Of a DNA stretch of 64,000 bases, positions 1 to 64,000 are shown in pieces. Every line of letters starts with the position of its first letter. Within the stretch, counting starts at the first letter, position 1. The notes beneath the pieces were generated by a model. It was given only the letters and a program-made list of their open reading frames with translations, did no database searches and was not told the origin of the DNA. The DNA is from Lepidodermella squamata. Its lineage: Eukaryota > Animalia > Gastrotricha. Both the position numbers and the translations under genes were made by a program. The stretch spans positions 3,224,001 through 3,288,000 of the forward strand of contig JBLDXI010000001.1 of NCBI GenBank assembly GCA_047495785.1. Direction: 5' to 3'.

Positions 1-779
1 GAGCAATGAGGTTATCACAGTGGCCTCTGATCAAACTGCTAAATGAATCTATCAGCTTAGCACCTGTAGCTCGAATTTCCTTTTCTACGTCATCAGCGTT
101 TCGGCCTATCTTGCCAAGTAAATCTTCAAGCCTGGGCTTCACAGTCAACTCAGCTTTCTCGCTCCGATTTTTCAACTAAATTCATCGAAGCATTAGAGAT
201 TATACATTTTCAAACAAAACTTGCCCACTCATTTATGAAGTGAATTTCGCCTCGAACCAATTCAAGATGAGCGACAAAGCAAAGTGAGCAAAACTGAACG
301 TAACAGTGCGGACAAATTTTCGAATTTGCATCACCATGAGCCGCCTGATGTGGACATGTTTCGCCAATTCGCGCTTTCTTGGCACTTTGAACCTCTTCCT
401 TCAAAACATCGACCGCTCTTTTTACAGCGATGTTAGCTGTAAAGATTCAAGTGCATCATCATTCAGGAGAAAACATGAAATCATGGGGAAATGTATTACG
501 CTTGATGGATTCCACACTTCCTTGACAGCGACACTCAGGGCATGCTATTTTTCCTCGTTGCGGTAATGAATCTACAATTTTCTTGATGCAACTCGAACAA
601 AACGAATGACCGCATTGAGACAACATTTTAGGATCTTCTGCCAAATCGAGGCAAATCGAGCAAGTCAACGCCTGTGCACAGAATAGCTGATCAAATTAGA
701 AGAGAGATGGACTAGATTTTTGTACCTCCTCAATACCCCGACTTGGTCCCGGCAAACTGGTACTGCTCGAGGAGGTCAT
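1..779 (-). CDS. TRIM-like protein (RING, degenerate B-box, coiled coil), copy 1; 3' part runs off the left edge
   Basis: ATG 779; exon 1 779-726 (MTSSSSTSLPGPSRGIEE), GT-AG intron, exon 2 from 671 with C3HC4 RING CSIC...CGHSFCSSC...CPEC; B-box-like CPH...CPHC...CSLC...H in ORF 210-404; same exon layout as copies 2 and 3. Confidence 0.85.
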
Positions 780-849
780 AACAAAATTCTTTCTAATGAA
801 AACAACAGAATTTCAATACACACGTAGGAAAAAATTGTTTAAAAAAATT

Positions 850-3407
850 TCAGCGATTAATTTTCCCGCAGTTCAGAATCGCAATCATGTCATTCATCAA
901 GTTTCGGGGGAACTCAGCTTTCCCAACGTTGCATGGCCTTCTACCGGCTTTATTGCGGTGCTTCAAAAGCTGGCGAGAAGCATCAAGTTTCAGAAGGCTG
1001 GAGACAACATCTACGGAACCGCTCTCCACGGCCAAATGTAGCACATTATTACCATTATCGTCAATATTACCCAAATTGGCGTTTTTACTCAGCAGATAAT
1101 TAAAAGATATTACGAAGTTCTTCTTCGCGCATTCGAATAGAGCGGTAGTCTGATGTGACTGCCGAGTTGCGACATCAACAGGGAGGTGACATTTTTCAAC
1201 GAAGTATTGAAGCATCTCTTTCAAAGAAGCGTCATCAGTGGCACCCAAAACCGCGCAATGAATCAAGTTGTTACCGACACCAAAATACCCATAGATGGCA
1301 TCAGGGCATTTCTCGACCAAATATTTAACAATAGGCAAGTAGCAAGATGCAGCTGCATAGTGCAAGGGCGAGCGGTCAGAGCCACAAAGAAGGGCTAAAT
1401 TTGCACCACGCTCTACTAAGAGTTTCACAGCTGCTAAATTACGACTAGAAGCTGCGAGGTGAATAGGAAACAGCGTTTCAAATCTGTCACTGAAGCATTC
1501 GAAATCTGTTATCATCAACAACTCTTTCATCACATCAACACAACCCAACTTGCAAGCTAAAATGAACGCAGTTTCGCCCTGTTGGGTTTTCGCCGACAAT
1601 ACTCCTGGATTCTTTTCAGCCAGAATTCTAACAGCTTGCGGGTAATTCCTTGCAGTTGCTATGTGAATCGGGAGGTAACCATCAGGTCCGGCGGTGAGCA
1701 TATCGGCGCCATGATTCAACAGAACTTGAACCATACTGCTGTTACCCGAGTCACAAGCTATACAAAGTGCAGTTTTTCCTTCAGCTTTCAAATCCACAAT
1801 CTCTTTCAAGGCATCAGAAATAATAGTCAATGGGTTGCCATGGGCAGCCATATCATGCAACACAGTTCTACCCTTCGAGTCTGAAATCGAAGCTACGGAC
1901 GGATCGATAGCCAGCAAAAACTCGAGAATCTGTGGAAAATCTGCGGCCAGGTGGCAAGCGGTTTTGCCGGCAGAGTCCAAACATTTCAGATCGCACTGAG
2001 AAAGATTAGCCAGCAATTCAACTGATTCGAGTGAACCGGACGCAACGGCTTGAAGCAGGAGAGTTCGCTGCGAATCGGTCTCGTCTCGATGCCGAAGGAT
2101 GATACTCAAGCCTGGTGCAGGCAATTTCGATAGCAGTGTCTTCAACAACTCAGAATTTCCCGACGAAGCAGCTTCATGAAACTCGAGATATATGTATTCC
2201 TTCAATAGAAATGCTTTGATGCGCGATATGAAAGTTCCCGCGAACAAACCTTGGTATTAATATACTCAATGTCATCTTCGTCAAAGTACATTGTGAAACA
2301 GTTTTCCAGCTTTTTGCGAGTTATGTCGACGAAATCTTGGCGTAGCTCAACGCAGAATCGCTCTTTCATTGCTGCACATCGATCGATTTCAAGCATATCC
2401 TTTACCTAATGCGCAGAATTGGTCAACTTTCAATCTTCGAAGTGTATACAAAGAGTTGCAAAACCAACCTCTCCGCACTTAGAAAACACAATGTCATGCA
2501 GATGCGCAAAATCTTCGCCAGAGTTGAACAGGAGTGGGGCTTCCATTACTTGTTTGGTCAGCTTGCACCGTTCGCTGTCGTCCGAGTCAACCTGCTGAAC
2601 AATCGATTGCACGGATTCCAATTGCTCAATCTTGATTCCTTCGACTCTAGCAATCAGGCTATCGCAGCGTTTTTCGATCAATTCCTGGAGAGATGCGATT
2701 AGTTCTTTGCCCGCTTCTCGGATTTCTTCCTTTGCTTTCGCAGCTCTTTCCTCTAACATGGCGGAGACTGCTTCGAAACGTTTCTTCGCGTGTATAGCCG
2801 CTGTTTCACCTCGGCTCTCAAGCTGAAGGGGGTGGAAAATTTGCATTGCAGCAATAGCTCGTTATCAGATTTACCCAGCCATTCGCAAAGCATATTTCAC
2901 TGCGAACCAGTTCGAGATGTGCGATGAAACAAGACGGGCAAAACTGGCTAGTACAATGCCGACATGACTTAATGTTTGGCTTTGATAGCGTCACTAAATG
3001 AAGGCACGACTCGCCGATTTTTGCTCGCTTCAAACCGTCATTTTCATCCTTCAAAACGTCTACCGCACGTTTTATAGCAATATTCGCTATAGAAGAGATG
3101 TAAAAAATTATTTTTCCCGCAACATAGAGTTAAACCCACATTTTATAGAATTAACCGTCCCAACACTACGGCACTCAGGGCAAGATATATTTCCTGCCTG
3201 TGGCACCTGGTCAATTATTTTCTTGATGCAACCCGCGCAGAAAGAATGGCCACATTGTGGCAACACTTTGGGATCTTCGGCCAAATCGAGACAGACCGGG
3301 CATGTTAGAGCCTAAAATATTTGAATCTTTCAAACAATTGCACAGCGGTAGCCTGACTAGCTTACCGCTTCGATGCTGCGACTTGTTCTTGGCAAACTGT
3401 CATTCAT
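850..3407 (-). CDS. TRIM-like RING/B-box/coiled-coil protein with C-terminal ankyrin repeats, copy 2 (multi-exon)
   Basis: ATG 3407; RING CPVC...CGHSFCAGC...CPEC (~3311-3150); B-box-like ORF 2818-3054; coiled-coil ORF 2430-2846; phase-0 introns join KCGE|VKDMLEIDRC and INTK|EYIYLEF (intron 2249-2200) to about 11-12 ankyrin repeats (GKTACHLAA, GKTALCIAC, GNNVLHLAV). Confidence 0.88.
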
Positions 3408-3437
3408 AACTCTAGTAAATTGAAAATTAAAGATTTA

Positions 3438-6400
3438 TTACGTTCGAACTGGATTCGCACCAGTAGTTGTAAAAGCTTGATCTGGAATATTATCAAATTC
3501 TTCAAAATTAAGATATCTTTTCAGCATTTCCGGAATGGGCAGTGACTCAATAATTTTGGGCCGCTTGAAAGCACCCCTAGGCAGCAAATTAAGAAAGACT
3601 TTGCGCGATATAGCTTGAAGCGATTGCGGAAATCGGGTCAGAAAAGCTCTGAAAACCTCCTTATCGCGCCGACTTTTCCCTTTGTGCAATAAGGACAACC
3701 CAGAAGATGGGTACGGGATTTGACGACGATCGAATTCAACAAAAATGCTGATTATAGCTGGACTGACCGGCAAATAGGTGTGAACCCCTGGGTTAGGTCG
3801 GTAGCCAGCTCTCAGAAACAGAAGCAAGGCTTTCGTAGCTCGCTTCTTCCGAACAAGGGGCCAAGCAAATTGCCGGGCTGTCGTATCCATTATTTTGGCG
3901 ATTGCGATATTTGGCCGATAATCGCCTGCTGCTTTGAATAATAACTCAGCGAATTCATCGTCGTAAGCTGCGTAAGCAGGTAATTGCTGGAGAACTTCAA
4001 TGGAAATGAAAGAACGCGAAGGGTCGATACATGGCTCTTTCTGGGATCTTAAGACCGATTTCAGAATAGGAACTATACGGGACTTGTCGTAGGAATCATC
4101 GTCATCGAATCTCTGCAAGAGTAAGCAGAAAGGATGATTGCGTAGATCGCCTCGTTCGAATGAATCATGCAGAGGAGCACCTAAAATTAAAAAGCAAAAA
4201 TATATAATTCGGGTACGGATTCAATAAGCGAGCGTTGAAATTGAAGTTACTGTACCCATCTATATAAAAGTACAACCTTTTTAGTAGTCTTTACCCTGGT
4301 CTCTCATAATTAAACTGCATCTTTCTTTCAACGTGAAATTTCGCCCGTTAGCTGAAACTAGCTGCGAGCAATTGTGTCTAGGTTTTTCGATCTGGTTGGA
4401 AATGAACATTTTTAAACGACTGGACGTGAAGATTGCAAGATTCCAATCGTGTTCATGGACACCTGGTTTTCGCCAAACCCCTTCCTCTTTCGCCGCTTGT
4501 TGACCGAGGAGACCTACGCTGGAACCGTCGCGCCAACCGACTTGTCCTGGATCTGAGTGTTGTCATCACTGCAAAACAGAAGCTGCCGCGCGGCGAAAGT
4601 CAATTCAAGTACGGCGGTCAGTTGCTATTCCAGAGTTGGCAAGACGGCAAAGTTGTCAACTTCGTTTCAACTTGTCATGCTGGATGGCCGCATGAGAAAG
4701 TCGAACGAAAGCAAAACGATGGCAAGCCGGCCATGATTTCCTGTCCTCCTGTGGTTCCTGACTACCAGGCTCACATGCGTTGCGTTAAAGTTGCCGAGCG
4801 CCGGCGCCAGTCTTACGATTGTTCAATTCCTGGTAAGAAATGATTCCGGCCCCTAATATGCTACGGCATCGAGCAGGCCATCTGCAATGCCTAGAGGTTG
4901 CTTTTACCGAGGTGATTGGTAACCCGCATTTTCCGACTTTACTCTTCCGGCGACAGCTTATCGACGAGCTGCTCGAGGCGGGCGGTGGTCGGCCGTTGGC
5001 GGTGACGAAAGCAAGAAAGATCGGCGAGCGACTTGACCCGCTGACAAAAACCGATGCCTGGATGTCTGGTGGTCTGGTGGTTAGTCAACAACTTGAAAGT
5101 CTAATGAAAACTATTATTTTTTCTATTTTTAATAGATCGGGATCTTCAGCCCACTCACAACTGGAAACTCGCCACGAGATGCTTAGCGAGCTGCTTCGAA
5201 GCCTGACGGACTAACGACTTCTGGGCGAACTTAACGTGCTAAGCGATGTATTGTCGGAAATATCTGAAAATCTTGCACGCCGATATAAGCTTGGTCGCGC
5301 ATCGAAAGCTGTTCGGCTGTGCTCGGCCATTTCCTTGTCAAGGATGGACCCTGTTTGGAGGAATTCAAACTGTCGGTCGGCAAAGATGGGTGCTTCAAGG
5401 ATGTCCCGTCTCTCATCGCAAAGACGCAAAATTGGCTCAAAAAATGTTCAACAAGATGATATTGAACATGACAGGGCTAGTGGATGTTAAGTCTTGCAGT
5501 AAACATCGATTCGACCCAAAGCTGCCCTTGCTGACTCTGACTATGGCATTGAGCTCATCGCTCGCGATGCGTTTCGATCAAGTGAAAAACCTTCTATGAC
5601 CAAGTACAAGCGCAGCTATATACTACTGATAGACCCAATGTATTTTTGTGTTGTATCTACCTGATTCTAGTTTTATTATGGCTGTTCCTCGGACCGGATT
5701 CTTATTGCTGATCTCCCTGAAGAAAAAACTCAGAAAAACGCGAAAAAACGCAAGGCTGAAGGTGAAGACGGCGGCGGAGCCAGCAAGCCAATGAAATAAG
5801 CAACAATCGACAATGACAAAGAGGCTTGGACCACACAATTGTAAATACTTTAAATTGTCAGTGCTCTTGATAATTTGAGATTAAACAAGTTAAAGATTGA
5901 AATTGAATGTGTTCTCTTCACATGTTAAAAGCCTTAAATTTTAGTCGTCTGAAATTGGCTTGGGTCAACGTACAACATGTTACACGTGATACAAATGAGA
6001 CTCCTTGACATGACTTTTTCTTAGCACTGTAGCAACGTCATTTCATCTTGCCCGATGAAAAGCCTGGCCTGGGTAAAAAACCCCGGAAGCGTACATTGTG
6101 TAAGTATTCTTACACGATTAAAATAAGTTTTCAGCAAGACGATTTTTCCGTTAGGTTTAAGTTCCTCATTTCCTTTATGATAAATTAAAATGCGAAATAG
6201 TAAATTACCGTTATTGATAAATAACTCGATTACTTCCATTGACGCATTTCGATCATGAAGGTAAGCCGCCATGACACAGGCTGGTAAAGTATCGCTCATT
6301 CTTTGGGCGATTCTCTGAATCAAACCAAGTTCCATATGCTGGGACAGCAAAATTGACAGCAAAATATGAACTTCGGGTGAATATGTCATTTTAGCAGAAT

Positions 6401-6800
6401 CATCGCAATTCTTATCATTGAACAGATTTGAAGTTATATAATCAACAAATAAATCGATGATGGCCGAGCAAAGTGTAGCAAATTCATCTGAGGTCATGGC
6501 CTTCATGGCATCACGACGGATCACTGCCGCCAAATCGTTTTTCAGCTCTGAATATTTGTGATTCGACAATCGAACCAGTTGCGGGTTCAAAATTGATGCT
6601 AGAATAACCGAAAAGTCGTGATCAATTGTCTTCGATCCTTTGCCACCGCCGCCTTGATTCCATTTCTTCGTGCCGAATTGATTCGCGATTTTGGCAATGT
6701 ACTTGCGGGCGGTGTTGAATATATCCTCAGCGAATGACTTCTTGGCAAATGGACATTTTGCCTCGCAAATCAGGTCGGCATGGGCGATAATCCGATTCAT
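3438..6800 (-). CDS. Divergent SOCS-box protein, paralogue A (exons 6800-6209 and 4180-3438)
   Basis: Phase-1 donor AACG|GTAATT and acceptor TTTTAG|GT join in frame (NNG-APLHDS). C-terminus PQSLQAISRK...SLPIPEMLKRYL fits BC box plus cullin-5 box. N-terminus LICEAKC...YSPE...PACVM aligns by eye with paralogues B-D. Confidence 0.8.
4560..4980 (+). mobile_element. Decayed piggyBac (PGBD-like) transposase fragment in the intron of paralogue A
   Basis: WQDGKVVNFVSTCH...CPPVVPDYQAHMRCVKVAERRRQSY...KK*, then FRRQLIDELL, matches the piggyBac DDE C-terminal pattern (W-D-K-V--LST-H; P--V-DYN--MGGVD--DQ). Catalytic Asp lost; internal stops. Confidence 0.75.
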
Positions 6801-6873
6801 TTAAAATAAGTTAACAGCCTACATTGCAGCAAAAACTTCAATCTAAGACAAAGGAAACTATTACAGGAAAGGA

Positions 6874-6902
6874 GACCGCCGAGAGTGTTGACCGCCGAGA
6901 GT
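6874..6902. repeat. 13-bp direct repeat GACCGCCGAGAGT x2 upstream of paralogue A
   Basis: Exact copies at 6874-6886 and 6890-6902, about 75-100 nt upstream of ATG 6800. Confidence 0.7.
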
Positions 6903-7415
6903 CTTCTGACCCTAAAATTCAGGTTTTTTTGCGAATAGCACAATAGTACTTCAAAAATCGACTGAAAAACAGATTAACGCGCTGGTAGAAACAAAAATAA
7001 TAAAAAAATATATGTATCATATCTATGAAAGTTGCTATAGTTCGGCGATCGTCACTGGAGCAGTCAGCTACTGTGCTGCAAATTTTTGTCTTTTTCTCTA
7101 TAATGAACTTTTCGAAGAGTCTAATTGAGAATAGTCTGAACGCGAGCAATTCGGAATTCTAACAATGGATAACTAAACCCTAGTTCGGATCCGTATCCAC
7201 ACCAAGAACGGTCGACCGGAGATTGGTCAACCGACTTCGCCCTTTTTCGCCCTTCCTCTCTCAGTCCAGTCGATGCTAATGACAAGAGCAGCAGTAAGCA
7301 GCGGGTGGCTGCTTCAAAAAACACACCTCCTGAAACCCCTGCTTGGGCCGTTGCCATGGAAAGCCGAATCACCGGCTGCTTTGAAGGGCTAATTAATTCC
7401 ATAGCGAAAGCCCAG

Positions 7416-7885
7416 GGGTGTGTTTTTTAAGTCCGGTCTGAAAGAAGTTCAGTTGGTTCGACTCTTTTTTGAACGGTCTGAAGGCGTCATGTGCTGCACG
7501 TGCCGTGAAAAGGGTGAAGACCAAGAAGACCGTGTTGCCAAAATATCAAGTGAAACGGGGTGGCTAGTTAAAATAAATTCATCTCAGAAATGACCAAAAA
7601 TTACCACAACTTCATTCAAAGGAGCATGGATGATGATGGGAGGATGTGGTCGTATGAACACCGTTCACTTCTAGAACTTGTTGGCAAATTTTTAGGGGTT
7701 TTGCAGTTGAATTTTACTCAGGTTCCAATTTAACTGGTCACCCCATTTCACTTGATATTGTGGCAATACTGTCTTCTTAGTGTTCACCCTTTTCACGGCA
7801 CGTGCAGCACATGACGCCTTCAGACCGTTCAAAAAAGAGTCGAACCAACTGAACTTCTTTCAGACCGGACTTAATAAACACACCC
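7416..7885. mobile_element. PIF/Harbinger-like MITE with ~155-bp terminal inverted repeats and 3-bp CAG target-site duplication
   Basis: GGGTGTGTTTTTTAAGTCCGGTCTGAAAG... at 7416 mirrored by ...CTTTCAGACCGGACTTAATAAACACACCC ending 7885; CAG at 7413-7415 and 7886-7888; no internal ORF. Confidence 0.85.
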
Positions 7886-7898
7886 CAGGTAGAAGAAT

Positions 7899-8500
7899 TT
7901 GAAAGAGTTCACGGCAGACTATCAACTTTCAAGACGGAAAGCATTTGCGGAATGGCATTACGCTAATGCAGCGTTACATTTGATTCATTTAATGCAGCGT
8001 TTCCTGCTTTCATTTTTTAAGCTATCGCGTGGCAGTTGCGCACATTGCGAACCGCCAGGATGTTGTCGCAAGTACCCAACAGGGGCGTTCGGCAAGCAAA
8101 GTTCAATAAGCCGCCCCAAAAAATACTTCGAGCTATTTCCGGAGGAGGAAATCTCCGCACCACCGAAAATGGGTCCTCCAAAAACCAACAACTTTTTTAA
8201 TAGTTGGTTAGGAAACGAAGGGTTCCTTCCCGACCACCAATTCGGATTTCGCCGAAGAAGATCCGCGGTAGATCCCTTGTTTAGGCTAATCAGTAATACC
8301 GCATTGGTAATGGCGAGACACCTTAAACTAGTCGCCGCTGCTCTCGATTTTCGTGCTGCGTTCAACTGCGTGTGGCACGACGGTTTGAGAACCTGAATTC
8401 TCCGTTGAAGTAGAAGACGAGTCCCAAAAATGGAACGGAGTCCCGCAAGGAAACCCCCTATCCCCTCTTTTTGCCTTTATTTTTCTACCTCAGATATGCA
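7899..8500 (+). mobile_element. Degenerate non-LTR (LINE, Jockey/I-like) reverse-transcriptase fragment
   Basis: FLPDHQFGFRRRRSA...AALDFRAAFNCVWHDGL followed by NGVPQGNPLSP (~8434-8466); internal deletions and a stop. Confidence 0.8.
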
Positions 8501-8957
8501 GGATAGAGCTTTCGCACCAAACGATGCGTTTGCCGCTGGATCGGTCGCTTGAACGACCCTTGCCACTGTCGCTCTCAGGTCTAACGGGGTCGCCTGCCGC
8601 CGCCTCAGATCGCAGATCGCAGCAACTTTACAAAAATGGCGAGCAATTTTTCATCGAAATCAAAATCCATCAGAAATCTTCGATCAAAGCATTTGGATCT
8701 GTATCCACTACGCGATCGAATCATTTGCCAAGTGAAGTTAGGGTCGCAACAATTCAAGATGAGCGAACTCCAGAATTTATTCCTAATGCCAAACACATCT
8801 TATAGTGTACCGAGTACCAGCGAAAGGTATTACTTCAAGCAATTGTAAATATAATCTTTTCTGAGAGATTGAGTTTGAAATTGCAAGTTGCAAGAGAGAG
8901 ATTTGAGCTAATTAATAATGGAAAAAGCACAACGTGAATGGACATTTCAATGAAACG

Positions 8958-11503
8958 TTACTTCAAAATAGCCGTCATCTCATTTATCAAGCTTTTGGGA
9001 AAATCAGCTTTAGCAACGTCGATTGGCATTTTACCGGCTCGATTTCTGTGCCGCAAAAGTTGTGGAGCAACATCCAGCTTTAGCAGACTGGATACGACGT
9101 CAAGCGAACCGTTGTAAACAGCCAAATGAAGCGCGTTATTGCCATTGCCATCAACTGTTGCCATATTAGCTTCTTTACTCAGCAGGTAATCGAAACAAAG
9201 AGGTAAATTTCTTCTTGCACATATCTGTAAAGCCGTAGATGGATTAGGCCCCCGTGTCGCAATATCAACAGGAACTTCACATTTCTCGACCAAATATCGC
9301 AGAAGCTCTTTCAGGGAAGAATCATCACAAGGGCCCGTGAGCGCGCAGTGAATAGCGTGGTGACCTTGACCGGTGAACTCTTTCAGAGTAGCAGGGCATT
9401 TCTCAATCAAATATTGAAGGATTGGCAAGCAGCCGTGGTTGGCTGCGTAATGTATGGGAAGCCGCTTCGCGCCACAAGCGAGCGTCAAATCAGCACCGTG
9501 TTCGGCTAAGAGTTTGACAGCATCCAAATTATGACTGGAAACTGCACAGTGTGTAGCAGAGCAAGCCTCATATCCTTCAGAGACGCATTTGCTATATGTG
9601 GCAGCCAAAAAGCGTTTCATAACCTCTTTAAATCCTAGTCGGCATGCAAAAATGAACGGGGTCTCGCCGCGTTGGTTTTTCGCCGCCATAACCTCGCGAT
9701 TCTTTTCAACCATCAACCCAACGATTCGGGCGTTATTCTTTGCAGTTGCGACGTGAATTGGAAGGAAGCTATCAGCACGGCCAATAAACATGTCGGCGCC
9801 ATGGTTCAACAAAAACCCAACCATTTCTTCATTTTGCTTATCGCAAGCTATGGATAGCGCTGTTTTCTCTTCAAATTTGAAATCCACTATTTTTGCGAGG
9901 ACGTCGTGATGCCCAGCAATCGGCTTCCCGCGAGCGGCCATTTCATGCAGAACTGTACTGCCCGTTGAATCTACGACCAGGGCTATAGAAGGGTCGATAT
10001 CAAGTAGAAACTCGAGAATCTCTGGATAGCTCGCTGCCAAATGGCAAGCTGTTTTTCCGAGTGAATCAGTGCCTTTCAGATCGCGTTGCTCGCTATTTGC
10101 AAGGAGCTCAACAGATTCTAGCGACCCGGCCGCAGCGGCTTGAAGCAGGAGAGTTCGCTTGAAATCGGATTCATCTGGATGCCTGAGTACAAGATTCAAG
10201 CCGGGAGCTGTAACTTTTGACAACAGAGCCTTCAACATCTCAGCGTTACCAGACGAAGCTGCTCTGTGAAACTCGAGATACATGTAATCCTTGATTAATA
10301 AAAAAGAAGGTGTGAAGAAGATACCGTAGGACATCTCAAAGCAAACCTTGGCAATGAAACGCTCATTGTGTTCATTCTCATCCAGATTAACAGTGAAGCT
10401 GTCCACTAGTTTTCTTCGATTCAAATCGACAAAATCTGATCGACATGACACATAAAACTTCTCTTTCACCGCTGAGCAGCGATCGATTTCAAGCATTTCC
10501 GTCACCTAGCATAATCGCCAATTTTTCAAGTAAATAAAGAAAATCACAACCAACCTCTTGGCATCTTTCAGACACCAATTTGTGAAGTTGCACGAACCCT
10601 TCGCCTGAGTTGAACAACAGTGGAGCTTCAATGACTTTTTTCATCAACTTTTGACGTTCACTGTCGTCCGAACTCAACTTCCGAGAAATCCTTTGTACAG
10701 ATTCTAGCTGTTCCGCCTTCATTCCTTCAACCTTAGCAACCAGGCTATCGCAGTGCTTTTCAATTAGTTCCTGAAGCGAAGCGATTAGCTCTTTACCCGC
10801 CTCTCGAATTTCTTCCTTTGCTTTCGTGGCTTTGTCTTCAATTTTTGCGGTCACCGTATCGAGACGTTTCTCCACGTGTTGTGCCGCTGTTTCGCACCGA
10901 CTTTCTAGCTGGAAAAAGGGATATTCCGACGAACAAATTGCCGAATTAAAAACTTACCCAACCATTGCTGAAGCATATTTCACTACGAACTAGTTCCAGA
11001 TGTACAATGAAACACGACGGGCAAAACTGAACATCACAATGCCCGCAAGTCTTGATGTTTGACTTCGATAACATCGCCAAATGCTGACATGTTTCGCCGA
11101 TTTTCAATTTCTTCACAGAGTCATTCTCTTCCTTTAAAACCGCCACAGCCCTTTTCACGGCAATGTTAGCTAGAAAACGCCAGAACCATGATTTTCAGCA
11201 TTAGTGAATATTAAACTTATGCTTACGTTTAATGGAATTGACACTTCCTACACGGCGGCATTCAGGACAAGCGACATTTGCTGCTAGCGGCTGTTGCTCA
11301 ATAATTTTATTGATGCAAACCGAACAAAACGAATGACCACATTGCGATAACATTTTAGGGTCTTCGGCAAGGTCTAGACAGATCGAACAGGTTAACGCCT
11401 GCAATATCAAGGATATTTAGACGAGGAAATTCTTCATAATATATGCTTAGCATACAGCTTCAATGCTGCGGTTTGGATTAGGCAAAGTCTCATTTGTAGC
11501 CAT
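8958..11503 (-). CDS. TRIM-like RING/B-box/coiled-coil protein with C-terminal ankyrin repeats, copy 3 (multi-exon)
   Basis: ATG 11503 (MATNETLPNPNRSIEA|); RING in ORF 11201-11410; B-box-like ORF 10946-11158; coiled coil ORF 10489-10875; intron joins CQE|VTEMLEIDRC; 57-nt intron 10346-10290; ankyrin array to stop 8958; collinear with copy 2. Confidence 0.88.
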
Positions 11504-12175
11504 CTGACGGGTCGAACAGCTATATAATTATAATTTCTAAATAACATACAAAAGCAACAGCCCATGTCATAACTCGTTTAGGAAAATTTTATCGCTGAAT
11601 TCGAATTGAAAGCTTGAAGAGATCCTACTGGGGGCAGTCTGTGAGCAAGACAAGAGCCGACAGGTTCGGCCAAACTCTAGTCTAAGCTCAAAATCAAAAT
11701 TGGTACTTACAAGTAACGCTTGTGTATGTATATAAATCGAAAAAACTTCTCACGCTGGACCTTCTTCGAATGATTCCATAAGTTGGTAAGTTTGCGCGCT
11801 TTGTATTTAAAAATAAGTAACCTACGATCAAAATTCCAAACATCATTGAAACTGAAGTAAAAACACCTGCAACAATTCTTTCATTAGTTGCGTAGAAAAA
11901 ACTAAGATGAAATTCTTCGAGCTGAGCGACAACATACCAAAAATGAAAAACAGGCGAAGAAACGCGAAAGTATTCTTTTTTAAGCGCAAAAGCATGAAAG
12001 CTTTGAGACCAAAACTTGTTGAAGATGAGACATTCAAAGACGAATTCCGATTATCCATTTGAAACAGTTTAGAAATAACAACAATGAAGAATGGCAGTTG
12101 AATTATCAGAGCTAAAAAACGTGTTGGGCAAAGTGTTGTGCCCGAAACCACTTCAAAATAACGTTCGGTGACATT

Positions 12176-13627
12176 TTACACCAAGTTTTCTCGATTCAAA
12201 TCACGTGTAGACCAATTTTTCAGTACAAATGCAGTTGGAACTTCAAATTCTTTGAATAAAAGATAGTCTTCAAGTATTTTTGGCATCTGCAGAGAGGTAA
12301 TAGCGGTTGCTCGATCTACAACTCCGCAGGGCAGATTCTTCAGAATAGCTTGGCGCGAAATGGCCTGCAGGCAACGGGGAAAAGCCTTCATGGCAGAATT
12401 CAGCAGGTATGTGTAGTCTTCGCTTCGACGGCGGTTGCGCTGATCAAACTTTTCAATAACTTCCGTTACTGCTTTCAAATCGCAAGAAGATGTTTTAAGA
12501 AATTCCAGCAGCGCGCAAAAAATTGCTCCCTCACGACCCCATATATTTGTACTGTACAATCTGAGATTGTTGAAAGATAATCCGGATACAAAAGAAAGCT
12601 TGCAGTAATATTTAATCATTTTATAAAAAGATTCATATCGCACTCCAGCCCGGATCAAAGGCAGAAGTAAATTGGTGAAAATTGTCGCAGCAATTTTCTT
12701 AGAGAAACCTGTCTCACGCGTTTTCGAAAAGGTTTTGTTGAAAAGTTTACAAACAAAAGATTCATCAATAGTTACGGAGTGGAATCGAAACTTTTCAATC
12801 AACTTCGCCGTCATCAATGGATTGAAGACAGATAGGCCAGTTAACATAGGAATGCAACTGCCTTCGTCCTTCAGATATGGTATCATCACTTCAAGAAATC
12901 GGTTGTAGAAATCGATTTGCTCATTACTGGCCAATCGCTGGTGTTGAACGCAGTCGGCCAACAGCTCACAATACTTCGATAAAACTTTATATTTCATCGC
13001 AGGATGACGCTCGTCCTGAGTTCCTTCGACGACCGTGTCGATTAAACCTCGGTCAACATCAGCGCCATTTTGTACAAGAATTTCGAAACCTTTCAACCAC
13101 TGTTTGTAATATGCATGGAAAAGAAAGGACTGTAAAACACAGATTGGAGCTGTTTCTCGAACAACTTTGAGAGCGTTAAACAATGTTTCGCAATCTCGAA
13201 CTCGAACGGCAAAATTCATCTGAACATAGGCTTCAGCACTAAAGTCTTTTGTCACGGCTAATTTTCGCGACTCTTTGGCAATTTCGGAAACGACTTCCAA
13301 TTTATGTACTTCTGAATCGAAAGGCAGTAGAACAACTTTTTGTTCTCCGTTGATTGTAAGATTTCTGTCCAGAAATGTTATACACCCTTCGTTATTACTC
13401 GGATACTCTTTGACAATGCGTCCATTCATGCGCGTTATCACTGGCATAGAGACAGACTCAGCGACTCGAAGCAAATCGTCCAAGAATTTACGTGATGAAA
13501 TGATGCAATTATCCGAACCACCGCAAACAAAATTGGAGCTATGAGTCTTTATTTCGTCATTAGTACCAATAATCGCATTTCTTGCATCTTGCATTTCTTC
13601 GACATTCCCCTCTGGATCATTAGACAT
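12176..13627 (-). CDS. Divergent SOCS-box protein, paralogue B (intronless, 483 aa)
   Basis: Single ORF; C-terminal PRCLQAISRQAILKNLP...SLQMPKILEDYLLF SOCS box; one ankyrin-like half repeat FEILVQNGADVD. Confidence 0.82.
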   Translation of the reverse strand: MSNDPEGNVEEMQDARNAIIGTNDEIKTHSSNFVCGGSDNCIISSRKFLDDLLRVAESVSMPVITRMNGRIVKEYPSNNEGCITFLDRNLTINGEQKVVLLPFDSEVHKLEVVSEIAKESRKLAVTKDFSAEAYVQMNFAVRVRDCETLFNALKVVRETAPICVLQSFLFHAYYKQWLKGFEILVQNGADVDRGLIDTVVEGTQDERHPAMKYKVLSKYCELLADCVQHQRLASNEQIDFYNRFLEVMIPYLKDEGSCIPMLTGLSVFNPLMTAKLIEKFRFHSVTIDESFVCKLFNKTFSKTRETGFSKKIAATIFTNLLLPLIRAGVRYESFYKMIKYYCKLSFVSGLSFNNLRLYSTNIWGREGAIFCALLEFLKTSSCDLKAVTEVIEKFDQRNRRRSEDYTYLLNSAMKAFPRCLQAISRQAILKNLPCGVVDRATAITSLQMPKILEDYLLFKEFEVPTAFVLKNWSTRDLNRENLV

Positions 13628-13840
13628 GTCGGAGGTATCGCCAAATGAACTATAGTAATAATCTATCTATAAATTGCAAAATAAAAACGATGTTCAAAAC
13701 CTTTCAAAAACATTTCTGAGCTGAGCAAAAATATTGGCGAATTATTGAAAAACAGGCTTAGATTCGACGAGAAAGCTGAAAAAATCCAATGCTCTAATAA
13801 AGAAACTGGTTTTGAAGAGTTTTGCTGGATTTCAGGCCAC

Positions 13841-15280
13841 TCATTTTCCAACTACTAAAGCAGCGGGCACTTCGAGTTCTTTGAATAAGAGATAGTCTTC
13901 AAGAATTTTAGGCAGTTGTAGCGAGACAATAGCATTTGATCGGTCTGCAACTCCATAAAGCAAATTTTTTAAAATAGCTTGCCTCGCCATGGCCAGCAGA
14001 GGACGAGGAAATGCCTTTGCTGCGTAATGCAGCAAATAAGCATAGTCTTTGTAGCGATTGCGGTTATATGGAGTGGCCCCACAGCCGAAATTTTCATGTA
14101 ACTCTTTGAAATTACACGAAGAATTGCTGCAGCACTCGAGCAAAAATTGAAAAATAGCATCCTCACGGCCCCAAATTCTGATACTGAAATATCCAAGGCG
14201 GTTGAAAAATAGTCCGGATCCAGGCCAATCCTTGCGGAATAACCGGGTCTTCCAGTGAAACGAACCGTGTCGCAATCCAGCACGTATCAATGGCAGTAGT
14301 AAATTTGCAAAAATAGTAGCAGCGATTCGTCTAGAAAAACCAGTGTGAGATACAACCGAAATAGTATCATTGAAAATTCCCATCAAAGCACAATGTAAAC
14401 TGAAAGATGCATCGAAAGATCCGCATTGCGCTCGCAAATTTCCTAGCAACTTCGCTGTCATCGCTGGATTAAAGACTGACAACCCTCTTAGAATACCGAT
14501 ACAATCGCATGTGTCCTTAATAAACGGCTCCATAACTCCGACGAATTTGTTGTGAAAATCGATGTCCTCGTTATCGCTAGGCCATTCCTGGCTTTGCAAG
14601 CACGTATTCAGCAGATCGCAGTACCAATGCAGCAAGAAGTATTTAGCCGCTAAGTGACGCGGCTCGACGTTTCCTTCCGAGAGGCAATCCTCTTCCACCA
14701 GGCTTCAATCAACATCGGCCCCATTTTTGATAAGAACCTCGAAACCTTCAAACCATTTTTTAACAGTAGAAGTGTATAGAAATGACTGTAAAACGCAGAT
14801 TGGAGTTGTTTCTCGTACGATTTCAAGGGTTTTCAATAATGTCTCGTGATCTCGAATCCGAACAGAAAAATACATCTGAACATATGCTTCAGCGCTGAAA
14901 TCTTTGGTTATAACCAATTTTTTCGACTCTTTGGCAATTTCCGAGATGACCTTCGCTTTTTGCTCTTTGGAATCGCAAGGTGATAGAAAAATTTCACGCT
15001 CTCCATAGTTCGTAAGATTCTTGTCCAAAAATGCGACAACCTTCTTGCAATTACTGGGGTACTCCTTTGAAACGCAGCCATTTACGAGATTCATACGCGC
15101 TATCACTGGCTTGGAGACCGACTCGGCTACTTGGAGCAAATCATCCAAGAATTTGGGTGATGAAATGGCGCAGTTTTCCATGCCGCCACAGACAAATTTA
15201 TACCCATGGATACCTTCGTCGTATTCGCTCGCATCTACTTCCCCTTCTTCGCATTCGTATTCTTCGCCATCGTCAGACAT
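13841..15280 (-). pseudogene. Divergent SOCS-box paralogue C, interrupted by one in-frame TGA
   Basis: ORFs 14705-15280 and 13841-14698 are in the same frame. TGA at 14707-14705 aligns with CGA (Arg, GADVDR) of paralogue B. SOCS box PRPLLAMARQ...SLQLPKILEDYL intact. Confidence 0.82.
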
Positions 15281-15534
15281 GGCAGGATACAGGATGCTTT
15301 TAAACCGAAATAAATAATTTGTATTCTTCTATATAGGAAGTTGATATTACGTAGCAAGTTTTCAAAGAGAAAAGTAGAATAATAGAATGATGAAACCACA
15401 AACAGTCAAAGAACGTAAATTACCTTAAAAAGTCGAATCAGACAAATCGATAAGGATTCCAAACGACTACAAACTGGATAGTTTCGCGATTTTCACCCAA
15501 CAATTACAACAGAACTAGAATTAAAATGTCTTTA

Positions 15535-18500
15535 TTAAAGCTCAACGTTAAAGGCAGTGAATTCTGAAAAGTTCAAATAGGCTTCAATACATTGTGGTAG
15601 GCAAAGAGCCGAAATAGCTTCATTTCTCTGCTTCAAGCCACAAGGCAGCTTTTTCAGCACAGCCCTTCTAGACAAGGCCTGTAACTTTCCCGGCAGCTGC
15701 AAAGATTCATATAGCACAGTGTTACGATTCAGCTTCACTTTAACCACTCTATCGCTCCGGCATTCGTACAATAATTCGCAAAACAAGTCTAGATAATTCG
15801 ATCTACTACGCCATAGCAAACCAGTTATTAGCTGCAAATCAGCCAATCGCCAAAATGGCTCGGTAACTTTCAGCCGAGCGCCAGACCTCAGAAGTGGTAC
15901 GATTGTGCTTGATATAATTCGTGCCACCAATTTAACAGGCATATTGCGCATCAGCGACAAAGCACCACCCAAACTCTCGAAGACATATTTCAGCGGCGAC
16001 TGCTGCGACAAGATTCGAGACCGGAAAAGCGGACTGACTTCTTCGATGATGCGTTCGACGGCTTTCGGGTGTAACGCTGCAGCTGGGTAGATTTCTTGAA
16101 GGCAGTTGTGGCCCAGTGAAAAAGTCCAGTTGTTAACATGGCTGAGCAGAAGGTCCAGTAGAGAATTCACGAGCCGAATCTCGTCCATTATGTCATTGGG
16201 CAGGGAATCAAGATCAGATTCAAGAACCGCGTCGAATATATCATCGTAGAGCCGCATGCAATCGAAAATTGGAGCGTCGTTATCATCTAAGGAAAAGGTT
16301 TTCAATTAATTGTCGAAATTTTGCAGAAGTGCGATAAATTAATTAATTCGCTGTCCCTACCGTAATTTTGAAAGCAAACTTAAATTTATTCCCCAGACTG
16401 GGCCAGGCACTAATGCCAAGTAGCGCGTTGTTATTATCGGTCTGATCGCCACCACATTTGAAAAGATCGCGAGTCTAACTTTATGCACCTTGGCTGGTCA
16501 TTCATTTCGTCGAAGCCACTAAGAAGGACATCGAATTTAAGGGGTAAGTTCCCACTCAGTATAGACCATATTACGCTTTTTGCTTATTCATCAGGTCCTA
16601 CGAGAGGCGATCTACTTCCAGTTTGATGGTTCTATCTTATCATACTGACAGGTAGAGTCCAGGACGAGCTCTCTGCCGGGTTCGCATCTCGGCGGCCGGA
16701 TAGTCCCTTAACATGCCGCAATTTTTAGTCGGGAACAAAATCTGTCTGAGTTCTGTTCCTTCCATTTGGAAGAAAGCAATTGTTGTTCCGATTTATAAGA
16801 GATCGGGTGATACATCGAATGCACTGAACTACCGCCCTATTATTCAGGCGAACCGAAGACCATGGCAACGCCGATGCTTTGAGTCGTTTACCGGTCGGTG
16901 AAGATCCCAAATTCGATGGGGAGGAAAGTGCAGATGATGTTGATATGGTTCTGACAATCAAAACAATCGGGTACCAATCAACGAATGAAGCAAACGCTAT
17001 GACTCGAGAGTCGGTTCGTGACCCAATCGTGTCCAAAGCCGCGATGTTTATTCGAAATGGTTGGCCTAATCAACTGGATGAACAAGAGCTGCGAGATCTT
17101 AAAAAACTCTCACCGTATTTGTCAGTTAACGGACCTTGTGTATTTTATGGAAACAGGTTGCTTATTCCCAAGAATTTGCGTGAAGATGTTCTGAAAGTCG
17201 TTCACCTGGGACATTTCGGTATCCAGCGAATGAAGCAACTGGCTCGAACGGCGGTCTACTGGCCGGGTATCGATGATGCGATAAATAACCTGGCTAAAAC
17301 CTGTTCAAGCTGCAACGAACATCAAAACAACCCGATCAAAGCACCTGTTCACCCTTGGTCACTTCCGGAACAACCTTGGACTCGAGTTCATGTCGATCAT
17401 GCGATAAATTTCCTCGAGTCGAATTGGCTGATCTTGGTGGATTCAACATCGCGCTATCCTTGCATTCACCCCACCAAATCACTGACGGCCAAAACGACTT
17501 TGGAATTGCTCGATGAAGATTTCGCTCATTTCGGTTTTGCTCAGGTGCTGGTTACCGATAATTTTCCCATGTTTCATTCAGAAGAATTTCAACGGGGTTG
17601 TGCAGATCGGGGAATCATCCACTTGACTGGCGCACCGTATTTAGATCTGTCGAAAGCCTTCGATGTTGTTCCGATCGACTTTTTACTTGCCAAGCTGGAA
17701 GAGATCAACATCTGTGGCAGCGTGCTCGGCTGGATCAAGGATTACTTGTCTGGTAGAAAATTTCAAGTCAGCGTTAGCAACTCGAAATCAGCATTTTCCG
17801 ACGTGCCTTCTGGGGTTCCGCATGGCTCAGTGCTCGGCCCTCTGTTGTTTGTTATCTTCCTACTCCACATTAATCAGTGCATCAGTGATAGCAACGCAAC
17901 ATTTTTTGCAGATGATACCAAGCTATATAAAATTGTAAATAATTCTTCCGACTGCGACAAATTGCAGAATGATTTATCCAAACTGTGCTCTTGGTTCACA
18001 GAAAACGGCTTGCTGATAAATCCTAGAAAATGTTATGTTCTTCGACTAGGGCATCGTCGCTTTTCATATGATTACCATATCGATGGTATCAAGGTTGAAA
18101 CTGTCGATTGTGTACGAGACCTAGGTGTTCAAGTGGATAGCGAGCTATCTTTCGAGACTCATTGTTGTTTACTAAAGAAAAGGTGCAATAATTTGATTGG
18201 TTGTATTCTCAAATCTTTAAAAAGCAGGAATCTTCGTTTGAAAGCCTATAAAACCTATTATGTTTTACCACTACTCGACTATGCGTCCTTGGTTTATAAT
18301 CCTTTCCATCTCGGGATTATTGATGATCTGGAATCAATTCAGCGAAAATTTTTAATGAAATTGTCGAATTACGAATCATCTGATTATAATTTTCTACTTA
18401 AAAAATTTGATTTGTTGTCTTTGGAACAGCGCCGATTCACTAAAGATATTGTTTTCACTTACAAATTCTATCATAATCTTGTTGACGCTAAATTTTCAGA

Positions 18501-19847
18501 TTTATTTACGCCTTCTAGCAACAAATATTGAGACTTCATCGCATTCGTCAATCTGAATGCCATTTGAACTGCAGAAAATATTCTCTTGACAGACGAATTG
18601 TTAATGTTTGGAATACTTTCAACATCGAAAATGTTAATTCTAGCCTCAATTCATTTAAAAAAATTCTTATGAATATTGATATTGATAAACATCTTGTGTC
18701 GTCAGTGAGGCGCCGTAATACGTGAAAATTATCTTTCTTTTTCTTTTTTACTGTTTGCTACAATCGCAAGTGCGATAATTGCAAGTCAAATATAAATAAT
18801 AAAATAAATAATAAATAAAATTAGTCAGACTAGCATAACACAAATTCGGTAAAAACTTGGCAGTTATATTGATCGATACCGAGCAGAAAATTGATAACGA
18901 TTGAGACTTGAGTCTTGATTACAAGACGCAAATACGTTGGACTCTTATCTAGAGCTTTTCGTGGATCAATCTAGCAACAAATAAGACCCAGATTTCGAAA
19001 ATTATTTAAAATTTGATTCATGTTTTTGGATATTTGATTTTGAACAGTTTCCATCAAAAGCAACCATTTTTAGACACTAACAGAGAAAATTCGAGGAAAT
19101 ATCGCCAGCTTGCTCGCGAAAAAATCTGAGTTCCTAAAACTCAACAATACTGCCTTCATTCGAAACGTTAGCCAATGCACCGGCATAAAAAATGTACGTG
19201 TTCAATGTGAAATAAGAGCGTTTTGTTGCAATTATTTGTGTAACTCCTAATTCTACGCATAAATGTCAATAAGAAAATTAAAAATTACCGTTTCGCAAAG
19301 CCTTTATTGGCGATGCCCCGCACTGCAAAAGCGTTTCCGCGGCTTCGAAATAGCGCCGAGTGACAGCTTCTTTCAAGAAAACTTGCAAAACGCACGTTCC
19401 AATGGATTTTTCGCATTCGATGAGAATAGTTTTCAACAAATCAAACCGCCGAGATCGAAATGCAACGTAAGCATAACAAAATTCTTCGGGCGTGAATTCG
19501 TCCGCCTTATTCACAGTTTTACGCCTAGCCCGCCTTGAGTCGAGCTCTTCAAAAATCAGCTGCCGAACAGCTGGTTTCAGACTAGGGTCGCCAAATCGAA
19601 CTACAAGCCAGTTATCGCCGAATAAGGTCCCGTCAAATAGAGGAACGCCCTCGAAATCGTCATCCAACCTATCATCGTCATCTTCTGACAGCATTAGCCG
19701 GAAAGACGGGTCGCCATCTAAGCCGAGCCGGGTGCGAATGTTGGTGACCAGCGAACCAGCGACTTCAAGAGCTTGGCAGAAAAAGTCTTCTGAGCAAACG
19801 GAACAATCTTCTTCGCATATAAATCCAGAGTGATCAACGTCGTTCAT
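15535..19847 (-). CDS. Divergent SOCS-box protein, paralogue D (exons 19847-19289 and 16286-15535)
   Basis: Phase-1 donor AACG|GTAATT and acceptor TTCCTTAG|AT join in frame. N-exon FICEEDC...FTPE...TCVLQVFL...LLQCGA aligns with B/C; C-terminus PGKLQALSRRAVLKKLP...LCLPQCIEAYL is a SOCS box. Confidence 0.8.
16713..18820 (+). mobile_element. Chimeric retroelement: CR1/L2-type LINE 3' part with an embedded Ty3/Gypsy RNaseH-end/integrase segment, in the intron of paralogue D
   Basis: LINE WKKAIVVPIYK...NYRPI (to ~16842); Gypsy HGNADALSRLP, HLGH...CSSC, WTRVHVD, VTDN, GAPY (~16843-17640); LINE RT YLDLSKAFD, GVPHGSVLGPLLF, FADDTKLY, DLGV; A/T-rich (AATA)n-like tail 18788-18820. Confidence 0.9.
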
Positions 19848-21682
19848 TAAAAAATAGCTAAATCAAGAAATTATGCAACGTAAAAATCGTTTATTAATCT
19901 CAAATAAATTGAAAAATTTGCGTATGATCAAAAATGCGAAAGTCATGCTCGAATTCGAGATTGTTCATATTCAAAAATTGCGACAAGTTACTCGGTAACA
20001 AAAGGTCCCGAATCACCATTTGGCGCTCTTTCAAGCCTTTAGGTAATTTGTTTAAAATTGCCCCTCTAGCTCATTCTTGAAGAGAAAGTGGCCAGGTAGC
20101 TTTGAACAAGTCTTTGCAGTCAACTGTGATAACCAGGTTTTTCACGGATTCTGGAGCTTTGCAGGCTTCAATGAGTTTTGAAACGCCAAAACCGTTAAAC
20201 ATTGAGAGTGCATGAGATAAATAACGCAAATGAACTGAATTTATATCATCACTTTCGGCGAGAGATAAGACGAAAACAGGGCACAAACATCGGAATGTTT
20301 TTCTTCGGCCTCCAGAATGTAACCAGCCCTGGCCATGGGTAAATAGCAATATTTTATAATGGCTGGTGTCATAAATTGACGTAAATGTTGACTGCCTGGC
20401 TGCAAATCGAAGTTGGTTATTTTTTTAAATTTTGCTTTTTCAGCACGAAATTCGACATATTACGCAGAATCATAGTCCGGAATGTGAGGGGCGAACTTTA
20501 GTTGCCATTGAAGAAAGGCGCTGCAATCAAACAGTTCGACGGTTTTCGGGAATTGTTCAACGAATAAGTCGATGACACGGTTGCGATTCTGTGAGTGAGT
20601 AATCGAAATATTATCGGGTTCCAGCTCGGGGTCGCATTGCTCCAAATAGCCTGCCAGCAATCAGCTCTGCAGAAAACATTGGGATAAATATATCAAGTTT
20701 CTCAATTTTCATCCGACAAGTCGAATTTTTCTTGTGGCTAACATAGCTATCTCTCCTCAAAAATTAAAACCCCAGTAATATGGTATATAATGAAATCAGT
20801 TTTAGGACTCTTACGTGAGTACCTTGAAAATGATGATGAGAAATATTACCATTTAATGGGGCTCACTTTGCTGCTGTAATAAAAATTTCGAAATTCCGCA
20901 CCGATTTGAATATTTCTGCTAATCGCGTAAAACGATATTAGTCGAAGAATAAATCATTGTAGGGAAAATTCGATCAAATTCTGTTAGAAAAGGTTAGAGA
21001 GATGAAAGCTGAGCGCGATAAAATTATAAAACAAGTTCACTCCCAATGAAAGGAATACCAGGAGAGCCTGAGTGCGAAGGTTATTTCATGCAATAAAACT
21101 GACAAAACTTGAAGAGGATGCACTCGAGATTTTCCTCTCGTATTTTTTTTAATCTCGAATTCAATAAATGTTCATACATTTCATATATTTTCCAATAACA
21201 TATATTCATGAACATTTAGGATTTTCCAGGATATCGGACTCAAATAGGCAGCATTCTCATAGATTTAGATTTAAATATCATATTGAGTGCCCTTAATATC
21301 ACTCTCTCAACACCAAGCCTTTCGCTGGGGGTGTTATCGTGACAATGTCTTGTAATTCCTTACTTATAGCCCAGAGCCTTTAACGAGCGTGTTTTTGTTT
21401 TCGCGCTTGCGGCACAAAACGCGCGCGTCATACCCATGTCCAACGGTATTTGGTGTTTGCATATACACATAAGAGATTAGTAAAATAAATAAAACCCGAA
21501 AAATTATTCGCACATACAAAGGCAGCGCGTATATGGCGTTTGTTACAGCCGCAGCCTATTAGGAAGTGCCATTAGCTAAATTTCACGTGGTGTGCTAGAA
21601 AATGAGGCTGCATTGTTGTTCCGGTGTTGTAAGTAACGCGGCAGATGAGAACGCATTACGAGTCTAACCAATAAGTGAGCAA

Positions 21683-24600
21683 ATGTACACCGCGATATCA
21701 TCTACAATTATCTACATTTTCTTCCTAGTCAAAGGTCAGATTTCCCACACATTTTTTCACACTGATTCGATCGATTTTTTTTAAATACAGAAATTCATGC
21801 GACCGATGGCAGAAAGTGTGGAGTTTTTACTGGGTCAAAAGGTCGCGATCCGTATGGCTACCCTGTCAGCTCAGCGGCTGAAGTGCCGTGGCAGTTGACT
21901 TTCGAGTACGAAGGCCGATTATGCAGCGGTGCTCTGGTAGCTCCGCAGTGGTTCCTAACAACGGCTCATTGCATCGATTTCATACGCGAAGTGTTTGTCA
22001 GCGACCCGTCCGAAGAACGGGAGATGCCACCAGCAATTATGGGTCGTTCCGTTCGAGCGGCAACGATCGAAGAGGAGGATGGTATTCGTATAGAGGTGAA
22101 AAAATAAGATGCCTCATTTTGCTTAAAATATGAAAAATCAGTCAAATCGGGTGACTTCGGTCTATCAATAATCCTAAATTGACAATGTTAATGAGGGGAT
22201 GGGTGCTAGATAGCTGTTATATAGGCATTTTACATTTTTGGCAGATTTTCGGTCACTGCTGAAGCCACTCTTTGATATCGCCGAACAAGAATTTAACCGG
22301 GGTTATTTGGAAATATTTTTGAACTAACCAAATACCCTCAAAATATGTTCATTATGTCGATATGAAAATATCTAAAATAACCCGAAAATTTCCGAGTCCT
22401 TAATTTTTTCCAATATTATAGGGATTTATTTAGATATTTTCATAACGAAATACTGAACATATTTTGAGGGTATTTGGTTAATTAAAAAAATACGGTGCCA
22501 AATAACCCGGTTGAATTTTGAATCCAAGTTCAGGTCTCATCCTACAGGCAGTCCCCTTTCGACTTTTTATCCAAATTAGGACCAAATTATCCGAATTCAC
22601 CTCAATTTACGGCGTTTTTGTCATTTCGATTCCAATCCACTATTCCAATATTAGGCTGGAAATTTCTATGTTCATTTTATTGTCCTTAAATTTAGGTCGA
22701 AAATTATTTCATTCATCCGCAATATAACTCAGAAACCCGTGACTTCAACTTCGCCCTCGGCTATCTTCGCCAGGCGCCGGATGAAACGAGCAAAGTAATG
22801 CCCATATGTCTATTGGATACGTGTAAACAAGAGCGCGAATTGCCAGCTGTTTGCGGCACAAGCGGGTGGGCTAGCTTAACCGGCGGAACAGCCATTCTCT
22901 ACCGCAGTGTTGTCCCTCTGTGGGATTCTAATGACTGTATTTATGAAATTGAAGAATCTTCCGGGCACAAGTTCACAAAAACCGACAGAATGACTTGCGC
23001 GGGTGTATCGAGTGAAATATCGATGGGTCGCTATGGAAACTGTGTGGTAAGAACGAGATTTATACCATTTATTAAAATTTCCTAGCTTCATTTCACGCTA
23101 TAGGTGGATGACGGCGGCCCTCTTTCATGCCTTACCGGGAAAAATGGTTCAGTCTACTTACACGGCTTGGCGTCCTATCGAACCTCAGAGTAAATCCGCC
23201 TTTAATTAGGTTCATGTCTGGAATGTCCCATATTCATGTCTTCCTCTATACCTAGATGCCTAGAATCGTATGGAACTGTAGTTTACTCAAGACCATGCTC
23301 TGTTATGCATTGGGTTCGAGAAGTTACGAAAATCGTCGAACGAGTTTACAGCCAAGAGGAGTCAGAATCTCTAGTCGATAGCACCACTACAACGACTAGG
23401 CGGTAGGCTAAAATTTGTAATAAAGAAAAGCTCTAAAATATCATTTCACATTTAGTCCCACAACTGTTACAACGACACAGCCCACGGCGACCACCACGCA
23501 AGCGGCAACTATTCGGTATAAAATACTTTCTCTCTTTTAGTCCCGTGAATATGCATTTTTGCGATTGAAACAACTCTCCGATTACGAAACGTTCCTGCGG
23601 TCCTCAATTAATTCAAATTCAAATTCATTTATAAACGGACCTCAGCCTGTTACGAAATCTAGGTGTTAAACTTGGCTCCAGAATGAAGATCGTCATTTTT
23701 AACGCTTTTACTCATTTTAGGTCTCATTTTAGGTCATCGGCTTTTTGCGGGTAATTATTGGAAGTTAGGAGCCACTGTCAGCTTTTATTGACGGTAAAAG
23801 TTGTGACATAGGAATCGATAAACCAAGTTATTAGCCAAGGACTTCTACGGCCTAATTTTGTTTTTAATATTTAGAGACTCAGCAAATCTTGCGCACCACT
23901 AGAAATTGCCTTGAAAATGCCTAGCTGATTTCAGTTTAATGTTTTGATTTTTGGGCGAATTTATTGATGGTGCTGTTTCATTGATAATACAATGAAAATT
24001 AGTATGGACTTCTAAAATCGAAAACCCTATGCAAAATACCGTATTTGTTCCTATAGCAGCCCGGGCTACTAAAATTTCAACCTCGAAATTTTGAAAATTT
24101 TGAAAAATAATTTTTTTGAATCGTTAATTTTTCACGTTTTCGAACCGACTTGACCCCTCAACCCTCGGCTACTGTTGGAACAAATACAGTATATTTCCCG
24201 GGCAAAGCGAATCCAACTTTCGCTTGAACTTAACAAAATAACTGCCCAAATTATGGAAAAAGTACCGTTACGTCGGGGTTCCTGAGGTCACTCGATGATT
24301 TTGATTAAATTAGAAAATTGCGGATATTTGGTTCACTTTTGGCACTCCTCCAGAAAAAGCTTGAAAAATAGCTTTAGCTCGCCGTCTGAAAATTCGGCCA
24401 AGAGCCCAGTTAATGTAAAGGTTTTCAGCAATCATTTGAACAATTGTGATATTTTTCATGGCTTGACCGCAGAATTTCAGAGTTTTGAACATATTTTCCC
24501 ACATTGGACAACAATAGAAATAATAAAATTCGGAAAGGGTTGCAGCCTTGTAAGAATTTGTAAGAATTTGGAGAGATATCTAATTTCTAATTGGGCAATT

Positions 24601-26144
24601 TCTCGTGTTCGAACGTCGTTTTTAAAGGCCAAATTTCCAATCGAGCTTTCCAATGAAGCCTTTGAGTATTGCCTGACCTAGTCTTGTCATTTCCCAAACA
24701 ACATTGCGATTTTGGGGTCGCCGAGGGTCCAAACTGATACGACCAATTTCGATCGGCTTAAGCACATCTTCTCCATCTTTCAGAACTGCCACCCCTACAA
24801 CAACGACGACAACAAGTCCTAGAACTACGACGACAACATCTACGACAAGACCTACGACCAAGCCCACCACAACCACTACGACGACAACAAGGCCAACTAC
24901 GACGTAGGTTTTCGACTAGGAAATTGAATCCTGGATTTCAACTGGATTTTAGTCAAATTTATCCAAGAAATACGAAACTGTATGAAATTTCAGGACGACA
25001 ACGCGACCTACAACAACAACTACTACAACCACAACAAGGCCTGCAACAACAACCACTAGGACTACTACGACACCACCAAGACCTACGACATCGACAACAA
25101 CGACCCGAACGACGACTGCAAGACCAACGACTACCACGACAACTTTGCCAGTCATTCAACAACGGCCGAAACAAGACTTCGCGGAATTGGACATAGCTCG
25201 GCACAGGAGAGGCGTACCAACAGCATATCCATGGTAAATTTCAACACAAACTCATAACTTGACGCAATTTCATGTTAAACTCGAATATTTAGGTATGCCA
25301 GAATCATCGCTGTGGTATGTTTGATTCTACACTTAATTTCGAATATTTTGCTATTTTTGAATTTTTGTAGGTCGATTTCCAAGCGCTAGGACCCGGTCAG
25401 GTGTCATCCTGCGGCGGGGCTATTGTTAGCGATCGTTGGCTGTTGACATCCGCGAGCTGCGTCAGCAAACTGCCTTCGCAGACTATGGTCGCTAAGATGA
25501 ATTTTACCGATTCGGCGCAAACTCAGGGCGTTGTCAGGGTTAATGTCGGACGCGTCATCACACATCCTAGCTACGACCCTGACAATTTCGACTACGATTT
25601 CGCCATGCTTCAAATTCAGGGTACCTATTCTAAATACCTACGTTTAATTTTAAAAATTCCAATTTTTTGTATGACAGAATCTGTTGAGCTGAATTCGCCG
25701 AATCTTCACGCGGCTAATATTTTGTCAAGTTGCGATCTATTACCAGATGGCACATCATGCAGTACAATGGGCTGGGGCATGGCGAACTACGAAGACCCAA
25801 TTCGCCGAAGCGCTTATGCCCACAAGCTGGTGATGGTCGACTCGGACGCAGCTTGTCGCAACTCGTTTTTCAACCCGACAAAGTACACGCCTAGAAAATT
25901 TTGCGCTATTGGCGTGAATAATGGCTCGCATACAACAGCGCCGAATGAGTGTCAAATCAGCTATGGCGCGGCGATTTCATGCGTTGTTACAGAATCAGTG
26001 TGGCAGGGCAGTAGAGTGGCGCTATTTGGCCTCGCTTCGTCTTTCCCGCGCGGCTGTGGCGACCCTGATAGCAGTTATATGGTTGCATTTTCAACGCCTT
26101 GTTTGGTTAGGGCTTGGATTGAGAGCATTATTGCTTATGAATAA
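21683..26144 (+). CDS. Secreted tandem trypsin-fold serine-protease homologue (two domains, Thr-rich mucin-like linker), about 11 exons
   Basis: Hydrophobic N-terminus MYTAISSTIIYIFFLVK; domain 1 VPWQ...CSGALVAPQWFLTTAHC...DFNFAL...VDDGGPL; Thr/Arg/Pro repeats 23380-23515 and 24784-25150; domain 2 CGGAIVSDRWLLTSASC...HPSY...DYDFAML...GWG...WIES. Confidence 0.82.
22290..22517. mobile_element. Imperfect hairpin/MITE in an intron of the protease homologue
   Basis: AACCGGGGTTATTTGG...AACCAAATACCCTCAAAATATGTTCA mirrored by TGAACATATTTTGAGGGTATTTGGTT...CCAAATAACCCGGTT; arms about 95 bp. Confidence 0.7.
24039..24189. mobile_element. Tc1/mariner-pogo-type MITE with TA target-site duplication
   Basis: TA|CCGTATTTGTTCCTATAGCAGCC ... 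GGCTACTGTTGGAACAAATACAG|TA; intronic. Confidence 0.7.
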
Positions 26145-28096
26145 AAATGAGTGTCGAGAGAACAATAAACACATTTTTAACTTGACATTTCCATGATTAT
26201 CCGATGGGGAAAAAGAGCAGAAACAGGGAATTCTCGAGAAATCAAAGAAATATTCAATGAAGTTTAATATTCCTGATAAAATAGATTTGGGAGTAAAATG
26301 TACGTAGATTGGTAGTAGAAATGCTTTCTATGCTGAGTTCCTAGAACGATGATATCGCAGAAATCACTGATTTGTACAATCGATACGCGGAATCGATATC
26401 AGCTCTGCAAGCCTAAACATAACTCGTAAACAGACCGCTCATAGCGCAAAAAACGCGTAAATTGATACTATGGCATGCATGATAACAAAAACTGAGATTC
26501 TAGAGAATAAGTGAAGCTCGAAAAGCGAAATTGAATGCTAGAGCCCTGAAGTTACGTTATGAACCTTGAGAATTTTTCTTAGAAATAACACAATTATATG
26601 TTGATATCCAATTAGCTTGGTGCTGTACTAAATTTCGAATAATTTATTCTATCCATAATTAATTAGAGTATTATGATAATATTCGAAAATTTCGAGAGCG
26701 CAGGAATTTCGAATTTCCCCAAAAATTGCGCGTGATTCCAAAATGTTACGAAATTATTCGAAGCTTTGCCCGAATACGAGAAATCGTTAAACAAATAAAA
26801 AGGTCATACCTTCCCAACAATAATCGTCCTGACAAGCCCGCGGATCACTCCCACTTAGCCATTTGGTACCAGGCGGCCAATTTACAGCCATCATCTCGCA
26901 AATAGCCACTAAATCGTCTGACATAGACTGGTCGAAACTCATTCTTTCAAGCAGCGTCTCCAAAACATCGGGATAGACGAATGCGGGTACAAAATGCCGC
27001 CTTTTCTCGAAAATCAGACGGAACAATTCCCGTTCTTACGATAAGCCGCCAAAGTCACTGCGACGAAGTCGAAAATAGAGAATTTGTCGTCGATTTCTGA
27101 CGATTTATACATACTTCAGCAATTCGCTATTTCAGGGAATATGTCGACGTTGAATCGAGTTAAAAAGTCGAGTTTGACGAATACGGTCGCTTCGTAGGGT
27201 CCTGTTTGTGACAACAAATTCATAAAATCCGGGCGCTTGACCCGCTGACACGCTATCAGCTATATATCCGGCAGTTTTCGCTGAACGAGAGGAACTAACG
27301 ACCGAGCAGCTTCATTCAAAGCCGTTTCAATTCAGCAAAATTAGCATATCCAAAAGCCTCAAAATCAGCCATTCAAACGTTGAATTCGAGAATTGATCGG
27401 CTAAGAAAATTTCATCAGTGAAAAAATAATCTAAAAGCGAAGAAAATTAGAACATAAATCCAACGCACTCTGGAATATAACGTCCACTCTTTTCGTCTGA
27501 GTAAATTCAAGATATCATGTAAATCCTAATTAGCCATTAAACTTGTCATCGGCAGTGAAAAATTCGGATAATTTCGCTCAAAAACTAGGAGAAAAAAGGA
27601 AAGTCGCAGAAAAGTTTCTCAGGTTTTCATCGATGATTTCAAAGTTTTCCCGTTCACAGATTTAATATTTGACTGAAATTGAAATAATCTAAACCGCAGT
27701 GGTATGACCAGATCTGATAAGCGCCTCTTTCAGCTTTTCCGACTACATAACAACTCAGCGTCAGACATCAAAATTCTCCACTAACTCTGTTCGATTTTCG
27801 CAAACATGGCAACACTAGCTCCTTGTCGTTCATTTCCACTCAAATTAGAGTAGTAAACCCGACTATAAGTTCGGACCTATTGAGAATGAAAAATATATTA
27901 GTTTGCCAAAATAAAATCCAATTTCATGGGAAGATTTTTATTGCAAATATCAGTCTCAAAAAATGTTTTTTCAATGATTCTTTAATATAACAGCTATACA
28001 ATTGCAAATTGAGATAAATATATTCGGACTAATTCACAGTGGCGTTATCATGTCATTTTTTCGGAAATGAAAATCAGCGATTAAAAGCAACGTTTT

Positions 28097-29988
28097 TCAC
28101 TCCGCAGTGATCACAGCATTGTTGTCAGCAGTACCAGCCGTAGTTTCGATGTCCATCTCCAGCGATTCTAGCGAACCGATCGAATTCGTAGCCGTTTCAG
28201 GCCGCGAAGACCCGCTGGCTCGCTTCTTCTTCTTAGACCCATGTTTCCGAATCTTTTTCTTCTTCGCATCGGCATTGGTGCCGAAAATTTGCGTCCGCAA
28301 CTCAGGGCCAATGTCAGCACTCGTTTTGATGAGGTAGAAAAACACGCCACCAGGCGTTTTGCGGCGGCTACCGTCCTGAAATTGACCACACAAGACGATT
28401 AAAAATGCGTGTAATACTTGGTTCCGTATAAACGATAGTCTTTAGTCGCCATTAATGGGATTAAGTATAGTCCCTCAAGTCATATTCGGCTCTGAATTCG
28501 ATTCCAATGATAAAAGATGAAAATAGTATGGTGCGATGGTTCAATTTTTAGGTTTCCCTCAACTTCTCAATTCTCAACTAAATCAATTAATTGAATCCAT
28601 TAAATCGGGCTGTAACTCATATCAAGTCTCCTCGAATTTAATATAATTTACTGTAAATTTGCGATTAAAATATCAAGGATGAAGGAGAGAAACAAAGGCT
28701 TCAAAAACTCTCAATATTGAGATAATTGTTGTATTAAAAGATGATCAAATTAGGGCCGGATAAACCTTCTGCCCTGGGCAGAATCCGATTAGCGACCCCA
28801 TTTTCCTATTATTCCGCAAAAGCTCGATTTTTTTTACACCTAAAACTGATTATTTTGAGCGTTTCAGGAAAAAAATAGAACGGTCAAATGATCACACTAT
28901 GAACGGTATGTATTCATTAACATTTCCAAGTATTCTGGCAGGAAATCCTAGAAATTTTTAGACGCGGCCCCTGGGCAACAGCCCTATGCGTTAATCCGGC
29001 CTTGAATTAAATATATTAAATATAAAATATATAAACTCACCATGATAGTGATTCCGCCATTTTTCTCCTTGACGACTGTCTTCTTGAAGAAATCAACGCA
29101 TCGCTGCGTTCCAAGAACTTCAACCGCATTTCTCAGCGTTTCAACGCCCTGCTCCTCGCCCAAAGCTCGAGACAACGCCGTAACCAGTTCGTCAGCCGAC
29201 AGCGTTTCATCCACCTCAATCCGTTCATCAATAGCCAGCCTCGAAATCGCAGACGGCCGTTTTCTGCTATTACTACTCGCCTGGTGTTGATTCGGCCTGG
29301 TATTAGGGTGAGGTGCAGCTGGTTGGCGTTTCACTACTTGATTGCCTAACCGAGCAACGGCCGACTTTTTCCTAGGCTCAGCTTCCTGAACTTTAGGCTT
29401 CGCAATTTGTTCATTCCGACCGCGTTCAACTGCCTTAACCAACGCGTTGAAGTCGATTGAACCACCACCTGTTGCACTGGGCGGTCGAAACAGCGAAACA
29501 GGAGCGGCTTGAGCTTCGTTTTCAGCGTCAAAATCGCGGTAATTGAGCAGTTTCGCCGGAATTTGACCTGGTTTATCTTCAACTTTCGCCTCCTTATTTT
29601 TCCCCTTCTTCTTTCTCCGACTTCTTGTCTGCGGTTGCTTTTGTTCGGCTAAATCGCCGTAAGCTGTGAATTGAATAGGTTTTTGGTTCAATTGCCCCAG
29701 GCCAGATGATAATACTTGTTCCGTAACAACATCGGACCAAATTGTTTTCCGTTTAGGTCGCGATTTCGGCTTCACTTCGCCTTCTTCCGCCTCGGATTGA
29801 GACGAATCAGCCCCAACAACTTCGCCGTCTTCCATTAAACCATCGCCTTGATTTGATTCAATGTCTAACACATCGTGATCTGAACAGCCCAAACTCAGCG
29901 ATTCGTATGAATCATCAGAATCTGATGAATCATCATCACTCGACTCGATAATTTCATTTTTCGTCTCACGAAACGTACCATTTTCCAT
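28097..29988 (-). CDS. PHAX: Phosphorylated adaptor for RNA export (exons ~29988-29041 and ~28375-28097)
   Basis: Acidic Ser-rich N-terminus; IWSDVVTEQ motif; RNA-binding domain EKNGGITIM|DGSRRKTPGGVFFYLIK. Confidence 0.88.
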
Positions 29989-31222
29989 ATTATTCGAAGA
30001 AAATATATTTCTAAATGAAAAATTTATTCAGAATTAGTTTTTTATTGAAAAAATCATTATATTATTATACGCATTTTATCAGTATTTTTTGTTCAACTCG
30101 TGTGCATTGAATTTATAGATCATTTTCTCTCATCTCCGACGTCAAAAATAAACTGAACAATAATAGACTAACAATAAGACGCAACAAATTAGCTAAGTTA
30201 TAATTAGGTCCGAATATTGTACGCATTCTTTGGCTCGCCATTTACGACCTGTTACGAATAGGAAGAAAGATGAAGCTACAGTCTTAACAAAAAGCACGAT
30301 TTTCAGTAAATTTCGAACTTAATCCTTGTGCGGAAATTTTCAAAGTGAAAAAATCGTGTTGAGGGGAGCTGCAAAAGCACCAGAAAAATTGCCCTAAAAT
30401 TCAACTGAAAATTGCTAAATAATTGCAAAATAATCAGCAGAGAGAAAAATAAGCGCTGATTAGACAATATCCATGAGGCAAGATAGCAGATTACGTGACT
30501 GCTTGAAACAAAACAACATTTCAGAAGAGAATAATAGCTGGCAAGTCACTACGACAACATATATTTTGCTATGGAGAACTTGTGCGAATTGTTATTATCA
30601 TCAAGCAAGTAAGATCAATAGTCAGCCCATCAACAATCAATTTTGACATTCATATGTAATTATATCACAACCAATTTTTCCAATTTTAGCGCTCATTACA
30701 ATATTAAATGTGCACAAGAAAGGTGGGAAATTGCACAATAAACAACGAATGGTTCGATTTCAAAGGCAGTTTAGCTGCAGGAAATTGATTTCCGATTCAA
30801 GATTAGCTAGAATTATTATCACATTTTACACTCAATACGATACTTTTCGACTGAAAAAAATAATAAAGCAATTGCGAGTGCCCCAGTTTTTTCACGAAAT
30901 TTGACTGATTTAAGTTTACGTGGAATGAAATTGCAAGTTTTTTCAGTGAGATCTACGCCTAATTTTGAATGGAGAAACAATCACAACGACATTTAGGGTC
31001 AAGTTACACTGAATATATATATATTGTAGCTAAATGTGTGAGAAATCATAATACTGAGCAGAAATTTCCTTCATCCTTCTTTCCTCGTCGTGAAGCACAC
31101 AGAAAAATTACGCTTTTCAAATGCAAGAGATATCCTCAAGGTGAGAAAAAACATAGAGAGAGAATACGATTGACGACATGACACCGGCAATTTATTTAGC
31201 GCGAAGTTCATTTGTTTGCTTC

Positions 31223-34200
31223 CTAACGCCCGAATAGCTGTTGAAGACGCGGCACAACAGCGAGTCTTATCGGCTCGTAGTAGATGTGGCGCAGATGAGC
31301 GACGAATGGCGGCAGTTGTTTCAGCTGGGCCAGCGGCATTTCGAACGTTGCCACGATTAGGAATAGCAAGAATAACAGGCCGGCAATGACTCGGGCGATC
31401 GAGCCGCTCGTCGATCTACGCTGCTGTTGCTTTTTCAGAGCTGAAACAAAAAATAACGAATTAACCATTAACTTTGCTACTCTTGCTCGTGAAAATGTCT
31501 GATTTATTGAGCGGTATTTTGCTTTAATCTCTACCTAGTAAGGCTTAACAATACCTGATTTTGATAATTCTAATTTTTTGTTCTATATTCGGCCGAGCTC
31601 TGAAATCGCGCTTCCGTTCTCAGAGAGATTGGAACTTGATTTCTAACAGCCGCAACTTTCGGAAATTGTCCCTTTGTCACCCGATCTAGCCGTCTTGTAA
31701 ACGCTGGACAGTTTTCTCTCCCCGTAACTTCGGAGTGTCCCAGCCTATTATTACTATTAGAAATAACTTATAATGGTATCATGTATTTTTTCGGAAATGG
31801 AGGTTGGCTAACAATAACGCAGCCATCTCATGAAGCCAGCCCGGAAACGCCAAGTTAGCGTAGCTCTATTTCATTCAATCGGCCGGATATCTCCAAATAA
31901 ACTAAATATAAGGTAGTCATAAACCACGGCCAATAAAGAAGCAATCCGTAGCTCAATCTACGCGAAGATCACGGTAGCCTAATTCTGGGTATTCGAGCTT
32001 GTTTCAGTCTTGCTCGCTGTCATTAAAACTGATACCTATCAGCTACATTTTGACCAATTCGAAAATTTAACAGATGCCGTTTCTTTGAAAAAGTATGCCT
32101 TTGCATCATTCATGAAAATTTCGAAGCAATTAACTCAAGGCTATTCACCCTTGACTCCACACGCGTGGGTTAGGGTTAGAGTATGCCTGTCCAATCGTCA
32201 GCAGGAAAACTACTCTTTGTAGTACACTGGCATTATTAACCATTGAAAGCTACGAAATTTGCGCGTTTCATCTATCGGAAACAGTTAGGATCTCGGCAAG
32301 TGGCAAGTATGGTGTCTAGCGACGGTCAGCCATATTACAACATCGTCGATATACGGCTATCGCTGGCTTTTGTACCTCTATCAAATCTATTTTATCGTTA
32401 GCTCGAAGTAAGTTGTGGTCGACCGGCGAATTGCCCATCTTTCCGTGATTTCCATCTTATCGAGTTTCCCAAGACCACCTCGAACTCCTATTTAACAAAA
32501 TTAGAAGACGGAGTGGGTGGAACAATAACCCCAATATTCGCGAGTTTGAATTTGCTATTCAAGCCATTGTCATCAACAGCAGCCTTGACCCTCAGGGCGT
32601 GGCAACATCACCGAATTTTCTCCTCAACTGAATGAAATTGTCGATAAAACCCCCTGGAAAAGTCCTGCTTGATACGTGCTTCAACTCATAAGAAATCAGA
32701 GAAACTTGCGCGACAATTTCAAGTTTGGTAGATAGCAAAGTATAGCCCACTGCTATCACGTAATTATTTAACGCTACTGGGTAATTGAAAGTTTCGATAA
32801 ATCTAAAATCAAGGATTCCTAACTGAGAATACGGTGGCAGAGGAAATTTCTTTACAAATTAAGGAGAGATAATAAACTGCCCGCAATTCTGAATGATTCT
32901 CTGATATATATCATATTTTCTCCGAAATTGGCACTCGTTTAGCGTTAATAAGCATCCTTCGCGAGGAAGTTAAACATGACTGGGCTATGAACTGATTTCC
33001 GAAACCCTTCCGGCGTACACCGTATTTCTCGAAAATATACATCGGAGTATATTTGTGAATGAACCAAAAATTTTATAGGGAAAATTAACCGAAAAGAATC
33101 GACTGTAACATTCAAAATAATCCTTTCCCAGCACTTCGCCCTTCATGCCCCGATTGATTTTTTTTAAATAAAATGGAGTAGAATTTCGAGGTGCGGTATA
33201 TTTATGATCAAACGGTAAGTTTTGTAGGGTTGTATTCGGGGTGTGGGATATTTTCGAGGTGCGGTATATTTTCGAGAAATACGGTATCAAACAAAGCCTC
33301 TCCTGTTAAAACGCTACTTTGATACTTCTAGCTTCGAACTTGATTTCTAATTCAAGAAACCTTACAGAATTCAGCGCCTAATAATAGCTATTTCAGCTTA
33401 CCTTCGACCGGAACCGGGTTAGCAGCTCGGTGGTAGCACTGTTTTGGCGGCTCAAGAGTCGCCGCCGCAACATTAGGCAGCACTTGCGGCTTGCTTTCCA
33501 CGAGCAGTTCGTCCTCAGCCTCATCCTCCTTAATCGAGTAAGTTCGCGACACATCCCCAGCCTGTTGCTGCTCAATCGTCTCATCACTCGCCGAAGACCC
33601 AACAATCGTCTCATAATCGCGTTCCGCTTCATTGAAATTCGACGTGAGCGTGACAGCAGATTGCAAATGAGGCTGATTGGCTTCACCCTCGCTCAGCAGC
33701 GAATCGTCAGCTAACGAGCCCATAGCATCACCCGGGTTTTGATGCTGCTGTTGCTGCTGCTGATCAGTGATCGTACCGAGCTCAGGGCTCGCCGGGGGCG
33801 TGTTGAAATTGCTGAATTCAGCAGGCTGCTGTTGAACAGCCGACTCGGTGTGTTTCGCCTGCAGCGGCGTCTCCATCAGGGTGTTGTCTGACCCGGGTGA
33901 TGCGCCTAGGGTGGTGTGGCTCTGGCGCGCGGAGGGCGACGGCGAGGGTGTCAGCAGTGAGTTCATCTGTGCCGGCGTGTTGTGCGACTTGCCGACGCGC
34001 GGCAGCGTGTTCGAAGCGTAGGTGAAACGCTGGAACGGCGAGTCACGTTCAATGTCATCTTTTATAACCTCTCGCTGTACACGGCCACTGAAAAAGTGCA
34101 GGTAGATATTAAAATTTTTGTGAGCGAATCAAGAAAATTAGCACAATTGTTCGAACAGCATGAATTTCTTCATTACCTGCATAATTTTAGCGAACCAACA

Positions 34201-37200
34201 AAAACTGACGCCAAAATTCTTCGTTATTCATTTCAATTTATAACTTAGATCAATTTCTTAGATCTTAGATATTCTTTTGAAAATGGAAAATCTTACTGAA
34301 ACGTATTAGAATTCAGAATATCACATTTTCGATAATTTCATGCCCGGAAAATGGGCGACAAAAATGCGTTTTCCTATTTAAAATTTAAATATACAACTTG
34401 AAAGAGATCTAAATATAGCCTAACAGTGTTATTCATCAAACTTCAATGAGGAAATATTTGAGACACAGCTATGATTCAAGTCGGTCAATTATTTGCAACG
34501 TTAGAATTGTGGTAGGAGCTCTGATTCTTCATCTGATAGCAGAAATTTTTCGATTCTGCTTCTGATTCCTGTCGCTTGAGCTCGGATTTCACAAACCCAG
34601 AACAAATTTTTAACCCAGAAAATAAAGTGAACTGTTTTGCCGTGCTGCATAATGTTTTTTGACCGATTAGTCTTATTTCAACAAATGCATCATGTACTTC
34701 GGGCCATCGTCATGTCATCATTCATAGTTCATGTTCAGCAAACTCCCATGAGTTCGGGAAATAGCTCAATAAACAAGGGAAATATACGCATTGCACCAGA
34801 TGTTTTAATCGTAAAAAACGATCGTTAACATGAGTTGCGCCGGCCATCAGCATAAATTTTGACGTAAAATCGATCTCAATTCACTAGCACCGAATAATTA
34901 TCATAAAATGGACCAACATTTGGTTGAAGTTTGATTATTTTTCTCAACTATTCCCATCGCTTAGCGTGCGCGCTTTATTCATTTGAGTAGCGCATCAACA
35001 TGTACACAAATTGTGCAGAGGTGTGATAAGTAAATACAATTAGGTAAATATTGCCCGAAAATGCGACGAAAAAACTCACTGGAAATTGAATGTTGTCGAG
35101 CGCTTGAGCACAAGAGACAGTGCTGAGCGTTTGTCTGAGCGATTATTTTCAATCGACGAGGCAGCCCTGCGATTTCCAACAATTAAAAATTACGAGAAAA
35201 ATCAGCAAAAATGAGCAACTCACGTGAAAAACGTTTTACGTTCCATTGCACTCTTCCACATGACTTTGGCCTGAGCGACTGAGGCGCATCGGAACGCGCA
35301 AAGGTGCTTGTGCTAAAAATCAACACACACAAAATTGATGAAAAATTGGCATAAATCCTAGACAGATTCGTACTGATAAAAGCAAAAATCATAGGCACTA
35401 ATAGGGCTCAGTTTAGTGTTGCAAATTGTTTCCAGTACACCCACATTAGACAAAGATATTTTCGAAAATTTCACAACATGAAAAGATGCTAATCTTACAA
35501 TAAAATTTCGACTTCACGATTATAGAGCTGACAACATTTGATTAGAATAATTTTCTAAATCTCATGGCATTTTTCACCTGAACATTAGCATCCTAACATT
35601 AAGAGTGCATTAAATCAACATAAAACAGAGTGAAATCATGTGACAAGAAGCCCTATTTACGATCAAAAATTCCTATTTCCGGATTTTCAAAGGCTAAAAC
35701 CGGCATTGGTGTGCATTAAACTCAAAAAATATGCGATATATTGCGATCGGGTTGCATGCTACTCATTTGCTCGACTACGATGCAAAATTTTACACTAAAA
35801 ATTTCCCCATTGAATATTTACCACAGGAACTTTTTTAACAAGTTTTGCTGGAACTGATAGCGATTTAGGAAGGTCCGCCTTTGGAGGCTCTTCCAGCTCA
35901 TTTTCTTCCGGAATCGGGGAAAAATTATCAACAGCGCTATCTTCGCGCTGATAATTATTAATTACGAAATATGAAACACAAATTAAGGAAATTTAGAGAA
36001 AAATGTTGTTACTAACCTCACGAAGACGGACTGTCGCGAAAAATTGTTTGCCCTCATTGTACATTTTCAAAATTTCGCGCCATTTGAACGAATGAGTCGT
36101 TTTGCCGAAGGCGAACGTCGAAATGCCATTACAGCCTATGCCGACCATTAACGGCGCATCTTCTTGGTCCTTACACGCGTACATGTCAAGGCCGTACGAC
36201 GGGTAATTGGTCACTTCCTGCACGAACTGAATCTCAGCCTCGCGTTCGTTCAAACCAGCCAAGGTTTTGTGAACCGCAATGGCTTGTTCCTTCATCAGTA
36301 GAGAAGTCGCCTCGGGGCGAAATTTAACGTCATTCACGTAATTTGCCGGCAAATTCGGTGTCCAATCCAGAAATTCGGCCTGCAGTAAAAACCCGAGCAG
36401 CCGCGGAATCGATGTTTCCGGGACATAAATGCGGTTCTCATAGATATCAAGCCTGACTTGCCGGTAGAGTAAGTACCTAAACCAAAAATTGTCAATGAAA
36501 TTTTCGCTCATGTCTTTCTTCTCGTACCGAGAAAATTCATTCTTCAAATGAATCGGATCGTTCGGGTAGAATTTCACAGCTAATTGCAGAGGAATAGTTC
36601 CGCGTAATTTCTTAAACTGATGAGCGACTGTTTTTTGCGCCTCAAGCCACCGTCTGGTGTCGGTGCAGTCTTTAAACGTCACGCCAAAATAATCTTTTTC
36701 GACAACTTTCGTCAGTTCGAACACTTTCTCCAACAGATCCACGCCAGTCTCGTTTTTCTGTAGTAAAAACAAGAGCTTTAATGTCAATAACCTCTCGGGA
36801 AACAACAACAGCCTATTTCATTAAAAATTCAGTTTTACACGCTCGATTTGAATTGCATCATCGAGTAAATTATGCCGCGGCCCAAAATCCCCCGAACGAT
36901 TGTTTGAAACAGAACTAAGCGCCTGTGACAACGCTAATTCTATTACCCGTTTTACGAGGTTCACTCGTGTTAAAAAAGCCTCATTCCAGTTCAAACACTT
37001 CAGAGACTTGCATATCGAGTACTCGTAAATAGCTATAAAACAAATGCAGAAATACGATAGCGAAAGGCTAGCATTTTAGCATGTGTTCTATTGCTGAAAA
37101 ACAGCAAGGCTACAAAGCAGCGGCAAATCAATTTTACAATTTCCTAAGGCGGGCCAACAAGCACGCGGCGCACGAATCTACGCTTGTTTAGCTAGTAGAA

Positions 37201-37646
37201 CACAGACTAGCTGCTTTTAATAAACTGTACATGTGTTGTAAAGCCAAATTGCAATTACTACTCCGTGCGCACATAAAATCATCAGCGTTCGTTGACGAAC
37301 GATGGAAAAAATACACGCGTATTGACAATTCAGGCGATAACTAATGCGAAACGTATTGAAACATGGAACGAAAAAACAAGAGGGAAAATTAAATGAATCT
37401 CGATTCCGCGCAGTGCCCTGTTGCCTTGTACGGCCGGCGAATTTACATGTACCAGAGGAGGAAGGCATGCGTAAATATTCGCCGATGCGTAAAATTTAAT
37501 TGACATAAATAATAAACATAAATCCCGTCTCGCCGCCCAATAAAACTGACCTTGACATAGACTTCGAGTGGAGTTCGGTCGTCTGGTAAGTGGACAGTGC
37601 ATACAATCACGTCCTTTGAAGAAGGTGAGGTGGGGTTCGAAGACAT
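31223..37646 (-). CDS. FERM-domain protein with FERM-adjacent region and C-terminal transmembrane segment (FRMD5/FRMD3-like), multi-exon
   Basis: Exon 1 CTVHLPDD; EKDYFGV...RRWL...VKFYP...YGLDMY (36760-36020); exon ~35312-35224 AFRCASVAQAKVMWKSAMERKTFF; GRVQREV (~34088); disordered region; last exon VIAGLLFLLFLIVATFE...HIYYEPIR resembling the FRMD3/5 tail. Confidence 0.85.
33020..33284. mobile_element. Tc1/mariner-pogo-type MITE in a FERM-gene intron
   Basis: CCGTATTTCTCGAAAATATAC ... GTATATTTTCGAGAAATACGG|TA; internal repeat TTTCGAGGTGCGGTATATTT x2. Confidence 0.72.
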
Positions 37647-38935
37647 GGAATAGCCAGAGAACAGCTTCTAACTGACGAGCAGCTACGGAAATTCACGCAA
37701 CTAACTAATACCTATGAATGTTAAAAAGGTGCGATACATTGACAAATGAGAACCATTCGATAATTAGGAGGCCGGATAAGAACGGTTGAACAATTTTAGT
37801 AGGTCAATAGAGAACATGCAGCTTTGATTGCTGCATGTTGCATCATTGAGCGAGCAGTCATAACTTTTATGCATATTGCCTCAAAATAGCTGTATTTGAT
37901 AACAATTCTCAACGCTTTGAATCATGTGAATGATCATGCGCATTCTCAAGATCTTTCAAAGTTCTAGCGGTGGATAATTAATACAGCGCATGGTTATATT
38001 AATATATTATCCGCATAGCTTATAGGTACGAAGTCCCTTCATTGATGCGTAATTAAATCCTCCAGAAATACAGTGGAGTAAGTTCCCACCAATTAGCAAC
38101 GCAAATGACGACGCCTAGAATACAAATATAAACTACCAACAAACCAATCAGATGAATATCATTTAAAATAGACAGAATTTAGCTAATCGTATGTAAATAA
38201 AGCAAATAAAACTCAGGCAATCATAATCGATCGATTGAATTCAAAGCTGAAGCTTGTAAACAAAAATCAATGTACTTCTAATGCAATCGGCAACTGCATT
38301 GAATGCAAAATCTGGAGACAGATTTTAGGTTTATGATGCATTTTTAGCCATTCAAGTAGTAAATGTACAATGTACCTATGTTTTCACAAGGCAGATTTCG
38401 GACAAACATTGTCATAAACGGTTTTCATGTTTTTTATAGCACACCAGGGCGAAAGGGGAGGGTAGCAGCTAACAAGAATAAAGTTGATAATTTATTCTAG
38501 AACTAGAGCCTGGGCGTAGTTACTGAGTGGTAAAAGCAGTGTATCGTTTCAGAGGTAACAAATCACAATAAAAAAATCCACCTTTCCGGAGAGAATTCTG
38601 GCATCAGAAAATTTCAGCTATCGAAGAGCAGAGATTCTAAAATTATAATTCATTAAACAGCAATCTCAAATAGAACCTAGGAGATCGTCATTTGAGAAGC
38701 AATTTGAGCAAAAAAAATAAACTCCGATTCTGACGAACGCCTGAAGACTGAAGTGCTTGATAGGCTGTGAGGAACACACTAACTGGGGGCATGGATGATG
38801 GATGAAACATAAAACAAAAAGCGGCGAGTTATCCATGAATACCATGCCGTAAGAAACTAAACTGTGGTGTTTCATTTTAAGAGCCTCGCGCCTCGCGTTA
38901 TTAGCCCAAGATGGAAGTTTAGCCCCCTCAGATTC

Positions 38936-39437
38936 GGTGATTTAAAGAAGGAGCTGAGCTCAAAAAGGAGCTGAGCTCAATGGAGCTGAGCTCTAACGGA
39001 GCTGAGCTCCCTGAATACCGCGCGCGGTCAAGTCAAAGGCCAAGTTCATGGAACAATGTCGGTTTTAATACCAAAATATAGATCGTTCAATTCTCTATCG
39101 ACTGAATATAGGTTTGCCGCTCGAAAAACTAAACAGAAAAAAGTTAAGTTGGTAAATAAATTAATGCAATTTGCGCGCACTCTCAAGCGATATGCACACC
39201 TAAATACGCAATCTAGCATGGGCGTAAAACTTTTTCTGGTTGATTTTTTCGATCGAGAAATCTACATTCGATCGATAGAGAATTGAACGATCTATATTTT
39301 GGTAGTAAAACCGACATTGTTCCATGAACTTGGCCTTTGACTAGACCGCGCGCGGTATTCAGGGAGCTCAGCTCCGTTAGAGCTCAGCTCCATTGAGCTC
39401 AGCTCCTTTTTGAGCTCAGCTCCTTCTTTAAATCACC
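38936..39437. mobile_element. Foldback/MITE with ~165-bp near-perfect inverted arms, each holding four GGAGCTGAGCTC units
   Basis: GGTGATTTAAAGAAGGAGCTGAGCTC...CAATTCTCTATCGA mirrored at ~39272-39437 with very few mismatches; TSD not resolved. Confidence 0.85.
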
Positions 39438-39840
39438 AAGTACGGAGCGGCGAAGTTAAGCGCGTTATTTCTGTATCTAATCGGGGCAAAAAGTCTAAAT
39501 CACGCTGAAAATTGATCTATGGCGTGTTGCGCGTTCGAATTTAGCCTAAGCATGTTTTACAGTGATGAGTGAGATTCGGAACTGTCAACTGTCAACTTGA
39601 CTCACATCAAGCATCGACATATGCTCATCTGCCGTTCGACTCCTATGAAATGCCGACCCGGCGCAAATCTCTGCCGCAACACTGGGTTTCGCTTAAAGAG
39701 CGTATTTAGCCAAATATATATCGGTAACATGTACTCCTATTATATAAAGTAATTTAAGTATAATTAAATATTTTCAATTTAATTATACGTCATTTATTTT
39801 GGAAGAGCGGGAAAATTTTTGTAAAAGAGAAAGCGCGTGA

Positions 39841-39848
39841 TGACGTCA
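39841..39848. promoter_or_regulatory. Palindromic CRE-like site TGACGTCA upstream of PSMB2
   Basis: Exact CRE octamer about 40 nt upstream of a candidate 5'-UTR donor CAG|GTAAT (~39890) in the divergent promoter region; function unproven. Confidence 0.35.
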
Positions 39849-40150
39849 AGCTCTGTCTTCCTCAAGCAAAGAGTTGGCTTCAGATGCAGGTAATAGCTGG
39901 CGGCTGGCGGATGAAACAGCCAACAGCCAAAATGCTTGTTCAGTGGTTAAAAATAGTAGAATAGTCACCCTCTTGTATCTCATATCTCATCGATGCCACT
40001 CGATGAATGCAGTATGTAACTCGGTACTTTAGTCGTTTAGCTTAGAAGCTTGTCTGATCTGTGTTCATCAGTTTTCACTTCTTGTTCGAAATTACCGATT
40101 CTCGATTCTATTTTCGAATATTGCTGCAATTTTATTTCCAGGTTTTAAAG

Positions 40151-40741
40151 ATGGAGTGTATTATTGGCATGTGCGGCAGCGACTTTGCTATGGTCGCTAC
40201 TGATACTCACGCTGCTCGAAGCATTATGGCTCTCAAGTTGGACACTGACAAGATGTACAAGCTTAGCGAGAAAACTATTCTCGCTGTGTGTGGAGAAGGT
40301 GGTGATGCTGATCAATTTGCCGAGTACATCCAGAAGAACATCAAGCTGTACAAAATGCGCAACAGCTACGATCTCAGCACCGCTGCTGCTGCTAACTTCA
40401 CCAGGCGCCAGGTTGCCGACTTCCTCCGCTCTCGGACTCCGTATCAGGTCAACTCACTAATTGCTGGCTATGATGATCCTGCAGGTCCTCAGCTTTATTA
40501 TCTTGACTATTTGGGCGCGCTGATGCCTGTTAAATTCGGCGCTCACGGCTATGGTTCTTTCTTCTCTCTGTCGGTTTTTGACCGCTTTTACAATCCGAAC
40601 GTTACTCGTCAACAAGCGTATGAATTGATGCAGAAGGCTGTAGATGAAGTCAAAACTCGGTTCATTGTCAACATGCACGCTTTCAAAGTTCGTGTTGTCG
40701 ACAAGGACGGCATTCACGACCTGCCGGATATCACTGCTTAA
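40151..40741 (+). CDS. PSMB2: 20S proteasome subunit beta type-2 (beta4)
   Basis: MECIIGMCGSDFAMVATD...GEGGDADQFAEYIQKNIKLYKMRNSYDLS...RSRTPYQVN...AHGYGSFF; intronless CDS; acceptor TTTCCAG 9 nt before the ATG. Confidence 0.95.
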   Translation: MECIIGMCGSDFAMVATDTHAARSIMALKLDTDKMYKLSEKTILAVCGEGGDADQFAEYIQKNIKLYKMRNSYDLSTAAAANFTRRQVADFLRSRTPYQVNSLIAGYDDPAGPQLYYLDYLGALMPVKFGAHGYGSFFSLSVFDRFYNPNVTRQQAYELMQKAVDEVKTRFIVNMHAFKVRVVDKDGIHDLPDITA

Positions 40742-40931
40742 AGCAATTCCTGTTACTTCGTCAAACGAAGCTAAATCCCAGTGAAGGCAATAACTGATTT
40801 GCTTGATGTGAAATAATTACTTCTTTGATGCAACACAAAGTGTTTAGTTGATGCCAATGTTTAGCTGCTTGCAATTAGTGAAACTATAATTTGTGATTTT
40901 TTCTTCCGATGTAGAAAATGTTACGAACTAA

Positions 40932-41747
40932 ATGCAATTTTCGACACTGAGCCGCAACTTCCTAACCTGTTTTACCCGACAAGCTTTAACTAATCAATTT
41001 TGTTACAACTTTTTACTAATGGAGAACTGTCGCCCAAGTCGATTCGGCCACTCAAGTGCTCAAAATGCAGTCTTGAGGGAGCGCAACGTCGAAGTTAGCT
41101 CACCCAAGAAGCAGATGTTAGTTGCTGTCGAGGGCAATATCGGGGCTGGGAAGAGTACCTTCCTTAAACACATCGCAAAACTTTCTGATGTTGACGTGAT
41201 AATGGAACCAGTTGACGATTGGTGCAACATTAATGGCACTAATATGCTTCACTTGCTGTACAGCGACCCGAAACGTTGGTGTTTCGCCTTCAATTCGAAC
41301 GCAATGTTGGCTCGTATGAAAATGCATTGCGACGCCAATTCTAAGAAGTCGGTTAAAATCATTGAACGGTCTTTATACGCGACTCGTCACGTTTTCGTCG
41401 AACAAAGCTATCAAGCCGGTGACATTCTCGACCTTGAACTTGCCATGTTGGACGAATTATTTCAAAGCCTGCGAAATTACTGCGATGTTCGATTGGATAA
41501 AATCGTCTATCTCCGCGCGTCGCCTGAAACATGCTTGGAAAGGATAAAAAAGCGAGGAAGGATAGAAGAGGCGAATCTCAGTTTGGATTTTCTGAGATCT
41601 TTGCATGATTTGTACGACGAATGGCTGCTGCAGAAAAGCAGCAGTTATGGTATTCCAGTTGTGACTATCGATTGTGATCGGGACATTCACGACCGTCTTC
41701 CAGTTATTTACGACTCGGTTTTTCAGCCTGCCGTCTCCTTGCCCTGA
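40932..41747 (+). CDS. Deoxynucleoside kinase (TK2/dNK family)
   Basis: P-loop VEGNIGAGKST, EPVDDW, ERS, YLRASPETCLERIKKRGRIEE; alternative ATG at 41019. Confidence 0.92.
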   Translation: MQFSTLSRNFLTCFTRQALTNQFCYNFLLMENCRPSRFGHSSAQNAVLRERNVEVSSPKKQMLVAVEGNIGAGKSTFLKHIAKLSDVDVIMEPVDDWCNINGTNMLHLLYSDPKRWCFAFNSNAMLARMKMHCDANSKKSVKIIERSLYATRHVFVEQSYQAGDILDLELAMLDELFQSLRNYCDVRLDKIVYLRASPETCLERIKKRGRIEEANLSLDFLRSLHDLYDEWLLQKSSSYGIPVVTIDCDRDIHDRLPVIYDSVFQPAVSLP

Positions 41748-41908
41748 TGAACTTGAATTTCCAGTCATTTTTGTGTTTTTTTCAATAATAATTGTTTCGC
41801 CTAAATAATTTTTCGGAAATTGTTATCTTTCTTACTTAATCTCAACTCTATATTCTGAAAAATTCGTGTAAATAAACTGAACTTTTGTTAATTTGTTTTG
41901 TTAGAAAA

Positions 41909-43922
41909 ATGAACTTAAATCGATTAGATTCGAGCGATGTTCACTTGATTTGTGCCTCGCAAGTGATAACCGGCATTCCCTCGGTTTTGAAAGAGCTCAT
42001 TGAAAATGCAATCGATGCCAAGGCGAGTCAAATCGAAATTCGATTGCGAGATCACGGCCTGAAAAGCGTCGAAGTCATTGATAACGGCTGTGGAATAGCC
42101 GAGCGAGATTTAGACACGATCTGCGTCGCGAGATCCACCTCAAAATTACGTGATTTCAGCGATTTAGACCTTGTTTCAACATTCGGATTTCGCGGCGAGG
42201 CTCTTCATTCACTCTGCGGAGTCGCAAAAGTTGAAATCGTATCAAGAACAGCCGAAACTGAGACTGGCTTCCGGTTCGAATACGACCACGGCGGAAAATT
42301 GTTAGTGAAACGACCTTTTCACCGCGAAATAGGCACGACCGTTATTGTGTCTGATCTATTCACAACAATGCCAGTTCGGCGGCGTGAGTTGGAGAAAAAT
42401 TGCAAGAAACACTTCGCAGCTTGTTTGAGTATCTTAAAATCGTACGCAATCATTTCAAAAGGCGTGCGATTTCTCGCGACTAACACGTCGCAAAACGGTA
42501 AAATGGCGAAAATTTTCGACGTGATTTCTACTGAAAATCTCCGATCAAACATATGCTGTGTTTTTTCGCCGCAAGATGTGAAAGAACTAGTCGAATTCAA
42601 GCAAATCTCAACGATTTCAGACGAAATTCGGGAGGAATTTTCTTTGCGAGAAAACATGTTATCGCGACTCGCTGACATGAAAATAACAGGTCTGGTCTCA
42701 GGTACTTCGTCTAATATGAACAAAAGTTTGAGGGCGTCTCCAGATCGGCAGTATTTGTTTGTGAATTCTCGTCCGGCTAATTTACCGAAATTAACGCGGT
42801 TAATTAACGATTTCTACCGGCCTTTAACTTGTCGCCACGTTTATCCGACGTTTTTCTTGAACATCGATCTGACAAATTGCCGCGATCTGATTGATATAAA
42901 CGTAACGCCTGATAAGAAGGATATGTTTCTCGCCTGTGAATCTCTGCTATTAGCCGTGATTAAAAGCTCTTTGGAGCAAATTTTAGGCAGTCGAGTTGAG
43001 AAAACGTTCGAAATTGCCGAAAAACCGGCGAAAATTGCGATTGTTGAGGCTGATTCGTCAACTGAAGAGTTGCCTAAAAAGCGAATGAGATTAGCCCCGA
43101 TCGACATTTCAACGATCCACCTGTCGAAAAATGTCGAATGTTCGATACCAAAAATCAGAGAATTATCTGCGAAAATTGAAGAAATTCCAGCTGAGATGGA
43201 GAAAATTGAAGAAATCGGTGGAATTTCGGAGGATTTATCCGAGTCGAGCACGTTTTCGAAATCGGATTTTCTACGTTTAATCGTCATTGGCCAGTTCAAT
43301 CGATCGTTTATTATCGCGAGACTAGACAAGGAATTCTATATAATCGACCAACACGCGGCCGATGAGCGTTGGAATTTCGAATTACTTCAAAAATCGGCTG
43401 AAAATAACTCGGATGGCGGGGTTAAAATTCAGGCTTTAATCGCTCCAAAACGCATGGAACTCGCGCCTGATGCTGAAATTTGCCTGAGGGATAATTTAGA
43501 AATTGCTGAGAAAAACGGATTCCGATTTGTTGAAAGCTCAGATGGCAAGTTGCTGTTGACCGGCGTGCCTAGTGTGACAGGTCGAGGCGGGCAGACGTGT
43601 TTGTTCGGGCAGAACGATCTTGAGGAGCTGATTTACATTTTAACGGAAGAAACCGGCGGCAAATCGGGGCTGATCAGCAGCAACCAGCCGTCGAAATTGA
43701 GGCGCGTTCATGCGAGCCGGGCCTGCCGCCGGGCTATAATGGCCGGCGAGCCGTTAAATCATGCTGCTATGCGAAAATTACTCGTCCAACGTGAGTTTTC
43801 ATTTTAATTTGCTGGAATTCTAATTTTTTCAATTTTATCTAGTTTCGAATTGCGATCACCCGTGGAATTGTCCACACGGCCGTCCGACGATCCGCCATTT
43901 GTTTCGAACTGGCCACCTGTAA
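41909..43922 (+). CDS. PMS2: Mismatch-repair endonuclease PMS2 (MutL family); one intron ~43791-43842
   Basis: [47 protein letters not shown]; last exon [11 protein letters not shown]. Confidence 0.95.
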
Positions 43923-44146
43923 AAAAGACTAATTGTGATTATTTTCGCATGCAAATTGTGTCTTGCGGTGAAAATGCCGATTTTTTCTACATATTTTTTT
44001 TGTTTCATCGTATGATAATTTTAAGCTCAATTTCTACTATTGTTTTGCTCAACAATTTTGCACGTGTAAAGTTCGATGAAAAATGAGAATAACAATATTT
44101 CGCAATAATTTTTAGCCTTATTAATTTTAAATTATACTATTTGGAG

Positions 44147-47100
44147 ATGGCGACTGAAATGCAGCAAGATCCGGCTGCGAATTCGACACAATACCCGAAA
44201 ATTCGAATTAAATGTGAGTAGAGTTTTTGATCAGTCGTTCATTCTTTCCTTTAATTTATTGTTTTTCTTGTCATTTTAGCCTGGCGAACCGTAGCCACGT
44301 GGCGGTGGGTGGCCAATGATGACACGTGCGGCATTTGCCGCATGCCTTTCAACGCGTGTTGCCCCGACTGTCACTTGCCAGGCGATTCGTGCGCTATCGG
44401 TTAGTTTTAGTCTTGAAATGATTAAGCTTTTATGGAAAATTGGTCTTCAAAGTGCTTTTGATATGATTTAACTGCTTTCAAAACATTGCATGTGACCTTC
44501 GAGTGTTATTTAAATCCAGGCGTTTCGATGTGCCTCGGATTGATGAAACCAAGATCCAAGTTGCGCGCTATTTTCAGGTTGAATGATTTGAAGGCAGACA
44601 TAGTTTTCTAAGAGGTCTGAAGCTTTGAGATTCCTTAATTCTGGTCATCACAGCATGTTTAAAATGTCCTCATTACCCATTACCGCAAGCTGAAGAGCGC
44701 AACCGCGTGACCATTTTTAATATGAACAATTGTTAGACATTGAGGACATTTTACTCCAGCGACAATGAATTTAGAAAAAGTATCATCAGCCGCCTGAAAT
44801 AATAAGGTGATGAACACAAGCGCCGCCTTAGAACACAGTAGTATTTCGAGAGAAAAAATATTTTGATTGACATATTATTCTCATTCGATTAAATCGCTCG
44901 CTTGCTCAGTTGAGTTTATGATGTTTGGGTCTCAGGTTTCAAGCTGAAGAAATTAAGGTGGATGACGATAACCCGCGGTGAAAATCGAAAAATATCGGCC
45001 ATCTAAGTGTCTCGTTAAGAATTCTATTTGTTTGGAAGCCTCATAATTTTTCTCGTGCCAAACTCGTGGACTAGTTTGAAAATGATTAATTTTGATTACT
45101 GTATATCTACTAATTTTCGGTGGTTACTAATTTTCGGTTTTGGAGATTTCGGACCTGTACTTTTAATTTCGGTGGATTTGAATTCGGTTTGAGAGTTGAT
45201 CCTGAGAAAAAAATTCGAAATTAGTCACTTTAAAATTGATTTCAGTGCTTCAATTTCGTGTTTTTACACGCTATGAGGAGATAATCACTGCTTTAGCAGC
45301 GTCAATGTCTGCTGCTTCTAATATCCTTACTACCTAAAATTGCTGGTAACACAATTTCGGCACATTTTACCCTACTTTACCATGATGAAGCTGTATTGTA
45401 GAAAAGAACAATAAATTGGCCGAATTTATTTTCGGTGATTTTGAATTCGGTGTTTCCTCAAAAACACCGAATTCAAAGATCAAACCGAAAATTAGTGACC
45501 ACCGAAAAATAGTAGAGGAAACTCATGTTTTATTGAAAAAACACATATATGGCAGATAAATCCTAACTGCTTGCCCTATGACACATAAAGTTGAGAACTA
45601 AGAATAGCTATTGTTTCTAGTTTATATATTGTATTATATCAAGGTGCTAATGAGCTAGTGTGCTACTTGTTATTATACAAGTGGTAATGTAAAATTCGGC
45701 ACGAGTCCTTAACTACAGAAAGAACAATATCGTTCAACAAGGATTTATTAAGGTTAAGTTTGTTAAAAAGTTCGATTAGTCCACGCGTAACAGTTCCGCG
45801 CGCTCCGACGAATACTCCGCTGACTTCAATTGATTTGAGTTTGTATACGTCCATCAGATACGGCACACATGGTAGATAGTGGTCGCGTTTTACTCTGTCT
45901 GCATCTTCAAACTGCGTTGCTGAGTTCTCGATCCTGATCGTCGGATCAAGAATGATGCCAAACTTCGTTTTCGGATCATATGCAATGATGTCCACGCGTT
46001 TCCATGATCCCCCTTCCTGCATTACCTGCACCTCTTCATGTGCCTTCATGCCGTTTTTCCGCAAGGCTGTGGCAATCATGGATCGGACCTTGTCATGGCG
46101 GTTGTTGATCATCAGTTTGTTGTGTTCACATGAGCCAAGAACGTGTCCCAGAGTTTCTTTCTCAGCACCGCAATGGCGGCACTGGGTTCCGTCGCTCACG
46201 TTACTTACCAACTTGCTGCTTCTAACAGCCACCATTCGGGTCGACATCTTCAGGGCCGTGGTGTATTCGCTAGACGAGAGGCCGGTTTTGTTGATAATGA
46301 GATTGTTTCCAGCAGGGTAGTCTTTGAAAAGTACCGCCCCCTTTCCACTAGGCTTCTCACACCATTCGTCAAAACAGCGTTCCCGTTTCAGCTTTCGCAA
46401 GTCGCGGCTGGTTGGTGGTGCTGAATCGCCTGGCGAAGAGAGATCCTTTTCGTCGATGTTCAGACATTTGAGGCACTGCTCCATTTCACCCTCCAAATCT
46501 CTGCAGAAGTCGAGTCAGTATATAGCTCAAAAACAGAAATATTTGTAATTTTTTGTATCAACGGTATTTTTCACTGTTTTTTCCCAAATTTCTCCTGAAA
46601 GACGTAGCAAACAATTTTCCAAAATTTTTCCTTGTTCTGAATAATTTGAAAACATATTTGATACCTTCAAAACCCGTAAAAAGTGATAGTTAATCCATCC
46701 TAAATTATCCTAATCCCAAGTTCTAAATTCTTCTTGGCGCCCTAAATTTAGGGTTCCAGCAATAACTTTGAGACTCCAGCACTAGATTTCCCCTAAATAT
46801 GGTTCTTCGAGTTTCTAGACTTCATTAGAATCTCAAATTTTTGTTATTATGCTTAACCGATAGGCCTATATTACGCGTATTTTTCGCTAAAAGCGATCAG
46901 TTTGCGAATTATACTTCATCCTGTTAAGCCGATGTCTGAATAAAGCTATTAGCACGGGCACATTTGGAATTTTAATCTCTACCGCGGCAAAATTCAATAA
47001 ATTGGCAAATAAATAAGTTTTATCTATCATCTATCGTCCACTTCAATATGGCTAGTCTGACGCATACGTTTCGTCTCGGCCAAGAGACTCATCAAGACCT

Positions 47101-47532
47101 TAGTTAAGAAAGTGGTAACCTTAGTAAGAAACTGGTTCATTACACCAGCGTACGCTCGCTGATATCTGGGCGATTTTCGTCTTCCGTCTGTCTTAACTTC
47201 TAATTACCTTTTTGGCCTTTTTTGGCCTGAAAACCACATGGAAGCAATAAAATCACCTTTCCCACCTCTGGTTCGAATTTCAGCTGAGACAGATTTTTAT
47301 TCGCGTCCAAGGTTGCCCCACGGTGTGTTAGTAGCCAATGACAGCTTTTTTTTATATAAATTCAAGCTGTGCCAATTTGTATTTATTTTCTTTTCCTGCA
47401 ATTTCAGCCTCCGGTCGCTGCAGTCATTGTTTCCACTCGCATTGCATTCGCAAATGGCTGACGCAGCAGCAGTCGAATAAGCTGTGCCCGATGTGCCGGC
47501 AAGACTGGGTCGCGCAGTCCGGCACCTCCTAA
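44147..47532 (+). CDS. ANAPC11: Anaphase-promoting complex subunit 11 (RING-H2); exons ~44147-44213, 44280-44399, 47408-47532
   Basis: KIRIKSWRTVATWRWVANDDTCGICRMPFNACCPDCHLPGDSCAI|ASGRCSHCFHSHCIRKWL...CPMCRQDW; first two exons are not in the ORF track. Confidence 0.93.
45098..45516. mobile_element. MITE with inverted ends (right end truncated) in ANAPC11 intron 2
   Basis: TA|CTGTATATCTACTAATTTTCGGTGGTTACTAATTTTCGGTTT mirrored by AAACCGAAAATTAGTGACCACCGAAAAATAGTAGA. Confidence 0.65.
45520..46515 (-). mobile_element. 5'-truncated RLE-type (R2/NeSL/R4-superfamily) non-LTR retrotransposon in ANAPC11 intron 2
   Basis: ORF 45663-46496: zinc knuckle CRHC...ETLGHVLGSC, RHD, restriction-like endonuclease RVDII...ILDPTI...K--HY, VGARG; no RT core; AATAAA near 45534. 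Confidence 0.85.
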
Positions 47533-47835
47533 TGATAGCCGCCTACCCAAACTGAGTATTTCATCAATTTCTTTCTCATTTTGTGTGTTTTGTGACAACT
47601 CTCATTCACGCGTTTTCTCGCATTTTCTACGAAAATTGATAAAAATGCCAAATAAACATGCGAATCGATTAACCAAGTGGGTGCTTTTATTTACCTTTCA
47701 TTTAATACCGGTCATCGTGATCATTTTCAGAATGAGGTGCGAGAATTATATTATTATAATTAAAACTCACCTTCTGTCATTTTTCGATCGGAAAAAGTGG
47801 ACAAACGCAAACTGTTTTTTTACTAGCTGTGTAAA

Positions 47836-50787
47836 ATGTCTTTAGCCTGGCCGAAGGATTTTCACGATCATTTTGTTATTATCAATGTTTCGGGTTTTCG
47901 ATTTTTGTTGAAGAAGCGGCAGATTTTCAGGCACCCGAGATCGCGACTCGCGCTGATTATCGCCGACGAGTCGACGAATGGCCGCGAGTTGTACTGCGAT
48001 CGAAATCCTTACTTCTTCCCGTTCATCTGCGATTACTACCGGCACGGCGTTATGCACATTCCATCACTAACGTGTAAGAGCTAGAGAAATCGCATACAGG
48101 GTGTTTCAAAAGCAACACAACCGATTTGTAGATATAGGTAGCGACGCTAATTTTTTCGAAGTGGAGCAAATTACGCACCTCATTAACATGGTTGCGCCGA
48201 CAAATCCGGATGCGTTAACGTGTTTCAGTTTTATTTGTTTAATTATCAAATGACGGCCTATATTTTTCATAATATGTTGTCCCCTCGGGCAGGCCTAGTC
48301 AACCGTGGCGATTTTCGCCAAATTCGCCAAATTCGCCAAATTTCCGAACTGCCAGCATCCGCACAGATTTCAACCAAATGTCATAGAAATTTGAGGAATA
48401 ATACATTGAATGACAGGGAGCCCAAAGTGCTGATGTGTCGAAACGCAATAAAATGGGTTTCCTGAATTTTCATAGCTAATAAATGCTATGTGGTCTCGGT
48501 ATATTTAGGAGATTTAGGTAATGTCATTGGCTGAGTCATCCGTTCACTTGCGCGATTTATTGATGCTATGTTTCCCTATCATTGCACAAACACTCTACAG
48601 CAGTTGGACTCAGGTAAAGCAGGTAAAAGGCCTAATTTTGCCAATTTGCCAGTCATTTTTTATTGTTTTCGCTATTTAAGCGTAATTGTATTGCATAATA
48701 AGTGCTCTATTTTAGCAATACGAAGTTCACTCTTACTTAGGATCACTTAGGTACAATCGAAGGTGATTATATCAGCAAATACATTATAAATGAAGGGTTT
48801 TCCTGCATTTAAAACGATTAAAATGCATTTTTTGACATAATTTGACATCTTTTTCACAGTATTTGGCCACTGAGGACGTTCTGGACTTATTCGTTCACCC
48901 AAAATGATGATAGAGATAGTTTGCCTCGTATTCCTCATTCTTTTATTGACGCCCTGAGTCACTAGTATGACAAAATTATGATTTATATGGTCATTTCTAA
49001 ATTTGCCTATAAGAATGACCGAGCGTCCCATAAATGGGACATTGCGTAACTCGGAGACGGTTGGGGGTGGGGTCACCAAATTTCTTTTCTCATATTTATG
49101 ATACCAACATCAATTCCTAAAAAGATTATGACCGTAGCATCAAAATCCTAGATGCCGGTCTAAACGGGTTAACCTATAACAACTCTTTTAATGTGATTTC
49201 AGCGGTAAATGCCGACTCTTTATTTTCCAGATTGTTGGACTATAGTTCGCGAAGAACTTCTCTTCTGGGGTATTAGCCTTGAGGCGATGCAAGACTGCTG
49301 TACAATACGTAAGTTGTAACGACCTTAACGCGACGCATCAAAAATTCATAAAAAATTCTCATAGCGCTATCCGACGACCTTCGAGCACTTGATAAACGAA
49401 AGAAACTACGTGAGATTTTGAGTTCAAATGCTGCTAATAAGTTTTATTCGCAATAATGCATTCGTAAAATCAGAGCGAGTTTTCGGCGATGACAAAATCT
49501 TGACGACAAAATCAGTTGAATACATATCGCTGACTCGAGCCCACGCTCTCCAAAAAGGCTACCACTTCCTATATCAGCCTTGGAAATCGTTCATCGGCCG
49601 AACCTACTACATGTTATACACATTTCTGACCATTTTATACGCTTTCATTTTCATGTTCGAGTGCGTCTTCTGGTCCCGCGATACTTCAAAACTTGAGCAG
49701 CACATTCAAGCTTGTTCTGGCTCGAATGAAACATCAACTGTTCACAGCTATATCGCGGCTAATCGAACCTATCAAGAAGCCCTGGAAATGGGAAATTGGC
49801 CCAAGGCGTATCAGTTATCATCTCCTGCGTCGATATTTTTATATGTCGACGCGATGTGCGTAAGAGTTCAACTTTTTTCCTGTAAAATGTCCAACGATTT
49901 GCCTTATTCAAAGCTTGCAATATTTGCCGTAGATTTCATGCTACGGTTCAGTTTCTTCCCATCTATCGCCTCATTCGCCGTGCAGCCATTGCACATTATT
50001 GATTTTATTTCGCTCAGTCTCAACTGCGTTGCATTCTACCTGGGACATATCATCTACGAGCCATTTTGGTGCGACGAAAACAGCGGTAATTATGCATTTT
50101 GAATTTTGAATTTTACAAATCGCATAGAATTTCGCCCTTATAATTTATGCTTTTCGAAGCTCTTAACCTTTCAATTATTGTTATTATCTAGTTTCGATAT
50201 ACTTCAGCCTCGAAATTTCCCGAATCATCCGCCTGGTTCGCCTCTTCTGCCTATCTCACAAGTACAGCTGGATGTACGTAATGCTTCTAACTTTTCGCGA
50301 GACTGTCGTCGAATTGTTTCTTCTGATCTGTTTCCTATCAATCGGCGTCGCGTTATTTGGCCTCGCAGTTTACATTCCTGAACTGGACACAACGAGCGGC
50401 AAGATTCTTCAGCCATTTCAAGGCTTTTGGTACTCGATTGTAACAATCACAACGCTTGGCTACGGCGATTTCACTCCATCGACGCCCATCGGCTACGCGG
50501 TCGGAGCAGTTTGCTGCACTTCGGGCGTCATTTTTGTCTCGCTTCAGATGCCGTTAATCGCGACTATTTTCTCCGATTTTTATGATTATTCGCTGGAGCA
50601 AAGATTGCGCATTAAGGCAGAGGCTGCCGAAGCCAAGGAGGCGAAACTAGAACAGCAGGTCGCGGCAAATAGGACTCAGGGTGGCGAAACGCGGAGCCGG
50701 GTGGGTTTCAGCGGGGTTTCGTCGATTGATGAAAATAAATCTGTTAGATCTGCGAAAACGAAGTCTGTCAAATCGATGAAAGCTTGA
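47836..50787 (+). CDS. Voltage-gated K+ channel subunit (Shaker superfamily, Shaw/Kv3-like, divergent), multi-exon
   Basis: T1 domain IINVSGFRF...DRNP...YYRHGVMHIP|CWTIVREELLFWGI; S4 ISRIIRLVRLF; pore GFWYSIVTITTLGYGDFTP. Confidence 0.9.
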
Positions 50788-50951
50788 ACTCGAAAAAGCT
50801 AAAAACTTGGAAACTAACTCGAAAAATAAATAATAAAAAACAATGAGTAGAATAAATTGAAATTATTTTCAACTTTTGGCTCTTTTGTTGAGGAAATATG
50901 TTGAGACTTGAGCCCACAGGCCTGGAAAAGAATAAATGTCTTAGTGGAATC

Positions 50952-51202
50952 AACGAATCCACAAAATCGCAATTGGCTGGACTAAAATTTGTAGAGGCAC
51001 GCGATTGGTTAGATTTTCCAGCATCTTAGCGTGTTATTTCTTGACCTGAATTTCCCGGGTTCGACTCGTGGTGACCGTGCAGCGTTTTTCTGAGACTTTT
51101 TTTTGCTTTTCAAGAAATAACATGCCAAGATGCTGGAAACACTAACCAATCGCGTGCTTCAACAAATTTTAGTCCAGCTAATAGCGATTTTGTGGATTCG
51201 TT
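50952..51202. repeat. Inverted repeat (~90-bp arms), probable MITE
   Basis: AACGAATCCACAAAATCGC...TTATTTCTTGA mirrored by TCAAGAAATAA...GCGATTTTGTGGATTCGTT, between the converging Kv and COX5A 3' ends. Confidence 0.75.
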
Positions 51203-52452
51203 AGTTAAGTAATGAGTAATGAGGTGCACCTGTGATCGTCCTTGATGCCGTAGCGCAGGATAAATATGGACATGAGAATTGTGCACGCTTCGGCTTTGCA
51301 GTTGCAGTTTTGTAACGCCGTACGATAAAATCACAGTTTGTTGCATAAAATACCCGTCTTTTGAGCTTTCGAATGGCGCAAGTCCCAAGGTGATTGGAGC
51401 AATACTTGTTAAGAAATGTTATAAGCAAGGCAACTTAAACGTCGATTTGGGACCCCCTCTTATCTCCCGAACAAATAATCAGTTTGGAGCAAAAATTGGC
51501 AGGGATATCCTAAAAGAGCTCTGCTATCTCAGATATCGAAGGAAAAATAAAGTTTTTTTGCCGGGCATTCACCTGAAGGTTAGGTGAAAATCTTGTAATT
51601 TTTGACTGTAATAAAGATGCGGCTGAGCGAAAAACTATTTTTCTCATTTTTAGAAAATCAGACATCTGTCACAATTTTTTTCCAAATTTGACCCAAAGCT
51701 CAGAAAAACCTGAACATTCACATGCATGTGCAAATGAGCTCGTCAAGAGTATCAGGTAAAAATCGAAAAATCACCAAATTTGACCGATAAATCTGGGTTC
51801 GCCTTGTACCAAAATTTATCGATTTCTGAATTTCTGAAGTAGCACTGATTTTTATTCCTTGAAAAACATGGGTTTTGTCCAAAATTACCCGCCCTTACGG
51901 TAGTCATTGAAAGTAAGGGTCTAATTTTGGAAAATAAATTAAAAGAGATGGTGTATAAGTGTTTCTCTCGAATTTAACGACGCGGAGAACTTTGCTGATC
52001 GAACCCGATTTATCTGGAGCCCCTAAATCAACATTATCAACAAACAAGCGTCAATGTCACACGAGGGTTCTTTATTGTGATACCGCCGTCACTTGCATTT
52101 TATCAAACACACAGTTCACAGTTCATATCACTTCTTATACAACTTTAAGACGGTGACAATATTATAATCAACGGAGAGGAGCGTGAAGAGGTCGCTACAT
52201 CAAAGTTGTTGGCTAGTTTTCGAATTCGCAGTTTAGTAGCTATACGCAAGTACTAAAATGCAAGCAACCTAGTGCGTCGAGTCTAAAATTATACAATTTT
52301 TCGCTTCAATTTCAACCGGCTGTTAAGTGAAATAAAACAACGACGACAGCCTGCATTAATTAGTTAATTAATTAGAACTATATTTTACGCGGGTTTCTTA
52401 TATTTTCAATAGTGATTTATTGGTTTCGGTGGGTTATGAAGAAGCCGGTGAT

Positions 52453-53835
52453 TTAGTGGATGTCGTGCACTTCCGGGCAGGCAAGCTCGGGCTTGTGGTA
52501 GCCGAGCTCCTCGAGGGTCGGGATGCCGAGTTCATCCATGGTCGGCTTCAGCTCCTGCATCATGAACGGCCAGATCTCCTTCGCCTTCGGGCCGGCCTTG
52601 AAGCGGATCACCTCGAGGAAGCGGATGGCGAGGCCGAGGTCGTTGAGGCGGCGGCACGCCCGCAGCGCCTCGGCGGCCACCTTCGGATCGGGCACGCAGT
52701 CCTCGCCGTGCAGGTCCTGCAGGCGCTTGCGCATCCACCACGTGTCCAGATTCGGGTCCTTGAAATAGCCGATGTAGCGCTTGTCGAAGTCATCCCAGCT
52801 TTCGGTGGGCGCCTTGCCGTCGCCGTGATGCGCCGACGAAAAGCGAACCGAGCCTAAAATAGAATAATCAATACCAATATTTCTCAGAAATACAAAGCGA
52901 TTAAAAAGAAAATCGTATAACAATAAAAACTCAGATAACCCGAATGATGAAAATTTCAGAAACAAGACATTTGCAGCCAATCTTGAAAATGAAATCTAAA
53001 TTGTGCTTGATCCCGTTCTTGAATAAGCTTCAAATCACAATTTTAATCATTTTCAAGGATTTTTGAAAAATTGTTGAGAAAATCGAAATTAATCCAACGG
53101 CAAAGAGGATGCTATCATCACAATTTGAGGCTGTTAAGCATGAGAGCTAGCGGAAATGCCTCGTGAATGGACTAAAATCGGCTTAATCTAATTGCAGCTT
53201 CCCTTTGAAACTTGAATCTTGGGTTAAACCAAAAGTTAGGATGGCAATCAAACTGAAGCCTCCACTTATGCCGTTGCAACTGGAGCAGGGAACGTCTTGA
53301 CTGTTCTGGTTACCTCAACCCAAAACGAAAAATCTGATTGAGTTGGAACCAGCTTAATGGCAGCTCCCTAATTTTTTTAGGGTAAAAGGTAATGCCCATG
53401 TCCATGCTTCATTCGAGCACGACATTGACGAGAAATTTCCATTGCTTCTAAGATGATTAACTGCTTCCCAAGTATAAACATATTTTTTTGCCGTTTATCC
53501 GCAGCTGCAGCGATGTATACATACTGAAAATTGTTTATTTTTCGAAATCTTCCTCATTTATTTAGGAGCCATATACATTATCAAACATAATTACCAAGCT
53601 TAATTATCACAAATTTGGTAACTGAACACCTTGCAAATATAAGCTTATCGAGCTAGATTTCCTCTAAAATATTGCTCTAAATCCTCTAATTCCTCTAAAT
53701 ATGATTTTCCAGTTCGTTAGCTTCCACCCACGATAAGATCAATATAAGTATGCTCAAATTTAACTTACCAAGCATGGCCGGAGCCTTGGCCAGGCGCTGC
53801 GACAGAACAACGCACGATCTGGCGAGCAGCGACAT
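52453..53835 (-). CDS. COX5A: Cytochrome c oxidase subunit 5A (exons 53835-53769 and ~52853-52453)
   Basis: Presequence MSLLARSCVVLSQRLAKAPAML|GSVRFSSAH; ESWDDFDKRYIGYF...VPDPKVAAEALRACRRLND...IRFLE...ELGIPTLEELG. Confidence 0.93.
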
Positions 53836-53964
53836 ATCAAGTCTTTAACAAGTCCTATTCCGAAAAATAGAAACCAACATTAAGGTGGCAATTTTTAGTT
53901 TTCCAACCACAACAAGGCAGTAAAATAAAGGCATTTCTTTTGCCGCGACTCGAATAATTATAAT

Positions 53965-55786
53965 CTACTCATTTTCATCGGAAGATTTCGCTTTCTTCGC
54001 GTTTTCATCGCCATCTTCACCGGCGCCGCCGTTCAACTTGGCCTTGCCGGGCTTTTTCGAACCCGGACCCCAAAAAGGTGGCGGTATTTCATAGCGTACT
54101 AATTTCAACAATTTAGACGGTGCCGTGGCTTCAGGGTGCGTTTCAAACGAAATTTTATGAGTCGGCTCTTTCGCCAAAATCGCATTCCCAGCCGTATGTT
54201 GCTCTTTTCTATTCGCACTAATCGGATGGTCTTTCACCCAAGTTCGCATAATATCCTACAATAAATCATAAAAATTATGAAAAAATCTGAATATTCAATA
54301 TAAAATTACCCAGATTAATTCAGATGGTGCATCAGTTTTAACTGAAGCTTTTTCGGCATGGGACAAAGACACGCGGTAACCCGCGTTCAAAATGGCACTC
54401 TTCAACACTAAAGCCGGCGGTGATGAGCAGTGAAGAACGCCGCTCAATCGATCAATCACGTGGTAGAGCGGTACATCGGGCAATTCTTCCCTCAGTAAAG
54501 CAATAGTCCCTTCAATTCGTTTAATCGTCGCTAGTTTCGATAGAGGTTCGCTTGAAATCAACTCATTGAGGCCTTTCAAGAAATCAGCGTTGCAAGTTGG
54601 CGCCGACCAAATCGGTCCACCCATTTGGAAACGCCAACCGCAATCTTTACACCGATCAGGCGGATGGCCGTCTACTGTCGGGGCGAATTGATCTTTTTCA
54701 ACGTTTATTATAGTAGCCATGGGTTGGAATTGGAATGAACCACAGCCGATGCACCGGTGGACCATCGATAATTTCGTACAAGATAATTTTGCTCGTTTCG
54801 CACCTGTCCAAACGCGCACAAAAACACGCCTAAAATTGAAAAAGAAAAACAAGAAAGTCCACCTTAATCAAAATTTCACAACAATTTACATGTAAAAATC
54901 AGCTGAAAGCGCCAGAAGAGGTTCGATCGATCGGCCATATCGGTTAGCATGAGAATCGATAGATCTGAGGAGAATTCGAAGCCCCATTTCATGGCAGAAA
55001 GGCGCGTTTAAGCCAATCTAAAAATGTAAATGAAATTCCGAAAATCAAAGGTGAAGATTGAAAATACCGATCCGTAAATAGCATGACAAGTTTCGACATG
55101 TTTCCCGCACAGAATCGCAGCATCTGTTGCAGTAATACACAGCAACCCGCCGTCTTCAACCGCTTGAACGGCCGAGTCGAGGAATGGTGCTGGGGTGCCG
55201 AAAGGGTCGATATCAATCACATCGTAGCGACGAATAGCGGCGGTAGGGCGAGAGGCAAACATCACAGCAATAGCGTCGTCCTCCGTAATTTTCATCATGT
55301 TTTCGATGTTATTCAATTTTACGTTTTCAGTCAGAAGGCGAACAGCATCTGCGCTCAAATCGTTCGCATGAACTTCTTCAACACCTGAAATAATTTGAGA
55401 AATTGAAGATTTTCAACACTTTGGAATGCTAATTAACCTGGAGCTTCGAGGGCAAATCGAATCGCTCGCAGCCCAGTTGCGGCGAGTGGTTCCAGGATTC
55501 GAATTCCCTTCTCCGATTTTTCGCCACGTTTCAACTCTGCGAATTTTGCATCATCTTTCATTTTTTCTCGAACAAATTGCGAAATAACTGCGATTGTTAA
55601 ATCACGATTGAATTGTTGAACAGGGTTGTAGAAAACTTTCGGACCAGCCGAAATTCGCGCCTTTCCCTCTGCAATTTCGTCGCCAATCGTTGACTGGGGA
55701 TGGCGCGGGTCAGCCGCGGTTTTCACCTCACTTGACGTCATTAAAAATCGCCTTAAAATGAGTCTAGGCGAAAAACGAACGATCAT
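53965..55786 (-). CDS. TRMT1: tRNA (guanine26-N2)-dimethyltransferase, multi-exon
   Basis: VFYNPVQQFNRDL, ILEPLAATGLRAIRF, DVIDIDPFGTP, GGLLCITATD, GGPIWS, KTDAP, WGPGS; in-frame ATGs at 55786 and 55741. Confidence 0.93.
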
Positions 55787-55980
55787 TGTAAAGCATTCTA
55801 TCAATAAATTTTTACGATTTTCAACCGTTGGCTTTGAAAAGCATGCACTTATATCAAACTAGAAGAGAAGAGATTAAGGTGATTATTCACGCCGTCTCCG
55901 ATTTGTCAAAAGAAAGAACTCGTGATGATCATTAGCAACACGTCAATTTCAAGTCTGAAAATTTCACCGGCTCTTTTTGT

Positions 55981-57324
55981 TTAGAAATTCGAATTGAGCA
56001 AATATTTTCGAATAACTCCATCGCGGCAAGCCGTGTAGATGTAACGGCCGTCACTGACCAGGCGTGTCACCGGCTCGCAATCCGCACCGGTCAGTTCGAT
56101 AACCGGGCCTTTGTTCGCCTTCTCCGAGGCAAGTTTCGTGAACATCGCATTTCCAACCGAATACGCTGATCCATCCGAGGAAGTAGCCCACAAACGATTA
56201 TCGATGACTTGCAGGCTCAAAATCGCGCCTCGAGTACGGTTGTCGACATGAGCGACCGGCAATTCAGGTCGGCGCATGTCCAATGCGTAGATTTGACCAT
56301 CCTGAGTACCGCACACGACATGGAATGGCGCAAGGTCGCCCAGGGTCGTGCAACAGTTGACAGGGGCAGTCAACTTCAGGTCGAACAACTTTTGCCTGAA
56401 TTCGTCCTCAATCAAACAGCCCAAAAGTCGGCCCGACTCGCAAGCAGCCAGAACTAACTTTCCATTCGGAGTCTCGCAATTCGGCGGGCAATCAGCTAGA
56501 GCAATGCTGTTCAACGGGTAGTTCAACGCGAATTCAAGCGGGGCTAGCTCGTAAATGTGAATAGGCTGCTGGGTAGAGACGTCCCACAAACGGATAGTTC
56601 CGTCTCGAGAGCAGGACAACACATTCCGGCCTTTGTCGATGATGGCGGTTTCGTTGATCGCACCGGCATGTCCAACCAAAGTAGCGGCGCAGTTGCCAGT
56701 ATCAGCCGCCCAGACTCGGATAGTCAAATCAGCTCCAGCAGTCAAAGCAACGACACCGGATGGGAAAAATCGGCAGGAGTAAATCTCGCCAAAGTGACCT
56801 TGCAGTTGCCTCTGTTTTCATTAATAAATCAACAATTTTCAACAAGATGTTGGCAAGCACTTACGCGAACTTCGCCAGTAGCAGTATCCCAAATGAATAA
56901 CTGATCATCACAGGCAGATGAGATGCCGATTCCTCCGTTAGTAACATCGAGACCTCGAATGTACTTGGAAGACGAATGAATATTCTCGAATTGCTTAGTG
57001 ACCGAAGCAAAACGCTGTTCAAGAACAGCACCGTCGCCCCATTTGCAGGTAACATCAATTGATCCGGTGCTTTTGCGATCGAAGCGAGCCGAAAAGTCGT
57101 TGACGCTGAAGTCTTTGTTGCTCTTCTCGTTGATGTAGTCGTTCAAGACAAGAGAAGAATGAGTCCGAGTGCCGGCTGAAATAAAGCAGAGTGGTATTGG
57201 ATTCTACCAAAGCAAAGCAAGCATTACCAGCATTTTCAAAAATGGCCCAGATTTTTTCGGTCTTTTCACCGACAGAGACTGATTCCCAGTCAGGCTGCAA
57301 AATGACGCGGCCCTCAGCGTTCAT
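55981..57324 (-). CDS. PAAF1: Proteasomal ATPase-associated factor 1 / Rpn14-like WD40 protein
   Basis: ILQPDW N-terminus; GHFGEIYSCRFFPSGVVALTAGADLTIRVW...GRNVLSCSRDGTIRLWD; ELTGADCEPV...IYTACRDGVIRKY. Confidence 0.88.
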
Positions 57325-57531
57325 GATTTAAAGTTAAAACCTACACACAATGGAAATTATCATTAAACCAATCCATAATTATTTTTTCAACGTGCAGCGT
57401 AGTTTGGCATTTAGTGTTTCTAAGAAACTTCAACTCCGGTTATCTTAAATCATAAATCTCGACAATTTCGATGTACAGACATCAATTAAATACAATTCAC
57501 GATTCCAGGACAACTAAGAACCAGATACGAC

Positions 57532-58249
57532 TTAGTCGCGCGATGCTTTGAGCTGCTTTTTCCGTTGACCGAACATGTGCAAATAAAGCTGAGGGAAAAC
57601 TGAAAAATGGAATTAAAATTAAACCAGCGATGCGTGGCACAATGAGCAACTTACTCGGGAAGTACATGGCGATTGCGACAATCAGAAAGTAAGGATAATA
57701 GAATGCAAAATTGTACTTGTTGGGCAAGGAAAGGCGGAATAAAGTAGCCGAAAAGGTGAGCGAATAAAGGATAGACCAAACTTCTCCAGCGACGCCAAGA
57801 GGGTAAAGGACGATGAAGAGGGTGTAGCGTAGCCATGTCAAAATATATGGAACGCAATCGTACAGCGCAAATGCGTAGTAAGAATACCGGATAACCTCAG
57901 TGACGGACCACGCAAACAAGAACATGGGAACCGAGATGTGAGTCTGAACCTGCTTGACCGAGTAAGCAATACCCCACGTCACCAGAAGGCGAGAAAAGAC
58001 TTGAAAAGCAGTTAGCACCGGGTTTGATTTGACCAAGCCGAGAGCAGCATGCAAGATTTCCATGACCGCAGCGGTTTGGAACACGAGCAGATGCCATTCG
58101 ACGGCTGGGTATAGCTTGCTAAATGGAACAAGGCTGTTGTTCAAGTAAGCACGATAAGCACACCAGCAGGTCTGAGCCAAAATAATGAACCAGCCATACA
58201 CAAGAACAACATTGTAGCCAACAAGGTATGCGCGCTTCAAAAATCCCAT
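57532..58249 (-). CDS. Very-long-chain 3-hydroxyacyl-CoA dehydratase (HACD/PTPL family); intron ~57654-57600
   Basis: YLVGYN, FQTAAVMEILH, QVFSRL, WSVTEVIRYSYY, WLRYTLFIVLYPLGVAGE; last exon FPQLYLHMFGQRKK. Confidence 0.92.
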
Positions 58250-58876
58250 GCTTGGTCAGCTGCTGATAAAAATGTCACTATTGATCGTTAAAAAAAGATC
58301 AAGCACTCAATGAAATAGAAAGTAGGTAAAAAATTAGGGACAAATCAACGCCACAAGTCGAGGTTCAAGCTCCATGCCAGGTGTGCCCAGAAAATGAGGT
58401 GGGATCGTGGACGCAACGACGATTCAACGACGATTAGCCTTTAAATAAAGTAGGATGAAGTATAGGAGAATAAGTTAGATAACACTTTCAACATCTCGAA
58501 TTAACTCAACATCTGAGTCACTGCACCGGCTGGATGGGAAATTTATGCGGAAAATTGGATACAGAAGTGAAACCGCAGGTAGCAAGACGCCGGAGAGCAC
58601 TTCCCACGAGCGCCGATCAGAAGGAAACGACAAAAAAGCCGCCGAAAAATGAAGCGCCAACTGCAACCTAATTAAGCCATTTTCTCTTGAACTTATTTTC
58701 AGTTTATTCAACTTAATTGTATTTAAAACATTAATTGACTGGATTCTAAATTTTTAGAAATGACTTATTTTAGCGTTGTTGGCTACGCGCGTTGGCTAAA
58801 CGAAAATGCTGTAGAAAGCGTTCGGCGATACAGCAGATTACCCGTTTCTTAGTCTCAAGCTGTTTGCTGCTGAGCA

Positions 58877-61800
58877 ATGTTTGCGTATCTTAGTAAAAAG
58901 GTAAAATTCCATTATTGGAAGTAACTCGTGTAATTTGAGAGTCCCTTGCAGATCTCCGTCCCGAACAATGCCAACGTGTCATCGATCTGTTGGGATCAGA
59001 CAGACGGTTACATTGCTTGCGGCTGCGAAGGGAACTTGTTGAAAGTTCTCAAACTCGAATCATCATCGGGTGAGTTCAGAATGTGTGTATTAAAGAAATG
59101 TTTCAATTCTCTGTTTTATTGCCCTTCGCAGGCAATGAGCCGAGGTTGCGTGGATTGGCGGCTCCATCTAATCTCTCGACTAACCAGACGCTCGAGGGTC
59201 ACACTGGTAGGTTACGCTGCTTAGAATATTAATTTTTCCTGAAAATATTAATGTGGCTAACAGGCGCAATCAGGGTTGTGGTATGGAATGAACGCAGTAA
59301 GAAGCTCACCTCGAGTGATGATAATGGCCTCATCATAGTTTGGATGGTGTACAAGGGTAAGCCTACTAATTACTGAGCTGGTATTGTCAATTAGTTTCAT
59401 CATAATTCTAGGAAATCTCTATGAGGAGATGATAAATAATCGCACCAAGTCAATGGTTCGAGATATGCGGTGGAATTACAGCGGTGAAAAGATATGCATC
59501 TCTTACGAAGATGGTATGTCTCTTATTGATAGTCAAAACTTTGTCGAAGGAGAATTTTTTTAAGGAACTGTAATTGTCGGCTCTGTTGATGGCAATCGTA
59601 TTTGGGGGAAGGACCTTGGAATGCGTCTACACCAATGCGAGTGGTCGCCGAACGGTCGATTGATTTTGTTTGGAAATTCGGAGGGCGAGGTGTTCGTGTA
59701 CGACAATCAGGGAAACAAAGTTGCCAAGATAGAATTCGACCAAACTCCAGGAGAATTAGCTGCAGTTCATTGGTTTAATGGACGCTCAACAGATCCTGCC
59801 GCCGCCGTTCTCGCAATAGTATTTAAAACTGGTGACATATACTTGCTGAAAAATGAATCAGACTCAAGTAAGTCATGCGATATGGAGCTTCTTAAACGAT
59901 AACTGTAATGTTTATTATTAGCATACATGGCCGTCGAGTCTGGTGTCAAAGCTACTTGTGCTCGCTGGAGCCCTGACGGAAAAATACTCGCCGTGACTGG
60001 TCAACAGTCCGTTCGAGACACGGAGCGTGATCGAGATAGAGATATCAACGTTGTGAATTTTTACACAAACACCGGGGTCTATCTACGTAGTGTAAAACTA
60101 CCCGGACGAGCCGTTACGGCTTGCTCATGGGAAGCGACTGGTCTCCGTCTAGCTCTTGCAATCGATTCCTACATTTACTTCGCCAATATTCGGCCAGAAT
60201 ACAAAGTAATTTTGAGTTTTCGATAATCAAATAAATGAATTCATTCGGGAAATTTCAGTGGGCTTACTGTACCAATACTTTGGCCTATGCTTTCAACAAA
60301 GCCAATACTGAGGAGCAATTTGTAATGTTCTGGAATATTCGAAAAAATCTGGTAAGATATTGCAATAAATATAATAGTTATGGAATAATTAGTATACAAA
60401 ATTTAGCGTCAAATACGACCGGTACGTCAACTGTACCGAATGACTGGCGGAGGCGATTTCTGCTGCTTGGCTTGCCGATCTGACGATCCATCAAGCCAAT
60501 ACGCTCTCTTTTTGTGCAATGCCCTCGGTATATCTATGGACACTCGTTACACCGATCTCGAGCCAGTTTTTCTCACGATGACTCGAAACAACGTTATTTG
60601 CGCATCAAAAGAGGCTTTTTACGTCTGGCAGTACTTGGATCCAAACAGAATCCTTTTACTCGAACGGCAGAAAACGGTTTCGGAGAAACTCTATCACATT
60701 GATGAAACGCCTTCGGGTATTGGCAGCGATACTATCGACATGAACAAAATTTACAAGGTTGGTTAATGTTTCAAGTTGTGAAGGATTTTCTGAAGAGTTA
60801 TTTCCCTCTAGACCACCGAGGATCCGATTGTTGCTATAGGAGCCTCTGATACGCTGCTGTTGATTGTAAGTTGGCTTACTCTGACAAATATTTGCCTTAT
60901 TATCTTGTTTTAGGGCCGTCAAAGTGGTACTGTGAACTGTTATTCACTTCCCCAAGTTGCATTGATAGACAAATTTGTCTTGACTGTTCGACCGTACCGA
61001 TTTTCTCTGAATTCTCAAAGCACGAAAGTCGCGATTCTTGACACTAGCGGCGTTTTGATGTTCTACAATCTTGAAACGAAAACAGTCGAACCTATGGCAG
61101 TTCAAATAGATGCTCCAGCGGCAAATAACGCTAATGCTAAAGGCACAGCAGAGCAGCCTGCTGCAAATGCTACTCAACCGCCGGCATCGAATGAGAAAAA
61201 GGACGTTTGGGACATGATGTGGGCTGAAGATAACAACACGATGTTCACATGCCTCGAAAAAACTAAATTGTGCGTGTTGCGAGACGAAAAATTCGAAGAA
61301 CCTGTTCTGACGTCAGGCTACATTTGCTCATTCTCCGAACTTCAAGTTCGAGTTGCGATGCTGGATGAAATTCTGCGAACACCCGAAGAACCCAACCCAG
61401 AATACGTGCTAAATTTAGAGATCAAAATTCTTCGCGACGCTCGCGAGTTGCTGAAAAAAGGCAGCTTGAACGACGTTCAAAAGTTTGTCGAGTCAAATTC
61501 CCATGCCAAACTCTGGAAGCTACTTGCTGATGCGGCTCTGGAGCAAAATAATTTGAAAATGGCAGAACATGCTTTTGTGAGATGCCGTGATTATGCGGGC
61601 ATCAAATTCGTCCAACACCTCGAGCGGCTTCAAAATGACCGCCTTCGAAAGGGCGAGGTCGAAGCTTATTTCGAGCGATTCGATAGCGCTGAGCAAATGT
61701 TTCGAGCAGCTGATCGGCTGTAAGCTTACTAGAAAATTTCTTTTTCAAATTTAAAATGTATTTTTTTACAGCGATTTGGCCGTAGCTTTGCGAAAAAAGC

Positions 61801-64000
61801 TTGGCGATTGGACGCGAGTTGTTAGCTTGCTGAAGGCTGATTCGGGCGGTGGAAATGATCGTGAACTAGAAGCTGCCTGTACAGCTTTGGGCGAATTCCA
61901 CGCCGAGCGCCAGCAATGGCTTCAAGCCGTAACGTACTTACAACAAGCCCACAATTCCGAACGATTAGTCGAGTGCTACTTCATGCTGGAAGACTACGCT
62001 AATTTGGAACAGTCAGCAAATGCTCTTCCTAATAGTCACAAGCTACTACCTGTACGTTTCTACATCAAATCCTTTGAATAACATTTTTGGACGAAATATT
62101 TTTCATTTACAGGAGGTCGGCCAAATGTTTCAAGGTGTAGGATTGTGCGATCAAGCTGTCAATTGCTATGTTCGGGTGAGTAATTATTTTCTTGATTTTT
62201 CTAGCATTTATTGATTTTTTTTATGATTTCTTTAAGGCTGGTAAAATTAGGGAGGCTGTCGATTGCTGTATCCAGCTTAATTCATGGAGTAAAGCCGTTG
62301 ATTTAGCCGAGAAACACGGCTTGTCTGACGTTCCGCTGATGCTGCCTCGTCTAGCTCAACAAATGATTGAACAAAATCGAATTATTTCAGCTACTGAACT
62401 TTTCCGACGTGCCGAGCGTTTCCTCGACGCTGCTAAACTGCTATTCAAATGCGCAGATCGTCTCGCAGCGAGTAACACAACAAGTCCGATGTTGTTGAAG
62501 AAAATTTACGTCCTAGCTGCGTTGTTGGTGGAGCGGCATCATGAGCGGATCAAGGACCAACAGAGGGCGGGTAGTGGCCAGGCGAGTCGACCTGGTGGAC
62601 CGGCTGGTTCGGCTGCGTTGCGGAAGTCGTCGATGATGCCGGCAACGCTAGGGACTGGGTCGGCCAGGGCTTCGATGACGCGAAGCAGTATGCAATCAGT
62701 GAGCGGAAAAACAGTCGATGTAAGCGAAATTTTCATGGAAACTTAACGATTTCACGACTTGCCTTAATTTAATCAATTTTTGATTATTAATTTCTTTTGG
62801 GCCCTCCTGTTAACGGAACCAAATTTTACAACGTTAATTTGGCCTGAAACCACTTTTCAGAAATTCGGAAGATGTTATTATAGACCATCGTAATTCTAAA
62901 TAAATTATTTTCAAATTCAGAATTCAGAATTCTGCACTAGTCGTTGCGTTCACCTTACAATTCATACGTTGTCCTGAATTCTTAGAATTATTTGAAAACC
63001 TAAATTTGGGAAATTTTGAGTTTGGTTCCGCAAAATTCAAATTAGATTCCGCTCACCTAAATTTTGTTCCACTAAAAGATTTTCTGATTCCTTTTCGAAA
63101 TGGGATTCATGCTTAGTGGAAATAGGGGTTATTCCAATTTTAAAGGGTCTACAATTATTTGCGCTACTAATTCAGAATTTGAGCGTTCTGGCACTACATT
63201 TTTTCAATTATATCCGATATTGGCTATTTTACCGATGCTGATGCCTCAGATGATCCTGGAACATATACTTTTTATTGAATGCTGGCTTCCCAGGCGATTG
63301 GAGACAGTTCGTTCTAATAATAACTATAAAATAATTTTATTAGAAGGTAGATATTTAGTGCCACACCATTATATACCTTGCATTTTAGGTGGTGTTTTTA
63401 CTTATACTATTTCCTGATTATAGGGTGACAAGAAACTGGAAAACCAATATTTAGGAGAAAACCAGTGCTTGACCCTCAAATTTAGCTGGAACCCTATACA
63501 TTTAGGATGGCCACTTGGTACACCGATTTATTCAATTTCGAAAATATTTTTGAATTTTTCAATGTGCTACTTATTTTATCCAATACATTTGTATGATTTC
63601 AGCCTACGCTGTCACTTGCTGGTTTATTAGCTGAGGATGCAGCTGTGGCGGCTTCCGGAGTCGGCGGTGATGCGCGATTAATCGATAACGCTTGGCGAGG
63701 CGCTGAAGCGTATCATTTCATGATTTTAGCCCATCGCCACCTTTATAAAGGCGATTACGATGCGGCCCACCGAACAGCTTTGTTGCTTCGAGACTACGAG
63801 GACTTCATTGGATCATTCAGACTGTACAGCCTAGTTGGTAAGCAGCCCTAAAATCTAGAATTAAATTTACTGGAATTTTCTGTCGAAAATAAAAAAATCA
63901 GAATATTTGCTCATTTCAGAATTAAAATTAGAATTTTCGAATGAAAAGCAATTTGAAAAAAATTGGCAAGATTTTAATTGATTGGTTGAACATTTTTAAT
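58877..64000 (+). CDS. WDR35: IFT-A subunit WDR35/IFT121, multi-exon, incomplete at the right edge
   Basis: MFAYLSKK|ISVPN...GYIACG...LKVLKL; NQTLEGH; KKLTSSD; EEMINNR; [14 protein letters not shown]; [14 protein letters not shown]; [11 protein letters not shown]; [12 protein letters not shown]. Confidence 0.95.

Follow-up and report, generated by a model that had tools for sequence, protein, structure and literature searches.

The SOCS-box and RING-ankyrin genes at the start of the window (the whole 64,000-nt stretch of Lepidodermella squamata DNA that was analysed) are probably a tandem cluster with birth-and-death turnover: two lineage-expanded families of ubiquitin-ligase receptors occupy one neighbourhood, mixed as a by-product of local duplication and packing and not as the halves of a two-part machine. 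All seven genes proposed in the sequence-only reading could be reconstructed as minus-strand open reading frames (Table 1), in the transcription order SOCS_D, SOCS_C, SOCS_B, TRIM/ANK1, SOCS_A, TRIM/ANK2 and TRIM3, and the stop-to-ATG gaps came out as it had given them (254, 213, 672, 2157, 30 and 70 nt). The array extends to an eighth member upstream of the range originally noted, a decayed SOCS-box remnant (SOCS_E) whose end lies 52 nt from the ATG of SOCS_D. Very short same-strand spacing is thus found at the 30-nt and 70-nt gaps and after this remnant, the other four gaps being 213–2157 nt. As unrelated housekeeping genes in the window are packed alike (proteasome subunit, deoxynucleoside kinase and PMS2 at 40061–43807), tight same-strand packing is not peculiar to the SOCS/TRIM genes. 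The presence of two different E3-related families, also claimed earlier, was borne out by Pfam, which finds SOCS_box in one and RING plus ankyrin repeats in the other. The same is true of the dense transposons, as a piggyBac-type fragment, a retroelement ORF and a foldback element were found, the last of these in the 2,157 nt that separate TRIM/ANK1 from SOCS_A.

Table 1. Genes, transposons and junctions of the array, in window coordinates.
Feature	Position	Strand	Description
TRIM3	779-1	-	5' part, runs off the window start; gene with RING, Cys-His module and putative coiled coil; open over 204 codons
70-nt gap, TRIM/ANK2 stop to TRIM3 ATG	780-849	-	U-rich; AG acceptors 15 and 11 nt upstream of the TRIM3 ATG
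TRIM/ANK2	3407-850	-	761 aa, 6 exons, introns 50-63 nt
30-nt gap, SOCS_A stop to TRIM/ANK2 ATG	3408-3437	-	From sequence and X1 contigs
SOCS_A	6800-6209 + 4180-3438	-	444 aa, two exons, 2,028-nt phase-1 intron
piggyBac-type transposase fragment	4433-4843	+	Inside SOCS_A intron; DDE_Tnp_1_7, E 8.5e-10
Foldback or MITE-like element	7412-7889		161-nt inverted arms, 94% complementary (repeat search)
TRIM/ANK1	11503-8958	-	758 aa, 6 exons
SOCS_B	13627-12176	-	483 aa, single exon
SOCS_C	15280-13841	-	SOCS_B paralogue with one in-frame TGA
SOCS_D	19847-19289 + 16286-15535	-	436 aa, two exons, 3,002-nt phase-1 intron predicted from sequence
Retroelement ORF, integrase fused to reverse-transcriptase fragment	16879-18531	+	Inside SOCS_D intron; Integrase_H2C2, rve, RVT_1
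SOCS_E remnant	about 20660-19900	-	From sequence and ORFs; tblastn matches of SOCS_A and SOCS_D at 20115-19954

The SOCS-box genes and their likeness to ASB proteins

All four SOCS copies align along their length and have motifs in common. SOCS_B and SOCS_C are 57% identical, and outside this pair mutual identity is 20–27% (20% for SOCS_A against SOCS_B, 24–27% for SOCS_D against SOCS_B along the length of SOCS_D). The paralogues are therefore diverged, as had been claimed, and one copy is indeed broken: the in-frame TGA of SOCS_C (14707–14705) stands where SOCS_B has a CGA codon. Of the SOCS-box gene SOCS_E no more than the C-terminal portion survives; it needs a frame change to be read, and an in-frame TGA (20073–20071) interrupts its BC box. 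The Pfam SOCS_box (PF07525) was found above the curated cut-off of 23.5 bits in SOCS_A (28.4 bits, E 1.9e-06), SOCS_B (26.8 bits, E 6e-06) and SOCS_C (26.6 bits), and just under it in SOCS_D (22.1 bits, E 1.9e-04). With the BC box strictly defined as [STP]-L-x3-[CSA]-x3-hydrophobic and the Cul5 box as L-P-hydrophobic-P-x2-hydrophobic-x2-[YF]-L, SOCS_A fits both patterns (SLQAISRKVF and LPIPEMLKRYL). SOCS_B, SOCS_C and SOCS_D fit one or both only when these are loosened (e.g. LQMP, LQLP or LCLP for LPxP).

A homology search with SOCS_B gave no match and a family profile search picked up no more than 39 relatives in 1.84 billion representatives. Named orthologues are absent, all detectable relatives being on metagenome contigs. 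Together with an ankyrin arm in the TRIM/ANK genes that has generic matches, these results agree with the lineage restriction that had been suggested for both families. ASB proteins, which combine ankyrin repeats with a SOCS box, are substrate receptors of Elongin B/C–Cullin5–Rbx2 ligases, and several comparisons point towards them. A feature-based atlas search led to ASB-type clusters. SOCS_box is present in 33 of the 37 aligned family sequences and Pfam ankyrin repeats in seven, and hhalign matched the SOCS family to the TRIM/ANK ankyrin exon with a probability of 84% over 53 columns. SOCS_B gave an AlphaFold2 model with a mean pLDDT of 80. In a structural comparison with 48,161 chains, ASB8, ASB9 and ASB7–Elongin B/C were among the six best; the ASB alignments were the longest (193–256 residues at Z 6.8), with a score tied with those of unrelated helical proteins and repeats. 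Foldseek gave no match at E ≤ 0.001. Besides these matches, the window genes share with ASB proteins a SOCS box at the C-terminus, in which BC-box and Cul5-box motifs are recognisable, and a helical, repeat-like body with an ankyrin-type ‘LLxxGA’ motif. They differ in that none of SOCS_A–D has a Pfam ankyrin repeat and in a family-specific, Cys-containing N-terminal region. On these sequence and model comparisons the SOCS genes appear to encode highly diverged adaptors of the ASB type (ankyrin-like repeats plus SOCS box), and as such the family would recruit Elongin B/C–Cullin5–Rbx2.

The RING-ankyrin genes

TRIM/ANK1 and TRIM/ANK2 are about 58% identical (tblastn), and TRIM3, whose third intron (224–176) has a GC donor, is 41–52% identical to TRIM/ANK1 in two tblastn segments. 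A RING of the zf-C3HC4 type was found by Pfam in all three (E 2e-12, 1.7e-11 and, for TRIM3, 5e-13), and ankyrin repeats in both complete genes (E 1e-47 to 1e-50). In TRIM/ANK2 a RING is followed by a second Cys/His module, then by a helical region and finally by an ankyrin array. Exon 4 (118 aa) has weak matches to helical families, and the ankyrin arm has only generic ankyrin relatives at about 25% identity. The Cys/His spacing of the second module (C-x-H-x11-C-x2-C-x4-C-x2-C-x3-H) resembles B-box2 by eye. The usual C-terminal domains of TRIM proteins are PRY-SPRY, NHL or filamin. Like TRIM/RBCC ligases, the window genes begin with a C3HC4 RING and continue through a Cys/His-rich module and a helical region to a variable recognition domain at the C-terminus; they also lie in tandem with diverged paralogues. 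They differ in ending in a long ankyrin array and in their second module, which in none of the three genes matches Pfam zf-B_box, even with E allowed up to 1. Such a TRIM-like protein may act as a self-contained RING E3.

Transcription across the 30-nt and 70-nt junctions

Expression was assessed with X1, a run whose record gives RNA only as a guess and which is taken to be RNA-like from its skipping of introns. SOCS_A and TRIM/ANK2 are expressed and correctly spliced in this run: a contig skips 4181–6208 with GT..AG ends, removing the 2,028-nt transposon-filled intron of SOCS_A, and its contigs or loose ends bear out four of the five TRIM/ANK2 introns. As depth is zero across the 2-kb SOCS_A intron, DNA carry-over in X1 is low. 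At the 30-nt gap an AATAAA (3439–3434) overlaps the SOCS_A stop codon and an AG acceptor (3413–3412) lies 20 nt beyond it, ahead of the TRIM/ANK2 ATG; AG acceptors are found 2–24 nt ahead of every ATG in the array. Two chimeric X1 contigs have ends at 3379 and 3429 joined to minus-strand 3516–3487 and 3537–3508, respectively, in SOCS_A coding sequence on the opposite strand. As X1 carries other opposite-strand joints like them (98–161 nt), each chimera is taken to come from a molecule that spanned the 30-nt gap. These contigs fit co-transcription, although residual DNA or antisense RNA could also give them. The co-transcription that the sequence-only reading had proposed for the whole array is thus plausible only for SOCS_A, TRIM/ANK2 and TRIM3, which are probably transcribed together given their 30-nt and 70-nt gaps and the chimeras at the first of these, although neither a spliced leader nor a full bridging transcript was seen.

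It is possible, though the less likely case, that each gene is transcribed alone from promoters inside upstream genes, the spacing reflecting a compact genome. The bridging contigs would then derive from read-through, carried-over DNA, antisense transcripts or chimera formation in the library. In favour of this, opposite-strand chimeras abound in X1, whose record only guesses at RNA; no contig runs straight through the 30-nt or 70-nt gap among those listed, depth falls to 2.4 at 3300–3499 against 13–35 alongside, and no leader-like loose end lies at 3411 or about 790 among the loose ends listed (contigs rarely keep 5' ends). The four other junctions, at 213–2157 nt, also have room for promoters. 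Against this, the empty intron argues that carry-over is low, two independent chimeras connect SOCS_A with TRIM/ANK2, and a poly(A) signal and an acceptor coincide within 30 nt. That SOCS_A and TRIM/ANK2 are a single gene, a SOCS-box/RING-ankyrin fusion produced by read-through or by a splice that bypasses the stop, is very improbable indeed. In its favour, the two are only 30 nt apart and the TRIM/ANK2 ATG is closely preceded by an AG acceptor. Against it, no SOCS_A donor is joined to 3412 among the X1 joints listed; the SOCS box stands at the C-terminus, with TAA and then AATAAA after it; and the N-terminal exon recurs in TRIM/ANK1 and TRIM3, neither of which has a SOCS gene 30 nt upstream. 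Under the tandem-cluster reading the three 3'-most genes would be co-transcribed in a tightly packed genome and the transcript resolved, presumably by trans-splicing, at the point where one gene's poly(A) signal meets the next gene's splice acceptor, as in spliced-leader (SL) operons. The likeness to SL-resolved operons of nematodes, tunicates, flatworms and chaetognaths (e.g. PMC12460157) lies in same-strand genes 30–70 nt apart, an upstream poly(A) signal beside an unpaired acceptor before the downstream ATG, and RNA-derived fragments across one junction; the differences are that no leader was seen here and that the window genes are of a rapidly duplicating receptor type. For chaetognaths, operons were annotated as genes <250 bp apart, and operon genes were enriched for nitrogen and protein metabolism and depleted for development, nervous system and signalling (PMC12460157).

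Gene order, coupling and significance

The SOCS-then-TRIM/ANK adjacency noted twice in the sequence-only reading is real as an order but is not above chance (63–71% of permutations), as at least two such adjacencies occur in 22 of the 35 orders of four SOCS and three TRIM genes and in 40 of 56 when the SOCS genes are counted as five. The SOCS/TRIM pairs were not duplicated as units, because TRIM/ANK1 and TRIM/ANK2 are 58% identical and SOCS_A and SOCS_B 20%. At eight metagenome loci of SOCS relatives the SOCS genes have another SOCS gene or housekeeping genes beside them. Neither a RING-ankyrin neighbour nor a TRIM/ANK match was found at these loci, which is weak evidence since these contigs are short (2–26 kb) and from other species. 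Paralogue dN/dS is 0.18–0.26 with dS saturated (above 1), suggesting purifying selection, although the saturation could hide positive selection acting locally; at the level of whole domains no sign of it was seen.

These results do not support the coupled two-E3 system proposed earlier, and nothing in the analysis points to its possible anti-pathogen role, dN/dS being 0.18–0.26. The system would amount to a dedicated module under common regulation, with SOCS adaptors of the Cullin5 type and RING-ankyrin ligases working on the same targets or on one another, perhaps in defence. Such a module would account for the single strand throughout, the alternation of the two families in the 3' half, gaps of 30 and 70 nt that leave almost no space for separate promoters, the RNA-derived fragments bridging SOCS_A and TRIM/ANK2, and the ankyrin-type repeats apparently used by both families. 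It is nevertheless improbable, as the adjacency count is that expected at random, pair divergence is discordant, SOCS relatives elsewhere lack RING-ankyrin neighbours, no immune domain is present, and one member is broken and another a remnant. Slightly more doubtful still is the reading that SOCS_A, TRIM/ANK2 and TRIM3 are a true SL-resolved operon co-expressing a Cullin5 adaptor and RING-ankyrin ligases because these act together, in which case related ankyrin-type surfaces might give them shared targets, or one partner might set the abundance of its neighbour; if true, this two-ligase surveillance module would have no described counterpart in any animal. We infer instead that the SOCS and TRIM/ANK families are not functionally coupled.

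The tandem-cluster reading brings the locus close to known lineage-specific expansions of E3 substrate receptors, such as nematode F-box and MATH-BTB genes and the TRIM clusters of fish and primates (PMC2533329, PMC3228819), with which it shares tandem paralogues, pseudogenes, transposons and lineage restriction. It differs from them in mixing two E3 families in one same-strand row and in that no whole-domain positive selection is seen. If this reading is right, the locus would be one more case of fast-duplicating ubiquitin-ligase receptor genes and its value would be descriptive; it would be a new kind of two-ligase system only if the products of the neighbouring genes interact. It documents two poorly known families, divergent ASB-like SOCS-box proteins and TRIM-built RING-ankyrin ligases, in an under-sampled invertebrate lineage, and the coincidence of poly(A) signal and splice acceptor at 3408–3437 offers a concrete, testable junction at which to ask whether animal operons carry genes of the receptor type as well as housekeeping genes.

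Organization and domain content of the gene array

Seven gene models, each translating without interruption, were built from the ORF listing together with reading of the sequence (see table below). They reproduce exactly the seven-gene order and the gap sizes claimed in the sequence-only reading (254, 213, 672, 30 and 70 nt from stop to ATG, in transcription order, with 2157 nt for the gap given there as TE-filled, between TRIM/ANK1 and SOCS_A), and that observation is borne out and slightly extended. The TRIM-like genes have six exons separated by introns of 49-63 nt. The third intron of TRIM3 (176-224) carries a GC donor (GCAAGT), in contrast to the GT found there in TRIM/ANK1 and TRIM/ANK2, and may be either a GC-AG intron or one whose donor is disabled.

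Coordinates of the SOCS-box and TRIM-like genes of the array
Gene	Position	Strand	Remarks
SOCS_E	~20660-19900	minus	eighth array member, decayed SOCS-box remnant; upstream of the range first described
SOCS_D	19847-19289 + 16286-15535	minus	first in transcription order
SOCS_C	15280-13841	minus	second in transcription order
SOCS_B	13627-12176	minus	third in transcription order
TRIM/ANK1	11503-8958	minus	fourth in transcription order
SOCS_A	6800-6209 + 4180-3438	minus	fifth in transcription order
TRIM/ANK2	3407-850	minus	sixth in transcription order
TRIM3	779-1	minus	seventh in transcription order; truncated by the window edge

In Pfam searches the SOCS box exceeded the curated score (23.5 bits) in SOCS_A, SOCS_B and SOCS_C and fell short of it in SOCS_D, at 22.1 bits. 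The BC box and the Cul5 box follow the strict patterns in SOCS_A and near-consensus versions of them in the other three. A C3HC4 RING was found in all three TRIM-like genes (E 1e-11 to 1e-13) and strong ankyrin arrays in both complete ones, TRIM/ANK1 and TRIM/ANK2 (E 1e-47 to 1e-50). The Cys/His module that follows the RING in these three genes gave no B-box match in Pfam at E <= 1, and 'TRIM-like' is therefore the safe name.

SOCS_C is disrupted by a single in-frame TGA (14707-14705), the counterpart of which in SOCS_B is CGA (Arg). Reading through SOCS_E needs a change of frame, an in-frame TGA lies within its BC box (20073-20071) and its N-terminal part is absent; it ends 52 nt short of the ATG of SOCS_D, with an AATAAA between. 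Reassignment of TGA as an explanation for these codons was rejected because TGA terminates TRIM/ANK2 and because of the alignment of the SOCS_C codon with an arginine codon. The locus had also been described as dense in transposons, and dense remains were indeed found: a piggyBac-type transposase fragment in the SOCS_A intron, an integrase and reverse-transcriptase ORF in the SOCS_D intron, and a foldback element with 161-nt arms in the spacer between TRIM/ANK1 and SOCS_A. The two transposon-filled introns are long, one per gene and both phase 1 (SOCS_A, 4181-6208, 2,028 nt; SOCS_D, 16287-19288, 3,002 nt), compared with 49-63 nt for the other introns here, and SOCS_B and SOCS_C are intronless in this region. 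As some 9-10 codons of the alignment separate their positions, the two introns may be independent or shifted. On the plus strand, pieces of trypsin-like serine protease genes lie at 21883-23100 and 24700-26144, one of them following a low-complexity stretch that is Thr-rich and mucin-like (~24700-25200).

Expression of SOCS_A and TRIM/ANK2 and their probable co-transcription with TRIM3

Only two public sequencing runs contain the locus, and both were mapped to positions 700-6699. The first (X1) is recorded only as 'RNA?' and is filed under another organism label; the second (X2) has even coverage with two haplotypes and is for this reason taken to be DNA. X1 behaves as cDNA: depth is zero across 4300-6100, its contigs omit 2200-2249, 2406-2468 and 4181-6208, all with GT..AG ends on the minus strand, and at the loose ends at 3140 and 2875 the next exon continues exactly. 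The depth gap and the skipped introns indicate that both SOCS_A and TRIM/ANK2 are expressed and that their splicing follows the models, the long transposon-filled intron of SOCS_A (2,028 nt) being cleanly removed. The two haplotypes of X2 differ at many coding positions, the alternative making up about 40% of depth, and X1 carries the alternative letters; alleles in 700-6699 therefore differ by a few percent.

Many joints in X1 are of the 'opposite strands' type, always 98-161 nt apart, and look like read-pair, library or snap-back artefacts within single molecules, so that the two sides of such a joint can be taken as parts of one molecule. A contig beginning at 3379, in exon 1 of TRIM/ANK2, is preceded by minus-strand 3516-3487, and another, whose end at 3429 lies 17 nt ahead of the AG acceptor, continues into minus-strand 3537-3508; each of these loose ends has two allelic differences and no second match in the window. 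These two chimeric ends are therefore suggestive, although not proof, of cDNA molecules spanning the 30-nt gap between SOCS_A and TRIM/ANK2. No straight-through contig over this gap is listed in X1, whose depth falls at the junction, and no spliced leader was seen. The stop codons of SOCS_A and SOCS_D each overlap an AATAAA, another AATAAA follows closely on the stop of the remnant SOCS_E, and an AG is found 2-24 nt before every ATG; within the 30-nt gap the AG acceptor (3413-3412) is 20 nt past the hexamer, at the expected place of cleavage. Such junction signals agree with nematode SL1-type and tunicate operons that have no intercistronic spacer. Rfam gave no match in the window, which thus offers no leader-RNA gene at hand. 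SOCS_A, TRIM/ANK2 and TRIM3 are probably co-transcribed in that order, given the cDNA fragments that bridge the 30-nt gap and the poly(A) signal that coincides with the acceptor. A SOCS_A-TRIM/ANK2 fusion protein was considered and rejected.

Elsewhere in the window a proteasome beta subunit, a deoxynucleoside kinase and PMS2 form a tight run on the plus strand (40061-43807). These are near-intronless ORFs about 160-190 nt apart, operon-like in arrangement; the PMS2 is short (632 aa) and its best named matches, at about 40% identity, are spread over many phyla. Since unrelated housekeeping genes are packed alike, tight packing is a property of the genome and not specific to the E3 genes.

Nature of the SOCS family

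The four SOCS copies can be aligned end to end and share an N-terminal F-x-C...C motif, a central ankyrin-like 'P-x-C-V-L ... L-L-x-x-G-A', a 'P-L-[IL]-R-x-G' and the SOCS box, with 57% identity between SOCS_B and SOCS_C and 20-27% in all other pairs. A word-indexed search with SOCS_B gave no match and its exact product is absent from all recorded contigs. A profile search of 1.84 billion representatives yielded 39 relatives (below 1e-10 for 13), and all six that were looked up came from metagenome contigs; the SOCS box is present in 33 of 37 aligned sequences and Pfam ankyrin repeats in seven. On one metagenome contig of a relative (L003) two members stand in tandem on one strand (251-1618 and 1728-3125, only 110 nt apart), so that genes of this family are tightly packed in tandem outside the L. 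squamata genome too.

An AlphaFold2 model from seven window fragments was too poor for use (pLDDT 53), and a second, from the 37-sequence alignment, is all-helical with a mean pLDDT of 80. Foldseek against the PDB gave zero matches at E <= 0.001. Exhaustive structural alignment placed ASB8, ASB9 and ASB7-Elongin B/C in the top six of 48,161 chains, with alignments much longer than any other (193-256 residues, Z 6.8), the score being tied with unrelated helical repeats. ASB-type clusters were also returned by a feature-based atlas search, and the SOCS profile aligned with the ankyrin exon of TRIM/ANK at 84% probability over 53 columns. We regard these SOCS genes as ASB-like and very divergent, and as possible members of ASB proper.

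Relationship between the two ligase families

The sequence-only reading noted that the SOCS-then-TRIM/ANK adjacency occurs twice and inferred a locus coupling two E3 classes. Two or more such adjacencies arise in 71% of orders of five SOCS and three TRIM genes in a row (mean 1.9) and in 63% with four SOCS genes, so that the doubling is what random order would commonly give. Copying of SOCS and TRIM/ANK as a unit was rejected because the divergences are discordant: TRIM/ANK1 and TRIM/ANK2 are 58% identical while the SOCS genes upstream of them, SOCS_B and SOCS_A, are 20% identical with BLAST similarity confined to the SOCS box, and the spacers are 672 and 30 nt, respectively. As dN and dS are alike for the SOCS_B-SOCS_C and TRIM/ANK1-TRIM/ANK2 pairs, these values together point to duplication within each family and not of pairs. 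In every domain tested dN/dS was 0.18-0.26, with dS saturated (>1).

Further SOCS and TRIM/ANK pairs were sought in relatives by tblastn with the TRIM/ANK proteins, which matched nothing on eight metagenome loci (contigs of 2-26 kb) where SOCS relatives adjoin another SOCS gene or housekeeping genes, the neighbours including haspin kinase, an ABC transporter, Tom22 and RasGEF. A search with the ankyrin exon of TRIM/ANK1 returned nothing but generic ankyrin proteins, about 25% identical. With gene order as expected by chance, discordant pair divergences and no TRIM/ANK match on the relatives' loci, the data do not support a dedicated system in which two E3 classes are coupled, and we consider such a system very improbable. 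Literature searches turned up neither a SOCS and TRIM-ankyrin cluster nor gastrotrich trans-splicing. The published L. squamata genome has a GC content of 43% (the window has ~42%) and its description makes no mention of operons, trans-splicing, ankyrin or ubiquitin families (PMC11660948).

The array is best explained as one birth-and-death neighbourhood shared by two lineage-expanded families of ligase receptors, in a genome that packs its genes operon-style.
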